Assembly: GCA_965218545.1 (NCBI GenBank)
Contig: CBDCLB010000002.1
Span: forward strand, 776,622 to 840,621
Direction: 5' to 3'
DNA: 64,000 bases
DNA from: Acidobacteriaceae bacterium
GTDB taxonomy: Bacteria; Acidobacteriota; Terriglobia; Terriglobales; Acidobacteriaceae
Numbering within the stretch: position 1 is the first letter of the stretch; every line of letters starts with the position of its first letter. Below are positions 1 to 64,000 of the stretch, piece by piece. The translations under genes were made by a program, and so were the position numbers. The notes below the pieces were generated by a model, which ran no database searches, was not told where the DNA came from, and worked only from the letters and a program-made list of their open reading frames with translations.

Positions 1-1
1 C

Positions 2-1411
2 CCGCTCTGCGTCGACCTGGATGGAACCCTCGTCAAGAACGACACCCTGGTAGATTCCCTCCTGGTCATGGTCCGCACCCACAGCCAAGCCCTCTTAAGC
101 GTTCCGGGGTGGATTCTCAAAGGAAAAGCGACGCTGAAGCGCGAGGTCACTGAGCGGGTTGAGCTCGACGCCGCGCACCTGCCTTACAACAAGCCGGTGC
201 TCGCCTATCTCGAACAGCAAAAAAGCCTGGGGCGCAGCCTTTTTCTGGCCACCGGAGCGGATCGCGTGCTCGCCGAGCGCGTGGCTCGGCACCTGGGGAT
301 TTTTGACGGCGTGCTCGCGAGCGACGGGGCGACCAACCTGACCGGCCACAACAAGCTCGCTTCGTTCGAGCGCCGTTTCGGCGCCGGTGGCTTCGATTAC
401 ATCGGCAACGCCCGTCCGGACGTGCCTCTGCTCACACACGCCCACACGCCCATGGTGGCAAACCCTGACTGCGCCCTACGGCGGGCTATCCGCGACCGCC
501 GCTTCGCACCGCAGCAGGTGTTTCTCGACCGCGCCTCGCCGATCCAGGCGCTTCGAAGGGCGATGCGGGTGCATCAGTGGGCAAAAAACGTCCTCATCTT
601 TGTGCCCCTTCTGCTGGCCCATGCTTTGCGCCTCGGCACGGTGCTCCAGGCAGTGGCGGCTTTTGTGTGCTTTTCGCTGTGCGCCTCGTCCACGTACATC
701 GTCAACGACCTGCTCGACATCGAAGCCGACCGCCGCCACCCCCGCAAGCGTCGCCGCCCGTTTGCCGCGGGTGACCTCCAGGCCAAAACAGGAATCCTGC
801 TTTCGGCTGCGCTGCTTGCCGCGTCCCTTACCATCGCCGCGCTGCTTTCCGGAGCATTCCTGGCCTACCTGCTGCTGTACCTCGTTTCCACGCTCTCCTA
901 CTCGCTGTATCTCAAGCGCATTGTGCTGGTCGATGTTGTGCTGCTTTCAGGCTTATACACATTGCGCCTGCTGGCCGGGGCGGCGGCCACTTCCATTCCC
1001 ATCTCGCCCTGGCTCGCGGGCTTTTCCGTCTTCCTGTTCCTGTCGCTCGCCATGGTCAAGCGCTTCGCCGAGCTCCAAAACATCCGCGCCGCGGGCCAGG
1101 TCCCTTCCAACGGCCGCGGCTACCTGCTTTCCGACATCGAGCAGATGCGCTCCTTCGGCACCGCCAGCGCCTATGCGTCCGTGGTGGTCTTTTCGCTGTA
1201 TATCAGCGGGGGCGACGTCACCAGCCTGTACCCCCACCCCCAGCGCATGTGGCTCATCACCCCCATCATGATCCTGTGGATCAGCCGCGTATGGCTCCTG
1301 GCCAGCCGGGGCGAGCTCGACGAAGACCCGGTAATCTTCGCGGTCACCGACCGCATGAGCCTTCTTCTCGGCTCCATTGCTGTGCTCGTGCTTTTCCTCG
1401 CTATCATCTAA
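2..1411 (+). CDS. HAD-like phosphatase fused to UbiA-family polyprenyl-phosphate (phospho)ribosyltransferase; 5' end outside window
   Basis: Frame 2 is open from the window edge, so the start lies upstream of the first ATG at 68. PLCVDLDGTLVKND is HAD motif I; later LATGAD, GHNK and IGNARPD fit HAD motifs II-IV. The multi-TM C-terminal half carries NDLLDIEADRRHPRKRRRPFAAG (UbiA NDxxDxxxD signature). Confidence 0.8.
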   Translation, partial: PLCVDLDGTLVKNDTLVDSLLVMVRTHSQALLSVPGWILKGKATLKREVTERVELDAAHLPYNKPVLAYLEQQKSLGRSLFLATGADRVLAERVARHLGIFDGVLASDGATNLTGHNKLASFERRFGAGGFDYIGNARPDVPLLTHAHTPMVANPDCALRRAIRDRRFAPQQVFLDRASPIQALRRAMRVHQWAKNVLIFVPLLLAHALRLGTVLQAVAAFVCFSLCASSTYIVNDLLDIEADRRHPRKRRRPFAAGDLQAKTGILLSAALLAASLTIAALLSGAFLAYLLLYLVSTLSYSLYLKRIVLVDVVLLSGLYTLRLLAGAAATSIPISPWLAGFSVFLFLSLAMVKRFAELQNIRAAGQVPSNGRGYLLSDIEQMRSFGTASAYASVVVFSLYISGGDVTSLYPHPQRMWLITPIMILWISRVWLLASRGELDEDPVIFAVTDRMSLLLGSIAVLVLFLAII

Positions 1412-2794
1412 GTGCGCGCTTTCAAGCGCGCGACCCGCACCGGAGCCCCAAATATGCCTGCAACCGTGGCCGAAAAGCCCGCCCCCCTACCCGCGTTTGA
1501 GTCCTGGGGCCGCTATCCCAAGCTCCGCGCCGACCTCCGCCCCCTTTCCTGGACCACTGACTTCCCGCCCAGGCAGGCCCTGCGCGGGCCCATGCTCCCG
1601 GTCGGGGCCGGGCGCTCCTATGGCGATGTTTGCCTGCTCGAGGACGGCACGCTGTTCCACGCGCGCGGCATGGACCACATGCTTCACTTTGACCCCGCAA
1701 CTGGAATCCTGCGCTGCGAGGCCGGCGTCCTGCTGTCGGAGATTCTCGATTTCGCCGTCCCGCTCGGCTTTTTTTTGCCCGTCACTCCAGGCACTAAGTA
1801 CGTTACCGTCGGCGGCGCGATCGCGAACGACATCCACGGCAAAAACCACCACATCGCCGGAACCTTCGGCTGCCATGTGCTCCGTTTTGAGCTGGTGCGG
1901 TCGGACGGCTCGCGCCTGATCTGCTCGCACCGCGAAAATCGCGACTGGTTCGCCATGACCATTGGTGGCATGGGGCTTACCGGCCTCATCACCTGGGCCG
2001 AGGTCAGGCTGCGGCCCATTGTTTCCCGCAAGATGAATTACCAGGGCGACAAGTTTGTCGGCATCGGCGAGTTCATCGAGCTTTCCCAGAAAGCCGCAAA
2101 CGTGGAGTACACCGTTTCCTGGATTGACTGCGTGTCCACCGGCAAGAACTTCGCGCGCGGCATTTTTATGCAGGGCACGCACTCGGAAAAACCCGATACG
2201 CTCCGTCGCTCCAAAGAGCCGAAACTCGTCTTCCCCGTCGACCTGCCCGAGTGGGCGCTCAACAAATACTCAATCGGCCTGTTCAACTTTGCGTACTATA
2301 ACAAGCAGCGCGGCAAGACCGTTACCTCGCTCGTGGACTACGAGCCGTTCTTCTATCCTTTGGACTCAGTGCTGAAGTGGAACCGCATGTACGGCAAAAA
2401 GGGCCTGCTGCAGTTTCAGTGCGTCCTGCCCTGGGATGAAGACCAGCGCGGCATCACGCAGATCATGAAGGCGATCACCGGCTCCGGCCTTGCGTCGTTC
2501 CTGGCCGTGCTCAAGGTGTGCGGCGACATCCCTTCGCCCGGCTTTATGAGCTTCCCAAAGCCCGGCATCACGCTCGCGCTCGACTTCCCCATCCGCGAGG
2601 AGGTCTCCTTTGACCTGCTCAACCGGCTCGCCAACATCACGCTCGACCACGGCGGAAGGATGTACCCGGCCAAGGATGCGACCATGACCGCCGCCCAGTA
2701 CCAAGCGTTTTACCCGCAGTGGGAGCGGTTTGCCGCTTATGTCGATCCGGCATTCGATTCGGCTTTCTGGCGGAGGGTTACAGGGCGTGGCTAG
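1412..2794 (+). CDS. FAD-binding (PCMH-type) oxidase, DprE1-like
   Basis: VGAGRSYGDVCL matches the GRSYGD flavin-binding motif of the DprE1/alditol-oxidase class, and the ~460 aa size fits. GTG 1412 directly abuts the upstream TAA; ATG 1454 is an alternative start. Confidence 0.8.
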   Translation: MRAFKRATRTGAPNMPATVAEKPAPLPAFESWGRYPKLRADLRPLSWTTDFPPRQALRGPMLPVGAGRSYGDVCLLEDGTLFHARGMDHMLHFDPATGILRCEAGVLLSEILDFAVPLGFFLPVTPGTKYVTVGGAIANDIHGKNHHIAGTFGCHVLRFELVRSDGSRLICSHRENRDWFAMTIGGMGLTGLITWAEVRLRPIVSRKMNYQGDKFVGIGEFIELSQKAANVEYTVSWIDCVSTGKNFARGIFMQGTHSEKPDTLRRSKEPKLVFPVDLPEWALNKYSIGLFNFAYYNKQRGKTVTSLVDYEPFFYPLDSVLKWNRMYGKKGLLQFQCVLPWDEDQRGITQIMKAITGSGLASFLAVLKVCGDIPSPGFMSFPKPGITLALDFPIREEVSFDLLNRLANITLDHGGRMYPAKDATMTAAQYQAFYPQWERFAAYVDPAFDSAFWRRVTGRG

Positions 2795-3548
2795 GCGTGA
2801 ACCCGTCAAACCCAATAAGGTCCTCGTCCTCGGCGCCACTTCCGCGATAGCCCAGGCCACCGCGCGCCTCCTTGCCGACCGGGGAGCGAGCTTTTTTCTC
2901 GTCGCGCGCGATCCCTATAAGCTGGGCGCCGTCGTGGCCGACCTCCAAACCCGCGGCGCAAGGGAGGTTTACTCGCTCACGCTCGACCTCGACAACCCCG
3001 CCGAGCACCCCATGATTCTCGACTCGGCCGTGCAAATCCTGGGCTCGATCGACCTGGCGCTGCTCGCTCACGGTGTGCTTGGCGACCAGCGCGCCGCTCA
3101 ACACGACCCCGCCGTGGCCGAAGCGATTTACCGGACGAATTTTCTTTCGCCCGCCTCGCTCATTACGCTGCTTGCGAACTACTTTGAACTGCGCGGCGGG
3201 GGCTGCCTGGCCGTGATCTCGTCCGTTGCCGGGGACCGCGGACGCAAAAGCAACTACGTTTACGGGGCATCCAAGGGCGCGCTTTCGATTCTGCTCGATG
3301 GGGTGCGCAACCGCGTGGACCGCGCCGGGGTTCACGTGCTCACGATAAAGCCCGGCTTTGTCGCGACCCCCATGACCGCGCACCTCCCGCGCGGCCCCTT
3401 GTTCGCAGAGCCGCGCGCGATCGGCCGGGGCATTCTCCGCGCCGTCGCCCGACGCCGCGATACCGTGTATCTCCCAGGTTTCTGGCGGCCCGTCATGTTC
3501 GCGGTGCGGAGCATTCCCGGGCGCGTTTTCAAGAATTGGAACATGTAG
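2787..3548 (+). CDS. short-chain dehydrogenase/reductase, DprE2-like
   Basis: KVLVLGATSAIAQATARLL is the Rossmann motif and YGASK is the YxxxK catalytic motif. GTG 2787 overlaps the upstream stop by 8 nt. The longest ORF (from 2730) would overlap by 65 nt, so the shorter start is preferred. Confidence 0.75.
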   Translation: MARREPVKPNKVLVLGATSAIAQATARLLADRGASFFLVARDPYKLGAVVADLQTRGAREVYSLTLDLDNPAEHPMILDSAVQILGSIDLALLAHGVLGDQRAAQHDPAVAEAIYRTNFLSPASLITLLANYFELRGGGCLAVISSVAGDRGRKSNYVYGASKGALSILLDGVRNRVDRAGVHVLTIKPGFVATPMTAHLPRGPLFAEPRAIGRGILRAVARRRDTVYLPGFWRPVMFAVRSIPGRVFKNWNM

Positions 3549-3663
3549 CCCTCCCCCCGGGGCAAAAAGGGACTGGTCCGCTATCCGGGCACATAGATCG
3601 AGCGAATTGTTACAATCGTGTAAATGCGCGTCGGCTTAGCGCAAAGTTGGGATTTGCTCGGCT

Positions 3664-4215
3664 ATGAATATCTACATCCTTCGCCACGCCAGCGCGGGCA
3701 CTCGCCGCGCCAACCCTCTCGTGGATGTGAAACGTCCGCTCGACAAAGAGGGCAAGGGGCAGTGTCTGCTGGTCGGCAGCTATCTCAACGCGCTCAAGGT
3801 GCATTTCGACCTGATTGCCTCCAGCCCCCTAAAGCGGGCCATGCAAACCGCCTCGCTGGTTGGCACGGAGGTCGGCTACGAGAGCAGGGTTCAGGCGACC
3901 GATGCCCTGCGACCTGAAACCTCGACCGCCGCGTTTCAAACCTTTATCAACGAACTCAGTGGGCAGGAAAACGTGCTGTTGGTAGGGCACAACCCAAACC
4001 TGCCGTTGTTTCTAGGGTCGCTCATCATGAACGGCAGCGCGGCTCCGGGCCGTGCGGCGATCCGCTTGCGTAAGGGCGCGATCGCGCGCATCGACCTCAC
4101 CCGCCGTCCGGGCATGCTGCACTGGCTGGTAGATCCTCGCATCCTTCGCGGCGTGTATGGCAGTGCCACCAAGCCCGTGAGGCGGCGGGCGCTCAAGACG
4201 CCCGGCAAGGGGTGA
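3664..4215 (+). CDS. sixA: histidine-phosphatase superfamily protein, SixA-like
   Basis: N-terminal IYILRHASAG (RHx catalytic motif) and LVGHNPNL (second His motif); the ~180 aa size is typical of SixA. Confidence 0.75.
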   Translation: MNIYILRHASAGTRRANPLVDVKRPLDKEGKGQCLLVGSYLNALKVHFDLIASSPLKRAMQTASLVGTEVGYESRVQATDALRPETSTAAFQTFINELSGQENVLLVGHNPNLPLFLGSLIMNGSAAPGRAAIRLRKGAIARIDLTRRPGMLHWLVDPRILRGVYGSATKPVRRRALKTPGKG

Positions 4216-4239
4216 AGCCGAGCGCGGCGCCTGCTATTC

Positions 4240-6261
4240 TTGGCGTCGAGCAGCCGATCGAAAGCCGCAATCCCGATCCGCCCGGAACAGGAAGCTTTGT
4301 CGACCACCCAACCCTCCGAATTCTCCTTGGCACCCGAACCCACACTGCCCCGCTCGCCCCGGAAAGCCTGGACGCTGCTGTTGCTTTTGTTCCTGGCGGT
4401 CCACTTTGCGGCGCTCTTTTCTCCGGCACTGCTGGACGACGCGGACGCAACCCATGCACAGGCCGCGGCCCACATTGCCCGTACGGGTGACTGGGTCACG
4501 CTGTATGTCAACGGGATCCGGTACCTTGAAAAGCCGCCGCTTCCCTACTGGCTCGCCGCGATCGGCTATCACCTGTTTGGCTACGACGTGTTTGCGACCC
4601 ACCTGCCGATGACGCTCGCCGTGCTGGGGAATGCGATCCTGGCCTGGGTGTGGGCGAGGCGGGCGTGGGGGGACCGGGCGGCGTTTTATGCAGCGCTGAT
4701 GATGCTTACTGCCGTGGGTGTGTTTCTGTTTACACGGATCTTTATCCCTGAATCGATCTTGAGCTTTCTCGTCGCGCTGGCGCTTTGGGCGTTCTTGACC
4801 TCGCTTGAGGACCGCAAGCCGAACCGGATGTACCTGGCGTACGGCTCGCTAGGGCTGGCTCTGCTGGCCAAGGGGCTGATCGCGCCGGTGTTTTTCGGAG
4901 CGGCGGTTGTGTTCTACCTGCTGATTACGGGCGATTGGCGGCGGTGGCGGGAGTTCCGCTTGGGAACCGGCATCTTGCTGTTCCTGGCCATCGGGGCACC
5001 CTGGCATGTGTTGGCGGCGCTCAGAAATCCGGACCACGGCCACCCGGTCGGCAATGTGCCCACATTCGGGAACGTACACGGTTTCCTGTACTTCTACTTC
5101 GTCAACGAACACTTCCTGCGTTTCCTGGGCAAGCGCTACCCGCACGACTACAACAAGCAGCCGGGGTGGGTTTTTTGGGTCGGGCACCTGGCCTGGCTGT
5201 TTCCGTGGTGCCTGTTCTTCCCTGCCGCGCTCGTGCGTCTGTGGTCGCGGCGTAAGCAGCTTTGGGCGGGGCTCTTCCCGGACCGTACCGATACGCTGAC
5301 CTGGCTCGATGAGCACCCAACCGCATTTCACGCTGCGTTCGCGGCGCGGGGGGAGCGTTTCCGGGCGCGAACCACGCTCCTCTTAGGCCTTTACGCCGGG
5401 TTCATTCTGATCTTTTTTTCGCTTTCCACCAACCAGGAGTACTACACCTGGCCGGCTTACTTTGCGCTTCTGGTGCTCCTAGCCGGCTCGTTGGCATTGC
5501 AGGAGCGGCCTTCGCTGGGGCTCCGCGTAAGCAGCGGCTGGCTGCAGGCCGGGTTTTGGGCGTTCGCTGTGGTGGGTGTCGGGTGCGCGGCGGCGCTGGG
5601 CTACGGGCTTTGGAGCTCGCGGGGGCTCCCCTTTGTTCCGGACATCGGCACGCTGCTGGCGCACCGCGGGGTAGGCGACTATTCACTCTCGATGTCGCAC
5701 TTTTTCGACCTGACGGGGCCTTCGTTCGCGGCGCTGCGGGAGCCTGCGGTGCTGGCGGCCGTTGCGCTGTTTTTCGGCCCGCTCGGGGCGCTTTGGCTGC
5801 GGCGGCGCGGACACACGTTTGAGGCTACGGCTTCGGTCGGGCTCACCATGGCGGTGTTTCTGGTGGCCGCGCACATCGGCTTAGTGCGCTTTCAACCGCT
5901 GCTTTCTTCGCGCACCATGGCAAAGATTGTGAACGCAGCGCACGACCCGCGGGCACAGCTCATCGTGTACGGCGACCAGGCGAACGCTTCGTCGCTGATC
6001 TTCTACACACACAAGCAGGCGCTGCTGGTCAATGGGCGGACGTCCTCGATGATTTGGGGATCGTTTTACCCGGACGCGCCGCATATCTTTTTGGTGGACG
6101 CGGACTTGGTGCGCATGTGGCGGGCGGCTGAGGGGACCGGGCAGCGGCTATGGCTGTACGTGCCGCCGGAGGACAACGCGCATGTGCGGGCGCTGCTCGC
6201 CCGGCTGCCGCTGGTGGATGTGAAGGAGTTGTCGGACCGGACCTTGTATAGCAATCGGTAA
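4240..6261 (+). CDS. GT-C fold glycosyltransferase, ArnT/PMT_2 (GT39/GT83-like)
   Basis: 673 aa with many hydrophobic segments. The first periplasmic loop carries YLEKPPLPYWL, typical of ArnT/PMT-family lipid-phospho-sugar-dependent transferases. Confidence 0.8.
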   Translation: MASSSRSKAAIPIRPEQEALSTTQPSEFSLAPEPTLPRSPRKAWTLLLLLFLAVHFAALFSPALLDDADATHAQAAAHIARTGDWVTLYVNGIRYLEKPPLPYWLAAIGYHLFGYDVFATHLPMTLAVLGNAILAWVWARRAWGDRAAFYAALMMLTAVGVFLFTRIFIPESILSFLVALALWAFLTSLEDRKPNRMYLAYGSLGLALLAKGLIAPVFFGAAVVFYLLITGDWRRWREFRLGTGILLFLAIGAPWHVLAALRNPDHGHPVGNVPTFGNVHGFLYFYFVNEHFLRFLGKRYPHDYNKQPGWVFWVGHLAWLFPWCLFFPAALVRLWSRRKQLWAGLFPDRTDTLTWLDEHPTAFHAAFAARGERFRARTTLLLGLYAGFILIFFSLSTNQEYYTWPAYFALLVLLAGSLALQERPSLGLRVSSGWLQAGFWAFAVVGVGCAAALGYGLWSSRGLPFVPDIGTLLAHRGVGDYSLSMSHFFDLTGPSFAALREPAVLAAVALFFGPLGALWLRRRGHTFEATASVGLTMAVFLVAAHIGLVRFQPLLSSRTMAKIVNAAHDPRAQLIVYGDQANASSLIFYTHKQALLVNGRTSSMIWGSFYPDAPHIFLVDADLVRMWRAAEGTGQRLWLYVPPEDNAHVRALLARLPLVDVKELSDRTLYSNR

Positions 6262-6384
6262 GGCAGTTGACTGCGACTCAGCAGCTCATCCACTCATCAG
6301 CTTCACTCCCGACAAACTGGGGCGGCTGCGTTCCGTTTTGGTATTTCGGAAATTACCTCGGTACTTAGCGCTTACATTCTGCGA

Positions 6385-6939
6385 TTGTTTCAATTCCGGA
6401 TCGGAACTATTCTCCGCGACAGAGGCGTGGGAAACGTGTCATTCACAACCAAAACCGGAATCTTGCAGAGTGTCTTGGTAGCTTTGCTGGTCGTAACCTG
6501 CTCAGTGAAGATCACCTATGCTCAAGGCGGGCAAAGCGTTTCTGCTGAGATTAGAGTGCAGCAGGATCGCGAAACGAGACGCGCTCAATTTGAGATGGCA
6601 AGCAAGTGCGCGCGGGAGGCCAGGCGTCAATTTGAGTACCAAGGATACAGAATTGACGCTCACACTACTTTCACCAATCGCTACAATCCTCAGTCCAATC
6701 ATTGCTTTTTTGAGATCGATTCCAGCCAGCCTTTTAAAGGCGAGCTGACCGAAACGAAGTTTTTAGCTGATGCCGTCGAGGGCAAAGTGTTGGGAAGATA
6801 TTCCTGGATGAGCAGGCCCGGCAAGCAGTTTTGGGAGGTTGAGCCCAACATATGCTCTGTAACTATGCCGTCCGGTGAGGAAAAGGATTGCAGCTCGGAG
6901 CATGAGTTCGATGCACTGGTGGCTCAATACATGCGTTAG
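6385..6939 (+). CDS. hypothetical exported Cys-containing protein (low-GC ORFan)
   Basis: ORF in a visibly lower-GC stretch with an N-terminal hydrophobic segment (ILQSVLVALLVVTCSVKITYAQG). The start is uncertain: TTG 6385, or GTG 6427/6436. No recognisable family. Confidence 0.45.
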   Translation: MFQFRIGTILRDRGVGNVSFTTKTGILQSVLVALLVVTCSVKITYAQGGQSVSAEIRVQQDRETRRAQFEMASKCAREARRQFEYQGYRIDAHTTFTNRYNPQSNHCFFEIDSSQPFKGELTETKFLADAVEGKVLGRYSWMSRPGKQFWEVEPNICSVTMPSGEEKDCSSEHEFDALVAQYMR

Positions 6940-6967
6940 CTCCAAAGTCATTCACGCGGTTCTTCCC

Positions 6968-8152
6968 TCAATCTTGAGCGCTTTGCATCAGGCCGTGCTC
7001 GCCAAGCCGGTAGAGGTGGCCGCGCCAGAGAATGGTACCGCTGGTGTAGCTAGCTGCCCAGTAAAAAAAGCCCATGAGGTCGCGGAGGGGGTAAAGCAGC
7101 GTGGTGCGGAGGAGGGCTCGCTCCCCGACAACGGTTTTGCCTATGAGTAGGGCAAGCGTCATGCGGGATAAAACAGCGTAAAGCAGGAGGTCGGCACCGA
7201 GGAAGGCGTGGCGGAGCAGGGCGGCGGCCGCGCAGGCGAGCAGGCCGAAGGGGACCGCAAAGGTGAGCCCCGTGCCGAAATGGCCCTTGGGGCGGGAAAA
7301 GCGGGTGCTCTTCATCCAGCGAATCTGGTGCTTGATGCTGGTGAGGAAGGTGAGGTTGAGCACGATGTGGTCGATAACATGGCGGCTCAACATAACTTTG
7401 TAGCCCAACGCGGCTACCCAGTTCCCGAGCAGGAAGTCGTCGGAGCAGTAGGGGCCGAGCTTCGCGAAGCCGCCCATGCGGTGCACGGCCGCGCGGCGGA
7501 CAGCCATAGTGGGGCCAAGCAGGAACTGCATGCCCTCAACAAGGTTGGCGGCGAGGACCCCGGAGGTCATCTCGACAGACATGCCGGAGGCCTCAAGCTT
7601 GGCCCATAGGCCGCGCTCGGCGATGCCGCGGTACAGGCAGGTAACGGCACCGACCTCGGGATCGCGAAAGTCGGAGGCGACCTCGCGTATATAGTTCGGG
7701 GAAACGCGAACATCGGAGTCGCTGATGATGAAGATGTCGTAGGTGGCGGCGGCCCCCATGCGCTCAAGAGAGCTGACCTTGGCGTTGACGAAGGGGGGCC
7801 CTTGCACGGCGAGGAACTGGGTGGGGATCTGTGGGTAGTCAGCCGCAACGGCGCGGGCGATCGACAGGCCGGGGTCGTGGGGATGGCGGGCGCAGAAGAG
7901 GATTTCGAAGGGGCCGGCGTAGTCCTGCTCGAAAAAGGTGCGGATGTGCGCGGCGAGGCCGGGCTCGGTGCCGTGGAGGGGCTTGAACAGCGAAACAGGG
8001 GGCGCGAAGACGGGGGCCAGAACATCGTGGCGGGCCATCTCAGAGCGTCGGCGTTCGCGGAGAAAGCGAAGAACACCGACGGCAACCATGCCGGCGAAGA
8101 CAGACGAGGTAAGGAGGCCGAAGATGCCGAGAATGAGGAGAAGTGTGAGCAT
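6968..8152 (-). CDS. GT2-superfamily glycosyltransferase, Glyco_transf_21 / HpnI-like (ceramide glucosyltransferase family)
   Basis: N-terminal TM, then PVSLFKPLHGTEPGL...DIFIISDSDVRV...AVTCLYRG. This is the pattern seen in HpnI/ceramide glucosyltransferase-type enzymes, followed by C-terminal TM helices. Confidence 0.7.
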   Translation of the reverse strand: MLTLLLILGIFGLLTSSVFAGMVAVGVLRFLRERRRSEMARHDVLAPVFAPPVSLFKPLHGTEPGLAAHIRTFFEQDYAGPFEILFCARHPHDPGLSIARAVAADYPQIPTQFLAVQGPPFVNAKVSSLERMGAAATYDIFIISDSDVRVSPNYIREVASDFRDPEVGAVTCLYRGIAERGLWAKLEASGMSVEMTSGVLAANLVEGMQFLLGPTMAVRRAAVHRMGGFAKLGPYCSDDFLLGNWVAALGYKVMLSRHVIDHIVLNLTFLTSIKHQIRWMKSTRFSRPKGHFGTGLTFAVPFGLLACAAAALLRHAFLGADLLLYAVLSRMTLALLIGKTVVGERALLRTTLLYPLRDLMGFFYWAASYTSGTILWRGHLYRLGEHGLMQSAQD

Positions 8153-8180
8153 GCGCGCCGTGACCAGAGTACCCTACCGG

Positions 8181-8579
8181 CTAGCGCCTGGTACGGCCGG
8201 GGGTAACAACAGTTGGCCGGCGTAACGGTACCAGGGCGACGGGACCTGCTTCCGGCGCGACTTGCATGCGGGCGATCATCTCGGAGCGGACGTAGTCGAC
8301 AAAGCCCTGCATTTGGCGGTTCATCTCCTCCATGCGCTCGCGCATTTGCAGGATGATGGCGATGCCGGAAATGTTGACGCCGAGGTCGCGGGCGAGATTG
8401 AGAATAAACTCCAGCCGCTCGAGATCGTCGTCAGTGTACATACGGGTGTTCCCTTCGGTGCGGGAAGGCTTGAGGAGACCTTCGCGCTCGTAAAGGCGGA
8501 GGGTTTGGGGGTGGATTTCGTACATCTCCGCAACGGAGGAGATCATGTAGGCGCCTTTGGTTTTGCGTTTGGTGGGCAT
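8181..8579 (-). CDS. hspR: MerR-family heat-shock repressor HspR
   Basis: YMISSVAEMYEIHPQTLRLYEREGLLKPSRTEGNTRMYTDDDLERLEFI is a MerR HTH as in HspR, and the gene lies downstream of dnaJ. ATG 8579 is preceded by AAAGGAGAA; the longer ORF to 8753 would run through the repeat elements. Confidence 0.85.
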   Translation of the reverse strand: MPTKRKTKGAYMISSVAEMYEIHPQTLRLYEREGLLKPSRTEGNTRMYTDDDLERLEFILNLARDLGVNISGIAIILQMRERMEEMNRQMQGFVDYVRSEMIARMQVAPEAGPVALVPLRRPTVVTPGRTRR

Positions 8580-8615
8580 GGGTTTCTCCTTTCGGGCGGC
8601 AAAAGCAATTCTAAG

Positions 8616-8650
8616 ACCGCCTGCGCGGCTGGCGGCCACTTCGTGGCGGG
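8616..8650 (+). repeat. GC-rich ~36-nt intergenic repeat, copy A (REP-like)
   Basis: ACCGCCTGCGCGGCTGGCGGCCACTTCGTGGCGGG is near-identical to copy C at 51563-51598 and is the inverted partner of copy B. It contains two small hairpins, CCGC-N4-GCGG and GCCAC-TTC-GTGGC. Confidence 0.7.
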
Positions 8651-8750
8651 TACTTGGCCTTGCGCGGCGCTCCCGCTGGTCGCGATTGACATTGCTCGCC
8701 CCGACGAACGGGAGGGCCCCAGTAGTGTATGGTGCGACCATCAACGAGAG

Positions 8751-8786
8751 CACGCCACGAAGTGGCCGCTAGCCGCGTAAGCGGTT
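8751..8786 (-). repeat. GC-rich ~36-nt intergenic repeat, copy B (REP-like)
   Basis: The minus strand reads AACCGCTTACGCGGCTAGCGGCCACTTCGTGGCGTG and starts on the base after the dnaJ TAA stop. Confidence 0.7.
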
Positions 8787-10022
8787 TTAGGTTTCCACTT
8801 TCTCCCAAATGCCCTCGCGCGGGTCATCCGGGTTGAGCTTCGCGAACTCGCGCAGGATCTCCTTCGAGCGCTCGTCGCGAACTTGCGGAATGGCGAGGTC
8901 GACGGTAACGATCTGGTCGCCGCGCTTGCCTTCGACGGAGGCCGAGGGGACGCCACGCTCCCGCATGCGCAGGCGCTGGCCCGACTGGGTGCCGGGCGGG
9001 ATACGGAGCTGGGCGCGGCCATCGATGGTGGGCACCTCAACCTTCGCGCCCAAGGCGGCTTCGGAGACCGTGACCGGAACGCGGAGGGTGATGTCATCGC
9101 CGTCTCGGGTAAAAACGGCGTTCGCGCCGACTTTCATGACGAGGTATAGATCGCCCGCGGGCGCGCCCAGGGTTCCGGCATTGCCCTTCCCGGCGAGGCG
9201 AATGCGCTGGCCGTCGCGCGTACCGGGCTTAATGCGGAAGTCGACCGTTTCCCCCCGGCGCACCCGGCCTTCGCCGTGGCAGGTGGGGCAGTCGTTTTCA
9301 ACCCGGCCCGAGCCGCCGCAGGTTTTGCACTGCACGTCGAACTTCATCTGGCCGTGCATCTGCGTAACCTTGCCCGTTCCATGGCACTCGGGGCAGGTGT
9401 GGGCACCGCCGGCGTGAGCCTTGCCTTTGCAGGTGGGGCACACCTCGAGCCGGTTGATGTCGATGCGCATAGTGCCGCCGCGAATGGCGGTCCAAAAGTC
9501 GACATGGACCTGGTACTCGAGGTCCGTGCCGGGCTCGGGCTCGACTTGGCGGTTCGCGCCTGAAAACATGCCCGAAAAGATGTCGCGCCAGCCGCCGCCC
9601 CCGGTATTTTGGGCGGCAGGACCGCGGTGGCCTTCGGTGGACTCGAAGTTGGAAAAGTCGAAGCCCGAAAAGTCGAACGGCACCTCCTGGCGTCCGGTCT
9701 GGGGGCGCGCGTTCGCGCCGAAGCCCGCGCCGTAGGCAGGGCCGTAGCCTCCGCGCGCGGCTGCTTCAGCCTGCGCCGGGTCGATCTGGTCGGAGTAAAA
9801 GCCGAGCTGGTCATAGACCTTGCGCTTCTTCTCGTCGCTCAGGATGTCGTTGGCTTCGGAGATTTCCTTGAACTTTTCTTCGGCTTTTTTGTCATTCGGG
9901 TTGACGTCCGGGTGGTACTTGCGCGCGAGTTTGCGGAATGCCTTCCGGATCTCGTCCGGGGTTGCGGTTTTTTTCACGCCGAGCGCGCCGTAGTAGTCCT
10001 TTTGTTGTGGTCCTGCTGGCAT
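8787..10022 (-). CDS. dnaJ: molecular chaperone DnaJ
   Basis: J domain (DYYGALGV...YHPDVNP), Gly-rich linker, and four CxxCxGxG zinc-finger repeats ([32 protein letters not shown]). Confidence 0.95.
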
Positions 10023-10025
10023 CGT

Positions 10026-10820
10026 TCAGTCTTTCTGGCAAACCGGGCACCAATAAACGGTGCGGCCCGCCATGGGCTTCGATTTAATTTCCGTGTCGCA
10101 GACACGGCAGGGTTTCCCTTGTCGCCGGTACACGTAGTGCACTTCTTCCTTCAACGCCATTCCGCGCGGGTGGGGGCGGTCTTTGGGGCGCGTGGTCACC
10201 ATGCGGCGGTCTTCCATGCCGTCGCGCATCAGGGTGACGGCGTCTTTCCAGATTGCCTTGAGCTCCTTTGCCGGAACGTCCTTGCCGGGCCGGTCGGGGC
10301 AGATGCGGGCGCGGTACAGGAGCTCCGCGCGATAGATGTTGCCGATGCCGCTCAGGACTCTCTGGTCCATCAATAAGGCCCCTATCGGCGTTTTCCGGCT
10401 TTGCATGAGGGCAAAGGCCGCGCTTGGGTCGGTGTCCTTTAGCAGCGGGTCGGGGCCGATACGCGCTTCGAGCGCCTGCCACTCGTCGTCCGAGAAAACG
10501 CGGCAGTCGGTTGGACCTCGGAGCTCCAGCCAGTCGGTTTTGGTCCACATGCGGAAGCGGAGCGCGCCTTTGGGCTCAGGCATAGGCTGGGTACCCTCCC
10601 AAAAGTCACCGTACTGGCCCAGGTGGACGTGGAGGGTTGCATTGCGTCCGAACCGATATCCGAGGTGCTTGCCGAGGGCCTTGATCTCGAGCAGCTTGCG
10701 GTTGTCAAGGAGCTCCGCATCCGGGAAGCCGCCGTTGGGGGAGTCAACCCGAACCTTTTTGCCCGCGAAGGCCTGGGCCTGGCGCAGGGCGAAGCGGTGG
10801 ATTTCGTGACCTTCAGGCAT
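10026..10820 (-). CDS. Fpg/Nei-family DNA glycosylase (endonuclease VIII-like)
   Basis: N-terminal MPEGHE (catalytic Pro2/Glu3), an H2TH region (LMDQRVLSGIGNIYRAE) and a C-terminal zinc finger CRVC...CPVC. It ends 3 nt before the dnaJ start. Confidence 0.85.
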   Translation of the reverse strand: MPEGHEIHRFALRQAQAFAGKKVRVDSPNGGFPDAELLDNRKLLEIKALGKHLGYRFGRNATLHVHLGQYGDFWEGTQPMPEPKGALRFRMWTKTDWLELRGPTDCRVFSDDEWQALEARIGPDPLLKDTDPSAAFALMQSRKTPIGALLMDQRVLSGIGNIYRAELLYRARICPDRPGKDVPAKELKAIWKDAVTLMRDGMEDRRMVTTRPKDRPHPRGMALKEEVHYVYRRQGKPCRVCDTEIKSKPMAGRTVYWCPVCQKD

Positions 10821-11448
10821 TTAGGCCGCCTTCCCCTTGCGTCGCAATCAATCGTTCGTCAATTTCCCTCAACAAGCGTGGAATTGTACCTGGGCGGCGG
10901 TCCGCTAGCTGTCCGAGTCTGCATACATAGCCATTCTCTGCGTTAGGCAGAACACAAAATGGAACCGGTGTTGTGATCACATCGCCGCTACTTCCATGCA
11001 ATAAGAAGGTGAGAGCCGCATCAAACCCTCTTCCATCTATAATCCAACGTGAGAGATTCTGCAGCTCGTAGGGAACATAACAAAACTTTCCCGGCGATAC
11101 GACGAGCGGACCGGCAAGTTGAAAGCGATGGCTGCTAAATCCCGACCGAACGAGAACCTCATCAATAACGAAACTGCTCGACCCTAAGTTGAAGCAACAT
11201 AGATAGACTTTTGCGGGTGTTCCTGTCGCAACGAGCTCCACGTAACTTTTAGGCTTGCGATCCTGTTCGAGTGACTCATCTTCACGCCTCCAACGTTCTC
11301 TCTGCTCTTTGCCCTTTGAGCGCGAATCGAGGAAGAGGATGAAAGTCACTATGACAAGGGCTGCTGTGACAATAACCAATCCCCAAGTAGCGGAAGTGAG
11401 ATACTTCTCATCGGTCAGCCACTTAGGGATTGCATCCAGCAAACACAT
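10813..11448 (-). CDS. hypothetical membrane-anchored protein (low-GC ORFan)
   Basis: 211-aa ORF in a visibly lower-GC stretch with one N-terminal TM (WGLVIVTAALVIVTFILFL). It overlaps the nei-like start by 8 nt. No recognisable family and no clear SD. Confidence 0.5.
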   Translation of the reverse strand: MCLLDAIPKWLTDEKYLTSATWGLVIVTAALVIVTFILFLDSRSKGKEQRERWRREDESLEQDRKPKSYVELVATGTPAKVYLCCFNLGSSSFVIDEVLVRSGFSSHRFQLAGPLVVSPGKFCYVPYELQNLSRWIIDGRGFDAALTFLLHGSSGDVITTPVPFCVLPNAENGYVCRLGQLADRRPGTIPRLLREIDERLIATQGEGGLNA

Positions 11449-11666
11449 GGGACCTAGTTCCAGATCGCATTGGCGGCGACTGCGCGGAGACGCCAGAAGA
11501 TATCCGGCTGGCGCTGCTGCATTTGCCGCACGAACTCCTTAGCCTCGTTCTCGGAGGGGAACAGCATCGTGCTGTAAACCTGCCCTGCCCGCAACTGCTC
11601 AGCTTGCCAAAAAGTGCTATTCATTTCCGTTCACCTTCCCGTCTTGATGGGCCGCTAGTCTGTATA

Positions 11667-11687
11667 CTTGATAAGACTCCACTCAAC
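11667..11687. promoter_or_regulatory. HAIR-like inverted repeat (candidate HspR operator) upstream of the ORFan-nei-dnaJ-hspR gene string
   Basis: CTTGATA-N7-ACTCAAC compared with the HAIR consensus CTTGAGT-N7-ACTCAAG: 11 of 14 positions match with correct spacing. Confidence 0.35.
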
Positions 11688-11771
11688 CCAAAAAGTTGCG
11701 GAGGGTCTTGCGCCTGCTGGGAGGGCAGATTCTTCTTTCACCAGATTCGGCTTCTTCGTTGGAACAAGGTG

Positions 11772-11799
11772 CCTCAGGTCTCGGAAGCAAGACCTGAGG
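11772..11799 (-). terminator. hairpin downstream of dnaK (candidate terminator)
   Basis: Perfect 10-bp stem CCTCAGGTCT/AGACCTGAGG with an 8-nt loop, ~70 nt after the dnaK stop. The U-tract is weak on either strand. Confidence 0.5.
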
Positions 11800-11866
11800 A
11801 ACCCGTGTTTCTGATTGAACGCCCTCGCCTTTACGCCGAAGGCGTCCTTGCCTGGACGGCCGGTCC

Positions 11867-13786
11867 TTAGGCCTTTGGTTCGACGTCGACGTACTCGGCG
11901 TCGATGACCCCTTCGTCCTGCTTAGGCTGCTCGGCTGTGCCGGCACCGGCGGTTGCTCCATCGGTCGCGACGCCACCCGTGGGCGCGGCCTTATACATGG
12001 CCTCGGCCAACTTGTGCGAGGCACCCGTGAGCTTTTCGTGCTCGCTCTTGAGCTCCGCCGAGCTCGGGCTGCCCGCGAGGACCGCCTTCGCTGATTCGAG
12101 TGCCGACTCGACCTCGGACTTTTCGGCTCCCTGAACCTTGTCGCCGGAGTCCTTCAGCATTTTCTCGATGTTGTAGACCATTGAGTCTAGCCCATTGCGC
12201 GCCTCGATCTGCTCGCGGGCTTCCTTGTCCTCGCTCGCGTGCGCTTCGGCTTCTTTGGCCATCCGCTCCACCTCTTCCTTGCTCAGCCCGGAGGAGGAGG
12301 TAATGGTGATCTTCTGGTCCTTGCCGGTAGCATTGTCCTTGGCCGTCACGTTCAGGATGCCGTTCGCGTCGATGTCGAAGGTGACCTCGATTTGCGGCAC
12401 ACCGCGCGGGGCGGGCGGGATTCCGCTCAACTTGAACTTGCCGAGGGTACGATTTTGCGATGCCATCGGCCGCTCACCCTGGAGCACGTGCACCTCGACC
12501 TCGGTCTGCGAATCGGACGCCGTCGAGAAGGTTTCGGTCTTCTTGGTCGGGATCGTCGTGTTGCGCGGAATCATGGGGGTGGCTACCGAACCCATGGTCT
12601 CGATCGCGAGCGTCAGCGGGGTTACGTCGAGCAGCAACAGATCCTTGACATCGCCTGAAAGCACGCCGGCCTGGACCGCGGCACCGATCGCGACGACCTC
12701 GTCCGGGTTGACGCCCTTGTGAGGCTCCTTGCCGAACAGTCCCTTGACCAGCTCCTGAATCTTGGGCATGCGGGTTTGGCCACCGACCAGGACCACTTCG
12801 TCGATCTGCGCCGCCGTCACGCCCGCGTCCTGCATGGCTTTCTTGCAGGGCTCAAGCGAGCGCTGGAGGATGTCGTCTACCAGCTGTTCGAGCTTGGCGC
12901 GGGTCAGCTTTTCCACCAGGTGCTTGGGGCCGGACGCGTCTGCGGTCACGAAAGGCAGGTTGATCTCTGTTTCCATCGCGGTCGAGAGCTCGATCTTGGC
13001 GCGCTCGGCGGCATCCTTCAGTCGCTGCAGGGCCATTTCGTTGCCCTTGGCGCGAAGGTCAAGGCCTTCCTTCTTCTTGAACTCATCAATGAGCCAGTCC
13101 ACGATCTTCTGGTCGATATTGTCGCCGCCCAGGTGGGTGTCGCCGTTGGTCGCCTTCACCTCGATCACGCCGTCACCGACCTCCAGGATCGAGACATCAA
13201 AGGTGCCGCCGCCGAAATCATAGACGGCGATGGTTTCGTCCTTCTTCTTGTCAAGGCCGTAGGCCAGGGCTGCTGCCGTGGGCTCATTGACGATGCGCTT
13301 GACGTCGAGGCCCGCGATGCGGCCTGCATCCTTGGTAGCCTGGCGCTGCGCGTCGTTGAAGTATGCGGGAACGGTGATGACCGCTTCCGTAACGGACCCG
13401 CCGAGGTAATCTTCGGCTGCCTTTTTGAGTTTCTGGAGGATCATCGCCGAAATCTCGGGCGGGGTGTAGTCCTTGCCCTGGGCCTCGACGACCAGGTGGT
13501 CGCCCTGCTGCTTCACCTTGTAGGGCACCATCTTCATCTCGTCATTGACTTCGTTGGCGCGACGGCCCATGAAACGCTTGATGGAGTAGACAGTGTTTTC
13601 AGGGTTGGTGATGGCCTGCCGCTTGGCGACCTGGCCCACCAACCGCTCGCCGCTCTTGGTGAACGCGACGATAGAGGGGGTGGTACGCCCGCCTTCTTCG
13701 TTGGCGATGACCTTGGGTTCGCCGCCTTCCATAACCGCGACGACAGAGTTGGTGGTGCCGAGATCGATGCCGATAATTTTTGCCAT
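11867..13786 (-). CDS. dnaK: molecular chaperone DnaK (Hsp70)
   Basis: [30 protein letters not shown] and [10 protein letters not shown] are canonical Hsp70 signatures; 639 aa. Confidence 0.98.
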
Positions 13787-13835
13787 GAATGTGTTTTCCT
13801 CGCCGGAATGCTAGACCGCCACTCGCAGCTTCTCA

Positions 13836-13856
13836 CTTGAGTGGCTTGTTGTCAAC
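13836..13856. promoter_or_regulatory. HAIR-like inverted repeat (candidate HspR operator) upstream of dnaK
   Basis: The plus strand reads CTTGAGT-N7-TGTCAAC, with a perfect left arm (minus-strand ACTCAAG). It lies 50-70 nt upstream of the dnaK ATG. Minus-strand TTGACA within the other arm could double as a -35 element. Confidence 0.45.
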
Positions 13857-13965
13857 TAATCTGATGGCCTCCCGGCGTAGAAGTTGCAAAACTTGCGCTC
13901 GCCGACCCGCATGGAAAAGTGATTGCCGGGGGGGAAGCCGTTAGCATCGGGACAAAGGAGCCTCT

Positions 13966-14139
13966 ATGCCGACGATGATCCTTCAGCTTTCTGAGAGCCA
14001 GAACCGCTTTATGCGGCGCATGGAACAGGGCCAGCATGTGATGTTTCACCGCAAGCGGCCGGGCGGCATCCTTGTTACGCGCATTCTGCACCAGCGCATG
14101 CAACCGGAGCGGCACCTTAGCACGAGCAGCGGCGAATAG
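13966..14139 (+). CDS. candidate small basic protein (57 aa)
   Basis: Below the ORF-track length cutoff. AAAGGAG lies 5 nt upstream of ATG 13966 and third-position G+C is high. Translation: MPTMILQLSESQNRFMRRMEQGQHVMFHRKRPGGILVTRILHQRMQPERHLSTSSGE. No family recognised. Confidence 0.3.
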   Translation: MPTMILQLSESQNRFMRRMEQGQHVMFHRKRPGGILVTRILHQRMQPERHLSTSSGE

Positions 14140-14249
14140 CCCTGTGTAAAGCCGCTGAAAGAGGACTGCGCGTGATTTGCGGCCGCTTAGAGCGAACCCC
14201 TCTCCCAGGACAGACCTTCCCTGCCCATCCGCTACAGTAAGAACAAGCC

Positions 14250-15818
14250 GTGCCTCCCCAATCCCAGCAAAGCAGCTACACCGAGGGCGTCAACCCCTGG
14301 CTGATCGCCATCTCCGTCATGCTCGCCACCTTTATGGAGGTGCTGGACACGGCGATCGCCTCCGTGGCGCTCCCTTACATCGCCGGATCGCTTTCGGCCT
14401 CGAACGATGAGGCGACCTGGGTTTTGACGAGCTACCTGGTCGCGAATGCCGCGATCCTGCCGGCAAGCAACTGGTTTTCGCTCCGGTTTGGGCGCAAGCG
14501 CTTCCTGCTCACCTGCGTGGTGATTTTCACGGTCGCCTCGGTGTTTGTGGGGGCGGCACCCTCGTTGGCGTTTATCTTGCTGGCGCGGGTGGTCCAGGGC
14601 GCAGGCGGCGGGGCGTTGCAGCCGCTTTCGCAGTCGATCCTGCTTGAAAGCTTTCCGCCGGCCAAACGCGGGGCGGCCATGGCCTTGTTCGCCTTTGGGG
14701 TGGTGGTGGCCCCGGTGATCGGTCCGACCCTGGGCGGCTACTTGACCGATGCCTATAGCTGGCGCTGGGCGTTTTACATCAACGTGCCGGTGGGGGCGCT
14801 TGCGTTTTTTATGATCAGCCGGTTTGTCCATGACCCGCCGTACATTAAAAACGCCAAAGTGGGGCCGTTCGATAACATCGGCTTCGGCGCGCTGGCGGTG
14901 TGGGTGGGGTGCCTGCAGATCGTGCTTGACAAAGGGCAGGAGGACGACTGGTTCGGAGCGGTGTGGATTCGCTGGGCGGTCGCGTTTTGCGTGATCGCGT
15001 TTGTGGTCTTTCTTGTCCGGAGCTTCACAGCGAAGCACCCGCTCGTCAATCTGCGATCCTTGCGGGACCGCAACTTCGCGGTAGGCTGCACACTGATCTT
15101 CCTGTTCGGGATCTCGCTGTACTCGCTGGTCACGGTGCTGCCGCTGTTCTATCAGGAGCTACTGGGCTACACCGCCTTTGCAGCGGGCATGGCGGTGTTT
15201 CCGCGCGGGGTGGGGTCTATCCTGGGCATGCCGACCATCGCATTTCTTGGGAACAAGATGGACCCCCGGCTGCTGCTGACTTTTGGTTTTACGGTATACG
15301 GCATCACCTCGCTCGTGTTCGGCAACGTGACACTCGCCATCGGCCCTTGGACGCTGACCTGGCCGATCGTCATCACCGGGTTTGCGCTGTCATTTGTGTT
15401 TGTGCCGATCACGACCGTCTCCTATGGGACCCTGCCGAACCAGGAGATTGGGAACGCGAGCGGCATCTTTAACCTGCTGCGCAACGTGGGCGGCTCGGTG
15501 GGGATCTCGCTCGCGCAAACCTTATTAACGCGGCGGAGCGACCACCACCAGAACGAAATCCTGAACTATGTGCCGCAGTCGGGGGCGGTCTTTCAGCAGC
15601 GTTTGGGACAAATCCAAGGCTACCTGGCGCACCAGACCAGCCCGGCCAATGCCCGCGGGGCGGCGCAGGGGCAAATTTACAGCCAACTCGGCGGCCAAGC
15701 GCTGCTGTGGGCGTTTGTGGATGTGTTCCGGTGGTTGGCGGTCATTTGCTTTATCAATGTCGGGGTGGTTTGGCTGTTTAAGAAGGTAAAAAAAGGCGCG
15801 GCGGCCGGGGCGCACTAG
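14250..15818 (+). CDS. MFS transporter, DHA2 (EmrB/QacA) drug-efflux family
   Basis: 522 aa with ~14 hydrophobic segments. N-terminus [32 protein letters not shown] and the motif LGRKRFLL are typical of EmrB/QacA. Confidence 0.85.
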
Positions 15819-15934
15819 GGTCTGGGTGCCGTTCCGGTAGTCTGAGTAGAGCGGCTGTCGTCGGCACCTGCTTCAGTTGCGACGCCTGGCACTCCGCGAC
15901 GCAGCCCGGCCTCCGTCGCGCAAGGATCCTCCTT

Positions 15935-17557
15935 TTGTCAGCAAACCAGCAAACAGCCATCATCATCGGCGCAGGCCCGGCAGGGCTCACGGCGGCGCTT
16001 GAGTTTTGCCGCCGCTCCTCGATCCGGCCCATCGTGCTGGAGGGGAGCGAACGCATCGGCGGCATCTCCTGCACGATTCGGCACAATGGGAACCGGATCG
16101 ACATCGGCGGGCACCGGTTCTTTTCCAAATCCGACCGGGTCATGGAGTGGTGGACCTCCTTGATGCCGATCGCGGGCGAGGGAGACGAGTTTTCCGTTCG
16201 CTACCGGAATCAACAGCGCGCGGTGAAAGCGGGTCCAGAAGGAGCGGACCCGAACCTGCGGATGTTGGTGCGCCCGCGCAAAAGCCGCATTTACTTCCTG
16301 CGTTCGTTTTTCGACTATCCCCTGTCGCTTTCCGGCGCGACCCTCCGGCGCTTGGGCTTCCTGCGCACTGTGCGCATCGGGGCCAGCTACGGGAAGGCGC
16401 GGCTCTTTCCCCGACGGCCGGAGCGGACGCTCGAGGACTTCCTTATCAACCGGTTCGGGCGTGAGCTGTACCTGACCTTTTTCAAGAGCTACACGGAAAA
16501 GGTCTGGGGCGTGCCTTGCGAGCAAATCTCCGCCGAGTGGGGGGCGCAGCGCATCAAGGGCCTTTCGCTGCGCACGGCGGTGGCGCACTTCCTTAAGAAA
16601 ACCTTTGGGCGCAAGAAGCCGAGCGGCGACCTCGCCCAGAAGAGCACGGAAACCTCGCTGATCGAGCAGTTCCTCTACCCAAAATATGGTCCGGGGCAGC
16701 TGTGGGAGCATGTAGCTAGCCTGGTCCGGGAGGCCGGCGGCGAGGTGAGGACAGGCTGGAAGGTGTGCGGGGTGCACGTTGCGCCTTCCGGCGACCGGAT
16801 CGAGTCGGTCGAAGCGCGTTCGGCTTCAGGAGAAATGGAAACTTTCACGGGGGATTACTTTTTCTCGACCATGCCGGTGCGCGAGCTCCTGCGGGTGATC
16901 GATGCGCCGGTCCCGTCGGAGATCCAGGCGATCTCCGACGGGCTCGCGTATCGGGACTTTATTACCGTGGGTCTTCTGGTAGACAGGCTCTTAGTTACGG
17001 AACCGGACGGCTCCATGCTCAAGGACACCTGGATCTACATTCAAGAACCGGATGTCTCCGTGGGGCGGCTGCAGATCTTCAATAACTGGAGCCCGTACAT
17101 GGTCGCCGACCCAAGCAAGGTGTGGATCGGGCTCGAATACTTCTGCTATGACACCGACCCATTGTGGCAGATGTCGGATGGGGAGATTGCGCGGTTTGCC
17201 ATCGCGGAGGTGACGAAGATAGGCCTGCTGCGGGCCGAGGACGTGCGCGACAGCGCGGTGTTCCGGGTTCCCAAGACCTATCCCGCCTATTTTGGGACTT
17301 ACGAAAGGTTCCCGGAGATCGTCCGCTACATGGACCGCTACGAGAACCTATTTTTAGTAGGCCGCAACGGGATGCACAAGTACAACAACCAGGACCACTC
17401 CATGCTGACCGCGATGACAGCGGTGGATAACATCCTGGCCGGCCGGCTTGATAAGTCGAACCTGTGGGAGATCAATACGGAGCAGGAGTACCACGAGAAG
17501 CGGGCGGAAACCCGCGAAGAAGTCGCGGTGGAGCGGGAGCTAGCCGCGCGTAAGTAA
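15935..17557 (+). CDS. NAD(P)/FAD-dependent oxidoreductase (amine-oxidase/PPO-like fold)
   Basis: N-terminal dinucleotide-binding motif [17 protein letters not shown] followed by [10 protein letters not shown]. The only in-frame start is TTG 15935. Confidence 0.7.
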
Positions 17558-17562
17558 AGCGG

Positions 17563-17841
17563 CTACTGCCAGTGATCGCTGCGAAGGTTGACCCACCAGC
17601 AGGGCGACCGTCGTTCGTGCGGAAGCAGGGCCATGACACAGGGCACATCGATGTCGCCGAAATAAACGTAGTGCCAGCGGCCGTTCCCGTCGGAGATCGC
17701 GACATATTGCTTGACGCTGGTGAACGAAGCAACATCCCCGTGCCGCTGCCGCCAAACGAAAACTCCGTAGTCGGCGGCAATGGCCGCCATAAGAGTCAGG
17801 GCGAGCAGGAGCAGCCATGACCGTTTTTCCCGGGAGATCAC
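17563..17841 (-). CDS. hypothetical small membrane protein
   Basis: 92 aa with an N-terminal TM (WLLLLALTLMAAIAA). Its ATG overlaps the stop of the upstream glutaredoxin-like gene by 4 nt. Confidence 0.5.
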   Translation of the reverse strand: MISREKRSWLLLLALTLMAAIAADYGVFVWRQRHGDVASFTSVKQYVAISDGNGRWHYVYFGDIDVPCVMALLPHERRSPCWWVNLRSDHWQ

Positions 17842-18101
17842 CGCGCTTCGGGAGTTGGAGCCTGCAGCATCGCTTCGAGCTTCGCCGGGTCAAAGCCGAT
17901 CATGACCTCCCCGCCCACCTGGAGCGTGGGCGTCGACCGGCTGCCCAGGTCCATCAGTTCGCGAAAGGCTTGTGGATCCGCCTGCACATCCTTGTACTCG
18001 AACGGAACCCCCCGGCTCTGGAGAAACATGCGGGCGGCGAAGCAGGGCGCGCAGCCGGGCTGGCTATAGAGGGTCACCTTGGGGCTGTGTGTGTCAGGCA
18101 T
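17838..18101 (-). CDS. glutaredoxin/NrdH-like redoxin
   Basis: KVTLYSQPGCAPCFAARMFL (CxxC) ...TPTLQVGGEVMIGFD is a glutaredoxin-fold pattern. ATG 18101 is chosen; the longer ORF to 18260 adds an Arg/Pro-rich shadow extension. Confidence 0.7.
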   Translation of the reverse strand: MPDTHSPKVTLYSQPGCAPCFAARMFLQSRGVPFEYKDVQADPQAFRELMDLGSRSTPTLQVGGEVMIGFDPAKLEAMLQAPTPEAR

Positions 18102-18133
18102 ATTGGAAGGATTCCGTTGCGGCGCATTTGGTT

Positions 18134-20263
18134 TCAGGGGAACTGTTCGCCGGGGTGGGCCATGTCGGCGACGCGCATGAGGTCCATCCAGATAGGCAGG
18201 GCGGTTTTTCCGCCCGTTTCCCCTTCCCCGAGCGAGGTTCGGCCGTCGTAGCCCACCCATACGCCGCAGGTGACGGAGGGAGAAAAGCCCAGAAACCAGG
18301 CATCCGTCGCGCCCGTGGTGGTGCCGGTTTTGCCCGCGAGGGGGTGGTCGAGCGTCGCGGCCTCAGCCCCGGTGCCGCCGGGCGCGGTCACGGCCCGCAG
18401 CAGCCGCAGCATGGTTCGGGCCACGCGGGGGCTGGTGACGGCAGTGGCTCCATCGTCCTGTTTCAGGTCATTCTGTCTGAGATCAAGAGGAATGCCGTCG
18501 GAGCCGGCCACGCGGCGAATGAGCCGGGGTGCGACGCGCATGCCGTCGTTGGGAAAGGCGGAGTAGGCGGCAACCTGCTCGCGCAGGGTGATCTCGACCG
18601 CTCCCAGGGCAACGGGCAGGTACTCCGGGATGCGCGAGGTGATGCCGAACCGGTGCGCGGTCGCGACCACCTTGCTCATCCCAACCTGCGCCGCAAGCCG
18701 CACGGCGGGGATGTTGCGCGAATCGGCAAAGGCGTGTTCGACCGTGATCTCGCCCAGGGTATTGCCCTCGTAGTCGCGCGGCTGATAGCCGTTGAAAGAG
18801 GTCGGCGCGTCGAGAATAAGCTGGTCCGGTGTCACGCCCGCCTCGACAGCCGCCGTGTACACATAGGGTTTAAAGGACGACCCGACCTGGCGCTCGGCCT
18901 CCGTCGCGCGGTTGTACTGCGACAGCGCGAAGTCCCGGCCGCCCACCATCGCCAGGACATCGCCGGTGGCATTATCAATCGCAAGCAGGGAGGCTTGGGC
19001 TCCGGTGTCCTCTTCGAGCGTGGCGCGCCAACCGTCCGGGCTGCGGCTTCCGAGCTTGACGTACACGACGTCGCCGGGCCGGAGAAACTCTCTTGCCGCA
19101 TGAAACCCGGTCCAGGCCCAGTCTTCCGGGGTCAGAGTGATTTCCTCGGGGCCGATGCGGGCCTGCACATTCTCTGTGCCTAGCGAGGTCACGAGGGCAT
19201 GGACATACGAGCCGGGAACCGGGGGCGTGGTCCAGTCCGGGTGGCGAAACGTCGCGAGATCGACGTGGGCGGTCCGCAGGTTGAGCAAACGGCCGCGCCA
19301 GCCCTGCCGCCGTTCGTAGGCCGCCAGCCTTTCAAGCACAGCGCGGTTGGCGGCGCGCTGCAACGCGAGATCGAGCGTGGTATCCACCCGGAGACCGGCG
19401 CTACGGAGCGCATCCGGACCCAGATCACGCTCGAGCTCGCGCCGCACCTCCTCCACAAACCACGGCGCTTCGCTGTTCGGCGGCGGCGCGAGACGGAGGC
19501 CCAGGGGGGCGGCTTGCGCCTCAGCGGCCTCCCCGGGCGTGATCTTGCCGTCATTCCGCATGGCTGCCAGCACCTGGTTTCGGCGGCGGAGGGCGCGCTC
19601 CGCGTGGGCGGTCGGCGAAAACTCCTCGGGGCCCTTAGGCAGCCCGCCAAGCAGGGCGGCTTCCGCGAGGGTCAGCTCGCTCGCGTGCTTGCTGAAATAT
19701 GTTTCGGCCCCGGCTTCAAACCCGTATGCGCCGTGGCCCAGATAGATTTGATTGCCGTACAGCGTAAAGATCTGCTCCTTGGTGAACGAGCGCTCGATCT
19801 CGATGGACAGAAGCGTTTCCTGGAGCTTGCGCCCGGCTGTGCGTTCGTCCGACAGAAACAGGTTGCGCGCCAGCTGCATGGTGAGGGTGGAAGCGCCTTG
19901 CGCACGGCCCTTGGAGCGAAGGTCGTGCCAGGCCGCGCCGAGGACGCGAAACACGTTCACCCCGAAGTGGTGCTCGAATCCTTTGTCCTCAATGGAGATA
20001 ACGGCGTCGCGCAGGACCGGGGCAAAACTCCCGTATGGAATCGCAACCCGGCGTTGAAGAGCGAACGAGCCTATCCGCTCTCCGTGAATATCGAAGAGCT
20101 CCGTGACGGTGGGCGGCTGGTAGCGCTCCAGGTCAGCGATCTCGGGGAGGTCGACCGAGTCGACCAGGACGAGGCCGCCGAGCGAACCGAACACCGCCGC
20201 AAGAATGCACAATGCGATGAGGCCGGCGCGGCGCAGCTTGCGGCGGCGTTCCCGCTCGTGCAA
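18134..20263 (-). CDS. mrcA: penicillin-binding protein 1A (bifunctional transglycosylase/transpeptidase)
   Basis: GT51 motifs SIEDKGFEHHFG and GASTLTMQLARN; transpeptidase motifs SSFKP (SxxK) and KTGTT. Confidence 0.92.
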   Translation of the reverse strand: MHERERRRKLRRAGLIALCILAAVFGSLGGLVLVDSVDLPEIADLERYQPPTVTELFDIHGERIGSFALQRRVAIPYGSFAPVLRDAVISIEDKGFEHHFGVNVFRVLGAAWHDLRSKGRAQGASTLTMQLARNLFLSDERTAGRKLQETLLSIEIERSFTKEQIFTLYGNQIYLGHGAYGFEAGAETYFSKHASELTLAEAALLGGLPKGPEEFSPTAHAERALRRRNQVLAAMRNDGKITPGEAAEAQAAPLGLRLAPPPNSEAPWFVEEVRRELERDLGPDALRSAGLRVDTTLDLALQRAANRAVLERLAAYERRQGWRGRLLNLRTAHVDLATFRHPDWTTPPVPGSYVHALVTSLGTENVQARIGPEEITLTPEDWAWTGFHAAREFLRPGDVVYVKLGSRSPDGWRATLEEDTGAQASLLAIDNATGDVLAMVGGRDFALSQYNRATEAERQVGSSFKPYVYTAAVEAGVTPDQLILDAPTSFNGYQPRDYEGNTLGEITVEHAFADSRNIPAVRLAAQVGMSKVVATAHRFGITSRIPEYLPVALGAVEITLREQVAAYSAFPNDGMRVAPRLIRRVAGSDGIPLDLRQNDLKQDDGATAVTSPRVARTMLRLLRAVTAPGGTGAEAATLDHPLAGKTGTTTGATDAWFLGFSPSVTCGVWVGYDGRTSLGEGETGGKTALPIWMDLMRVADMAHPGEQFP

Positions 20264-20313
20264 AGCAGCCCGGCGCGCAGCTGCGTTCGCTGCCGCGGGA
20301 AAAGCCGCCGGGC

Positions 20314-21537
20314 TCAGCTTTGCTTCGCCTTCAGCACGTCGAGCGCTTTGTTCAGCTGGTCGTCCACGCGCGGGTGGTTTACCTCAGCCGCCGGCTCGTC
20401 CTCCTCGGCCAGGAACTGGTCAATGGAGAGCGAGACGGGGATATTCGGTTTGACGGCGTTGGTTTGGATCGGCTTGCCATCAGGGGCATCGTACTTCGCC
20501 ACCGTCAGGAGCATGGCCGCGCCATTCGGGAGGTCAATGGTTTTCTCGATCGCCCCTGCTCCAAAAGTCCGGTCGCCGACTACATCGCCGCGCTTGGCCG
20601 CGAGCACCGCCGCGGCAACGATCTCCGCCGCGCCGGCGGTGCCGTGGTTTACCAGGATCGCAAGCGGTGCCCCGCTCACGAATTTTTGCGGGTCGGCTGC
20701 AAAGGTTTGTGCCGGGTACTTTTGCCCGCTCACACTTGCCAGGGTGCCGCTCTGCACAAAAGCGTTGGCCAGGCGCACGCCCTGCATCTCGTCGCCGGTA
20801 GACACATCGCGCAGGTCGAGCAGCACCTTTTTCTGCTTGCCCGCGCTCTTCAGCGCGGACTCAAGCTCCGTGACCCGCTCCTTGCTGAGCGTGACGGGCT
20901 TGAGATAGAGAATGGTCCCGTTGTCGTACTGCTCCGTGCCAAGCGCGGGGATCGCAACCGGACCCCGCGTCATCTTCCGGGTCACGGGGTCCTCCTTCCC
21001 GGGCACGATCATATCGAGTGCGACGGTTGTACCGGTCTTGCCTTCAAGCATCAACCGCATCATGGCCAAGGAAAGATCGTGCGTGCTCTTGCCGTCGATT
21101 GCCTCGATGACATCGCCGTCCTGAATCCCTTGCTTGTCGGCCGGGCTTGAGGGGATAACGGAAACCACTGTGGCATAGCCGTAGCGTTTGCTCACCTGCA
21201 TGCCGAACTGCTGGTCGTTGGCGGGGTTCGCGGTAGAAGCCAGCTCTGCCTTGTACGCCTTGTACTCGTCCGGCGTCAGATAGCTCGAGTTCGCGTCCAG
21301 CGAGTCCACAAGCCCGTGCAGCGCGCCGTCGGTAACGGAGGGCAGGCTGGGCGTGACCACATAAAAGTTCTGGATCTTGCGCAGGACTTCCTCAAAAACG
21401 CCCATCTGCTTGTAGGCGTTACCATCCTGCGAGAACCCGCCTGCGCGCACGCTCGCCGGGAGAAACCCACCGGTGAGCACTACGAGAGCCACGACGACGG
21501 CAAGGCCGAACACAAATCGCTGAAACTGCTTCGACAT
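20314..21537 (-). CDS. S41-family C-terminal processing peptidase with PDZ domain
   Basis: PDZ-like PADKQGIQDGDVIEAIDG; peptidase region NHGTAGAAEIVAAAV...GDRTFGAG. Start is ATG 21537, with GTG 21552 as an alternative. Confidence 0.88.
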   Translation of the reverse strand: MSKQFQRFVFGLAVVVALVVLTGGFLPASVRAGGFSQDGNAYKQMGVFEEVLRKIQNFYVVTPSLPSVTDGALHGLVDSLDANSSYLTPDEYKAYKAELASTANPANDQQFGMQVSKRYGYATVVSVIPSSPADKQGIQDGDVIEAIDGKSTHDLSLAMMRLMLEGKTGTTVALDMIVPGKEDPVTRKMTRGPVAIPALGTEQYDNGTILYLKPVTLSKERVTELESALKSAGKQKKVLLDLRDVSTGDEMQGVRLANAFVQSGTLASVSGQKYPAQTFAADPQKFVSGAPLAILVNHGTAGAAEIVAAAVLAAKRGDVVGDRTFGAGAIEKTIDLPNGAAMLLTVAKYDAPDGKPIQTNAVKPNIPVSLSIDQFLAEEDEPAAEVNHPRVDDQLNKALDVLKAKQS

Positions 21538-21628
21538 AAAGAGTGAGACCACGCGGGCCGGGAATGGAAAGCGCTGAAACTGCTCATGATCATACTCCCC
21601 TTCCGCAAGCGCCGCCTCTGGGAGCGGT

Positions 21629-22402
21629 TCAGTGTGTAACGGGCCCTACCTGGTCGACGCGCCACATGGGGCCGTCCTCGAAGAACTGGCCTTCTTCCCG
21701 GACAAAGGCGGGAGCCTCGCCCTCCAGAAAAAGAAAGTGCCAGTCCTTTGGCTGCTTTCCGACCAAGGGGGCCACAATGCCAGTCAACCCGCCGAGGTCG
21801 GCTTTGCCTTGAAACTCACGAGCCTTCCGGGGGCTGCCCCCAACCCGAAACGGCACCATGCCTTCCGGCGTGATCGTAATGTGGATCAGGCGCGCTCCAT
21901 GGTAGGCCACGATGTAAGGCAGTGTCGTTTTCGGCACTCGGTCGCCGATGTTCGTCAGCAAAGTAAGGGCGATGCCGTTCGCGAGGTCAGGAGGCAGGTC
22001 CATGTGCTGCGTTGTGACTTTCGGCGGCCCGCTTTTCTGTGCCTCGCGCAGCGTCACAGTGCCGCTCGGCACGTCGATGCTCATCTCCATGGGATTGGGA
22101 AAGCTTGGGCCGCGCTGGATGTGGTGGTCTTTCAGCAGACGAAACACACCGTGCTGCGTAAACTCGGCTGTTTCATCGTCGAGCGAGCCGTCATGGAAGC
22201 GGAAGCGCAGACGGGACACAATGCGCTTTCCCCGGACGACCTGGATAAGATCGCCCACCGCGACGGTTTTGCCGTCCATGTCGCGCAGGAGCAGGAAGCC
22301 ATGCGTGGTTCCCTGGGGGTAACGGACGGCGACAGGGTCCGCGCGGAGAAGGGAGCCAAAGCAAAGAAAAAACAGGAAAAGCAGAAAAGCAGGTTGTTTC
22401 AT
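21629..22402 (-). CDS. hypothetical exported protein
   Basis: Signal-peptide-like start MKQPAFLLFLFFLCFGSLLRA at ATG 22402. No recognisable family. Confidence 0.55.
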   Translation of the reverse strand: MKQPAFLLFLFFLCFGSLLRADPVAVRYPQGTTHGFLLLRDMDGKTVAVGDLIQVVRGKRIVSRLRFRFHDGSLDDETAEFTQHGVFRLLKDHHIQRGPSFPNPMEMSIDVPSGTVTLREAQKSGPPKVTTQHMDLPPDLANGIALTLLTNIGDRVPKTTLPYIVAYHGARLIHITITPEGMVPFRVGGSPRKAREFQGKADLGGLTGIVAPLVGKQPKDWHFLFLEGEAPAFVREEGQFFEDGPMWRVDQVGPVTH

Positions 22403-22492
22403 CGAAGTTCCCCGGAGTGCCTTCAGAAACACTGAGCATACCCGATGACTCGCCGGCCGCAACAGCCTTCGGTAACCCGCCCACCATGCGGT

Positions 22493-23557
22493 CTACAATC
22501 CTGGCACAAGACCGAGGAGGGCGCGCAGCGAAGCCCGGTCCTGGGTGCCGCCGGCGAAGTCGTCGAAGGAACGGCCGGTGACGTGGATCATCTCGCGCCG
22601 GATCAGCTCTGCTCCACGGCGCGCGCCATCCTCGGCGGCTTGGAGCGGGTCTTCCCACTCGAGCACGGCCCAGCCGGGGTAGTCGTATTGGGCGAGCTTC
22701 GCGAAGATCGCGGGGAAGTCGATCTGCCCCATGCCCGCGGTGCGGAAGCGCCCCGGGCGGTCGACCCAGGCCTGGTAACCCCCATACACTCCCGAGCGCC
22801 CGCTCGGGCGCAACTCCGCGTCCTTGACGTGGAAGGCGCGGACATACGGGTGATACAGGTCGAGAAAAGCGAGATAGTCCATACCCTGCAGGACCATGTG
22901 GCTGGGGTCGTACAAGATTTTGGCGCGGGGGTGGTGGCCGACAGCGTCGAGAAAGCGTTCAAAGGTCGCGCCGTCGTGGAGGTCCTCGCCGGGGTGGAGC
23001 TCGAAGCACAGGTCGACTCCCGTCTCATCGAACGCGTTGAGGATGGGCAGCCAACGCCGGCCAAGCTCCGCGAACGCCTCCTCGACCAAACCCGCGGGGC
23101 GCTGCGGCCAAGGGTAGAAATACGGCCAGGCAAGCGCTCCTGAAAAAGTGGCATGCGCCCGAAGGCCGAGGCGGCGTGAGGCGCGGGCGGCGAAGCGCAG
23201 TTGGCCCTCGGCCCAGGCACGGCGGGCCGGCTCGTTTTTGCGGACGGACTCAGGAGCGAAGCTATCGAAAAGGCTGCCGTAGGCGGGATGGACCGCGACG
23301 AGCTGGCCCTGGAGATGGGTGGACAACTCGGAAATCTCGAGACCGTGATTCCCGAGCCGGGCGCGGAGGTCGTCGGCGTAACTTTGGCTTTCCGCAAGCT
23401 GTTCTAAGTCGAACAAGCGTACGTCGGTCGTCGGGAGCTGCACGGCACGAAAACCGAGACCGGCGGACCAAGCGGCGATCGCGTCGAGGGAGTTGAAAGG
23501 GGGCTGGTCCGAAAGAAACTGCGCGAGAAAAAGAGCTGGGCCTTGAATGGTTTTCAT
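22493..23557 (-). CDS. sugar phosphate isomerase/epimerase (xylose-isomerase-like TIM barrel)
   Basis: The 354 aa length and sequence character (GFRAVQLP..., ELHPGEDLHDG, AVLEWEDP) are typical of the AP_endonuc_2/TIM-barrel family. Substrate unknown. Confidence 0.65.
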   Translation of the reverse strand: MKTIQGPALFLAQFLSDQPPFNSLDAIAAWSAGLGFRAVQLPTTDVRLFDLEQLAESQSYADDLRARLGNHGLEISELSTHLQGQLVAVHPAYGSLFDSFAPESVRKNEPARRAWAEGQLRFAARASRRLGLRAHATFSGALAWPYFYPWPQRPAGLVEEAFAELGRRWLPILNAFDETGVDLCFELHPGEDLHDGATFERFLDAVGHHPRAKILYDPSHMVLQGMDYLAFLDLYHPYVRAFHVKDAELRPSGRSGVYGGYQAWVDRPGRFRTAGMGQIDFPAIFAKLAQYDYPGWAVLEWEDPLQAAEDGARRGAELIRREMIHVTGRSFDDFAGGTQDRASLRALLGLVPGL

Positions 23558-23713
23558 TTGGCAAATCAGTCCCGATCATCGTACAGCGGTTCTCACAGAT
23601 TCACGGTCCGGGTGCTTCGACGAAGACAGGCGGCTTTGTGGCGGGGCCGTCCTTGCTTTCAAAACAGCACCGGGAGCAAACGCGCGCACACTCAGTTTTG
23701 GAGGAGTGACACA

Positions 23714-23818
23714 ATGGCCGCGACAGGACAGCAGCGCACGGGCAAACACGCACAAGAGCGAAGTCGAGCCGGGACCGCACAAGAGATGCCCCGCGAGCAG
23801 CACAAGGGCGGCAAATAG
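23714..23818 (+). CDS. candidate 34-aa hydrophilic small protein
   Basis: GGAGGAG lies 7 nt upstream of the ATG. Translation: MAATGQQRTGKHAQERSRAGTAQEMPREQHKGGK. It is oriented opposite to both neighbours. The C-terminal HKGGK weakly recalls KGG stress-protein repeats. Confidence 0.3.
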   Translation: MAATGQQRTGKHAQERSRAGTAQEMPREQHKGGK

Positions 23819-23867
23819 GCCCGGGGAGCAACGGAGCGGGGCGGGGTCAGCCCGCCTTTCTCTGCGT

Positions 23868-24908
23868 TCAATGAAGTGCGGACGCGACTTGCGAACCCGT
23901 CTCCTGCTTTTGCTCTGCTTGCGCGACGAGCTTGCGCAGCTTTCCCGCGATGTTTGCGTCGCTTATGTGCTCATCCTGGAGGACGCCGTCGCTGTCAATG
24001 GTGAACGTGTGCGGGATTGCGTTGAGCCCAAAAAGCTGAGAAACGGGTCCGGTAAAACCGCCATCGCGGTACTTCGGCCAGGTCATGCCGTTATGCGCTA
24101 CAAAGTCCTTCCATTTCGCTTCGTCCGAGTCCAGGCTGACACTGAGGATCACAAGCGGCTGCCCGGCAAACTCCCTCGCGATCTGCTGCACATGGGGCAG
24201 GGCTTCGCGGCAGGGTCCGCACCAGGTTGCCCAAAAGTCAAGAAGGACGACCTTGCCACGCAGGCCGTCGAGCGAGACCTGCTTACCGTCGAGCGTGGTG
24301 ACGCGGAAAGCGGGGGCGATGCGCGCGCGGACCAGGTCAAGGCGCTCCACGAAACGGCTCACGCGCTCCAAGTCGAGTGAGCCCGGTTTGAGCTTCGGCA
24401 GCAGGGCGCTGAATACCTGCCGGGCTTGGTCGTCCTGCTGCTGCTCGGCCAGGCACATAGCTTGCACGTACATCGCGGAAGTGTCCTGGGGGGCGGCGGC
24501 GAGCGCGCTTTGTGCTTCCTTCTCGGCTTCAGCGAAGCACTCGCTTTTCTTTTTTGCTTTTCCCATGGCCAGCAGCACCTTGGCCCGCTCGAGGTGCGCC
24601 CCGGCTTCCTGTGCGGGATTTTGAGCGATGGCCAGCAGTTCGCCCGACGCAGCTTCGGCCGCTTTCCAGTCGCGGAGTCCGGTTGCGAGCTCAACTGCCT
24701 TTTCAGCACAGAGAGCGCAGCGGTTGCCGTCGAGCTTATCGGCCTTGCGATACGCGTCCAAGGCAAAGGAGTACCGGTGGCGCTTTTCGAGCGACTGCGC
24801 TTCGGCGAAGCCTTTCTGCGCACGCGGGTCTGCCCGACCGGCGGTTTGTGCGTGCGCGACGGCAGCGGGGAGCAAGAGGAAAAAGAGCGCGGTGACACGA
24901 GCGAACAC
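23868..24908 (-). CDS. TlpA-family thiol:disulfide oxidoreductase with N-terminal TPR-like region
   Basis: Signal peptide, a helical repeat region, then VVLLDFWATWCGPCREALP (thioredoxin WCxxC). Confidence 0.8.
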   Translation of the reverse strand: MFARVTALFFLLLPAAVAHAQTAGRADPRAQKGFAEAQSLEKRHRYSFALDAYRKADKLDGNRCALCAEKAVELATGLRDWKAAEAASGELLAIAQNPAQEAGAHLERAKVLLAMGKAKKKSECFAEAEKEAQSALAAAPQDTSAMYVQAMCLAEQQQDDQARQVFSALLPKLKPGSLDLERVSRFVERLDLVRARIAPAFRVTTLDGKQVSLDGLRGKVVLLDFWATWCGPCREALPHVQQIAREFAGQPLVILSVSLDSDEAKWKDFVAHNGMTWPKYRDGGFTGPVSQLFGLNAIPHTFTIDSDGVLQDEHISDANIAGKLRKLVAQAEQKQETGSQVASALH

Positions 24909-25017
24909 GGGAGCCTCGGAAGTCGAGCTTAGGAAGCAGCGGATTCACCGTAGCACGCTGTGAAATCAACCGCGACAGAATCGACTCTGCCTTCACTTCA
25001 CCTTCCCGATTTGGGAA

Positions 25018-26544
25018 TTAAAAGTCCACATGCGCCCGCACAGAGGAAACCCAAACGGGCCCTCGATCGCGGTTGTATCCAGGGTCGGTGAGGTGCGAAA
25101 GGCCAAGCGCGAAGTACAAACCACGCTGGACGTGGAGGTTGTAGTAGCTTTCCACAATGTTTTCGCGCCCGTAGCGAAGGCGTCCGTCGCCGAGCAGGAA
25201 GCCCAGGCCACCGTCTGCGAGGTAGTTTTGGTGGTCGCGCTTGATGGCGTTCGACACAAATGCCACGCCAAGCTTGTCGTTGCGGCGCCCCCACCGGCTC
25301 CCGTCGTAGTCGCCGCCCGCGAGCACGGTCTGGTCCACCTCCGTATAGCAGAAGCTTTCATGCTGCCCTTCGTTCCAGCCGAAGCGGCCGCCGAAACGCA
25401 GGTGCTCGGTGACCTGCTCCTCGGTCGAGTAGCCAAAACCGTACTTGACCGCGCCGAAGTGTTCGTGGCTCGTGATGTCCGGCGTGGCATCCTCGCCGCG
25501 GAGATACGCGTTTACAGCTTCGCGATATGTGCCCATGTGGGCCGCGTTTACATAGGCGAGCACGCGCTGCACCCCCCGCATCCCGGGCCAAAGGCCTTTG
25601 CGGAGCTCGAACTCCACATTGTGCCCACGGGCGCGGCTCAGGGCCCAATCCAGGTTGATGCCGTTGGCGACCGTAGGCATTACTGCCAAGCCGTAGCGGG
25701 CAGCCCAGCTGCGGTCCTGATACTCAAGGGTCGCGGCATAGGTATAGCCGCGGGTGTCGGCGGCATAGTCCCATGTGCCGTTGTTATCCACCGTCCAGTT
25801 CATAAATTGCAGATGGCTGTCGCTGAGCACGGCATTGATGTCGAACACGTCGGGAAGGGACATTTTGCCCAAACGGAACTCGAAGCGGCGCACGGGAGCG
25901 CGCAGGGCGAGAGCCAAAGGGCCGCGCGGCGTTTCGGTCATCTCGCTGGTCAGCCCGATCGTTTGGTGCACTTCAATACGGGCGATATACGGTGCCGAGC
26001 CCAGGCTGGGGTTGCGGACGACATCGAGGTTGGTGAACCCGGCCAGACCCAGCGCTTGGCTCAGCCCGCGGCCGCCGGCCGACTCGACATCGAGAATGAA
26101 GTCGGTGTTGTAGCGCAGTTCCCGATCGGTGGCCGGGCGGTTGAGCAGCCGCTCGACCTGGTCGGCGAGGTACAAGGTTCCGAGCAGCGAGGTTTTGTAC
26201 TCGCCCGCGTTGCGAAAGCTGTTGAGCCCCTGATACGGCGCGTGGAACGGGAGGTTGGCCTGAAAAATGATGTTCGCCTGGCCCGCGATGTACCAGGGCG
26301 TGTCTCCGGGGTGCGCAAACTCGGTGAGCTGGTCGCCCGCCTGGTCTGCCTCCTCCCCATGCTGGGCGCTTGCTGTCGAGTGTCCGCCACCGGCTGATTG
26401 GGGCGGTGCGTAAGATCCCGGCGCGTTTGGAAGCGCATCCGAGGGAGAAACGAGGCTTTCCGCCTCCACGTGAGGAACGCCCGCCGTGCAGGCAAGCAGG
26501 AAGCAAAACACGGCGGCGAAACAGCGCAAGAAACCTCCACGCAA
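25018..26544 (-). CDS. carbohydrate-selective porin, OprB family
   Basis: Beta-barrel character with an aromatic C-terminus (...VRAHVDF) and segments such as GLGFLLGDGRLRYGRENIVESYYN, typical of OprB-type porins. A signal peptide (RGGFLRCFAAVFCFLLACTAG) follows TTG 26544. TTG 26529 has a GGAGG SD; the longest ORF reaches 26736. Confidence 0.65.
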   Translation of the reverse strand: MRGGFLRCFAAVFCFLLACTAGVPHVEAESLVSPSDALPNAPGSYAPPQSAGGGHSTASAQHGEEADQAGDQLTEFAHPGDTPWYIAGQANIIFQANLPFHAPYQGLNSFRNAGEYKTSLLGTLYLADQVERLLNRPATDRELRYNTDFILDVESAGGRGLSQALGLAGFTNLDVVRNPSLGSAPYIARIEVHQTIGLTSEMTETPRGPLALALRAPVRRFEFRLGKMSLPDVFDINAVLSDSHLQFMNWTVDNNGTWDYAADTRGYTYAATLEYQDRSWAARYGLAVMPTVANGINLDWALSRARGHNVEFELRKGLWPGMRGVQRVLAYVNAAHMGTYREAVNAYLRGEDATPDITSHEHFGAVKYGFGYSTEEQVTEHLRFGGRFGWNEGQHESFCYTEVDQTVLAGGDYDGSRWGRRNDKLGVAFVSNAIKRDHQNYLADGGLGFLLGDGRLRYGRENIVESYYNLHVQRGLYFALGLSHLTDPGYNRDRGPVWVSSVRAHVDF

Positions 26545-26994
26545 AGAACTGGGATGCTTTGGCGATAGTACCTTGCCGGCAGTGGAAATCAGTCCTGCAC
26601 GCGTGGTCCCGATGCGCCTGAAAAAAGAGCCGTACCTCCCAGCTTGCCAAGCCGCGCGCGGGCGCGCTTCACACTTGTCCACGCCGGCAGGGCTCCCTCC
26701 AGTGACGCTGCACGGGGAAAGCTGCGCGAGTGGCAAGCCGGGGACGGGGGCCGCGGCGGTGCCCCAAAAAATCCGGTTTCTCCCGCAAAAGATCGGCCGG
26801 AATAAATCAGGGCTTCAACTACGGCGTGAGCAGGCCTTTGCAGACGGCGGACCCCGGTTCTCGATACACTGGACAAGCACCATAGTTTGCGCGCCGCGGC
26901 GCGCTTCCCAGCCGCGTACTTCGTCTTTTGCGCCGGAGCTTCTTGCACAGCTAGCCCACAGCACAACAGTGCGGCCACGCACGAAAGGTCTTCT

Positions 26995-28038
26995 ATGAAG
27001 AAATCTGAAATCTTGCGCGCCTGGGCCGGCATTCTTGCCGGACGTCCGCCTTCCCTTTCCATTGAGATCACCAAAGAGTGCCCGCTACGATGCCCGGGCT
27101 GCTATGCCTTCGACGCTGCCCATTTGGGAGGCGGCACGGAACTCCGCCAACTTTCGGACTTCAAGGGCGACGACCTGGTCCGCAATGTGCTGGCGCTGGT
27201 AGACGCGCACAAACCGCTCCACGTCTCGCTGGTGGGCGGAGACCCGCTGGTGCGGTATCGCGAGCTCGAGCTGCTGCTGCCCGAGCTTGAAGCCCGCGGC
27301 GTGCATACGCAGGTGGTTACCAGCGCTTTTCGCGTGATCCCCGCGGCTTGGCAACGCTTTAAGAGCATGAGTGTGGTTGTTTCCATCGACGGCCTGCAGC
27401 CCGAGCACGACGAACGCCGCAAACCCGCCACCTACGAGCGCATCTTGAAAACAACCGCCGACGCGCGGATCACGGTGCACTGCACCATCACCAGCCAGAT
27501 CGCCTCGCGCGCCGGCTACCTCGAGCAGTTTCTCCAGTTTTGGAGCGAGCAACCGCAGGTCAACAAGGTTTGGTTCAGCCTGTTTACCCCGCAGCGCGGT
27601 GCTACCGACCCCGAAATCCTCACTCCCGCCCAACGCGCCTCCGTACTTACGGAGCTGCTCCGCTTGCGCGGTTCGTATCCCAAGCTCGACATGCCCGAGT
27701 GGGTCCTGCGCGAGATCGCAACGCCTCCGAAGCGACCGGAAGAATGCATCTTCGCGCTCACCACCACGACGATCTCCGCCGACCTCCAAACCAAAATCAC
27801 GCCGTGCCAGTTCGGCGGCGATCCGGACTGTTCCCAGTGCGGGTGCGTCGCTTCCCTGGCTCTCGCGGGTGTAGGTCACACGAAAGTGGTGGGCGGGCTG
27901 ACTGCCGGGCACCTCTTCGTGGCATCCGATCGCATCGGGAAAGTCTGGAAGCGTGCCTTCCCGGTCGGCAGCACCGCGCCGGGAAAGCCCGCGCCAAAGG
28001 TCCGCGACGAAGCACTCGTCACGATTCAAAGGCCCTAA
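26995..28038 (+). CDS. radical SAM protein with C-terminal Cys cluster
   Basis: EITKECPLRCPGCYA is the CX3CX2C radical SAM cluster motif, and the C-terminal CQFGGDPDCSQCGC suggests an auxiliary cluster. ATG 26995 is preferred over the 5'-extended ORF. Confidence 0.8.
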   Translation: MKKSEILRAWAGILAGRPPSLSIEITKECPLRCPGCYAFDAAHLGGGTELRQLSDFKGDDLVRNVLALVDAHKPLHVSLVGGDPLVRYRELELLLPELEARGVHTQVVTSAFRVIPAAWQRFKSMSVVVSIDGLQPEHDERRKPATYERILKTTADARITVHCTITSQIASRAGYLEQFLQFWSEQPQVNKVWFSLFTPQRGATDPEILTPAQRASVLTELLRLRGSYPKLDMPEWVLREIATPPKRPEECIFALTTTTISADLQTKITPCQFGGDPDCSQCGCVASLALAGVGHTKVVGGLTAGHLFVASDRIGKVWKRAFPVGSTAPGKPAPKVRDEALVTIQRP

Positions 28039-28043
28039 AAAAG

Positions 28044-28072
28044 AAAGGAGCGGCAGGTTCGCCGCTCCTTTT
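28044..28072. terminator. bidirectional rho-independent terminator
   Basis: AAAGGAGCGGC-AGGTTC-GCCGCTCCTTTT: a GC-rich stem of up to 11 bp flanked by an A-run and a T-run, lying between two convergent genes. Confidence 0.8.
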
Positions 28073-28090
28073 GCTCGATTTTAGGGCGTC

Positions 28091-28417
28091 TTAGTAACGG
28101 TCGTGGTCCCCATGCCAGTGATCGCGATCGCGATCCCAGCCCCGCTCATACGCGCGCTGCCGCTCCCACTGCTCGTGCCGCCATTCCGCTGCCCGTTCGG
28201 CTTCCCACTGTTCACGCCGCTCGTGCTCAATCCAACGCTGACGGCGGTAGGCGTCATAGGCGTACGGGTCGTTGTAGCCGTACACCGGAGCAGGGTATGC
28301 GCCGACGCCGACGGCAAACGTGACCTGGGCTTCGGCTTTGTGCGGAGCTGCAAACAGGAGCGCCCCCGCGAGAGCCGCGCCCGTCATCCATTTTGTAATC
28401 GTCTTTGTGCTGCGCAT
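28091..28417 (-). CDS. small secreted Trp/Arg/Glu/His-rich protein
   Basis: GGAGGTG SD lies 5 nt upstream of the ATG. Signal peptide (AALAGALLFAAPHKAEA), then a mature part rich in W, R, E, D and H (…QWEAERAAEWRHEQWERQRAYERGWDRDRDHWHGDHDRY). Confidence 0.6.
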   Translation of the reverse strand: MRSTKTITKWMTGAALAGALLFAAPHKAEAQVTFAVGVGAYPAPVYGYNDPYAYDAYRRQRWIEHERREQWEAERAAEWRHEQWERQRAYERGWDRDRDHWHGDHDRY

Positions 28418-28441
28418 CGTGTCACCTCCGTGCTACGAGGG

Positions 28442-28474
28442 AAAAAACACACGCGCGGCCCGCGAGTTTCGCGC
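28442..28474 (-). terminator. candidate terminator after the 5-formyl-THF cyclo-ligase gene
   Basis: Minus-strand GC hairpin (GCGCG...CGCGC, with inner CGCGA-AAC-TCGCG) followed by GTGTGTTTTTT. Confidence 0.4.
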
Positions 28475-28480
28475 AACTTT

Positions 28481-29092
28481 TCAGCGCGGCTGCGGTTGGC
28501 GCTCGGTTATGCCCGCTTCGGTCACCACGCAATCGAGCGGGACGTCGTGGGTTTGCGGCTGGATGGATGGGAGCCTCGCCAGATGGAAGCCGAGGCCGAT
28601 CGCGAGCGGTCTTTTTCGCGCCCCGGCAAGCGTCCGATCGTAATAGCCGCCGCCGTATCCTAGCCGGTAACAGCTTTCATCAAACCCGACCACGGGAATT
28701 ACCAGCACGTCCGGCTCCACGCCCCTGCCCTCGCTCGGATGTTGGAGCCCGGATGGCTCGGCTTCCGTCGCATCGCCCGGCTTCCACAGCCGGAAAGCGA
28801 GGGGCAGGTCGCGTCCAACCACCACGGGCAGCGCCGTCGCGCCGCCTTCTTCTTCCACGAGCGTGAACACGGCCCAGGGGTCGATCTCGCCGCGAAAGGG
28901 CCAGTACAGCCCGACGGTTCCACCTGCCCAACCCTTGAGCCGCGCCCGCAGCCGTTTCAGTGCGCGGGCGCTTGCCTTTGCTTGCTGATCGGGCGGAAGC
29001 GCGGCGCGGGCCGCAAGCAGCTCCGCGCGCATCGCCCTGCGCCAGGTTCGCGCTCCCTCCGCCGTTAGCGCGCCGGGTTCAATCGTCGTCAT
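28481..29092 (-). CDS. 5-formyltetrahydrofolate cyclo-ligase
   Basis: LYWPFRGEIDP and GYGGGYYDRTL are motifs typical of MTHFS/YgfA. Confidence 0.8.
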   Translation of the reverse strand: MTTIEPGALTAEGARTWRRAMRAELLAARAALPPDQQAKASARALKRLRARLKGWAGGTVGLYWPFRGEIDPWAVFTLVEEEGGATALPVVVGRDLPLAFRLWKPGDATEAEPSGLQHPSEGRGVEPDVLVIPVVGFDESCYRLGYGGGYYDRTLAGARKRPLAIGLGFHLARLPSIQPQTHDVPLDCVVTEAGITERQPQPR

Positions 29093-31889
29093 CCTTGCGC
29101 TTGCCGCCTTTGACCGGGTGCCGCAGCTGTTCGGGCAGCGGGGCCGCGCTCATCGCATCGCGCCACAAGATCGCGTTGAGCTCCGCCGTGGGTGCCTGGT
29201 CCGCGTGGGTAAAGTCCATCCGCGCTGATTCACGCGCTCCCGGGCTCCGGGCCGTGTTCGCCTGGTAAATCAGCCCGTTGTCGCGGTTGCGCGCATCCGC
29301 TGTAAAGGCCGGCTGGTCGCCCGGACCGGCAAACAGCGGCGCCATCACCGGCGCGAAGGCGTCGTTGTTGTTCATCGGCGGCAGGGCCAGGAGGCTTTCC
29401 ATCGTACGGATCGTGCTCACGGTCGTATAGAAGCGGTGGTCCACAAAGGGCTTTTCACCTTCGGGCCGGGGCGCGTACTTGCTCACAACCAGGCAAACGC
29501 TGCGGTGCGCGTCCACGTGGTCCGCGCCATCCTGCGCATCGTCTTCCAGGATAAAAAACGCGGTATCCGCCCAAAATAGGCTGTGCGAGACCGCTTCTAC
29601 CGCGCGCCCGACGGCCAGGTCGTTGTCCGCGATGGAAGCGGAGGGCGTCGGCATACCCGGCCTGGTGCCGGCGGTGTGGTCGTTTGGCAAGCGGAGCTGG
29701 ATAAAGTTCGGCATGGCGTCGCGGCCGGCGTTGCGCGCGTCCACCCAGCCCCGGAACTTGGTTAGGAATTCTTCCACCCGCAGCTGGTCGGGGAACGCGA
29801 GCTGGAAGTCCGGATACTGCGGGTCGAAGTGCCCCTGGAGCTCCGGCTTGGTTGCGGTGTTGGACGCGATCATGGGGATCGCCCACGGGTACGGGCTCAC
29901 GCCGCCGCCGTAGTTGGCCGGGATCGGCTCACCCTTGTGGATCGCGGGCCGCGGGCACCCGGTCGTCACCGGCTCGGGCGTGCCTTCCAGGGGCGATGCC
30001 TGCTTGGAAACAGGCGCTTTTTCCGCGCAGAACTTGGTCGAAATGTACTCGCCAAAGTGGTACAAGGTTTTGCCGTGCCGGGCGAGATCGCCCCATAGAT
30101 AGCCGCTTGCGGGCTCGTTCACGTCCGGGATGCCCTGGAGGATCGGGTAGCCGTTCGAGACCACGCCCTCGTAGTCGTAGGAGCGCTCACCGCCGCGGTA
30201 GCTCTGCTGCCAGGTCTTTTCCGTGTAATCGGAGGTGATGGCCGCGTTCGACCACACATGCCCATCGCCGGAAACTTCTGCCGAATCGTAAAAATTGTCG
30301 AGGATGCCGAACTGCTCGGCCAGCTTGTGCTCATTGGGCGTGATGTCGCGGCCGTACATCGTCAGTTTCGGATCACCGTTAGCGGCCGACTCATCGCCCA
30401 GGATCTGATCGTAAGTCCGATTTTCCTTAATAATGTAGATGATGTGCCGGATCGGGTTCGCGCCGGAGCGGAACGCGATCTGCTCGGCGGCGGCTTTTAT
30501 GCGGTTATCCCGGACCACCTCGGCGGTGTCCGCGGCAAGTTGCATGTCGAGTCCCGCGAGCGGAACCCGCGCAAACGTCCCGTGGAGCAGGGTACCGATA
30601 TAGGTGCGATCCGGGTGCGGCGTACCTTTGGGCGCGCCCTTTTGCGGGAAGTCATTCGGCCCCGTGCCCTCGCCCTTGGCTGTCGCGATCAGCAGCTCCT
30701 GCCCGGTTGCGGCGAGCGCCGTCGGATACCATCCGGTCGGCACAAACCCGAGCGGACGGGCTGCCTTTTTTTTCTTACCCGCGCGCGTGTCGAATACGGC
30801 CACCGCGTCCGAGCTCGCGTTAGCGGCGAACAGCCGCTCGCCGTCCGGCGAAACGGCGACCGCGTCCGGCACCGCGCCGAAGTACGTCTGGCCCGGCAGC
30901 TTGGTGTCGAAGAACCCCACGGCGTGCATCGATTTCACGTCGACCGCAGCCGCCATATCGCGGTTTGCCAGCGCGACGTATAGCCGTTTGCCGTTCGGCG
31001 CAAGCGCGAGCGCCGCCGGTTGCGAGCCCGCCGCCGTCGGCGTCCGTGGCCCGAGCAGGCTCGCCCGGCCCAGCACCCGGCCATGCACGAGGTCGAGCTT
31101 GGCAACGGCCGACCCGTTCCACAGCGCAACGAAACCCAGCTTGCCGTCCGGGGTTGCCGCCACTGTAATCGGGTAGGCCGCCGGTACCGTGCTGGTGGTA
31201 GAAAGATCAAACCGGGCCAAGACTTTGCCCGTTTCCGCGTCCATCAGCAGCGCATCGTCGGATAGATCATCGGCGATCAGCAGCGCGTCGCGACCGTTGG
31301 CATGCACCAGGCAAAGCCCTGAGGGGTATGGAATCGCCATCCCACGCGCCACGGGCTTCTTCAAGGCATTCTGCTGCTTACCGTTGGCAAGCTGTTGCAG
31401 GGGCACGGGCAGCAGACGCTCCGGCGTCAGTTTGCCGTTGTCCACGGAGTACACGGCGATCGCATTGCCGGTTTCCCCCGCGGCACCGCCTTCGGGCGCG
31501 GTCAAGGACGCGAAGCTTGCATACAGCCGCTTGCCGTCACTGCTCCACGCCAAGCCCTGGTACAGAGTCTGGTGGGCACGGTGGGCCAGGGTACGAACAT
31601 CGGGTGAGTCGATGTGCTCGCCTGTCTGGAGATCGACGACGAGCACCGACTGGTCGTAGTGCGACTCCGCCGTGCCATACCCTGCGTTCAGCGTCGCCGC
31701 ATAGCGCCCATCGGGCGATACCACCAGCGACATGGGCAGGCTGTTCTCCTGGAAGGGCGAGCCCGGCAGCGTCGCCTCGATCTGCTTGCTGCTCGGCAGG
31801 TTGTTTTGCGCGAAACAAACAGCGAGTGGAAGCGCAAGGAAAGCGGCTGAAGAAATGGCAAAAGGGCTGAGGCGCATCCTCTTCACCAT
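29079..31889 (-). CDS. fusion protein: YncE-like beta-propeller + phosphoesterase (phospholipase C/AcpA family)
   Basis: Signal peptide; the N-terminal ~450 aa has repeated propeller blades (SPDGRY, SSDGKRLY, TPDGKL, APNGKRLY, SPDGERLF). The C-terminal half begins IRHIIYIIKENRTYDQILGD, a phosphoesterase-family N-terminal motif. Confidence 0.75.
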   Translation of the reverse strand: MVKRMRLSPFAISSAAFLALPLAVCFAQNNLPSSKQIEATLPGSPFQENSLPMSLVVSPDGRYAATLNAGYGTAESHYDQSVLVVDLQTGEHIDSPDVRTLAHRAHQTLYQGLAWSSDGKRLYASFASLTAPEGGAAGETGNAIAVYSVDNGKLTPERLLPVPLQQLANGKQQNALKKPVARGMAIPYPSGLCLVHANGRDALLIADDLSDDALLMDAETGKVLARFDLSTTSTVPAAYPITVAATPDGKLGFVALWNGSAVAKLDLVHGRVLGRASLLGPRTPTAAGSQPAALALAPNGKRLYVALANRDMAAAVDVKSMHAVGFFDTKLPGQTYFGAVPDAVAVSPDGERLFAANASSDAVAVFDTRAGKKKKAARPLGFVPTGWYPTALAATGQELLIATAKGEGTGPNDFPQKGAPKGTPHPDRTYIGTLLHGTFARVPLAGLDMQLAADTAEVVRDNRIKAAAEQIAFRSGANPIRHIIYIIKENRTYDQILGDESAANGDPKLTMYGRDITPNEHKLAEQFGILDNFYDSAEVSGDGHVWSNAAITSDYTEKTWQQSYRGGERSYDYEGVVSNGYPILQGIPDVNEPASGYLWGDLARHGKTLYHFGEYISTKFCAEKAPVSKQASPLEGTPEPVTTGCPRPAIHKGEPIPANYGGGVSPYPWAIPMIASNTATKPELQGHFDPQYPDFQLAFPDQLRVEEFLTKFRGWVDARNAGRDAMPNFIQLRLPNDHTAGTRPGMPTPSASIADNDLAVGRAVEAVSHSLFWADTAFFILEDDAQDGADHVDAHRSVCLVVSKYAPRPEGEKPFVDHRFYTTVSTIRTMESLLALPPMNNNDAFAPVMAPLFAGPGDQPAFTADARNRDNGLIYQANTARSPGARESARMDFTHADQAPTAELNAILWRDAMSAAPLPEQLRHPVKGGKRKDDDD

Positions 31890-31941
31890 ACCCGCCTGGA
31901 CCGTGAGAAAACGCCCGGCTCGGAAAATTCACAATCGAGGT

Positions 31942-32988
31942 TCACGGCTCGTCGCGGTATACCGCGATCTCCGGCTTGCCTCCCTGCCGCAGCCTGGCCC
32001 GGAACATGCCCGGAGTGTTGAAGCTCCACGCCATCTGCCCGTCAGGCGTGAGAGCGATAACCCCGCCGTCGCCGTGGATCGCCTCAAGCTGCTTGTGGAT
32101 GACTTCGTCCGCGGCCGCTTGCAGTTTCATCCCTTTGTATTGCACCAGCGCGCAGACCGTGCGCGCAACGGTGAGGCGGATAAAGTATTCACCGGTGCCG
32201 GTGGCGGAAACCGCGCACGATTGGTTGGAAGCGTAGGTGCCCGCGCCGATGATGGGTGAGTCGCCAACCCGATCCCAGCGCTTTGCAGTCACGCCGCCGG
32301 TCGAGGTGCCCGCCGCGATATTGCCGTGCTGGTCCAAAGCCGCAACCCCGACCGTGCCGTACTTATGCGCTTCCGGCTGCTCAAAGAAGCTCAAAGGCTT
32401 GCCCGGCGCGGGCGGCGCGCCCGCGGGCCGCGCCGGTACCGGCAGTCCTTCGGCCTTCAGCTGTTTTTCAAGCGACTCCCAGCGCCGCTCGGTAAAGAAG
32501 TAGCTCGGCGGCTCCTGTTGCAAACCCACATGCGCCGAAAACGCGTCGGCTCCCGCGCCGATCATCATTACGTTTTGCGACTTGTCCATCACCGCGCGGG
32601 CAAGCGAGATGGGGTGCCGGGTTTTTTGCACGTCCGCGACAGCTCCGGCCTTCATCGTTGCGCCGTCCATCATGGCCGCATCCATCTGGTTGGTTCCATC
32701 CGCCGCGAACACCGCGCCGCGCCCAGCGTTGAACAGCGGATTGTCTTCAAGCAGCTTGATGGCGGCTTCCACCGCGTCTACAGCCGAGCCGCCATGGTCA
32801 AGCACCGCGCCCGCGGCCGTGATCGCTTCGTTCAAGCCCGCCCGGTACTGGGTTTCCGCCTCGGCGGTCATGGAGGAGCGCTCGATCACCCCGGCCCCGC
32901 CGTGCAGTACCACAGCCCACCTATGCGGCGTCTGCGCTTGCGCCTCCACCGCCATCGTTCCCAGCAGCACGATCCCCAGCCTTTTCAC
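31942..32988 (-). CDS. isoaspartyl peptidase / L-asparaginase (Ntn hydrolase)
   Basis: WAVVLHGGAG and GTVGVAALDQHGNIAAGTSTGG, with the autoprocessing Thr in context. The GTG start overlaps the upstream stop (GTGA). Confidence 0.88.
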   Translation of the reverse strand: MKRLGIVLLGTMAVEAQAQTPHRWAVVLHGGAGVIERSSMTAEAETQYRAGLNEAITAAGAVLDHGGSAVDAVEAAIKLLEDNPLFNAGRGAVFAADGTNQMDAAMMDGATMKAGAVADVQKTRHPISLARAVMDKSQNVMMIGAGADAFSAHVGLQQEPPSYFFTERRWESLEKQLKAEGLPVPARPAGAPPAPGKPLSFFEQPEAHKYGTVGVAALDQHGNIAAGTSTGGVTAKRWDRVGDSPIIGAGTYASNQSCAVSATGTGEYFIRLTVARTVCALVQYKGMKLQAAADEVIHKQLEAIHGDGGVIALTPDGQMAWSFNTPGMFRARLRQGGKPEIAVYRDEP

Positions 32989-34349
32989 GGGCGTTCTCCC
33001 GCGACGTCATTCCGCACCACTTTGCCGCCCTTCATTACAAACCGAACCCGGCGCACCGCCGAGATATCCGTGAGCGGATCGCCGTCTACCGCGATCACAT
33101 CCGCGTAGAAGCCGGGCTTAAGCTCCCCCATCTGCCCTTCCCAGCCCAGGAGCCGCGCGCCATGGAGCAGGTCGGCGCGCAGCACATCGGGCGCGGGCAT
33201 CCCGTACTCCACCATTAGCTCCAGCTCCCGCCCCTGCGTTCCATGCGGGAACGGTCCCACGTCCGAGCCGACTGCCATGGGCACACCCGCTTCAAGCTGC
33301 TTGCGAAACTCCGCCCTATGGAACTGGAGCAGCGCACGCTCACGCGAGGCGGTTTCAGGCGTTGCCGCGTGCGCGGCGAAGTACTCGGAAATCGTGAACG
33401 TCGGGACCGCATAGATCTGCTTTTCCTTCATCAGCCGCATGGTGTCCGGGCTTAGCTGGTAGGCGTGGTCGATCGAGGCCACGCCCGCCGCGGCTGCGAA
33501 CCCCGCGCCGGGCTCGGCTGTGCAGTGCACCCCCACCCGCGTCCCCACCCGCGCCGCTTCCGCGACCGCCGCCGCCAGCTGCGCTTCCGTGTACTGGTAG
33601 GGCGCGGTCAGCTTCCCATCCGCGAAGTGGTCCGCGCCCGTTTCGTAGATCTTCGTGAAGTCCGAGCCTTCTTTGCGCTGCTCCCGCATCACGTGGATGA
33701 GCTCGTCTGCGCTATCGGCGTAGGTTGCGTTGCCGGGCACGTGCGCGGCCGGGTTGTAGTGGAGCGCGTCCTCGTGCCCGCCCGTAATGCTGATGGCGTT
33801 GCCGCTCACCCGCATGCGCGGCCCGGGGATCAGGCCGGCGTCGATCGCCTCGCGCACGGCAGTATCGGCCGAGCCGGCCCCCTCGGTGCCCATGTCGCGC
33901 TCCGCCGTGAAGCCGGCCATCACATCGGCCCGCGCGGCCAGCTCCGCCCGGATGGTGCGCTCGGGGACGGATTCGATGACGGTTTGCAGGTCCTCCGCCC
34001 CGGGGTGGAGAAACAGGTGCACGTGCGCGTCGATCAGCCCGGGCATCAGCGTTGTGGAGCCCAGGTCGAGCACCCGCGCCCCCGGCGGATGGGGCACGGA
34101 GGCACCCGCGGCGACGATGCGCTCGCCCTCCACCAGCACCTCGCCGGGGGAAACGAGCGCGCCTCGACTCACGTCAAGGAGATGTGCTCCGCGCAGCACC
34201 GTCGGAGCGGAAGCCGGGAGCTGCTGCGCGCCCAACGCCGCTGCCGGCGCAAGGACCGCGAGTGCAATGCAGCGCAAAGCCGGGAAAGGGGCCCAAAGCA
34301 TGGCAAGGATGCTAGCACGGCTCACGGCGTAAGCAAGCGTCGCGGCCAA
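32985..34349 (-). CDS. metal-dependent amidohydrolase (imidazolonepropionase/prolidase-like)
   Basis: TLMPGLIDAHVHLF is the HxH metal motif, followed by later VHCT and D residues of the amidohydrolase fold. ATG 34301 (MLWAPFPAL... signal peptide) is an alternative start. Confidence 0.8.
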   Translation of the reverse strand: MAATLAYAVSRASILAMLWAPFPALRCIALAVLAPAAALGAQQLPASAPTVLRGAHLLDVSRGALVSPGEVLVEGERIVAAGASVPHPPGARVLDLGSTTLMPGLIDAHVHLFLHPGAEDLQTVIESVPERTIRAELAARADVMAGFTAERDMGTEGAGSADTAVREAIDAGLIPGPRMRVSGNAISITGGHEDALHYNPAAHVPGNATYADSADELIHVMREQRKEGSDFTKIYETGADHFADGKLTAPYQYTEAQLAAAVAEAARVGTRVGVHCTAEPGAGFAAAAGVASIDHAYQLSPDTMRLMKEKQIYAVPTFTISEYFAAHAATPETASRERALLQFHRAEFRKQLEAGVPMAVGSDVGPFPHGTQGRELELMVEYGMPAPDVLRADLLHGARLLGWEGQMGELKPGFYADVIAVDGDPLTDISAVRRVRFVMKGGKVVRNDVAGERP

Positions 34350-34475
34350 GGATTCCCTTCTTGGGAATCCTCAGCTGCGCTTCCCCATTTTGAAACCCCC
34401 GCTGCCCTGATTGCGAACATGCGGCTTGCCGCGCGCCAAACGTGTGGCAGACTTACCCAAGAGGTCACCCCATCT

Positions 34476-35315
34476 ATGAAGCTTTCGCTCGTGGTCGCGT
34501 CCTTGGGGCGCACAAGGGAGGTTGAAGAACTGTTCGAAAGCTTCCGCGAGCAGCCTTTCCGAGACTTTGAAGTCCTTTTGGTTGATCAGAACGACGATGG
34601 ACGGCTTGATCCCATCGTTGAACACTACGCGTCCCAGTTCACGCTGAGGCATCTGCGTTCGGATGTCCGCAATGCGTCGCACGCGCGCAATGTGGGGCTC
34701 GCCGAAGCCGCGGGCGAGATTGTGGGCTTCCCGGACGACGACTGTTTGTACCTGCCCGGCACCATGGAGCGCGTGGTGGCGCACTTTGAAAGCGACCCCG
34801 GCCTCGTTTTGCTGGGCGGCAGCTGCGTTTCGCCCACAGGCGAGCTGGTCAACGGCCGCTGGACGCTGCACTCCTGCCCCATCACCGAAAAGAACGTTTG
34901 GACCACTATGCAAGGGTTTTCCATGTGGATCCGCACCGCGGAAGCCCGCTCGGTCGGGGGCTTTGACCCCGCGATCGGCCCCGGCACCCCGTGGGGGTCG
35001 AGCGAGGAGCCGGACTTCGGCCTGCGCCTGCTCCGGCGCGGGTACCGGGGCTTTTACGATGTCAAGCTGGGCGTCCGGCACCCGGACAAGAGCCTCAGCG
35101 CGCACGCCACCGCCCGCGCTTTTGAGTACGGCGCGGGGATGGGCCGCGTGCTGCGCCGCCACTCGATCGCCGCCCCCATCACCCTTCCCTACTTCATCCG
35201 CCCTTTCGGCGGCGTGCTGCTTTCGCTCCTCCGGGTGCGCGGCGGCCATGCCCGCTACTACTGGGGCACCCTGCGTGGGCGCCTGTTTGGTTATCTAGCC
35301 CAGCCCGCGCGCTAG
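34476..35315 (+). CDS. glycosyltransferase family 2
   Basis: MKLSLVVASLGRTREVEELFESF...FEVLLVDQNDD and FPDDDCLY (DxD). The 616-aa track ORF is a 5' shadow extension antisense to the amidohydrolase gene. Confidence 0.8.
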   Translation: MKLSLVVASLGRTREVEELFESFREQPFRDFEVLLVDQNDDGRLDPIVEHYASQFTLRHLRSDVRNASHARNVGLAEAAGEIVGFPDDDCLYLPGTMERVVAHFESDPGLVLLGGSCVSPTGELVNGRWTLHSCPITEKNVWTTMQGFSMWIRTAEARSVGGFDPAIGPGTPWGSSEEPDFGLRLLRRGYRGFYDVKLGVRHPDKSLSAHATARAFEYGAGMGRVLRRHSIAAPITLPYFIRPFGGVLLSLLRVRGGHARYYWGTLRGRLFGYLAQPAR

Positions 35316-35338
35316 CTTTCGCCGGCGAGACAAGGTTT

Positions 35339-36277
35339 ATGGAAGAGCAAGCATACATCCCGGCGAAAGGCACCCCCGCACCACAGCTCCAGATTGTGGT
35401 TGGGATTGCCACCAGCGGACGCCCGGAGGTCCTCGCCGAAACCCTGGCCGATCTCCTTCGGCAATCCCAACCACCCTCTGGAGTGGTGGTTCTGTACGGC
35501 AAGAAAAGCGACATTGAGCAGCTGCCCGCGCGTTTTCCGTTTTTCCGCTTTATCCAAGGCGCAGGCGGACTTTGCGAAAAGCGCAACCGCATTCTCGATG
35601 AGATCGCGGGCGGAATGGCGGAAACGGATCTTCTGCTGTTTATCGACGACGACTTTCTTCTTGACCGCGACTATCTCCGGGTGATCGCGCATGCCTTCGC
35701 GGCGAACGGGAGCATGGCCGCCGCTACGGGTGCCGTGCTTGCCGACGGCGCCAAGGGCCCGGGACTCACGGTGAACGAAGGCCGGGCCACGCTTGGCCGC
35801 GCCGGCTTCCCTGGCCCGCACCTTGACGAGCCGCGCCCGGCGTTCAACACGTACGGCTGCAACATGGCTTTCCGGCTTGAAACAATCCGGGAGCACGGGC
35901 TCCGGTTTGACGAGCAGCTGCCCGCCTATGGCTGGTACGAGGACATCGATTTCTCGCGGCGGCTGCTTGCCCACGGCTCCGTCATGCACGTTCCCGGGGC
36001 CCGGGGTGTGCACCTCGGCACCAAGGCGGGGCGTGTTTCCGGCCGGCGGCTCGGCTATTCTCAGGTTGCAAACCCTGCCTACCTGTTCCGCAAGGGGAGC
36101 TTCCCCTTGGGAAACACGCTGCGCTCCATCGGACGCAACTTTGCTTCCAACCTCGTGCGGAGCGTAGCTCCGGAATCGTATGTAGATCGGCGAGGGCGGC
36201 TGCGCGGCAACCTTCTGGCTTTCGGAGACTTTCTGCGCGGGCGCATGCACCCGAGCCGTATCTCCCGGATGAACTGA
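35339..36277 (+). CDS. glycosyltransferase family 2
   Basis: IVVGIATSGRPEVLAETLADLL and LLFIDDDFLL (DxD). Confidence 0.75.
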   Translation: MEEQAYIPAKGTPAPQLQIVVGIATSGRPEVLAETLADLLRQSQPPSGVVVLYGKKSDIEQLPARFPFFRFIQGAGGLCEKRNRILDEIAGGMAETDLLLFIDDDFLLDRDYLRVIAHAFAANGSMAAATGAVLADGAKGPGLTVNEGRATLGRAGFPGPHLDEPRPAFNTYGCNMAFRLETIREHGLRFDEQLPAYGWYEDIDFSRRLLAHGSVMHVPGARGVHLGTKAGRVSGRRLGYSQVANPAYLFRKGSFPLGNTLRSIGRNFASNLVRSVAPESYVDRRGRLRGNLLAFGDFLRGRMHPSRISRMN

Positions 36278-36727
36278 ATGCCCGCGAAGCTTAACTTGCG
36301 ATTACCGTGTTGGTTAACAATGTAACTCGTACCCGGTTTATAAAAATAGAAAATGCAATTTTCCCGGATCATCTTTGTGTTCTTTGGTAATCCATTCTTA
36401 TGGAAGAGATCTGAAGGCTTGCCATATGAAAATCGACCGTAAAGACTCATGCATTCCGCGGTTCCGCCGATAGGTCTTGTAGACAGGTCAGGTTACCTCA
36501 CCAAGCTTTTCGGAGAGATTTTGGTGACCTAAGAGTGCTTGAGTAACTCTCTCCTGTTAATGCTACTTTTGATCAGAAACGCAGCGGCTGGATAAATTTA
36601 CCTACCGACAGATCGCAAAAGCGACAAACCTGCACAGCATTGCCCCAAAAGCGGGCAGCGCACACTTCAGCTCCCACCCGAACCGCGATGCGGGGAGGGC
36701 GGCACAGCCAAAAGGCCGGATGCAACT
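36278..36727 (+). promoter_or_regulatory. AT-rich non-coding region upstream of wza-wzc (probable promoter/regulatory region)
   Basis: ~450 nt with no credible ORF. This is the lowest G+C by eye in the window (for example TTTATAAAAATAGAAAATGCAATTTT). Confidence 0.4.
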
Positions 36728-37873
36728 ATGACATTGTTTCCCTGCTTGCACCACTCCATCTGTTCCGTTTCCCAAACCAGCTCCCAAACCAGCTCCCAAA
36801 CCAGCTCCCAAACCAGCTCCCAAACCAGCTCCAAGACCAGCTCCAAGGCCAGCTCCAAGACCAGCTCCAAGGCCGGCGCTCCGGGCGGCCCCTTCCCCAC
36901 ACGCTTTTTCCTCGCCGCCGGGGCGCTGCTCGCCTTTGCTTCCGCTTCCCCGTGGCTGCATGCTCAGGCAGCGCCGGTGGCGGAGCCCGGGATGGGGCCC
37001 GCGCCGGTTGCGGATGTGCTTCCCTCCCAGGCGCTCGGCCCCGACGACCTCCTCCAGATCATGGTTCCTTACTGCCCGGAGCTTTCCCGCTCCTTCCGGA
37101 TTTCTTCCGACGGCACGCTCGCGCTTCCCTTACTCAAGCAGCGGATCCCCGTTGCCGGCCTCCAGCCCGCGCAGGTTGAAAAGCGGATCGCGGCCGAGCT
37201 GGTCCGGGAACAGGTGCTCACCGATCCGTCCGTGAACGTGGCAGTGATCGAGTACCGCTCCAAGCCCGTTAATGTCGTGGGCGCGGTCAATCATCCCCTT
37301 ACCTTCCAGGCGACAGGGGAAACCACGCTGCTCGACGCCATCGCCAAGGCTGGCGGCCTGGCACTGAACAGCGGCCCCGCGATCACCGTGACCCACCGCG
37401 CGCAAGCGCCGGACGGGACGACGCATATCACCGTGCAGTCGATTCCCGTGCGCGGGTTGATTGAGGCTTCCGACCCCAAGCTCAATGTCCGGCTCACGGG
37501 CGATGAGGAGGTGCGGGTGCCGGAGGCGGGCAAGATTTTTGTGGCCGGCAACGTCCGTAAACCCGGTGCCTTCGCCATGCAGGATAACTCCGACACAACC
37601 GTGATCAAGGCTTTGGCCATGAGCGAAGGGCTCCAGCCCTATACGGGGAAACAAGCGTTTATTTACCGGGAGCAAGGGCCCGGCGTGCCCCGGGAGGAGA
37701 TCGCCGTCCCGCTTTCCCAAATCCTGGCCCGCAAAGCCCCGGATGTCGTGCTCCACCCGGATGACATCCTGTACGTCCCTGAAAACAACGGCAAACGGAT
37801 AACAGCGAAGGTTTTGGCCCAGCTCGCCGGCTTTGGCTCAAATACCGCGGCAGGCGTTCTGATTTACCACTAG
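36728..37873 (+). CDS. polysaccharide export protein (Wza-like: Poly_export + SLBB)
   Basis: DDLLQIMVPYCPELSRSFRISSDGTLALPLL...VAGLQPAQVEKRIAAEL is a Poly_export domain, followed by SLBB-like repeats. The N-terminus is unusual: (SQTS)5(SKxS)n precedes the hydrophobic signal segment. Confidence 0.8.
   Translation: MTLFPCLHHSICSVSQTSSQTSSQTSSQTSSQTSSKTSSKASSKTSSKAGAPGGPFPTRFFLAAGALLAFASASPWLHAQAAPVAEPGMGPAPVADVLPSQALGPDDLLQIMVPYCPELSRSFRISSDGTLALPLLKQRIPVAGLQPAQVEKRIAAELVREQVLTDPSVNVAVIEYRSKPVNVVGAVNHPLTFQATGETTLLDAIAKAGGLALNSGPAITVTHRAQAPDGTTHITVQSIPVRGLIEASDPKLNVRLTGDEEVRVPEAGKIFVAGNVRKPGAFAMQDNSDTTVIKALAMSEGLQPYTGKQAFIYREQGPGVPREEIAVPLSQILARKAPDVVLHPDDILYVPENNGKRITAKVLAQLAGFGSNTAAGVLIYH
36771..36878 (+). 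repeat. 12-nt tandem repeat, ~9 copies, in frame within the wza 5' end
   Basis: CCCAAACCAGCT occurs five times perfectly (36771-36830), followed by variant units CCAAGACCAGCT, CCAAGGCCAGCT, CCAAGACCAGCT and CCAAGGCCGGCG. Confidence 0.95.
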
Positions 37874-38005
37874 CAAGCGGTCCCGAGGATCGGCAGCGAA
37901 GCCGGCCTCGCCGCACAAAGCTGTTTCACTTCCGGGATGGAAGCTCCCTTTCACTTCCTCCTTTGGCTCCAGCGTTCACAATCGTTTCTTTTTGCGAGGG
38001 TCCCC

Positions 38006-40183
38006 ATGCCGTCCAGCTTCAACAACAAGCCCCGAATCCTTCCCGCGGCCCCGCCGCGCGAGCTCCTCCACTACGCGCCCGCCCCAGCCCCGCAGGAGCC
38101 GGAAGAGCTCCTACCCATGCACCACTACCTGTGGCTGCTCCGCAGGGCTTGGTGGAAGATCGCGCTTGCGGTTGTTGTGTGCACCGGGCTCACGGCGCTG
38201 CTCTGCTTTCTTATCCGTCCGGTATACGAGGCAACGGCCCGTATAACCGTGGACAACAAGCTGCCTTCGAGTGTGCTCGGCGACAGCACTGCCGAAAACG
38301 GCTCGGATGTCGAGGAGTTCCTGAATACGGAGATGGACCTGATCCAGTCCGACTCAGTCCTCCGCCCGGTTGCCGAACAGTTCCACCTGCTTCCCCAGCT
38401 CAAGCACGGGGCGCAAGGGCAGCCGCAGGGGCCGGTTTCGCTGACAAACCTGACGGTGACGCACCCGCTCAACAGCCTTCTGCTCAAGGTCACCTATCGC
38501 TCGCACGACCCTAGGCAAGCCGCGGACGTCGCAAACGCCGTCGCCCAGTCCTATATCGATACCGTGTACTCCACGCGGGTCCGCTCTTCCATGAACATGT
38601 CCGGCTTTATGGAAAAGCAGCTCGACGACCTGAAGGAAAACATGAACCGGAGCGCCGCGGCCCTGGCCGCGTATGAGCGGCAGCTCGGCGTCATCGACCC
38701 GGAACAGCAGACCAGCATCCTCGCCGCGCGCGTTCTTCAGCTCAACCAGGAGTACACGGAAGCGGAAAACGAGCGCATCCGCAAGCAGACCTCCTACCGG
38801 GGCGTAGAAAACGGCAATGGGGCGGCCGTTGAAATTTCCCCGCAGGCCGAACAGCTGAGCAAGCTCCAACAGCAGCTGCAGGACGCGCAACAGAAGATGG
38901 CCGTGCTCAAGACCATGTACGGGCCGGCCTACCCGGAATACAAAAAAGGCGCGAATGAACTCGCCGAGGTCACCCGGCAGTACAACGCCGCCCGTGCAGA
39001 TATCGGCAAGCGGATCCAAACCGACTACAGCGAAGCTGCGAGCCATGAGGCCATGCTGCGCGACGCGCTTGCCCAAGCCAAGGCGCAGGCCGACAAGCTC
39101 AACGCGAGCTCCATCCAGTTCCAGCAGCTGAAGCGCGACGCCGACGCCAACAAAACCCTCTACAACGAGCTGTTCCAGAAGATCAAGGAAGCTGGCATCA
39201 ATTCGGGTTTTCAAAACTCGGCCATCCGCATCGCGGACGAAGCGCGGCCCCAAAGCTCGCCCGTGTTTCCCAAAAAGGGCATTTTTATCGCACTTGGCTT
39301 CTTCCTGTCGCTCGTGTTTTCTTCGGCGGCCGTGTTGATCGCCGATATGCTCGACAAAAGCGTACGCGACCCGGAGCAGGCCCGGCGCGCGCTCCAGGTC
39401 GAGGTGCTCGGCGTGCTCCCGGATGTCCAGGAGCTGAAGCCCGCCGGCCGGCAGCTGCTGCTTGAAAACGGCGACAGCACCTCCCAGCGAGAGCCGGATG
39501 TGGACTGGAGCCGCTCGCAAGGGGCCTACACGGAGGCGATCCGCACTATGCGCTCGCTCGTCCTGCTCGAACGCACCCGCGAGCCGCTCCGTTCGCTGCT
39601 GGTCACAAGCGCGCTCGCGGGTGAAGGGAAGTCGACCTGCACGGCGCACCTTGCGATCGCGCACGCCCTCCAGGGGCGCAAAACCCTGCTGATCGACGCC
39701 GACCTCCGGCGGCCCTCGCAGCACGATCACTTCGCTCTGCCGAACCGCGAAGGGTTGGCCGATGTGATCCTGGACGGCAGAAGCCTCCACGACGTCCGCC
39801 AGGAGATCCGGGGCGTGGAAAACCTCCACATCGTGACCGCGGGCGAGCTGTTTGCCCAAGCGGCCCACCTGGTTGGTGCCCGCATGCCGTCCCTGCTCGC
39901 CGACGCCGTGGAGGATTACGATCTGGTTGTCATCGACGCCCCCCCCATGCTGGGGCTGGCCGAGCCGATCCAGATCGCCTGCGCCGCCGACGCAACCATA
40001 CTGATCACGCAGGCCGGACGCACTAACCAGGAGGCCGTCCAGGCCGCGCTCGGCACCCTCAACCGGCTGGACGTCAACGTCCTTGGCCTGGTGCTCAACA
40101 AAGTGCGGCGCGAAATGAGCCACACCTACCAGCACCTCGGCGTCTACGAGCAGTACGCGAGCCACGCGTTGAGCGCGAGCTAA
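38006..40183 (+). CDS. polysaccharide co-polymerase / BY-kinase (Wzc/GumC-like tyrosine autokinase)
   Basis: Wzz-type N-terminal domain with a coiled coil and two TMs. Kinase motifs: Walker A SALAGEGKST, A' LLIDADLRRP, B LVVIDAPP. The C-terminal tail contains Tyr residues (YQHLGVYEQY). ATG 37937 is an alternative start. Confidence 0.88.
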   Translation: MPSSFNNKPRILPAAPPRELLHYAPAPAPQEPEELLPMHHYLWLLRRAWWKIALAVVVCTGLTALLCFLIRPVYEATARITVDNKLPSSVLGDSTAENGSDVEEFLNTEMDLIQSDSVLRPVAEQFHLLPQLKHGAQGQPQGPVSLTNLTVTHPLNSLLLKVTYRSHDPRQAADVANAVAQSYIDTVYSTRVRSSMNMSGFMEKQLDDLKENMNRSAAALAAYERQLGVIDPEQQTSILAARVLQLNQEYTEAENERIRKQTSYRGVENGNGAAVEISPQAEQLSKLQQQLQDAQQKMAVLKTMYGPAYPEYKKGANELAEVTRQYNAARADIGKRIQTDYSEAASHEAMLRDALAQAKAQADKLNASSIQFQQLKRDADANKTLYNELFQKIKEAGINSGFQNSAIRIADEARPQSSPVFPKKGIFIALGFFLSLVFSSAAVLIADMLDKSVRDPEQARRALQVEVLGVLPDVQELKPAGRQLLLENGDSTSQREPDVDWSRSQGAYTEAIRTMRSLVLLERTREPLRSLLVTSALAGEGKSTCTAHLAIAHALQGRKTLLIDADLRRPSQHDHFALPNREGLADVILDGRSLHDVRQEIRGVENLHIVTAGELFAQAAHLVGARMPSLLADAVEDYDLVVIDAPPMLGLAEPIQIACAADATILITQAGRTNQEAVQAALGTLNRLDVNVLGLVLNKVRREMSHTYQHLGVYEQYASHALSAS

Positions 40184-40195
40184 GGAAGGTCTTCC

Positions 40196-41332
40196 GTGCA
40201 AGCGACCGCAGCCCACCCGAACCCGGCGCAGCTCGATCCCCTGAAGGGAACCTCCGCGCCCTATGTCATCAATGCGCGCTTCCTGGCCCACCGGGTTACC
40301 GGCGTCCAGCGGTACGCGCGCGAAATCAGCTCCCGGCTTTCCCCCGCCCCGGCCTTTCTCGCCCCGAGCCGCGGCAAGGGCCCGCGCGGCCACCTGTGGG
40401 AGCAGGCCGCGCTGCCCCGCGAAGCCGCCGGACGCGTCCTTTGGAGTCCGTGCGGGGCCGGACCCTGGCGCTATGGCCCTCAGGTCGTCACCTTTCACGA
40501 CCTGTTCGCGATCGAGCACCCGGAGTGGTATTCACCCGCCTACGCCCGCTGGTACGGCTTTTTGTCCCGCCGGCTCGCGCGCCGCGCCGTCCATCTCCTT
40601 GCAGTCTCCAACTACACTCGGGACCGGGTCGCGCAGCTGCTCGGCCGCGACCCACACGAGATCACGGTCGCTCCAAACGCGGCTTCGGACAGCTTCCGAC
40701 CGGTATCCGCCGAGCGGGCCGCCTCGGCTGCTGCCGCGCTCGCCCTCCCTTCCCGGCGATACATCCTGTCGGTCAGCTCGCTCGAAGCGCGCAAGAATCT
40801 ACGCGGCATCTTGGAGGCTTGGCGGGCGGTCCAGTCGTTTGTGCCCGACGATGTATGGCTGGTGCTGGCCGGCCGGCCGGCGGACCCTTCGGTCTTCGGC
40901 AAGCAAACGCTTGATCCGATTCCTCCACGCGTCCACTTCACGGGCTACGTCCCCGATGAGCAACTCCCCGGCCTTTACGGGGGTGCCTTCTTGTTTCTTT
41001 TTCCATCGCTCGCCGAAGGCTTCGGGCTCCCGCTGCTCGAAGCCATGAGCTGCGGGCTTCGCGCCATTACCTCCAACACCACTTCGCTGCCGGAGGTGGG
41101 CGGAAAGGCAGCCGTGTATGTCGACCCGTCCGACCCTCGCGCTTTGGCCGCTGCCATCCTCGCCCACTTCCCGCGCGAAAGCGCCGCGCTGGCACCTTTC
41201 GCCCCTTCGCTCGAGCAGGCTCGGCGGTTCAGCTGGGATGACTCAGCACGCAAAACAGAGGATGTGCTCCTGCGCGCCGCAGCTTCCCATGCCCGGGCCC
41301 AAACCGCCGCGCGGCGCTGGAGGACGGCGTGA
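40196..41332 (+). CDS. glycosyltransferase family 4 (GT-B)
   Basis: FPSLAEGFGLPLLEAMSCG...TSLPEVGG is the EX7E motif region. GTG start lies 12 nt after the wzc stop. Confidence 0.85.
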   Translation: MQATAAHPNPAQLDPLKGTSAPYVINARFLAHRVTGVQRYAREISSRLSPAPAFLAPSRGKGPRGHLWEQAALPREAAGRVLWSPCGAGPWRYGPQVVTFHDLFAIEHPEWYSPAYARWYGFLSRRLARRAVHLLAVSNYTRDRVAQLLGRDPHEITVAPNAASDSFRPVSAERAASAAAALALPSRRYILSVSSLEARKNLRGILEAWRAVQSFVPDDVWLVLAGRPADPSVFGKQTLDPIPPRVHFTGYVPDEQLPGLYGGAFLFLFPSLAEGFGLPLLEAMSCGLRAITSNTTSLPEVGGKAAVYVDPSDPRALAAAILAHFPRESAALAPFAPSLEQARRFSWDDSARKTEDVLLRAAASHARAQTAARRWRTA

Positions 41333-41759
41333 CCGGTACCCTCAGCCCCGGTTCGGCGCCCGATTTTACCGGAGCGGGTACCCCGGGCACGGCCGGCACC
41401 CTTTTTAGATCGCCATCGGGTAGGGTTCCCGGCACATCCCGGCTGCAATGCAGGCCCGTGCCGAGGAGTTCCGGTCCGAAGCCTCGTGCGGCGTCCGCAG
41501 GCTGCTTCCCAAGCCCGCATCACCCGCTCGCTCCACCAACTACCTTCCCCGCCGCGTGCTCCAAGGCGGAGGAAAAACGATCCCCGGCCGCCAAGCCTCC
41601 GAGCCCCCCAAGAGCGGCGGGGAACCGGCGCGGGCCGCGACGGTACCGCCCGTCAAACAGTTGCCGCATTTCCTGCGGAAGCCCTTTGCTTCCGTTTTCT
41701 GCCTCCCCCCCAGATGAGGCGTGCTTTTCGCAGATGCCGCAAGGCACGAGATCGAGCCC

Positions 41760-43217
41760 ATGAGCGCCTTCTCCACACTCGCCACCCCTTTCTCCGCCAC
41801 GGCGGACATTCCCGCCGTCCGCTCCAGCCGCCTCCTCACGGTGAGCGCCCTGGTCCTGGCGGACCTTTTGGCCGTCGGTTTTTCCGGCGCGCTGGCTGTT
41901 TCGCTTCGGCTCGCCTTTCATGGCGCTTTCCACCTTTCCGCCTATGCTCCCCTGCTCGCGGCGCTTCCCTTGTTTTTTCTCGTATTTTCGGCGCTTGACA
42001 TGTATCCCGGGATCGCCGCCAATGCCATCGAGGAGTTCCGCACCACCCTCCACGCGGTCACGCTGGGCTACCTCCTGCTGATCGTTTCCACCTTTTTTAT
42101 CGAGAATGAAGGGCATTATTCGCGTATTGCTTTCGCCCTGGCCTGGCTTCTGACGCTTGCGCTGGTGCCGCTCGCGCGCCGCGCCGTGCGCGCTTGGGGC
42201 TCAGCCCAAAGCTGGTGGGGCGTTCCCACCGTGATCTTCGGCGACAACCGCACGGGCGAAAGTATGCTTTGGGTATTGCGCCAGCAGCCCGCCCTAGGGC
42301 TGCGTCCCATCGCGCTGCTGGGCGAAGAAAGCTGCGCCGGTGCCCCGGAAGACGCGGGAAGCCTGTTTCTGGGGGAGTTCGCCCACGCCGGCGCGCTTAC
42401 CGCGCGCAACCGGGGCTGCTATGCCATCATCGCCATGCCCGAGCTCGGCGCCAGCAAGCTTGAAGAAATCCTCAACAGCTATTCGCACCACTTCCACCAT
42501 GTGCTCGTGCTCCCGGACGTCGCGGGCATGAGCTCGCTGTGGGTTTCGGCGAAGGATCTTGGCGGCATGCTCGGGCTCGAGGTGGAGCAGCGCTTGTCCC
42601 AAAGCATGCCCCGGCTGATCAAGCGCTTTTTCGACCTCCTGGTCGCCTCCACCGTTGCGCTCTGCTTCCTGCCCTTGTTTCTTCTGCTTACGCTGCTGGT
42701 CCGCCTCAGCTCTCCCGGCCCCATCTTCTACGGGCAGCGCCGGATGGGCCGCGGCCATGCAATGTTTACCGCTTGGAAGTTCCGCTCCATGGTTCCCAAC
42801 GCGGACGCGGTGCTTGAAGCCCATCTCGCGCGCGACCCCGAGCTCCGGGCTGAATGGGATCGCGACCGCAAGCTCAAACGCGACCCCCGTGTGACCGCGG
42901 TTGGCCGCTTGATGCGGAAAACCTCGCTCGACGAGATCCCGCAGCTTTGGAATGTGCTCGCCGGCCAGATGAGCCTGGTCGGCCCCCGCCCGATCGTGAT
43001 GGCCGAGGTGGAGCGCTACGGCCGGCGCTACCAGCACTACAGCCGCGTCACCCCCGGCATCACCGGGCTTTGGCAGATCTCCGGCCGCAACAACACCACC
43101 TACGAGCGCCGCACGGAGATCGACGAGTATTATGTCCGCAACTGGTCCGTGGCTATGGACCTGTTCATCCTGTACCGCACCGTCAAAACAGTCCTGTTTA
43201 CAGAAGGCGCCTACTAA
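41760..43217 (+). CDS. polyprenyl-phosphate hexose-1-phosphate transferase (WbaP/EpsB-type priming sugar transferase)
   Basis: N-terminal TMs plus the C-terminal Bac_transf domain: PGPIFYGQRRMG...FTAWKFRSM...DEIPQLWNVLAGQMSLVGPRP. GTG 41721 is an alternative start. Confidence 0.88.
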   Translation: MSAFSTLATPFSATADIPAVRSSRLLTVSALVLADLLAVGFSGALAVSLRLAFHGAFHLSAYAPLLAALPLFFLVFSALDMYPGIAANAIEEFRTTLHAVTLGYLLLIVSTFFIENEGHYSRIAFALAWLLTLALVPLARRAVRAWGSAQSWWGVPTVIFGDNRTGESMLWVLRQQPALGLRPIALLGEESCAGAPEDAGSLFLGEFAHAGALTARNRGCYAIIAMPELGASKLEEILNSYSHHFHHVLVLPDVAGMSSLWVSAKDLGGMLGLEVEQRLSQSMPRLIKRFFDLLVASTVALCFLPLFLLLTLLVRLSSPGPIFYGQRRMGRGHAMFTAWKFRSMVPNADAVLEAHLARDPELRAEWDRDRKLKRDPRVTAVGRLMRKTSLDEIPQLWNVLAGQMSLVGPRPIVMAEVERYGRRYQHYSRVTPGITGLWQISGRNNTTYERRTEIDEYYVRNWSVAMDLFILYRTVKTVLFTEGAY

Positions 43218-43238
43218 AGCGCCACGAGACACGCGACC

Positions 43239-44630
43239 ATGACCGCTTCCACACTGCCCGTCCTGCTCTTGATTGCCTTTCTTTGGTGGCGCACCAAGGG
43301 TGAACTGCTGCCCATCATCCTGTTCACCTCGATCTTCGACGCAGCTTCGGCGTTGAATGTCGCGGGCTCCCCGGTTTCGCCTTGGCTGCTGGCGCTCGCC
43401 CTTTGCCTGCCCATCAAGGCGCTGAGCGGCAAGCTCAAGCTCAAGCCCATCCCGGGGCTCAACCGCGGCGCATTTCTCGCGTTGACATTATTTGTCGGCT
43501 ACGCCGCTGTCTCCGCCGTCCTGTACCCGTTTCTGTTTCACGGGATCCTGGTCAGCAACTCCCACAATGGGCTCAACCAGCACCTCACCCTGGGCATCAC
43601 CAACTTTACCCAAACCACTTACCTGCTTTCCGCGTTTACCGTTTTTCTCCTCGCTATCCATTCCAGCCGCGAGCAGCTCCGCATAGGCGTCCAGTGGTAC
43701 ATCCGCGCGTGTGTGTGCATCGCGCTCTTCTCCATGTACCAGCTCCTGAACGCGATCTTCCACGTCCCCTACCCTTCGGCAATCCTTTACAGCAACACCG
43801 CCCACACCATCTACGACGCCTATAAGATCAACGGTGTTTGGCGCCTCAACTCGACCCTTTCGGAGGCCTCGGCCGCCGCGTTCTACCTGGGCACGGGGCT
43901 CGCCCTTCTAGGCTGGCACCTCGCCACGCACCGCATCCGGTGGCAGGGCGCGGCCTCCTTTCTGCTGATCCTCGTTGCGCTCGTGCTCACCATGTCCACG
44001 GTCGGCTACGCTTGCCTTGCAACCATCGCAGTGGGCGGCCTGTTTTTCTATACGCGCTTTTCCTTCCGCCGCCGCGGGGTCGCCCCGGTCAAGCTGCTCC
44101 TGCTGCTCGCATTGCTGGCCGTCGGCGTTCCCCTGCTCACCTTGACGAACGCGCCCGAAACCGCCACCAAGGTGTTTCGCACCTTGTTCGTTGACAAAGT
44201 GAACTCGGACTCCTACCGCGAGCGCACCCTTTGGAACGAACTCGCGCTCCAAACCGCCCAAGACTCCTTGTACTTCGGCGCGGGCTGGGGCAGTGTGCGC
44301 GCTTCGAGCTTCGCTTGCTCGTTGCTCGCGAACGGCGGCATCCCGGGCGTTCTGCTCTTTCTTGCCTTTCTTTTCCAGATCGCGAAACCTCTGTTCCGGC
44401 CCCGCCGCTACGCGCGCCTCGAGCTCTACGAGCGTTCCCTGTTCGGCATCGCGGTGCTGCTGGTGGCGCTCCTGATCGCGACACCCGATCCCATCGAACC
44501 CATCATTTGGGTCCTGTTTGCTTCGGCCACCGCCTCCAAACCTCGACGGGTTTTCTCGAGCGTCCGGTCTGCTCGCCTCCAAAGAAGCCAGCTCTCCCCA
44601 GCGGCACTTCTCCCGCAATCGCAGCTGTAA
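43239..44630 (+). CDS. O-antigen ligase/polymerase-like membrane protein (Wzy-like)
   Basis: 463 aa with ~10-12 hydrophobic segments and a larger loop (…LWNELALQTAQDSLYFGAGWGS) like the Wzy_C region. The sequence signal is weak. Confidence 0.6.
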   Translation: MTASTLPVLLLIAFLWWRTKGELLPIILFTSIFDAASALNVAGSPVSPWLLALALCLPIKALSGKLKLKPIPGLNRGAFLALTLFVGYAAVSAVLYPFLFHGILVSNSHNGLNQHLTLGITNFTQTTYLLSAFTVFLLAIHSSREQLRIGVQWYIRACVCIALFSMYQLLNAIFHVPYPSAILYSNTAHTIYDAYKINGVWRLNSTLSEASAAAFYLGTGLALLGWHLATHRIRWQGAASFLLILVALVLTMSTVGYACLATIAVGGLFFYTRFSFRRRGVAPVKLLLLLALLAVGVPLLTLTNAPETATKVFRTLFVDKVNSDSYRERTLWNELALQTAQDSLYFGAGWGSVRASSFACSLLANGGIPGVLLFLAFLFQIAKPLFRPRRYARLELYERSLFGIAVLLVALLIATPDPIEPIIWVLFASATASKPRRVFSSVRSARLQRSQLSPAALLPQSQL

Positions 44631-44949
44631 CCCCTGAGCGGCGCAGCCCGGCGAAGCGGCCACGTAGGCAGGCAATCTCTACCCTGCCTGCGGGCCTTCC
44701 TTTCCCTCCGCCCGGTAAGTCATTCCCGTCATTGGGGATAAGTTACCCGGCTTCGAGCAACTTCTCTCATTCCGCTATGTAAGATGGGTCGGAAATGCTT
44801 TGCCGACTTATACCACTGAAGTAATCAATAAACTGTTTTTTTCAAAAATCAAGTGACTCAACCTACTTCCCGCGCCATTAGGATGCAAGCAAGTGACTCG
44901 AATCCGCACAGGGCAGAGCCTCGGCTCCCACCCGTGCTCCAAGGCATCC

Positions 44950-46242
44950 ATGGCACGCTTTTTTGCTCCGCAGGCTTCCTGCATCCTTGCCGCTGCTAGC
45001 CTCTTTTCCATGCACGGCACCGCTTTTGCGCAGCTCAACCCGGACGCTTTCCAAACCATTCCTTCCCTGCCGCTCGCCACTTTTCAAGATAGTCTCGGCG
45101 TCAACACGCACATCGAATACACGGACGGCAAATATGCCGATGCTGCGGCTGTGCTTAGTGACCTTCAATTCCTCGGCATCCACAATCTTCGCGACGGCAT
45201 TCCCGATCCCATTCACTGGCTGCCCCCGGGCCAAGCGCTCGATGCCATGCACATGCTCGCCGCAAAGGGCATGCATTTCGATTTCGCCGCAAACTGCAAT
45301 ACGAGCGTTTCTGCGCAGATGCAGCAACTGGATGCCCTTGAGGAGCTTTATCCGGGGATTGCGATTTCCGTCGAGGGCACGAACGAAATCAACAACGCGC
45401 ATTGCAACGGGGGTGGCGGGAATGAGCAGGCTGCCGAGACTTTCCAAAAGCAGCTCTACTCCGCCGTCCACGCAGACGCGCACCTAAGCGGCGTGCCCGT
45501 CCTTTACTTCACGGGAGGCGCCCCCATGAATCTCCAAACGCATCCGGGCTTCGCCGACCTGGCAAACGCGCACCCCTACTCCTACCACGGCGACCAGCCG
45601 CTCGCCCGCATCCTGAGCGAGTTCGCCGCCGACTTCACGATGACCGGCAACTACCCTAAAGCCATCACCGAGGCAGGCTACGCCACCCTGCCCGTACCCG
45701 CGGACCCCGACGGGGTAGATGAGCCCGCCCAGGCCGAGCTGATCCTCAACACCTACTTCGACGCGGCGCTCCAGGGTGTCAGCCACACCTACATCTACCA
45801 ACTACTCGACCCGTACACAGACGCGGCGAACAACGATAGCGATAAGCATTTCGGCTTTTTCCACCTGGATAACTCACCGAAGATCGCGGCCTATGCCATG
45901 CGCCACCTCGCGGACATCTTGCCGCCCGATAAGCCCTCGGCGGCCCAAACCGTGCAGGCGGCGATCACCGGACTCCCTTCAACCGCTCATACGTTCGCCC
46001 TCACCGGCTCCGACGGCTCGGTCGCCCTGTTCTTGTGGAACGAGGTCCCGGTCTGGAATGCCGACAACCAAAGCCTCCATGTGGTCGATTCGATCCCCGT
46101 GCAAGTGCAGATGAACGGCTCGTGGACAGTCAGCTATTTCACACCGGCAGCGGATACAACGTATCCTCTGCAGGCGGCGAACGGGCAGTACACCATGTAC
46201 CTTGCCTCGTATCCCACGGCTCTCATCTTTAAGAAGAAGTAA
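44950..46242 (+). CDS. secreted clan GH-A-like (TIM-barrel) glycoside hydrolase candidate
   Basis: Signal peptide MARFFAPQASCILAAASLFSMHGTAFA. The candidate acid/base is in SVEGTNEINN (NE) and the candidate nucleophile is in KAITEAGYA (TE-G), ~100 aa later. This matches the beta4/beta7 spacing of clan GH-A enzymes. Confidence 0.5.
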   Translation: MARFFAPQASCILAAASLFSMHGTAFAQLNPDAFQTIPSLPLATFQDSLGVNTHIEYTDGKYADAAAVLSDLQFLGIHNLRDGIPDPIHWLPPGQALDAMHMLAAKGMHFDFAANCNTSVSAQMQQLDALEELYPGIAISVEGTNEINNAHCNGGGGNEQAAETFQKQLYSAVHADAHLSGVPVLYFTGGAPMNLQTHPGFADLANAHPYSYHGDQPLARILSEFAADFTMTGNYPKAITEAGYATLPVPADPDGVDEPAQAELILNTYFDAALQGVSHTYIYQLLDPYTDAANNDSDKHFGFFHLDNSPKIAAYAMRHLADILPPDKPSAAQTVQAAITGLPSTAHTFALTGSDGSVALFLWNEVPVWNADNQSLHVVDSIPVQVQMNGSWTVSYFTPAADTTYPLQAANGQYTMYLASYPTALIFKKK

Positions 46243-46396
46243 ACACCAAGCCGGGGCAGGGTTCGCTTACAAACCCCGCCTCGGCAACCGCCGCCATGGC
46301 CGAAAAAAAGGCGTTCTTGGCGCGATGCGCAACGTCAAAACCCGCTGTATTTGCGGTATTATCTCCCTTCCAGAAAAGAAGAAGGAGCGCAACGCG

Positions 46397-46897
46397 ATGA
46401 TGCAGTGGGCACCCAGCACACAACCCGTCCAGCTCGGCGGCCGGCTCGATTGGTTTTCCGAACTGCCGCCCGCACATCCGGGCGCGGGTTCCAGCGGGAG
46501 CCGCGAGGAACGCTCGTCCTTTTCCGACGGCAAGCCCGAGCCTATGCGCGTTCTGGTTGTGGACGATGAAAAGCTGATTGCCGATACGCTCGCACGCATC
46601 CTCAACCTAAGCGGATTCGCCGCGCACGCGGTGTACAGCGGTGAGGCCGCCATTGCCGCGCTCGATACGCACTGCCCTGATATTGTCCTTACGGATGTCC
46701 GCATGCCCGGCCGCAACGGCATCGAAACAGCGGTTTCCATCCGCGCGCAGTGCCCCCATATCCGGGTGGTTCTTTTTTCCGGCCAGGCAGGCGTTTCCGA
46801 ACTGATGGAGCAGGCCAAGCGCGATGGCCATGGCTTCGAGCTATGGTCCAAGCCCCTCCACCCCCGCGAGCTTGTCAAGCGTCTCCAAGCGCTCTGA
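46397..46897 (+). CDS. stand-alone response-regulator receiver protein
   Basis: MRVLVVDDEK...DIVLTDVRMPGRNG...VVLFSGQ...SKPL are the receiver-domain acidic pocket, the phospho-accepting Asp, S/T and K. There is no output domain. AAGGAG lies upstream of ATG 46397; ATG 46544 is an alternative start. Confidence 0.8.
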   Translation: MMQWAPSTQPVQLGGRLDWFSELPPAHPGAGSSGSREERSSFSDGKPEPMRVLVVDDEKLIADTLARILNLSGFAAHAVYSGEAAIAALDTHCPDIVLTDVRMPGRNGIETAVSIRAQCPHIRVVLFSGQAGVSELMEQAKRDGHGFELWSKPLHPRELVKRLQAL

Positions 46898-48391
46898 TTA
46901 TTTCGCCGGCACAGTAACCAGCACCAGCGCGTTCGGTGGGAGCGCGAGCATAATCCGGTCGCCCTGCAACTGTTCCCGGCGCGGAGCCTCTAGAGCGCTC
47001 GCCGCATTCATCCGTGCCACCTCCTCGGGCGTCGGATAGCGAGGACTCCCCATCGCGCGGTAAAGCGGGAGCGGGTTCCCATGATCCCCATCCACCTGCT
47101 GCACCTCCACCCCTGCGTTCCCCGGAACGCCTGAAAAGGCCAGCACCACTCGCCCGGCAACTCTTCCCGTAGCCGATGGGTCCACCAGGTTCCACACCGC
47201 CACAGCCAAGGTTCCATCCGCGCGCCGGGTCACGAGCACATTCTCCGCGTCGTTCGGCATCCGCGTTTCGCCGAGCTCGTGCAGCAGGGCGAAGTCGTAG
47301 AACGACGGCTTGTCGATGCCGCCTTGCGCCCGCAGCCCGAAGTTCCCCTCAAACGGCCGGGGAATCGGTCCGCCCTCCTCGAAAACGTCCGAAAAGGTCC
47401 AGAACGACAGCACGTCCACCTTGCCGTCGCACGCACGAATCGTGTTCGCGACAGCCGGCCCGACGAAGGGCGTGTCGCGCGACTGGCGCTCGCCTTCGAC
47501 GTTCCATTCGGTCCACAAGAGCGGCAAGCGAGGCATGGCGGACGCGTCGATCTGCCCGCGCACCATCGCCACCGCCCGGCACACGCGGTCGTCCATCGGG
47601 ATGTGCTCGTCCGTGTGGAAGAGGTTTTCGACCGTGTCGTCGGCGTACGCGTGCGTGGAAACGAAGTCCACCGGGACTTTGTTCTTCGCCGCGTAGGCCA
47701 GGAACGCAGGCACCCACTGCGCTGCGGCGGTTGCGGGACCGCCCACCCGCAGCCGCGGGCTCACTGCTTTGAGCGCCCGCGCCGTGTGCGCGTACAGCTC
47801 GAAATACGACCCTTGCCGCGGGATTCCGTTCCAAAAGTCGATATTCGGCTCGTTCCACACCTCGAAGTACCAATGTGCCACCTCGTCAGCCCCGTAACGA
47901 GCGAGAAGGTGTGCGCCGAGCGCGGTGATCAGCGCATCCCAGCGCTGCCACGACTTGGGCGGCGACACATTGGGCTTGTACCAGAATGCCTGCAGCGCGT
48001 CGGGGTTGAAGGCAAGCTTGCGCGGCATAAACCCGATCTCGACCACGGGCCGCACCCCATTCTTGAGCAGACCGTCGTAGATCTGGTCCACGTACTGGAA
48101 GTTGTACACGGGGCTGCCGTGCTCGTCCTCGGTGTACACGCCCACCTCGTCGTCGAGAATGCCGTGAAAGCGCACATAGCGAAAGCCGGTGATGCCTTGC
48201 ACCGCGCGCAGATCGTCCCGGTAGCTTTCGCGCAGCGCCATGACGGCATGGCCGGAGCCGAACATCCGCTCCCAAAAATGCGGGAACGGTGTGCCCGGCG
48301 CGCGGGCGTCGATCGTGATGACCTGCTGCGCCGGCAGCGCGCCCGGGTATAAAAGAAGCAGCGCAGCGATCGCCCGCAGGTAAGAGAACAT
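46898..48391 (-). CDS. glycoside hydrolase family 39 (beta-xylosidase-like)
   Basis: Signal peptide MFSYLRAIAALLLLYPGALPA; HWYFEVWNEPNIDFWNG is a GH39 acid/base motif. GGGAGG SD precedes ATG 48391. Confidence 0.85.
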   Translation of the reverse strand: MFSYLRAIAALLLLYPGALPAQQVITIDARAPGTPFPHFWERMFGSGHAVMALRESYRDDLRAVQGITGFRYVRFHGILDDEVGVYTEDEHGSPVYNFQYVDQIYDGLLKNGVRPVVEIGFMPRKLAFNPDALQAFWYKPNVSPPKSWQRWDALITALGAHLLARYGADEVAHWYFEVWNEPNIDFWNGIPRQGSYFELYAHTARALKAVSPRLRVGGPATAAAQWVPAFLAYAAKNKVPVDFVSTHAYADDTVENLFHTDEHIPMDDRVCRAVAMVRGQIDASAMPRLPLLWTEWNVEGERQSRDTPFVGPAVANTIRACDGKVDVLSFWTFSDVFEEGGPIPRPFEGNFGLRAQGGIDKPSFYDFALLHELGETRMPNDAENVLVTRRADGTLAVAVWNLVDPSATGRVAGRVVLAFSGVPGNAGVEVQQVDGDHGNPLPLYRAMGSPRYPTPEEVARMNAASALEAPRREQLQGDRIMLALPPNALVLVTVPAK

Positions 48392-48521
48392 AGGTGCCTC
48401 CCGAGCAGCCATGGTAGCGCTTGCCGTCGCACGCGCGAAACCACATGACACCGCCACGCCTGCACTGCTATCTTCGGGGGCGCACCGCATCGCGCTATCC
48501 ACTCCAGGAGTCCTCCCCGCC

Positions 48522-50717
48522 GTGAAGCACACGCTTGCCCTCGCGCTTTTTCCACTCATGCTCGCCCCCGCGCTCGCGCAGCAGCCCACCGTGCAGCCCC
48601 AAGGGAGCGACCAATGGCTCCTTTCCGCCGGAGGCATGAGCTATGTCGTGGCCATCAACGATGCCCACTTCCCGCAAACTGTGTACTGGGGGCCGCGCAT
48701 CGCTAGCACCTCCGGCCTCCCACCGGCGCGCATGCATCCGGAGATGTCTTCCAAAGAGCCGCCGGTCGCGACCACGCCGCTCGAATACACGGCCTGGTCG
48801 AGCGGCGGCCTGCCGTACGCGCCCGCGCTCAAGGCGAGTTTTCCTGACGGCAACCGCTCCTTGACCCTGGTCTTCGACCATGCCGCGCAGCCAAGCCCCG
48901 GCAAGCTCGAGCTGGTGGTGCGCGACATCGACATCCCCATCCAGGTACACCTGTACTACCAGCTCTACCCGCAGGGCGTTCTCGCGCGCTGGACCCGGAT
49001 CGAGAACCGCAGCGCGGCGACGGTCACCCTAGCAAGCGCGGCCAGCGCGACCTGGAATCTGCCGCCCGATCCGCGCTACCAGCTTTCCTCGCTCACGGGC
49101 CGCTGGGGCGGCGAGTTTCAGCTGGGGCGCGAGCCGATCCACCCCGGCGAGCAGGTGCTCGAGTCGCGGCGCGGCAGCACGAGCGCCCAGGCCAATCCCT
49201 GGTTTGCCGTGACCGCCGCCGGCGCGACCACGGAGGATGCGGGCCCGGTCTGGTTCGGCGAGCTGGGCTGGTCCGGCTCCTGGCGCATCACGGTCGAGGA
49301 GGTTGAATCGCACGCTGTGCGCATCACCGGCGGCTACAACCCCTTCGACTTCTCATATCCGCTTTCGCCGGGCGAATCGCTTGAAACCCCGCGCTTCTAC
49401 GCGGGCTACACAAGCGGGGGCGAGGGCGAGGCTTCGCGCATCCTCCATCGCTTCCAGCAGGAGGAGATCCTGCCCCACGCTCACCGGAATCGCCCCGTGC
49501 TTTACAACTCGTGGGAGGCGACCGGGTTCGACGTGAATGAGCAAAACCAGGTCGCGCTGGCCGAGCGCGCGGCCAAGCTGGGTGTGGAGCGCTTCGTCAT
49601 CGACGATGGATGGTTCGGCGAGCGCAAGGACGACCACGCCGGGCTGGGCGACTGGTATGTGAACCCGCACAAGTTTCCGCACGGGCTGAAGCCCATGATC
49701 GACCGCGTCCACCAGCTGGGCATGGACTTCGGCATCTGGGTCGAGCCCGAAATGGTGAACCCCGACTCGGACCTGTACCGCAAACATCCGGACTGGGCCA
49801 TGCACTTCCCTGGGCGGCCGCGCACGGAGATGCGCAACCAGCTCATGCTCAACCTGGCGCGGCCCGATGTGCGCGCGTATGTGTTCGGCTTCCTCGACAA
49901 GCTGGTGAGCGAAAACGACATTGCGTTTCTCAAATGGGATTACAACCGCATCTGGTCCGAGCCCGGCTGGGAGTCGGTCCCGCTGGCCGACCAGCAGCGT
50001 ATCTACGTGAAGTACATCGAAAACCTGTACTCGATCCTGGCCGAGCTGCGAAAGAAGCACCCGAAGCTTGAGATTGAGTCCTGCTCGTCGGGCGGGGGCC
50101 GCGTCGATCTGGGCATCCTGCGCTATACCGACGAGGTTTGGACCTCGGACAACACCGACGCGCTGGACCGCCTTTCCATCCAGGGCGGCTTCACCCACGG
50201 GTACACGCCCGGCATCATGATGGCCTGGGTGACGGATGTGCCGAACTTCCTTGATCGCCGGGTCACCTCGCTTCAGTTCCGGTTCGATGTCGCGATGACC
50301 GGCTCGCTCGGGATCGGTGCGGACTTGAGCAAGTTTTCAGACGCCGAGATGCAGTTGGCCGCCGCAAAGGTCGCGTTCTACAAGCAGGTGCGCACGGCCG
50401 TGCAGCAGGGCGAGCTGTACCGGCTCACGCCCGCGCTCGACGCGCCGGGCCATTGGGTGAGCGAATACGTTGCCCCGGATCGCTCCTCCGCGGTGGTGTT
50501 CGCGTTTCTGCACTCGCAGCAGTTTGGGGAGCCGTTTCCGGTGATCCGGCTCCAAGGCCTGGACCCCAGCCGCACGTACACCCTGACGCCCCGCGACCCG
50601 GACAAAGCACCCATGCTGCCCAAGCAGGCGACCGGGGCTGAGCTGATGGGCGCGGGCGTCCCCGTGCTGCTGCGCGGCGACTACGACAGCACGGCGTTTA
50701 CGCTCAAGGAGCAGTAA
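48522..50717 (+). CDS. alpha-galactosidase, GH36
   Basis: FVIDDGWFGERKDDHAGLGDW, KWDYNR and ESCSSGGGRVD are GH36 catalytic-region motifs. GTG 48522 is preceded by AGGAG and gives a signal peptide; the longest ORF starts at 48411. Confidence 0.88.
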   Translation: MKHTLALALFPLMLAPALAQQPTVQPQGSDQWLLSAGGMSYVVAINDAHFPQTVYWGPRIASTSGLPPARMHPEMSSKEPPVATTPLEYTAWSSGGLPYAPALKASFPDGNRSLTLVFDHAAQPSPGKLELVVRDIDIPIQVHLYYQLYPQGVLARWTRIENRSAATVTLASAASATWNLPPDPRYQLSSLTGRWGGEFQLGREPIHPGEQVLESRRGSTSAQANPWFAVTAAGATTEDAGPVWFGELGWSGSWRITVEEVESHAVRITGGYNPFDFSYPLSPGESLETPRFYAGYTSGGEGEASRILHRFQQEEILPHAHRNRPVLYNSWEATGFDVNEQNQVALAERAAKLGVERFVIDDGWFGERKDDHAGLGDWYVNPHKFPHGLKPMIDRVHQLGMDFGIWVEPEMVNPDSDLYRKHPDWAMHFPGRPRTEMRNQLMLNLARPDVRAYVFGFLDKLVSENDIAFLKWDYNRIWSEPGWESVPLADQQRIYVKYIENLYSILAELRKKHPKLEIESCSSGGGRVDLGILRYTDEVWTSDNTDALDRLSIQGGFTHGYTPGIMMAWVTDVPNFLDRRVTSLQFRFDVAMTGSLGIGADLSKFSDAEMQLAAAKVAFYKQVRTAVQQGELYRLTPALDAPGHWVSEYVAPDRSSAVVFAFLHSQQFGEPFPVIRLQGLDPSRTYTLTPRDPDKAPMLPKQATGAELMGAGVPVLLRGDYDSTAFTLKEQ

Positions 50718-50743
50718 GGGCGGGCGTTTGCGGCTTTCCACGA

Positions 50744-50778
50744 CCTGAGAACACGCCCTGAGAAAAGGTGTTCTCAGG
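50744..50778 (+). terminator. hairpin with two alternative 5' arms between GH36 and cutC
   Basis: CCTGAGAACAC (50744-54) or CCTGAGAA (50757-64) can pair with GTGTTCTCAGG (50768-78). The 3' arm ends 1 nt before cutC ATG 50780 and is followed by TATGTTGGGTTT. Confidence 0.4.
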
Positions 50779-50779
50779 T

Positions 50780-51547
50780 ATGTTGGGTTTGGTGCAACCC
50801 ATTCACAAACCCGCCGCCCCAAGACTTGAGATCGCCGCCGATCACCCCGAAGCCGTTCTCGCCGCGGCGGCCGGCGGCGCGGAACGCCTGGAACTTTGCG
50901 CTTCCCTTGCCGACGGCGGGCTTACGCCGTCGCTCGGCTTTGTGGAATGGGCACTCGCGGCCGCGCCCATTCCCATGCATTGCTTAATTCGCCCGCGCGC
51001 CGGCAATTTTGTCTACACGCCCGCCGAGCTCGCCGTGATGGCGCGGGACATTGAGACCTTCAAAGAAGCCGGCGCGCACGGCGTCGTTCCGGGTGTGCTC
51101 ACCGCGGATCACTCTGTGGACGCGGATGCCCTGCGCGCGCTGGTGGAAACTGCCCGCCCCATGCGCGTCTGCTTCCACCGCGCCTTTGATCTCGTGCCCG
51201 ATCGCGCCGCCGCTCTGGAAGTTCTGATCGACTGCGGCGCGGACCTCCTGCTGACCTCGGGCGGTGCCCGCAGCCTCCTGGAGGGCGCGGATGAGGTCAA
51301 ACTGCTCGGGACCCAAGCACGTGGACGCATCGAGATTATCGGCGGAGCGGGGGTGCGCGCCGGCAATGCGGGTGAGTTGTGGCGCACCCTCCCGGTTACT
51401 ACGCTGCACGCCTCCCTCCGTACTCCTTGGCCGGAAGCCGGGCTTGCGGGCAGCGCCGCGCAGATGGGCTCGCGCGATGCGGAGCCGCTCACAACCGTGC
51501 GCGCCGAGGACGTCCGCGACGTGCTCGCGCAGCTTTCGCCTCGTTAA
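50780..51547 (+). CDS. cutC: CutC-family protein
   Basis: LEIAADHPEAVLAAAAGGAERLELCASLADGGLTPS and HRAFD fit the CutC TIM-barrel family. In-frame GTG 50768 is an alternative start. Confidence 0.85.
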   Translation: MLGLVQPIHKPAAPRLEIAADHPEAVLAAAAGGAERLELCASLADGGLTPSLGFVEWALAAAPIPMHCLIRPRAGNFVYTPAELAVMARDIETFKEAGAHGVVPGVLTADHSVDADALRALVETARPMRVCFHRAFDLVPDRAAALEVLIDCGADLLLTSGGARSLLEGADEVKLLGTQARGRIEIIGGAGVRAGNAGELWRTLPVTTLHASLRTPWPEAGLAGSAAQMGSRDAEPLTTVRAEDVRDVLAQLSPR

Positions 51548-51562
51548 ACGGCACAAGAACAG

Positions 51563-51598
51563 AACCGCCTGCGCGGCTTGCGGCCACTTCGTGGCGGG
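51563..51598 (+). repeat. GC-rich ~36-nt intergenic repeat, copy C (REP-like)
   Basis: AACCGCCTGCGCGGCTTGCGGCCACTTCGTGGCGGG, 15 nt after the cutC TAA. It differs from copy A at a single position within the shared 35 nt. Confidence 0.7.
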
Positions 51599-51612
51599 TC
51601 TTTGTAAAAACC

Positions 51613-53697
51613 CTAGCGAGGCTTGCCCGCCGTCTCCACCAACCTTCCCATCGAGCCAAGGAACGTAAACCGCACCAGGGCCCCGCCTTTGCCCGCCTCG
51701 GCCAGCACCGCTTGCGCGTGCGCGGTCCAGCTCGCCGGGGCGGGGGTCCGCGCGTCCAGGTACGCGAGCGCTTCAGTGCCCACCGCGCCCAGCTCGCCCA
51801 GCTCCAGCGCCACCGGCCCCATGTCGTTCAAACGGGGCATTTCCCCCGACAAGCGCAGCAGCGCCGGGGTGCTCGCCTGCCACGCGGCAAAGCGCTTGCG
51901 CAGGTCCGCCATGGCTTCCACGCGGCGCGGCGCGAAACCCTCCGGGGCATCCCCCTTGGCCGGGTCGCCCTTGGTCCCGGTCACCGCGTCGACGTCGCCG
52001 GCGATCTCCTGGCGTGAGGGCGGATCGGCCACAACCGCGTCCACCAGACGGTCGAGCGAGGTAAGCGCATCGGTGTGCTGGCCCTGGTAGCGGTCTGAAA
52101 AGGAGAAAGGCTCCGTGACCCCGGCCAGCACATCCAGCGCCTCCGGATTGCGGCTGTTCGCCATGCTTTCGCGCATTGTTTCCGGCCCGGTCAGGTGGCG
52201 CAGGCCCAGCCCCTGCAGCTCCAGCGAAGCCGGCCGCAGCCGCTGGTACATGTAGGCGACATCCCGATCGCTCGCCGGCGACCAGAACCGCTCCGCCACC
52301 GCGAGCGTGCGCGGCCACACACGCGAGTCCACCGTGTCCGCGTTGAGCTGCTCACTCCACATGCACACTTCCCCGCCCAGGATGCGCTTTTGCTCTTCCG
52401 GCGTCATCGTCGTGTTTGCCGGGATCGGGTCGGCCAGAAACATCTCCGCGGAGGTTTTCTCGGCGTCCAGATAGTAGGGCGCGGACAGGATGCCCTCGTA
52501 TCCCTGCTTCGCGCCCGCGGCCAGCGAGGCCACGCCCCGCCAGCTCTGGATCACAATGTTTTTGGGCAGAGCCGGGTTCAGGATCTCGTCCCACCCAACC
52601 ATGCGCTTGCCGTGCTTTTCCAGGATTTTAAGAATGCGCTGGTTGAAGTACGCCTGCAGCTCCGGCGGCCCGGCGAACCCCTTTTTCGCCATAAACGCTC
52701 GGATTTGCGGGTTCGCCATCCACCCGGTTCCCGGCGTTTCATCCCCGCCGATGTGGAAGTACTGATCCGGGAAGATCGCGCTCATCTCGCCGACAAACGC
52801 GTCCAGGAACTTGAACGTGCTTTCCCGCGAAGGGTCCAGCTCGGCGATAGGGATGCCGAACGTGGTCGGCAGCTTTGCGATGCGCTCCGAACCGATCTCC
52901 GGGTAAGCCACGATCCAGCTCGACGTGTGCCCCGGCATGTCAAACTCCGGCACCACCCGGATACCCCGTGCCCGGGCATACGCGACCACCTCGCGCATCT
53001 GGTCCTGGGTGTAGAACTCGCCGTTGGAGGCGACCCCGGTGAGCTTGGGAAAGAGCTTCGACTCCGCCCGGAAACCCTGGTCATCGGACAGGTGCCAGTG
53101 GAAGACGTTGAGCTTGGCGACGGCCATTCCGTCGAGCATGCGCTCGATCACCGGGACGGGCTCAAAATGGCGGCCCACGTCGAGCATGAACCCGCGCCAC
53201 CGGAACCGCGGCGCGTCCTGGATGGTGATGGCGGGCAGCACACATGCGCCCCCGGCGTTGCCGGCGAGCTGCAGCAGTGTTTCCATCCCATGCATCGCTC
53301 CTACGTCGGTCGCTGCGCTCAGCTGCGCGCTTTGCGGGGTGACCGTGAGTGAGTAGCTTTCATCCTCGTCGACGCCCTGCACGGCCTCGCCCGGCCCCGC
53401 CACGGTGATTTCAAGTGTTGCAGGGCCGCCCTGCGGCCCCGCGTAGGCCGAGCGCCGCACGTCTCCGCCGCAAGCCCGGTCGAGCCGATGGAGCATGCGC
53501 GCGGTTGCCGCTTCCAGCCGCGCATCGTGGCTACCCATGTAGCGGTAGGTAAAGTGCGACAACCCTTCCGCCGGCGTCACCACCAATGCCCCTTCGGCAC
53601 GCTTCGCCGAAGAAGGCATCGGCATCAGTGCCACCTGCTGCGCGCCCGCCACGCCCAGCCATCCCGCCGCCAGCAACCCTGCCGCAATCCGTTTCAC
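51613..53697 (-). CDS. beta-N-acetylhexosaminidase, GH20
   Basis: NVFHWHLSDDQGFR and YFHIGGDE are GH20 catalytic motifs. GTG 53697 gives the signal peptide VKRIAAGLLAAGWLGVAGA; the longer ORF to 53922 is Arg/Gly-rich shadow. Confidence 0.88.
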   Translation of the reverse strand: MKRIAAGLLAAGWLGVAGAQQVALMPMPSSAKRAEGALVVTPAEGLSHFTYRYMGSHDARLEAATARMLHRLDRACGGDVRRSAYAGPQGGPATLEITVAGPGEAVQGVDEDESYSLTVTPQSAQLSAATDVGAMHGMETLLQLAGNAGGACVLPAITIQDAPRFRWRGFMLDVGRHFEPVPVIERMLDGMAVAKLNVFHWHLSDDQGFRAESKLFPKLTGVASNGEFYTQDQMREVVAYARARGIRVVPEFDMPGHTSSWIVAYPEIGSERIAKLPTTFGIPIAELDPSRESTFKFLDAFVGEMSAIFPDQYFHIGGDETPGTGWMANPQIRAFMAKKGFAGPPELQAYFNQRILKILEKHGKRMVGWDEILNPALPKNIVIQSWRGVASLAAGAKQGYEGILSAPYYLDAEKTSAEMFLADPIPANTTMTPEEQKRILGGEVCMWSEQLNADTVDSRVWPRTLAVAERFWSPASDRDVAYMYQRLRPASLELQGLGLRHLTGPETMRESMANSRNPEALDVLAGVTEPFSFSDRYQGQHTDALTSLDRLVDAVVADPPSRQEIAGDVDAVTGTKGDPAKGDAPEGFAPRRVEAMADLRKRFAAWQASTPALLRLSGEMPRLNDMGPVALELGELGAVGTEALAYLDARTPAPASWTAHAQAVLAEAGKGGALVRFTFLGSMGRLVETAGKPR

Positions 53698-53807
53698 TCG
53701 CCGCCTCTCTTTCTCGAACAGCAGCCTACACGAATCCCCGCAGCCTGACGCTCCCATCGCGCGCATGGTGCCCAGGAAGACGATGCCGCCGTCTAAACGA
53801 GTAAACT

Positions 53808-53821
53808 TGGAAACGTTTCCC
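53808..53821. promoter_or_regulatory. LacI/GalR-type palindromic operator candidate upstream of GH92
   Basis: TGGAAACGTTTCCC contains the perfect 12-bp palindrome GGAAACGTTTCC. It fits the TGnAAnCGnTTnCA-type consensus at all but the last position and lies 17 nt upstream of the GH92 ATG. Confidence 0.4.
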
Positions 53822-53837
53822 AGATACGAAGAGGACC

Positions 53838-56159
53838 ATGCCCACACGCCGCCAGTTTCTCCAGACCGCCGCTGCCGCCACCGCCCTTCCCCTTCTGCCC
53901 GGCACGCTCGCCCATGCCGCATCGCCTGCCGAGGATGGCGACGTCACCCAGTACGTCAACATCCGCGTGGGCACCGGCGGCCACGGCCACACCTACCCCG
54001 GCGCGACGCTGCCTTTCGGTGCCGTGCAGTTGAGCCCTGATACCTACACACGGGGCTGGGACTGGTGCTCCGGCTACCACGACACCGACACCTCGCTCAT
54101 GGGTTTTTCCCACACGCACCTCAGCGGCACCGGCGCGGCCGGCCTGCTTGATGTGCTCTTGATCCCCTGCACGGGCGAGGTGAAGTGGATGCCCGGCACG
54201 CGCGAAAACCCGAGCGAAGGCTACCGCGCTCCCTTTACGCATGCGGACGAGCAGATGGAGCCCGGCTTCTACGCCGTGCCGCTGAACGACCGGGGCGTGC
54301 TTGTCGAGCTCACGGCGACCGAGCGCACCGGACTGCACCGCTACACCTTTCAAAAGGGCGGCGACAGCCATGTGCTGATCGATTTCGCGCACGGCTCCGA
54401 CGATTACGAGGGGACGCCCGCTTACGATTCCTCACTCACCATCGTCGGCAGCGACACCGTGACCGGAGGCCGCAGCGTCCACGACTGGGCCAATGGACGC
54501 CGCATCTACTTCGCCGCGCAGTTTTCAAAGCCTTTTGTGCGGACGGAAATCCAGCAGGACGGCACGGTGCTCCCCGCGGGCGCGACAGGCGCGTCCGGCA
54601 TGAAGCTGAAAACCGCGTTGCACTTCACCAATTTCCAGCCGGGCGAGAAGCTGCTCGTCCGCGTCGGCATTTCCGGAGTTTCCACCGAGAATGCGCTCGC
54701 AAACCTCAAAGCAGAAATGCCCGGCTATGACTTCGACGGCACCCGCGCCGAGGCAAAGCGCAAGTGGCAGGCAGAGCTCAGCCGCATCCGCATCGAGACG
54801 CCGGACGCGAACACCCGCGCCATTTTCTACTCGTCGCTGTACCACATGCTGGTCGCGCCCACGCTGTTCGACGACAGCAACGGCGAGTACTACGGCATGG
54901 ACGGCATGGTCCACAAAGTGGAGCCGGGGCAGCACAACTACAGCACCTACTCGCTATGGGACACCTTCCGCGCCGAGCACCCGTCATTTACGCTCTTCCA
55001 GCCTGACCGGGTACCGCTGCTCGTCAACAGCCTCATCGAGATGTCGGAGCAAAGCCCGGAAGGCATGCCCGTGTGGCCGCTGCAGGGCAAGGAAACCGGC
55101 ACCATGACCGGCTACCACTCCGCCGCCGTCATCGCGGAAGCCTGCGCGAAAAAGTTCCCCGGCATCGACTGGAAGCGCGCCTACGGGCCCATGCGCCAGC
55201 GCAACATGGAAGACCACTGGCGGGGCTTGGAATACTACCGGCAGATCGGCTATATCCCCGCCGACAAGGAAGGCGAAAACGTTTCGAAATGCCTGGAATA
55301 CTGCTACGACGACTGGGCTGTGTCGCATGTCGCGGACACAGTGGGCGCGCATGACGACGCGGAAATCCAGCGCAAGCGCTCGCGCAACTACACGAACCTG
55401 TTCGATCCGCACGACGAGTTCATCCGCGCCAAGCTTTCCGACGGCAAGTTCACCGAGCCGTTCAATCCGATCGACATGGGCCACACGGACGAATACCGCG
55501 ACTACACCGAGTCGAATGCCTGGCAGACCACCTTCGGCATCATGCACGACAACGCTCACTACATCACGCTGTGGGGCGGCCGGGAGCCGTTTGTCAAGAA
55601 GCTGGACGCGCTGTTTACCGTGCCCTCGACGCTGCCCAAGAACGCCCCGCCCGACATCGCCGGGATGGTGGGCCAGTATGCGCACGGCAATGAGCCCTCG
55701 CACCACATAGCGTATTTGTACGTGTACGCGGGCCAGCCGTGGAAGACGCAGGCGCGCGTGACCTCGCTGCTCAAGACCATGTACAGCGACAAGCCCGACG
55801 GCCTGCAAGGCAATGAAGACTGCGGCCAAATGTCGGCCTGGTACGTGATGAGCGCCATGGGCCTGTACGCAGTAGACCCGGTGAGCGCGAACTACGTGCT
55901 GACCACGCCGCTGGTCGAGAAGGCGACGGTGAAGGTGAGCGGCGGCAAGGAGCTGGTGATTGAAGCCAAGCGTCCTTCGCCGGATGCGATGTATATCCAA
56001 TCGGTCACGATCAACGGCAAGAAGTCGGATAAACTCTGGGTCCGGCACGAGGAGATCGCCCACGGCGGGCACATCCTGTTCGAGCTCGGAACGCAGCCCA
56101 ACACGACCCTGGGGACAGCGCCGGAGCTCGCTCCGCCCTCACTTAAGCTCAACGCATAA
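53838..56159 (+). CDS. alpha-mannosidase, GH92
   Basis: Tat-type signal MPTRRQFLQTAAAATALPLL. GYHDTDTSLMGFSHTHLSGTG, the 773 aa size and the overall pattern fit GH92. Confidence 0.9.
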   Translation: MPTRRQFLQTAAAATALPLLPGTLAHAASPAEDGDVTQYVNIRVGTGGHGHTYPGATLPFGAVQLSPDTYTRGWDWCSGYHDTDTSLMGFSHTHLSGTGAAGLLDVLLIPCTGEVKWMPGTRENPSEGYRAPFTHADEQMEPGFYAVPLNDRGVLVELTATERTGLHRYTFQKGGDSHVLIDFAHGSDDYEGTPAYDSSLTIVGSDTVTGGRSVHDWANGRRIYFAAQFSKPFVRTEIQQDGTVLPAGATGASGMKLKTALHFTNFQPGEKLLVRVGISGVSTENALANLKAEMPGYDFDGTRAEAKRKWQAELSRIRIETPDANTRAIFYSSLYHMLVAPTLFDDSNGEYYGMDGMVHKVEPGQHNYSTYSLWDTFRAEHPSFTLFQPDRVPLLVNSLIEMSEQSPEGMPVWPLQGKETGTMTGYHSAAVIAEACAKKFPGIDWKRAYGPMRQRNMEDHWRGLEYYRQIGYIPADKEGENVSKCLEYCYDDWAVSHVADTVGAHDDAEIQRKRSRNYTNLFDPHDEFIRAKLSDGKFTEPFNPIDMGHTDEYRDYTESNAWQTTFGIMHDNAHYITLWGGREPFVKKLDALFTVPSTLPKNAPPDIAGMVGQYAHGNEPSHHIAYLYVYAGQPWKTQARVTSLLKTMYSDKPDGLQGNEDCGQMSAWYVMSAMGLYAVDPVSANYVLTTPLVEKATVKVSGGKELVIEAKRPSPDAMYIQSVTINGKKSDKLWVRHEEIAHGGHILFELGTQPNTTLGTAPELAPPSLKLNA

Positions 56160-56192
56160 AGACGGCGGAAGCCCCACGTCTCGCGTTGAGGT

Positions 56193-56221
56193 CCCCAGCG
56201 AGCAGTTCTCGCTCGCTGGGG
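56193..56221 (+). terminator. perfect 11-bp hairpin between GH92 and GH125
   Basis: CCCCAGCGAGC-AGTTCTC-GCTCGCTGGGG, 34 nt after the GH92 stop. The downstream sequence is only weakly T-rich. Confidence 0.45.
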
Positions 56222-56286
56222 TGGTAAAACGTGGGTTTTCCGGAACGAGAGTTCAGGAACGATTCCGCAGCCGAGAAAGCCCAGCC

Positions 56287-57729
56287 ATGAACCCAAACCC
56301 AACCCGCCGCACCGTCCTCCAAACCGGCCTGGCGCTCGCCGCAGTATCAAGCCTGCCCGCGTTCGCCCAAACCCCCACGCCGGTCCTCAACAAGCGCCCC
56401 GCCCTCGGCGAGCGCCGTTTCACCTCGCCCGCCGTTGAGCAAGCGATCGCGACGGTCTCGAAACAGATCGCCGATTCTGAGCTCGCGCTCATCTTCGCGA
56501 ACTGCCTTCCCAACACGCTCGACACCACCGTCTCGCCTGGGACCTACGAGGGCCACCCCGACACCTTCGTCATCACCGGTGACATCGACGCCATGTGGCT
56601 GCGCGATTCTTCCGCGCAGGTGTGGCCGTACCTGCCCTTTTGCGGGCAGGACCCCAAGCTTTCCGCGCTGATTGAAGGCGTAATCCGCCGCCAAACCCGG
56701 TGCATCCTGCTTGACCCCTACGCGAACGCTTTTCTGCCCAGCCCGTCCAGCCCCCGGCTGCCCTGGTCTACCCACGACAAAACAGAGATGAAGCCCGGCG
56801 TGGGCGAGCGCAAGTGGGAGATCGACTCGCTCTGCTATACGATCCGCCTCGCCCACGGCTACTGGCGCGCGACCGGCAACACGGCCCCCTTCGATGGGCA
56901 TTGGCGCGACGCGGCCCGCGCCATCGTGCGCACCTTCCGCGAGCAGCAGCGCAAGCAAAATCCCGGCCCGTACCACTTCCAGCGCCCCGCCTTGAGCCCC
57001 TACGACACGCTCGGCCTCGACGGCTACGGCAACCCTGCTAAACCCGTAGGATTGATCTTCTCCGGCTTCCGCCCGTCGGACGACGCCTGCGTGTACCCGC
57101 TCTTCATCCCCGCGAATCTGTTCGCGGCTGTCAGCCTCCAGCAACTTGCCGAGCTCGCCGGCAAAGCCTGCCACGACCCGGCGCTCGCGCAGGACGCCTA
57201 CAGCCTTGCCAAGGAAGTCACCGCCGCTCTCGCCCGTCACGGGCGGATCGACGGCCCCGGAGGGGGCATGTGGGCCTACGAGGTCGATGGCTACGGCAAC
57301 ACGCTTCGCATGGACGACGCCAACGCGCCGGGGCTGCTGTCGCTCGATTACCTGGGCTGCCTCACCCTGGAGGGCTACCCCCTGTATGCGCGCTCCCGCG
57401 CCTTTGCTCTTTCCCCGGCCAACCCCTACTTCTTCCAAGGCACGGCGGGCGAGGGTATCGGCGGCCCGCACGAAGGCCTCGGCTATATCTGGCCCATGTC
57501 CATCATCTTTCGCGCGTTTTCAAGCACGGACGACCGCGAAACCGCACAGTGCCTCCGCACGCTGCGCAACACCACGGCGGGCACGCACTTCATGCATGAG
57601 TCGTTCTGGAAGGACGACGCCGCGAAGTACACGCGGCCGTGGTTCGCCTGGGCCAATACGCTGTTTGGCGAGCTGATCCTGACGCTCGCCCACCGCCGCC
57701 CCGCGCTGCTGCGGCAGAGCTACGCCTAG
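56287..57729 (+). CDS. exo-alpha-1,6-mannosidase-like, GH125
   Basis: Tat-like signal MNPNPTRRTVLQTGLALAAVSSLPAFA. ITGDIDAMWLRDSSAQVWPYLPF and WFAWANTLFGE are typical of GH125/DUF1237. Confidence 0.85.
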   Translation: MNPNPTRRTVLQTGLALAAVSSLPAFAQTPTPVLNKRPALGERRFTSPAVEQAIATVSKQIADSELALIFANCLPNTLDTTVSPGTYEGHPDTFVITGDIDAMWLRDSSAQVWPYLPFCGQDPKLSALIEGVIRRQTRCILLDPYANAFLPSPSSPRLPWSTHDKTEMKPGVGERKWEIDSLCYTIRLAHGYWRATGNTAPFDGHWRDAARAIVRTFREQQRKQNPGPYHFQRPALSPYDTLGLDGYGNPAKPVGLIFSGFRPSDDACVYPLFIPANLFAAVSLQQLAELAGKACHDPALAQDAYSLAKEVTAALARHGRIDGPGGGMWAYEVDGYGNTLRMDDANAPGLLSLDYLGCLTLEGYPLYARSRAFALSPANPYFFQGTAGEGIGGPHEGLGYIWPMSIIFRAFSSTDDRETAQCLRTLRNTTAGTHFMHESFWKDDAAKYTRPWFAWANTLFGELILTLAHRRPALLRQSYA

Positions 57730-58907
57730 GCGGCGATCAGGGCGAGCGCTTGCCGCATCGTGACGGCCGTCGTGCTTTCAACGCCGCGCGTGACCCCAGG
57801 CCCGACCACAAACCCCTCCCCATGCCCTTCCACCCAGGCGACCAGCGACGCGCGCTCGTCCTGCTTCCGCAGCGCGAGCCAGGCGTAATACACGGCCATA
57901 TCCGCGTCCACCAGCGCGCCATCAGGGTCGAGTTCCACGCTTTGAGCGCGCTGGTCCAGCATATCGTTCATGTTTGCCGGTTTGCGGCGCGGGGCGAACC
58001 GCAGCAGAAGCGTTTCGGGCCGCGCCCGGCGAATGAGCTCCACCCCGCCGGCCTGGACGAAGCTGGTGGAGTAGAGCTGCGTCCCACTCCCTTGCGTAAG
58101 CAGCGAAACGAGAAACCGCCCCAGGCGCGGGTCGCCGGTGACCGCAGCGAGCCCAAGCGCGGAGGGCGGAAGCCCGCGCATGCGCTCGGCCAGCAGCTCC
58201 GGCCCCGTGCCCTCACGCACGGCACGGTCCATCTCGCGCAGCACCGCGTCCCGCACCGGCGCAAGCGCGGGAAAGGTAAATCGCTCCACCCCACCCTGCG
58301 CTGCCCACGGCGAGCCGCCATCCACGTACCAGTGGGCGTACTCCCGCGGGTTCCGGTGGGCTTGGGCTGCCGCGAACCCGGAGATCGCCTCCGCGGCCCC
58401 GGCCTCGTCCACCCGGCGCAGGTATAGCCCTTCTTTCCGCAGACGCGAAAACAGCGGGTAACCGCTGCCCGGCGCAGCGCCCCGCCCCATGGCGACCAGC
58501 AGCACGGGCGCGGTCGACGCCCGCTCCGGCTTAGGCAGCGCTGCAAACAGCGCTTCCGCCGCCCGGTGGTATGCATCGATCTGCCCTGTCTGCCAAAGCG
58601 CCCCGGAAAGCGCCTGAAGCGACCGCCCGGGCCGCGCAACCCATTCTTCCCGCTCCAGCGTTTCCGGGACGCTGATTACGCGAAACGCGTCCATCAACGC
58701 AGGCCGGGCGGCAAGTGCGGCAAGCTGTAGGCGCAAACGCTCCTGCTCGACAGGGAACAGCGTCGGGTACTCCTGAATCTGGACAAGATAGCTGAGTGCG
58801 AGTGAAAGCGGCATGGCTCGCAAGAGCGGCAAGTCCGCGACCGCCAGCGTCCGGGCGCTTTGAGGGTAGGACGAAAACGAAGCCGCCTGCAGATTTCCCG
58901 GCTTCAT
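57726..58907 (-). CDS. hypothetical protein (393 aa), translationally coupled to the upstream DUF1501-like gene
   Basis: ATG 58907 overlaps the upstream TGA (ATGA). No recognisable motifs; the ORF-track 5' extension to 59189 is a shadow of the upstream gene. Confidence 0.6.
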   Translation of the reverse strand: MKPGNLQAASFSSYPQSARTLAVADLPLLRAMPLSLALSYLVQIQEYPTLFPVEQERLRLQLAALAARPALMDAFRVISVPETLEREEWVARPGRSLQALSGALWQTGQIDAYHRAAEALFAALPKPERASTAPVLLVAMGRGAAPGSGYPLFSRLRKEGLYLRRVDEAGAAEAISGFAAAQAHRNPREYAHWYVDGGSPWAAQGGVERFTFPALAPVRDAVLREMDRAVREGTGPELLAERMRGLPPSALGLAAVTGDPRLGRFLVSLLTQGSGTQLYSTSFVQAGGVELIRRARPETLLLRFAPRRKPANMNDMLDQRAQSVELDPDGALVDADMAVYYAWLALRKQDERASLVAWVEGHGEGFVVGPGVTRGVESTTAVTMRQALALIAA

Positions 58908-60088
58908 AGCAGCTCCACAGCAGGCTTGCCGGTTGCAAACGGGGTCGCAAACCCTAGCAAAGCGCCCGCAGTCGGCACTATGTCCACCGACTCCAGCGGC
59001 CGCGCCACCACCCGTCCGCCGCCAGCACCACGGCCCAGCGCCAGCATCCAGGTAGTGCGCGCCATCGCGCTCCCGGTGCGGTGGTGCTGGAAGCCGCTCG
59101 CCTCCCCATCCGCATCGCGACCGAAATCCGGCAACACGAGCACCGTAGTCCGCCCCGAGTATTCCGGGTTCGCTTCGACCTCCGCCCACAGCTCGGCGAC
59201 CAGCCGGTCCGCCCGCTGGATCGCGTCGATGTACAGTGAAAACGCCCCGCTGTGCGCGACGTCCATGTCGTGCAGCGTGAGAAACATAAGTGAAGGCGCG
59301 GCCTGCCGCATCACCTGCCGCGCAATAAACAGCGACAATTCATCCGCCGAGCCCAAAGCCCGCGCGTGCCGGGTGAAGTCGGCCAGCGAAAGCCGCAGCA
59401 GCCCCGACATGCGCGCGAGCTCCCGCGCGTCCTGCTCCGGGGTGCCCTCAATGCCGCGCAGGGGCAGCTCATAGCTGTCGTGCAGCAGTGCGCTGTAGTC
59501 CTCGAGCGCGTGGCCTTGCGCGTTTGCCGCCATCTGCAGCAGGCGCTTGGGAAGCACCACCTCCGCCCCATACGCCGCGCCAAAGCCCGCGTGGGTGCTC
59601 GTGCCCAACCCTTCAAAGCCGTTACCCGGCGCGATCACCCACGCATCGCTCGCCGGCCGCGCAAGCCCCTTGCGGAAGCACTCAAACATGGTCGGCGCGG
59701 TTGGGTGCTGCGACACAAAGTTGTCGAAGGTCTGGTAGGTGCCAGTCGCGATGCTCGCGGTCGCGACATAGTGCCCAAGGATGCCGCGGTTGACGACCTG
59801 GGGGAAAAACGTTCCCTGCGGCGCGAGTGTGCCCATGAGGTGGGGGATATTGCGTGCGCCCAGCTCTGAGAAGGTTTCATCATCGCGCGCGCCGCCGCCG
59901 AAAGTCACCACGATCAGCTTGCGCCCCGGGTGTGCCGCGCTCGCGAAAAGCCGCCTGGGCGCGGCTGCCAGGGCCGCGCTGCCCAAGGCGCGCGCTACAA
60001 ACTCGCGCCGCGTCCAACCGTGGGCCGCACTGTCCCGGGCCCAGCTGCTGAAAGGCGCAAAGGGAGGAATCTCGGCCATGGCGGGCAT
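58904..60088 (-). CDS. DUF1501-like (sulfatase/alkaline-phosphatase superfamily) Tat-exported protein
   Basis: Tat motif WTRREFVARALGSAALAAAP. RKLIVVTFGGGARDD, LHDMDVAHSG and VLVLPDFGRD resemble the conserved blocks of DUF1501 proteins. Start is ATG 60088 or 60079. Confidence 0.6.
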   Translation of the reverse strand: MPAMAEIPPFAPFSSWARDSAAHGWTRREFVARALGSAALAAAPRRLFASAAHPGRKLIVVTFGGGARDDETFSELGARNIPHLMGTLAPQGTFFPQVVNRGILGHYVATASIATGTYQTFDNFVSQHPTAPTMFECFRKGLARPASDAWVIAPGNGFEGLGTSTHAGFGAAYGAEVVLPKRLLQMAANAQGHALEDYSALLHDSYELPLRGIEGTPEQDARELARMSGLLRLSLADFTRHARALGSADELSLFIARQVMRQAAPSLMFLTLHDMDVAHSGAFSLYIDAIQRADRLVAELWAEVEANPEYSGRTTVLVLPDFGRDADGEASGFQHHRTGSAMARTTWMLALGRGAGGGRVVARPLESVDIVPTAGALLGFATPFATGKPAVELL

Positions 60089-60247
60089 TCTAAGCTCGCG
60101 GTAACAGGACAAGCAAAAGCCAAGACCCCCTACGCGGGAGGCGGCCCCTTCGGGGCGGGTTCTCGTCTTTGCACTGCAAACAACCGTGGCCCTCGCGATG
60201 CTCGGGATACTCATCCCCGACCAACGAGAGGGCCGCATTTTTATCAT

Positions 60248-60266
60248 GCCAGTCGCGCAGGCGGTT
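60248..60266 (-). repeat. partial copy (first module) of the GC-rich intergenic repeat, copy D
   Basis: The minus strand reads AACCGCCTGCGCGACTGGC, beginning on the base after the gnd TAA. The second module is replaced by a different hairpin (GCAT-GATAAAA-ATGC). Confidence 0.4.
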
Positions 60267-61310
60267 TTACTCCTTGCCCGCCTTAACCTCTTGCGCCTGC
60301 AGCTCGTGGTGTCCGCCAAAGCCGAACCGCATCGCCGAAAGTATCTTGTCGGCGAACAGCCCATTGCCGCGCGACGAGAACCGCGAAAACAGAGCCGCGC
60401 TTAGAGCATCAATCGGCACACCCTCGTCGATCGCCGCGATAGCCGTCCAGCGGCCCTCGCCCGAGTCGGAAACCCTGCCGCCAAAGTTCGCCAGATCGGG
60501 CTGCTGCACGAGCGCCGACGCGGTCAGATCGAGCAGCCAGGACGAGATCACGGAGCCGCGCCGCCATACCTCGGCCACGTTGTCCAGCTCGAAATCGTAC
60601 TTGTAGTGGTCCGGGTTGCGCAGAGGGGTCAGCTCCGCCGAGTGCTCCTGCTCCGCATCCTTGCCGACATTCGCGTTCTTGAGAATGTTGAACCCTTCGG
60701 CATACGCGGCCATGATGCCGTATTCAATCCCGTTGTGGACCATTTTGACGAAATGGCCGCCGCCCACCTCGCCGCAGCGCAGGTAGCCCTCCTCTGAGGT
60801 TGAAGGCGGTGCTTTGTCGCGTCCCGCCGTCCGCTGCGCATCGCCGCGGCCCGGCGCCAGCGTTTTGAAAATCGGGTCGAGGTATTCGACCGCTTCTTTC
60901 TGCCCGCCGATCATCATGCAGTAGCCGCGCTCCAGGCCCCATACGCCGCCGCTCACGCCCACGTCCAGGTAACGGATGCCCTTGGGCTCCAGCTGCTTCG
61001 AGCGCCGGATGTCATCGATGTAGTACGAGTTTCCGCCATCGATCAGGATGTCATCCTTCTCAAGGTGCGGCGCGATCTTCTCGATCGTTCCATCCACGGC
61101 CCCGGCCGGCACCATCAGCCACACGACGCGAGGCTTCGCGAGCTTGCCGAGAAACTCCTGCAGGTTCGTCGAACCCTGCGCCCCAGCGTCCTTCAGCGCG
61201 CCCACTGCCTTGTCGCTCAGGTCGTTGACGATGACCTCGTGCCCGCCCTTCATCAGGCGCTTCGCCATGTTCGCGCCCATGCGCCCCAGCCCTACCAACC
61301 CAATCTGCAT
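60267..61310 (-). CDS. gnd: 6-phosphogluconate dehydrogenase, decarboxylating (short Gnd/YqeC-like form)
   Basis: MQIGLVGLGRMGANMAKRL is the Rossmann motif; GGHFVKMVHNGIEYGIMAAYAEGF is the 6PGDH signature region. AAGGAGA SD precedes ATG 61310. Confidence 0.88.
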   Translation of the reverse strand: MQIGLVGLGRMGANMAKRLMKGGHEVIVNDLSDKAVGALKDAGAQGSTNLQEFLGKLAKPRVVWLMVPAGAVDGTIEKIAPHLEKDDILIDGGNSYYIDDIRRSKQLEPKGIRYLDVGVSGGVWGLERGYCMMIGGQKEAVEYLDPIFKTLAPGRGDAQRTAGRDKAPPSTSEEGYLRCGEVGGGHFVKMVHNGIEYGIMAAYAEGFNILKNANVGKDAEQEHSAELTPLRNPDHYKYDFELDNVAEVWRRGSVISSWLLDLTASALVQQPDLANFGGRVSDSGEGRWTAIAAIDEGVPIDALSAALFSRFSSRGNGLFADKILSAMRFGFGGHHELQAQEVKAGKE

Positions 61311-61443
61311 CGCTCGTCTCCTTGTTCGGTTGCTACGCCCTGTCCATGGTATTCGATGCGGCACGAACGCGCTAAAAGCAGCGGTATGCCCGTCCGGTAT
61401 TGAGAACCCAAACCGCTGTACACTCACGCAGGCTATTCCGGAG

Positions 61444-61683
61444 ATGGGGATGCACGGTGTTTATGCGCTCGTGGGTACACTGGCAATCATTCTTATCGGC
61501 TTGCTCTACAACGGCAGCCAGATCCGAGAGTTGAGGCAGGAACTCCGCAGCGACCTAACCAATCTGCGAGGAGAACTCAGCGGCCGTCTCGACGCACTGC
61601 ACCGCGACCTCATGCAGATCGCACGCGAACAAGGGAAGCACGATGCCCGCTTGGATGCGCTTGAAGAAAGGCAGCGTCCGTGA
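61444..61683 (+). CDS. candidate small membrane-anchored coiled-coil protein
   Basis: One TM (VYALVGTLAIILIGLLY) followed by a heptad-like charged helix (IRELRQELRSDLTNLRGELSGRLDALHRDL). GGAG lies 6 nt upstream of the second ATG (61450). Confidence 0.4.
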   Translation: MGMHGVYALVGTLAIILIGLLYNGSQIRELRQELRSDLTNLRGELSGRLDALHRDLMQIAREQGKHDARLDALEERQRP

Positions 61684-61833
61684 TGGGCCAGTCAGCCGGA
61701 CGCATTTCTCGCGCCGCGAGCCATTGAGTAACAATGGGATATTTTGCGGTGCTACCGAAATCAGCATTTTGCGATTCGAACGGCTTTAGGCTACTGGTGT
61801 AGATCCGAACGTGCGGGCTCCCCCAGGCCCGCG

Positions 61834-62511
61834 TTATCGTTCGAGAACGCTTACTCCGCTCGCATCCGCTACGATTACCCGCGCTGCCGTGTTCAAAAAC
61901 AGCCCATGCTCCACCACGCCCACAATCGCCCGCAGCTCCGCGGCCGTGCGCGCCGGGTCTGGGATCGCCCCGAAGTGGCAGTCGAAGATCCAGTTCCCCT
62001 CGTCCGTGAGATAAGGCTCCTGCCCGCGCATTCGCAGCGCCGGGTGCCCGCCCAACTTTGCGAGCTTCGGCTCAACCAGCGGCCCGGCAAACGGCACCAC
62101 CTCGACCGGCAGCGGAAACTCGCCCAGCTGCGGCACCACCTTACCCTCGCCGACCACCACGATGAACTCCCGCGCCGCCGTCGCCACAATCTTCTCGTGC
62201 AGCAGCGCGCCCCCGCCGCCCTTGATCAGCGCCAGCTCCGGCCCTACCTCGTCCGCGCCGTCGATGGCGACGTCCAGCTCGCCTACCTCGGCAAAGGTCG
62301 CGAGCGGAATGCCGACCTGCCGGGCCAGCTCCGCCGAAGCGTTCGAGGTCGCCACCCCTACGATCTTCAAGCCGCCGCGCACCCGCTCGCCCAGCAGCTC
62401 CAGCACATGCTTGGAAGTGGTCCCGGTGCCGAGCCCCACCCGCATCCCGTCCTCGACATAGCGCATGCTCCGCGCCGCCGCTTGGCGCTTCGTGTCTTCG
62501 GCTAATGGCAT
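61834..62511 (-). CDS. rpiA: ribose-5-phosphate isomerase A
   Basis: VGLGTGTTSK, AIDGADEV and LIKGGGGALLHEKIV are RpiA signatures. AAGGGAG SD precedes ATG 62511. Confidence 0.9.
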   Translation of the reverse strand: MPLAEDTKRQAAARSMRYVEDGMRVGLGTGTTSKHVLELLGERVRGGLKIVGVATSNASAELARQVGIPLATFAEVGELDVAIDGADEVGPELALIKGGGGALLHEKIVATAAREFIVVVGEGKVVPQLGEFPLPVEVVPFAGPLVEPKLAKLGGHPALRMRGQEPYLTDEGNWIFDCHFGAIPDPARTAAELRAIVGVVEHGLFLNTAARVIVADASGVSVLER

Positions 62512-62575
62512 CGTCCCTGCTCCCTTCACTGCGATGTAGACCTTAACTCATCTTAGCGGCCCTGGGACGCCGTGT

Positions 62576-63457
62576 TTAGAAGTGTTCGCCTGCAAGCGCC
62601 AGCCTGAACGCGGCAAGTTCATCCGCGGAAACACGCAGCTCGCTTACCCAACGAACATTCCCGAACATGGTGCGCATGGCCACAGGCTCGGACAGAAAGA
62701 GGTGGATGGTTTCGGCGCCTCCGACCGAGAACTTACCCAGTTTGCCCCGCCGCCGCAAGGATCGGGAACTGCCCTCAGGCGCAACTTCGGCGATGAGCGA
62801 GCGATCAAAGGAACACGCAGCCAGCCCACGATGGAGCTCTACTTGCGCCGGTTCTACCTTGTGCGGCCGCCTTGCCATAAGTGAGCTTATGCCGCACACC
62901 CACAGCAGCCCCCAAACCGTGAGAACCAGCGGAACAACCCGCACCCAAAGCGGCCGGTTTGCCAGGAGAACTTCCGCCAGCGCCGATTCCGGCACACTCC
63001 CAATCAACACGATCAGCGGAAGATAGGGTATGGCTGTCTTCGCGACATAGGAGAACTCACCGGGCTGCTTGTCGGGCTTCGCGGCAAACCAGACCAGGCC
63101 CATCCACAAAGTCGTGGCTTCCGCCGCTCCAAACTGCGCCAGTCTGTCCGGGAGAAACAATGCAAAGCCCGCTGCCAAGCGCTGTTCCAACGGGAGATGC
63201 GCATCGGCTCTGGAGCTGCGAAGCGAGAACAGCGCAACGGTCAGCAGAACAACTTCAGCAAGGACGAGCGCCGCGAGCGCGGACGTTCTGGAGCCGGAGC
63301 CGAACTGCAACCGGAGCAACTCAAGCGCAGCAAGACAAGGCAGCAGGAGCTGCAGCCATGAGGTTTCCTTCCGCGCGGCCTTGCGGCTGGTCGCTGCGAT
63401 TCTCCACAAAAGCAGCCCATACCCGAACGGCGCAACGCGACGAACCAGCGGTTTCAT
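62576..63457 (-). CDS. hypothetical integral membrane protein
   Basis: 293 aa with ~6 hydrophobic segments and a soluble C-terminal ~90 aa. No family recognised. Confidence 0.5.
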   Translation of the reverse strand: MKPLVRRVAPFGYGLLLWRIAATSRKAARKETSWLQLLLPCLAALELLRLQFGSGSRTSALAALVLAEVVLLTVALFSLRSSRADAHLPLEQRLAAGFALFLPDRLAQFGAAEATTLWMGLVWFAAKPDKQPGEFSYVAKTAIPYLPLIVLIGSVPESALAEVLLANRPLWVRVVPLVLTVWGLLWVCGISSLMARRPHKVEPAQVELHRGLAACSFDRSLIAEVAPEGSSRSLRRRGKLGKFSVGGAETIHLFLSEPVAMRTMFGNVRWVSELRVSADELAAFRLALAGEHF

Positions 63458-63578
63458 AGGCGAAGCATAGCAGCGTCCAGTTCCGCACCCGGATGAAGGA
63501 GGTGTGAACGCGCGTCATTGGGGCTGACTACGGTCCGTGCTGCTTTACCTTCGCCTTGTATTCTCCTAAAATAGCGCG

Positions 63579-64000
63579 GTGAGTCTCCCCCAACACCTGC
63601 CAAATTGCACCGCATCGGCGCTCCACCGCGACCTAAACGCACGCGCAGCTTTCTTCGCCCAAAAACACGCGCTGCTTCACGAATTCATCTACGGCAGTAG
63701 CCCAAGCGTCATCTTCGGCGAGGACGCGCAAAGGAGGCACGGCAACTTCCATCCACGGAGTTACCGCGCCATCCTTCGCAACCCGGCCTGGAGCGCCCGG
63801 CTTGCAAAGGCCCATACCGCGCACCGGCGCGCCCGCCCCCGCGCCGACTGGCCCTGGCGCGAGCTGGACTGTGCTGCGAGCTCCGACGCCCTCTTGATGA
63901 ATATCTTCTGCTACCCCGGCCTACTTAACTCTGCCCGGCTCACGGCGTGCCTCGGTGTTTCCTCAAGCAGCATTCCCCAGTTCGGCGTCCATCCCCGCCT
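63579..64000 (+). CDS. hypothetical protein, 3' end outside window
   Basis: The frame is open from GTG 63579 to the window edge (not in the track because it has no stop). Translation: VSLPQHLPNCTASALHRDLNARAAFFAQKHALLHEFIYGSSPSVIFGEDAQRRHGNFHPRSYRAILRNPAWSARLAKAHT...ELDCAASSDALLMNIFCYP. Third-position G+C is high. Confidence 0.4.
   Translation, partial: MSLPQHLPNCTASALHRDLNARAAFFAQKHALLHEFIYGSSPSVIFGEDAQRRHGNFHPRSYRAILRNPAWSARLAKAHTAHRRARPRADWPWRELDCAASSDALLMNIFCYPGLLNSARLTACLGVSSSSIPQFGVHPR

Follow-up and report, generated by a model that had tools for sequence, protein, structure and literature searches.

Whether a bacterium makes and uses lipid-linked D-arabinofuranose (D-Araf) from a single locus is the question raised by the first 6261 nt of the window, the 64,000-nt stretch of Acidobacteriaceae DNA that was analysed. 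The initial annotation described five packed, co-directional genes with gaps of 0 to ~115 nt, gave each a domain reading and took the genome to be acidobacterial, and all of this held up. The ORF list of the window has five ORFs in 1-6261, all on the plus strand, and their GC3 (0.78-0.82) matches that of real genes of the same genome. Pfam and NCBIfam place HAD and UbiA domains in G1, FAD_binding_4 in G2, adh_short (SDR) in G3, His_Phos_1/SixA in G4, and PMT_2 in G5. The closest relatives of every gene tested were from Acidobacteriaceae isolates or MAGs, for example Acidipila, Paracidobacterium, and Silvibacterium. The features are:

1..1411, plus strand: G1, HAD-UbiA fusion (NF006088, Pfam), cut by the window start with ~12 codons missing
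1454..2794, plus strand: G2, DprE1-like FAD oxidase; ORF open from 1412
2787..3548, plus strand: G3, DprE2-like SDR reductase; ORF open from 2730, GTG start likely
3562..3602, no strand: proposed breakpoint between two modules, from the limits of blastn homology
3664..4215, plus strand: G4, SixA-like histidine phosphatase (TIGR00249)
4240..6261, plus strand: G5, ArnT-family (PMT_2) GT-C enzyme; alternative start 4297

The 5' end of G1 is outside the window, but because frame 2 reads PLCVDLDGTL from nt 2, HAD motif I (DLDGT, with the nucleophilic Asp, nt 14-28) is present. G2 probably starts at the ATG at 1454, because homologues cover the query beginning there, and the start of G3 is probably the GTG at 2787, giving an 8-nt overlap with G2 as in loci L004 and L169. 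G5 starts at 4240 or 4297, and its orthologue P0001 has 654 aa. With the revised start sites, the intergenic gaps from G1 to G5 are ~42, -8, 115, and 24-81 nt.

G1 matched the NCBIfam fusion model NF006088 over its full length, including the HAD part (567.9 bits, cutoff 351), and Pfam gave UbiA plus HAD/Hydrolase matches. Its best solved structure was the decaprenyl-phosphate phosphoribosyltransferase of Mycobacterium tuberculosis (8j8j, 9.5e-29; next family, 1e-4). The UbiA motif NDLLDIEADRRH aligns with NDVRDVEADREH of Rv3806c, and the Asp-rich NDxxDxxxD loop is present. G2 carries the GRSYGD motif and matched solved DprE1 structures at 1.1e-63 (next family, 1.8e-10). In the alignment to DprE1, Lys418 and HGKNHH (His132/Lys134) are kept and Cys387 is changed to Ala. 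Cys387 is the covalent target of BTZ, and Ala at this position is presumably the same as in naturally BTZ-resistant species. G3 matched solved DprE2 at 2e-32 (next match, 5e-15) and NF005489 at 285.6 (cutoff 267), and it has the Ser...YxxxK of the SDR triad and the nucleotide motif GATSAIA. All three proteins missed the actinobacterial NCBIfam equivalog cutoffs (DPPRS, 154.7 against 207; DprE1, 317 bits against 500; DprE2, 180.4 against 250). Judged by sequence, G1-G3 are homologues that fall outside the actinobacterial DPPRS, DprE1, and DprE2 equivalog groups. The UbiA domain is not of the quinone or haem prenyltransferase kind, nor the oxidase of the sugar-lactone oxidase kind, and the original reading of G1-G3 as homologues of the DPA-donor enzymes is borne out by their best solved relatives and NCBIfam matches.

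Most likely, G1-G3 make polyprenyl-phosphate-D-arabinofuranose. By homology, this module (module A) would work at the cytoplasmic membrane face, where the UbiA domain of G1 would move ribose-5-phosphate from PRPP onto polyprenyl phosphate and the fused HAD domain (phosphoribose phosphatase, PRP) would remove the 5-phosphate. The DprE1-like G2 would then oxidise C2' (the 2'-OH of polyprenyl-phospho-ribose), and the DprE2-like G3 would reduce the product with inversion to polyprenyl-phosphate-beta-D-arabinofuranose. The lipid carrier is probably undecaprenyl.

This reaction logic is shared with the mycobacterial DPA pathway (Rv3806c, Rv3807c, DprE1 Rv3790, DprE2 Rv3791, and Emb/Aft), whose transferase, oxidase, and reductase are homologous to G1-G3. 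However, the pathway phosphatase is the HAD domain fused to UbiA in G1, while in mycobacteria it is a PAP2 protein; the BTZ target Cys387 is not conserved here, and there is no Emb/Aft-type GT-C. Gram-negative versions of the same donor pathway, compared here by description, are the pilin D-Araf system of Pseudomonas (para)aeruginosa PA7/Pa5196 (TfpW with DprE1, DprE2, and PPPRS homologues), in which the donor genes are tied to the dedicated GT-C TfpW and the acceptor is pilin, and noeC/H/O of Azorhizobium, in which the acceptor is the Nod factor. The P. aeruginosa synthase has no fused HAD domain (PMC11127046). The three-component pentofuranose system of Citrobacter youngae O1/O2 (ORF15/ORF14/ORF12 and auxiliary epimerases; PMC11127046) has the same N-terminal HAD PRP and C-terminal UbiA-type PPPRS with NDxxDxxxD, an architecture that has been shown biochemically to make polyprenyl-P-ribofuranose (PMC11127046). 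Entry from PRPP and the DprE1/E2-type Araf helpers of the three-component system are also as in G1-G3. Unlike that system, no MATE/SMR/GtrA flippase or GT136-type GT-C adjoins the module here or in 80 acidobacterial relatives, and the module is outside an O-antigen/EPS locus, the nearest EPS locus being ~27 kb off. A further difference is that the GT-C 750 nt downstream is ArnT-family and adjoins the module in this genome only (0/160 related loci).

HAD-UbiA synthases accompanied by GT-C enzymes, flippases, and DprE1/E2 helpers are widespread (Kelly et al., PNAS 2024, PMC11127046). With that paper, NF006088, and the fusion found on 85 plasmid records, the earlier view that reports of such sets are merely sporadic is outdated; the combination of HAD-UbiA synthase and DprE1/E2 is an already published and widespread way of making lipid-linked pentofuranoses. 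The phage collection searched had no relative of the fusion gene. The supplement of Kelly et al. (PMC11127046) does not mention Acidobacteria, our literature search returned no paper linking Acidobacteria with DprE1 or lipid-linked arabinofuranose, and it gave nothing usable on arabinose in acidobacterial EPS or LPS.

From at least 478 matching stretches, the fusion-anchored comparison took the best 80 Acidobacteriaceae genomes at species level, and across these the three-gene module has 62-93% identity. In 60 of these best 80 loci the fusion gene is followed by G2 and G3. In the 80 loci the module is usually flanked by GalK and a phosphorylase on its upstream side and by AcrB-MFP-OEP on its downstream side. 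Neither sixA, G5, nor a G5-family paralogue (HMM) was found within 10 kb of the fusion in any of the 80 (best 80 of at least 478), and the module has no conserved GT-C neighbour in the same loci. A hydropathy screen of these 80 relatives found no conserved flippase within 10 kb of the module, and in the window no small polytopic ORF that could be a flippase (MATE, SMR, GtrA, EamA) lies within 1-8300. With no conserved GT-C or flippase beside this module in the Acidobacteriaceae loci, the donor must have its consumer at a distance, and G5, being conserved in the core genome, is one candidate. Both the enzyme that uses the arabinose donor and the flippase may be encoded elsewhere. When the 80 loci were screened with the G5-family HMM and by hydropathy, only MAG L065 stood out, with a GT87 GT-C and four acyltransferases downstream.

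We consider it improbable that G1-G3 make no arabinofuranose glycan donor, and that they stop at polyprenyl-P-ribofuranose or its 2-keto form or serve a small-molecule or secondary-metabolite pathway. The subthreshold DprE1 and DprE2 scores (317/500 and 180/250) would fit such a role, and so would a Burkholderia plasmid on which the same genes lie beside isonitrile-synthase genes and extra oxidoreductases. About 20 of the best 80 fusion loci (of at least 478) show no DprE1/E2 gene, several of them being short contigs and at least eight having the full 10 kb downstream. However, the oxidase-reductase pair is tightly tied to the fusion, with an 8-nt overlap, in 60 of the same 80 loci, and the catalytic Lys418, His132, and SDR triad are kept. 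Moreover, in other bacteria DprE1/E2 homologues go together with glycans that contain Araf (PMC11127046), which also argues for an arabinose product.

The histidine phosphatase G4 had been taken as a member of the pathway, but it is SixA-like. It scored 80.6 against TIGR00249 sixA (cutoff 74.5), its nearest structures are Alr0221 and SixA, and its N-terminus MNIYILRHASAG has the catalytic RHx motif and no signal peptide. A sixA gene is near the GT-C in 48 of 80 GT-C-anchored loci, usually 2.6-4.5 kb upstream. Outside the subclade of this genome the two are split by Ppx/GppA and CHAD genes, as in both loci examined (L093 and L150). Because sixA adjoins polyphosphate genes in other lineages, G4 is read from its sequence as a conserved SixA-like neighbour of the GT-C and a putative phosphatase, not as the pathway phosphatase.

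G5 matched Pfam PMT_2 at 1.2e-20, and among solved structures its sequence matched only ArnT (5ezm, 2e-24), the lipid A 4-amino-4-deoxy-L-arabinose transferase of family GT83 (Cupriavidus 5EZM/5F15). Foldseek with the AF2 model of G5 (pTM 0.81) gave ArnT 5f15 with E 3.9e-19 and a full-length TM of 0.80 that takes in the C-terminal periplasmic domain, while Emb proteins had E 0.012-0.65 and TM ~0.33; neither this nor the sequence search of solved structures identified G5 as an Emb/Aft-type arabinofuranosyltransferase. G5 and ArnT share EKPP and an acidic motif in the first loop, and DDAD and RYLEKP are invariant across 33 G5 orthologues. With its fold, acidic first loop, and polyprenyl-phosphate binding motif, G5 has the traits of the ArnT-like GT-C fold family, which is GT83/GT39-like. 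On the other hand, G5 has only 23% identity to ArnT, scored 90.7 bits against the ArnT equivalog NF009784 (cutoff 567), and has no arnABCDEF neighbours. It belongs to its own Acidobacteriaceae orthologous group (51-78% identity), with a GT21 (hpnI-like) gene, MerR, and DnaJ downstream. G5 is predicted to be an ArnT-family GT-C, putatively using a polyprenyl-phosphate-sugar donor and a periplasmic acceptor. A second module, B, would then consist of the sixA-like gene and this core-genome GT-C, which would move a sugar from some polyprenyl-phosphate donor to that acceptor.

The initial annotation treated the five genes as a conserved unit and named absent synteny in relatives as evidence against this. 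None of 160 related loci, the closest relative (88-93% identity) among them, has the five-gene order, and the three-gene module is absent from all 80 GT-C-anchored metagenomic loci; the unit is not conserved, and one rearrangement accounts for the adjacency. In four independent assemblies of close relatives the order is RND (minus strand), small ORF, sixA, GT-C, GT21 (minus strand), MerR, and DnaJ. Homology in blastn to loci with the three-gene module stops at 3546-3561, homology to sixA loci (L001-L003) starts at 3603, and sixA retains its native 61-nt upstream region. In a 4.10 Mb relative, sixA and the GT-C are at ~0.95 Mb and the three-gene module is at ~2.52 Mb in the opposite orientation, 1.57 Mb apart, so that a single inversion yields the arrangement in the window. 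Downstream of G5, the window and this relative are collinear. GC and GC3 are equal on either side of the junction. There are no direct or inverted repeats at the junction and no Rfam families or tRNAs in the window; nothing points to a mobile-element mechanism.

On this evidence we favour, with some reservation, the reading that the region holds two independent, vertically inherited Acidobacteriaceae modules (G1-G3 and G4-G5) brought side by side by rearrangement. They would have been joined by one large inversion whose two breakpoints were both intergenic, and the three-gene module would adjoin the GT-C only because of this rearrangement, seen in this genome alone. Against this, the modules are on the same strand with a 115-nt gap, no terminator-like site was found in 3548-3664 (promoter and terminator scans were at background level), and a maker of a polyprenyl-P-sugar lies beside a user of one. 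Such an adjacency is improbable for arbitrary genes and is functionally suggestive. We think it very unlikely that a misassembled metagenomic contig created the junction as a chimera. In favour of a chimera, none of the 160 loci shares the arrangement, the searches gave no isolate genome that was 100% identical to the window, and the nearest relatives are MAGs; but the contig is 927,800 bp, its composition is identical on both sides, no junction repeat could mislead an assembler, and the breakpoint is cleanly intergenic with intact genes on both sides.

A different reading is that G5 is an arabinofuranosyltransferase that uses the polyprenyl-P-D-Araf of G1-G3, here and at a distance in other Acidobacteriaceae. 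The acceptor would be a conserved envelope molecule (lipid A/core, hopanoid glycolipid, or EPS), and SixA would be outside the pathway. We hold this possible but doubtful. The co-directional adjacency without a terminator-like site between G3 and G4 is consistent with it, as are the ArnT-type polyprenyl-phosphate binding motif YLEKPP and the invariant DDAD loop. The three-gene module also lacks a conserved GT-C neighbour of its own, and since the GT-C partners of the donor pathway elsewhere come from several different families, an ArnT-type partner is conceivable. Both modules occur in 6 of 6 chromosome-scale contigs examined, and the 4.10, 4.52, and 3.78 Mb contigs with G5 also carry DprE1-like members (90% clusters). 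However, if nearly every member of the clade has both modules, finding them together carries no information; the 6/6 does not discriminate between the readings. The adjacency itself, which recurs at none of the other 160 loci, is explained by one inversion that left the sixA upstream region native. Furthermore, G5 is structurally remote from the Emb arabinosyltransferases and BLASTP detected no similarity between it and two candidate GT-C genes that neighbour the fusion on plasmids. Among the genera listed, plasmids with the fusion and plasmids with G5-like genes share only Paracoccus, a count of genera and not of records.

Elsewhere, D-Araf is known above all from the cell wall of mycobacteria, and the Acidobacteriaceae are a dominant family in acid soils. 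To our knowledge, this family has no assigned D-Araf glycoconjugate, flippase, or transferase. A somewhat more speculative proposal, which we think rather unlikely, is that G5 is the long-range partner of the Araf-donor module in a family-wide D-arabinofuranosyl decoration of a conserved envelope lipid. The target would be lipid A, the LPS core, or a hopanoid glycolipid from the neighbouring hpnI-like GT21. If so, this genome would have captured both modules in one transcription unit. In bacteria so abundant in soil, a conserved D-Araf structure would give envelope chemistry a useful target, and the lone genome with the module beside an ArnT-like enzyme offers one testable transferase candidate.

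The first 6261 nt of the window are filled by five + strand ORFs with GC3 values of 0.78-0.82, as for real genes here. The window start falls inside the first of them, and frame 2 from nt 2 translates as PLCVDLDGTLVKND... Genes were assigned by Pfam and NCBIfam profile searches.

Genes in positions 1-6261 and their family scores
G1, running in from the window start, + strand: HAD-UbiA fusion; NF006088 "UbiA family prenyltransferase", 567.9 bits (cutoff 351), full-length match
G2, likely start 1454, + strand: FAD_binding_4, DprE1-like oxidase; DprE1 model 317 bits, under the 500 cutoff
G3, likely start 2787, + strand: SDR, DprE2-like; NF005489 285.6 bits (cutoff 267), DprE2 model 180 bits (cutoff 250)
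G4 (sixA), + strand: histidine phosphatase, His_Phos_1/SixA; TIGR00249 80.6 bits (cutoff 74.5)
G5, likely start 4240 or 4297, + strand: PMT_2 GT-C; weak ArnT match, 90.7 bits (cutoff 567)

With these likely starts the gaps agree with the arrangement and spacing described in the initial annotation, which had read the five genes as a complete-looking D-arabinofuranose donor pathway plus a GT-C transferase. For each of G1-G3, the mycobacterial counterpart in the decaprenyl-phospho-arabinofuranose (DPA) pathway was by far the best match among solved structures. The UbiA part of G1 matched Rv3806c (8j8j) at 9.5e-29, with DGGGP synthase next at 1e-4; G2 matched DprE1 at 1.1e-63 (next family 1.8e-10) and G3 matched DprE2 at 2e-32 (next 5e-15). 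In NCBIfam, G1 hit DPPRS models at 1e-36 to 1e-45, well ahead of haem O synthase (1e-10) and UbiA (6e-8); for G2, DprE1 (2.5e-94) likewise outranked sugar-lactone oxidases (6e-9). Since both kinds of comparison favour DPA-pathway enzymes, the UbiA domain does not group with quinone or haem prenyltransferases, nor the oxidase with sugar-lactone oxidases, and the identities first proposed for G1 and G2 are upheld. The characteristic motifs are intact. G1 has HAD motif I (DLDGT) and the UbiA loop NDLLDIEADRRH, which aligns to NDVRDVEADREH in the Rv3806c structure alignment. G2, aligned to the DprE1 structure, keeps HGKNHH and Lys418 and has Ala at the Cys387 position, and the Ser/YxxxK triad of the SDR is intact in G3.

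G1-G3 (module A) therefore most likely encode a route to polyprenyl-P-beta-D-Araf, with every step assigned from homology and from Kelly et al. (PNAS 2024, PMC11127046). The UbiA domain of G1 would join PRPP and polyprenyl-P to give polyprenyl-P-ribose-5-P, which the fused HAD domain would dephosphorylate to polyprenyl-P-ribose. G2 would then oxidize this product to a 2-keto intermediate, and G3 would reduce the intermediate to polyprenyl-P-beta-D-Araf.

A scan with G1, taking one genome per species, yielded at least 478 relatives; the 80 top-ranked ones were from Acidobacteriaceae (62-88% identity). In 60 of these 80 loci, DprE1-like and DprE2-like genes follow the fusion gene; G1-G3 are a robust unit. 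Recurrent upstream neighbours in the 80 loci are a GT1, a DUF4432-like gene, a galactokinase and a phosphorylase, and a co-directional AcrB-MFP-OEP pump lies downstream in 34. This tripartite RND pump is on the same strand, ~250 nt after module A (for example, L169 12377-18577). Acidipila rosea and three MAGs have another RND operon, MdtABC-like and divergent, upstream of module A; in close relatives of the window it lies upstream of sixA. At least eight full-length loci carry the fusion with no DprE1/E2 within 10 kb (L035, L051, L054, L059, L072, L077, L079, L084), which could represent either a variant limited to ribofuranose or second copies of the fusion. In L035, L054, L077 and L059, DUF5009 or HGSNAT-like polytopic acyltransferase-type genes are found ~4-5 kb downstream of the fusion.

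The other two genes, sixA and G5 (module B), have a different neighbourhood. Neither was found within 10 kb of the fusion in any of the 80 fusion loci; a G5-family profile detected no paralogue within that distance, and a hydropathy screen detected no conserved polytopic partner. One MAG alone, L065, has a GT87 GT-C and acyltransferases downstream. Orthologues of G5 number in the hundreds (51-78% identity), and module A was absent from all 80 metagenomic loci anchored on G5. The five-gene order thus occurs in 0 of 160 other loci: the five genes are not a conserved unit, and the "complete pathway plus transferase" reading is borne out only in part. SixA is near G5 in 48 of the 80 G5-anchored loci, usually 2.6-4.5 kb upstream. 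In L093 and L150, the two loci whose interval was inspected, Ppx/GppA and CHAD genes on the other strand separate sixA from G5. SixA, which had been counted among the pathway members, is thus a neighbour rather than a pathway enzyme. Downstream of G5, these loci carry GT21 (hpnI-like), MerR and DnaJ genes.

The junction between the modules is sharp. Nucleotide homology to loci with module A ends at 3546-3561 and homology to loci with sixA begins at 3603; no repeats were found flanking the junction, and composition is equal on either side. Four assemblies of close relatives have the order RND(-), small ORF, sixA, GT-C, GT21(-). A relative assembled as a single 4.10 Mb contig has sixA and the GT-C gene at ~0.947 Mb and carries module A at ~2.52 Mb, oppositely oriented and flanked by a phosphorylase and AcrB-MFP-OEP. 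Were a segment inverted between the small ORF/sixA spacer and the dprE2-like/acrB spacer, the result would be exactly fusion-DprE1-DprE2 followed by sixA-GT-C. Past G5 the window is collinear with this relative (GT21, MerR, DnaJ, Fpg, DnaK, MFS, amine oxidase).

G5 may consume the arabinose donor predicted for G1-G3, though this is less likely than not. Its adjacency to module A is suggestive, but a simple rearrangement can account for that adjacency and conserved linkage is wholly lacking. All six chromosome-scale contigs examined carry both modules, a co-occurrence that is uninformative should the two be nearly universal in this clade. Among cultured relatives, Acidipila sp. EB88, Acidipila rosea and Paracidobacterium acidisoli have both. 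By sequence, the only solved relative of G5 is ArnT (2e-24). Its AF2 model (pLDDT 75, pTM 0.81) superposes on full-length ArnT, including the C-terminal alpha/beta periplasmic domain (E 3.9e-19, ArnT-normalised TM 0.80), and Emb arabinosyltransferases matched the model at E 0.01 or worse (TM ~0.33). The first-loop DDAD and the RYLEKP motif are invariant in 33 orthologues. G5 is not ArnT proper, as no arn genes surround it and its profile score is far under the cutoff.

Elsewhere the fusion has other partners. Azospirillum lipoferum 4B plasmid AZO_p3 (NC_016623.1, L166 8507-11413) encodes one 968-aa protein in which a GT87 GT-C is fused directly to HAD and UbiA, and therefore the transferase and donor synthase are on one polypeptide; a gene for a 124-aa EamA-family transporter follows it. 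The available text of PMC11127046 describes no such architecture. The fusion gene is paired with a Glyco_transf_22 protein on a Sphingomonadaceae plasmid, and with an unclassified 811-aa protein plus GtrA in Burkholderia stagnalis. BLASTP found no similarity between G5 and the two fusion-paired GT-C proteins compared. G5-like genes are on plasmids of Ralstonia, Cupriavidus and Pantoea, and by genus counts only Paracoccus, among the genera listed, is common to plasmids with G5-like genes and those with the fusion.

Features downstream of the five genes
6262-6967: ~700-bp low-GC stretch (GC 0.51 vs 0.63-0.64 in flanking genes) between the GT-C and convergent GT21 stop codons
6385-6939, + strand: orphan ORF, 184 aa, single N-terminal hydrophobic segment
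6968-8152, - strand: GT21 glycosyltransferase, just below the HpnI cutoff (286.9 vs 310 bits)
33465-46242, + strand: Wzx/Wzy-type exopolysaccharide (EPS) locus with two GT2-type transferases, Wza-like exporter, Wzc-like tyrosine kinase, GT4, Bac_transf initiating transferase, weak Wzy_C protein and a 449-aa protein without family
46898-57729: dense glycoside hydrolase run (GH39, GH36, GH20, GH92, GH125), then the pentose-phosphate genes 6-phosphogluconate dehydrogenase and RpiA

The orphan ORF matched no Pfam or NCBIfam family, nor did tblastn find it in 164 related loci, and the GT-C/GT21 spacing in relatives is 18 to ~205 nt; the low-GC stretch looks like a small lineage-specific insertion. 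The GT21 gene, convergent with the ArnT-like GT-C, is conserved across Acidobacteriaceae. HpnI acts in the biosynthesis of bacteriohopanetetrol glucosamine. Subdivision 1 Acidobacteria have been reported with hpnI and hpnJ and without hpnK (PMC5462960). The EPS locus, ~27 kb off and unlinked to the donor genes, could conceivably provide the acceptor of a pentofuranose side chain. The hydrolase region is typical carbohydrate-degrading content of Acidobacteriaceae.

Gene sets like module A had been described as reported only sporadically outside mycobacteria and their relatives, which is out of date. In PMC11127046, C. youngae ORF15 combines an N-terminal phosphoribose phosphatase of HAD type with a UbiA-type polyprenyl-phosphate phosphoribosyltransferase in one fused protein, and was shown to produce polyprenyl-P-ribofuranose from PRPP. 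A flippase and a GT-C complete this "three-component" periplasmic glycosylation system, and DprE1/E2 homologues accompany systems whose glycans contain Araf. Furthermore, tblastn with G1 found the fusion in 85 plasmid records, including Rhizobium, Azospirillum, Burkholderia and Granulicella tundricola. Neither that paper nor its supplement mentions Acidobacteria, and our literature searches found nothing tying them to DprE1 or lipid-linked arabinofuranose. The region is a taxonomically interesting instance of an already described type of system. Plasmid pACIX904 of the isolate Granulicella tundricola MP5ACTX9 (NC_015059.1, L165), a mobilizable 115 kb plasmid, carries the fusion gene (63.5% identity) together with genes annotated as an FAD-binding oxidoreductase and an SDR. 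The fusion and this pair are ~8 kb apart on opposite strands, and GT8 and toxin-antitoxin genes adjoin. Since these genes sit on a mobilizable plasmid, the donor pathway can move horizontally within the family.
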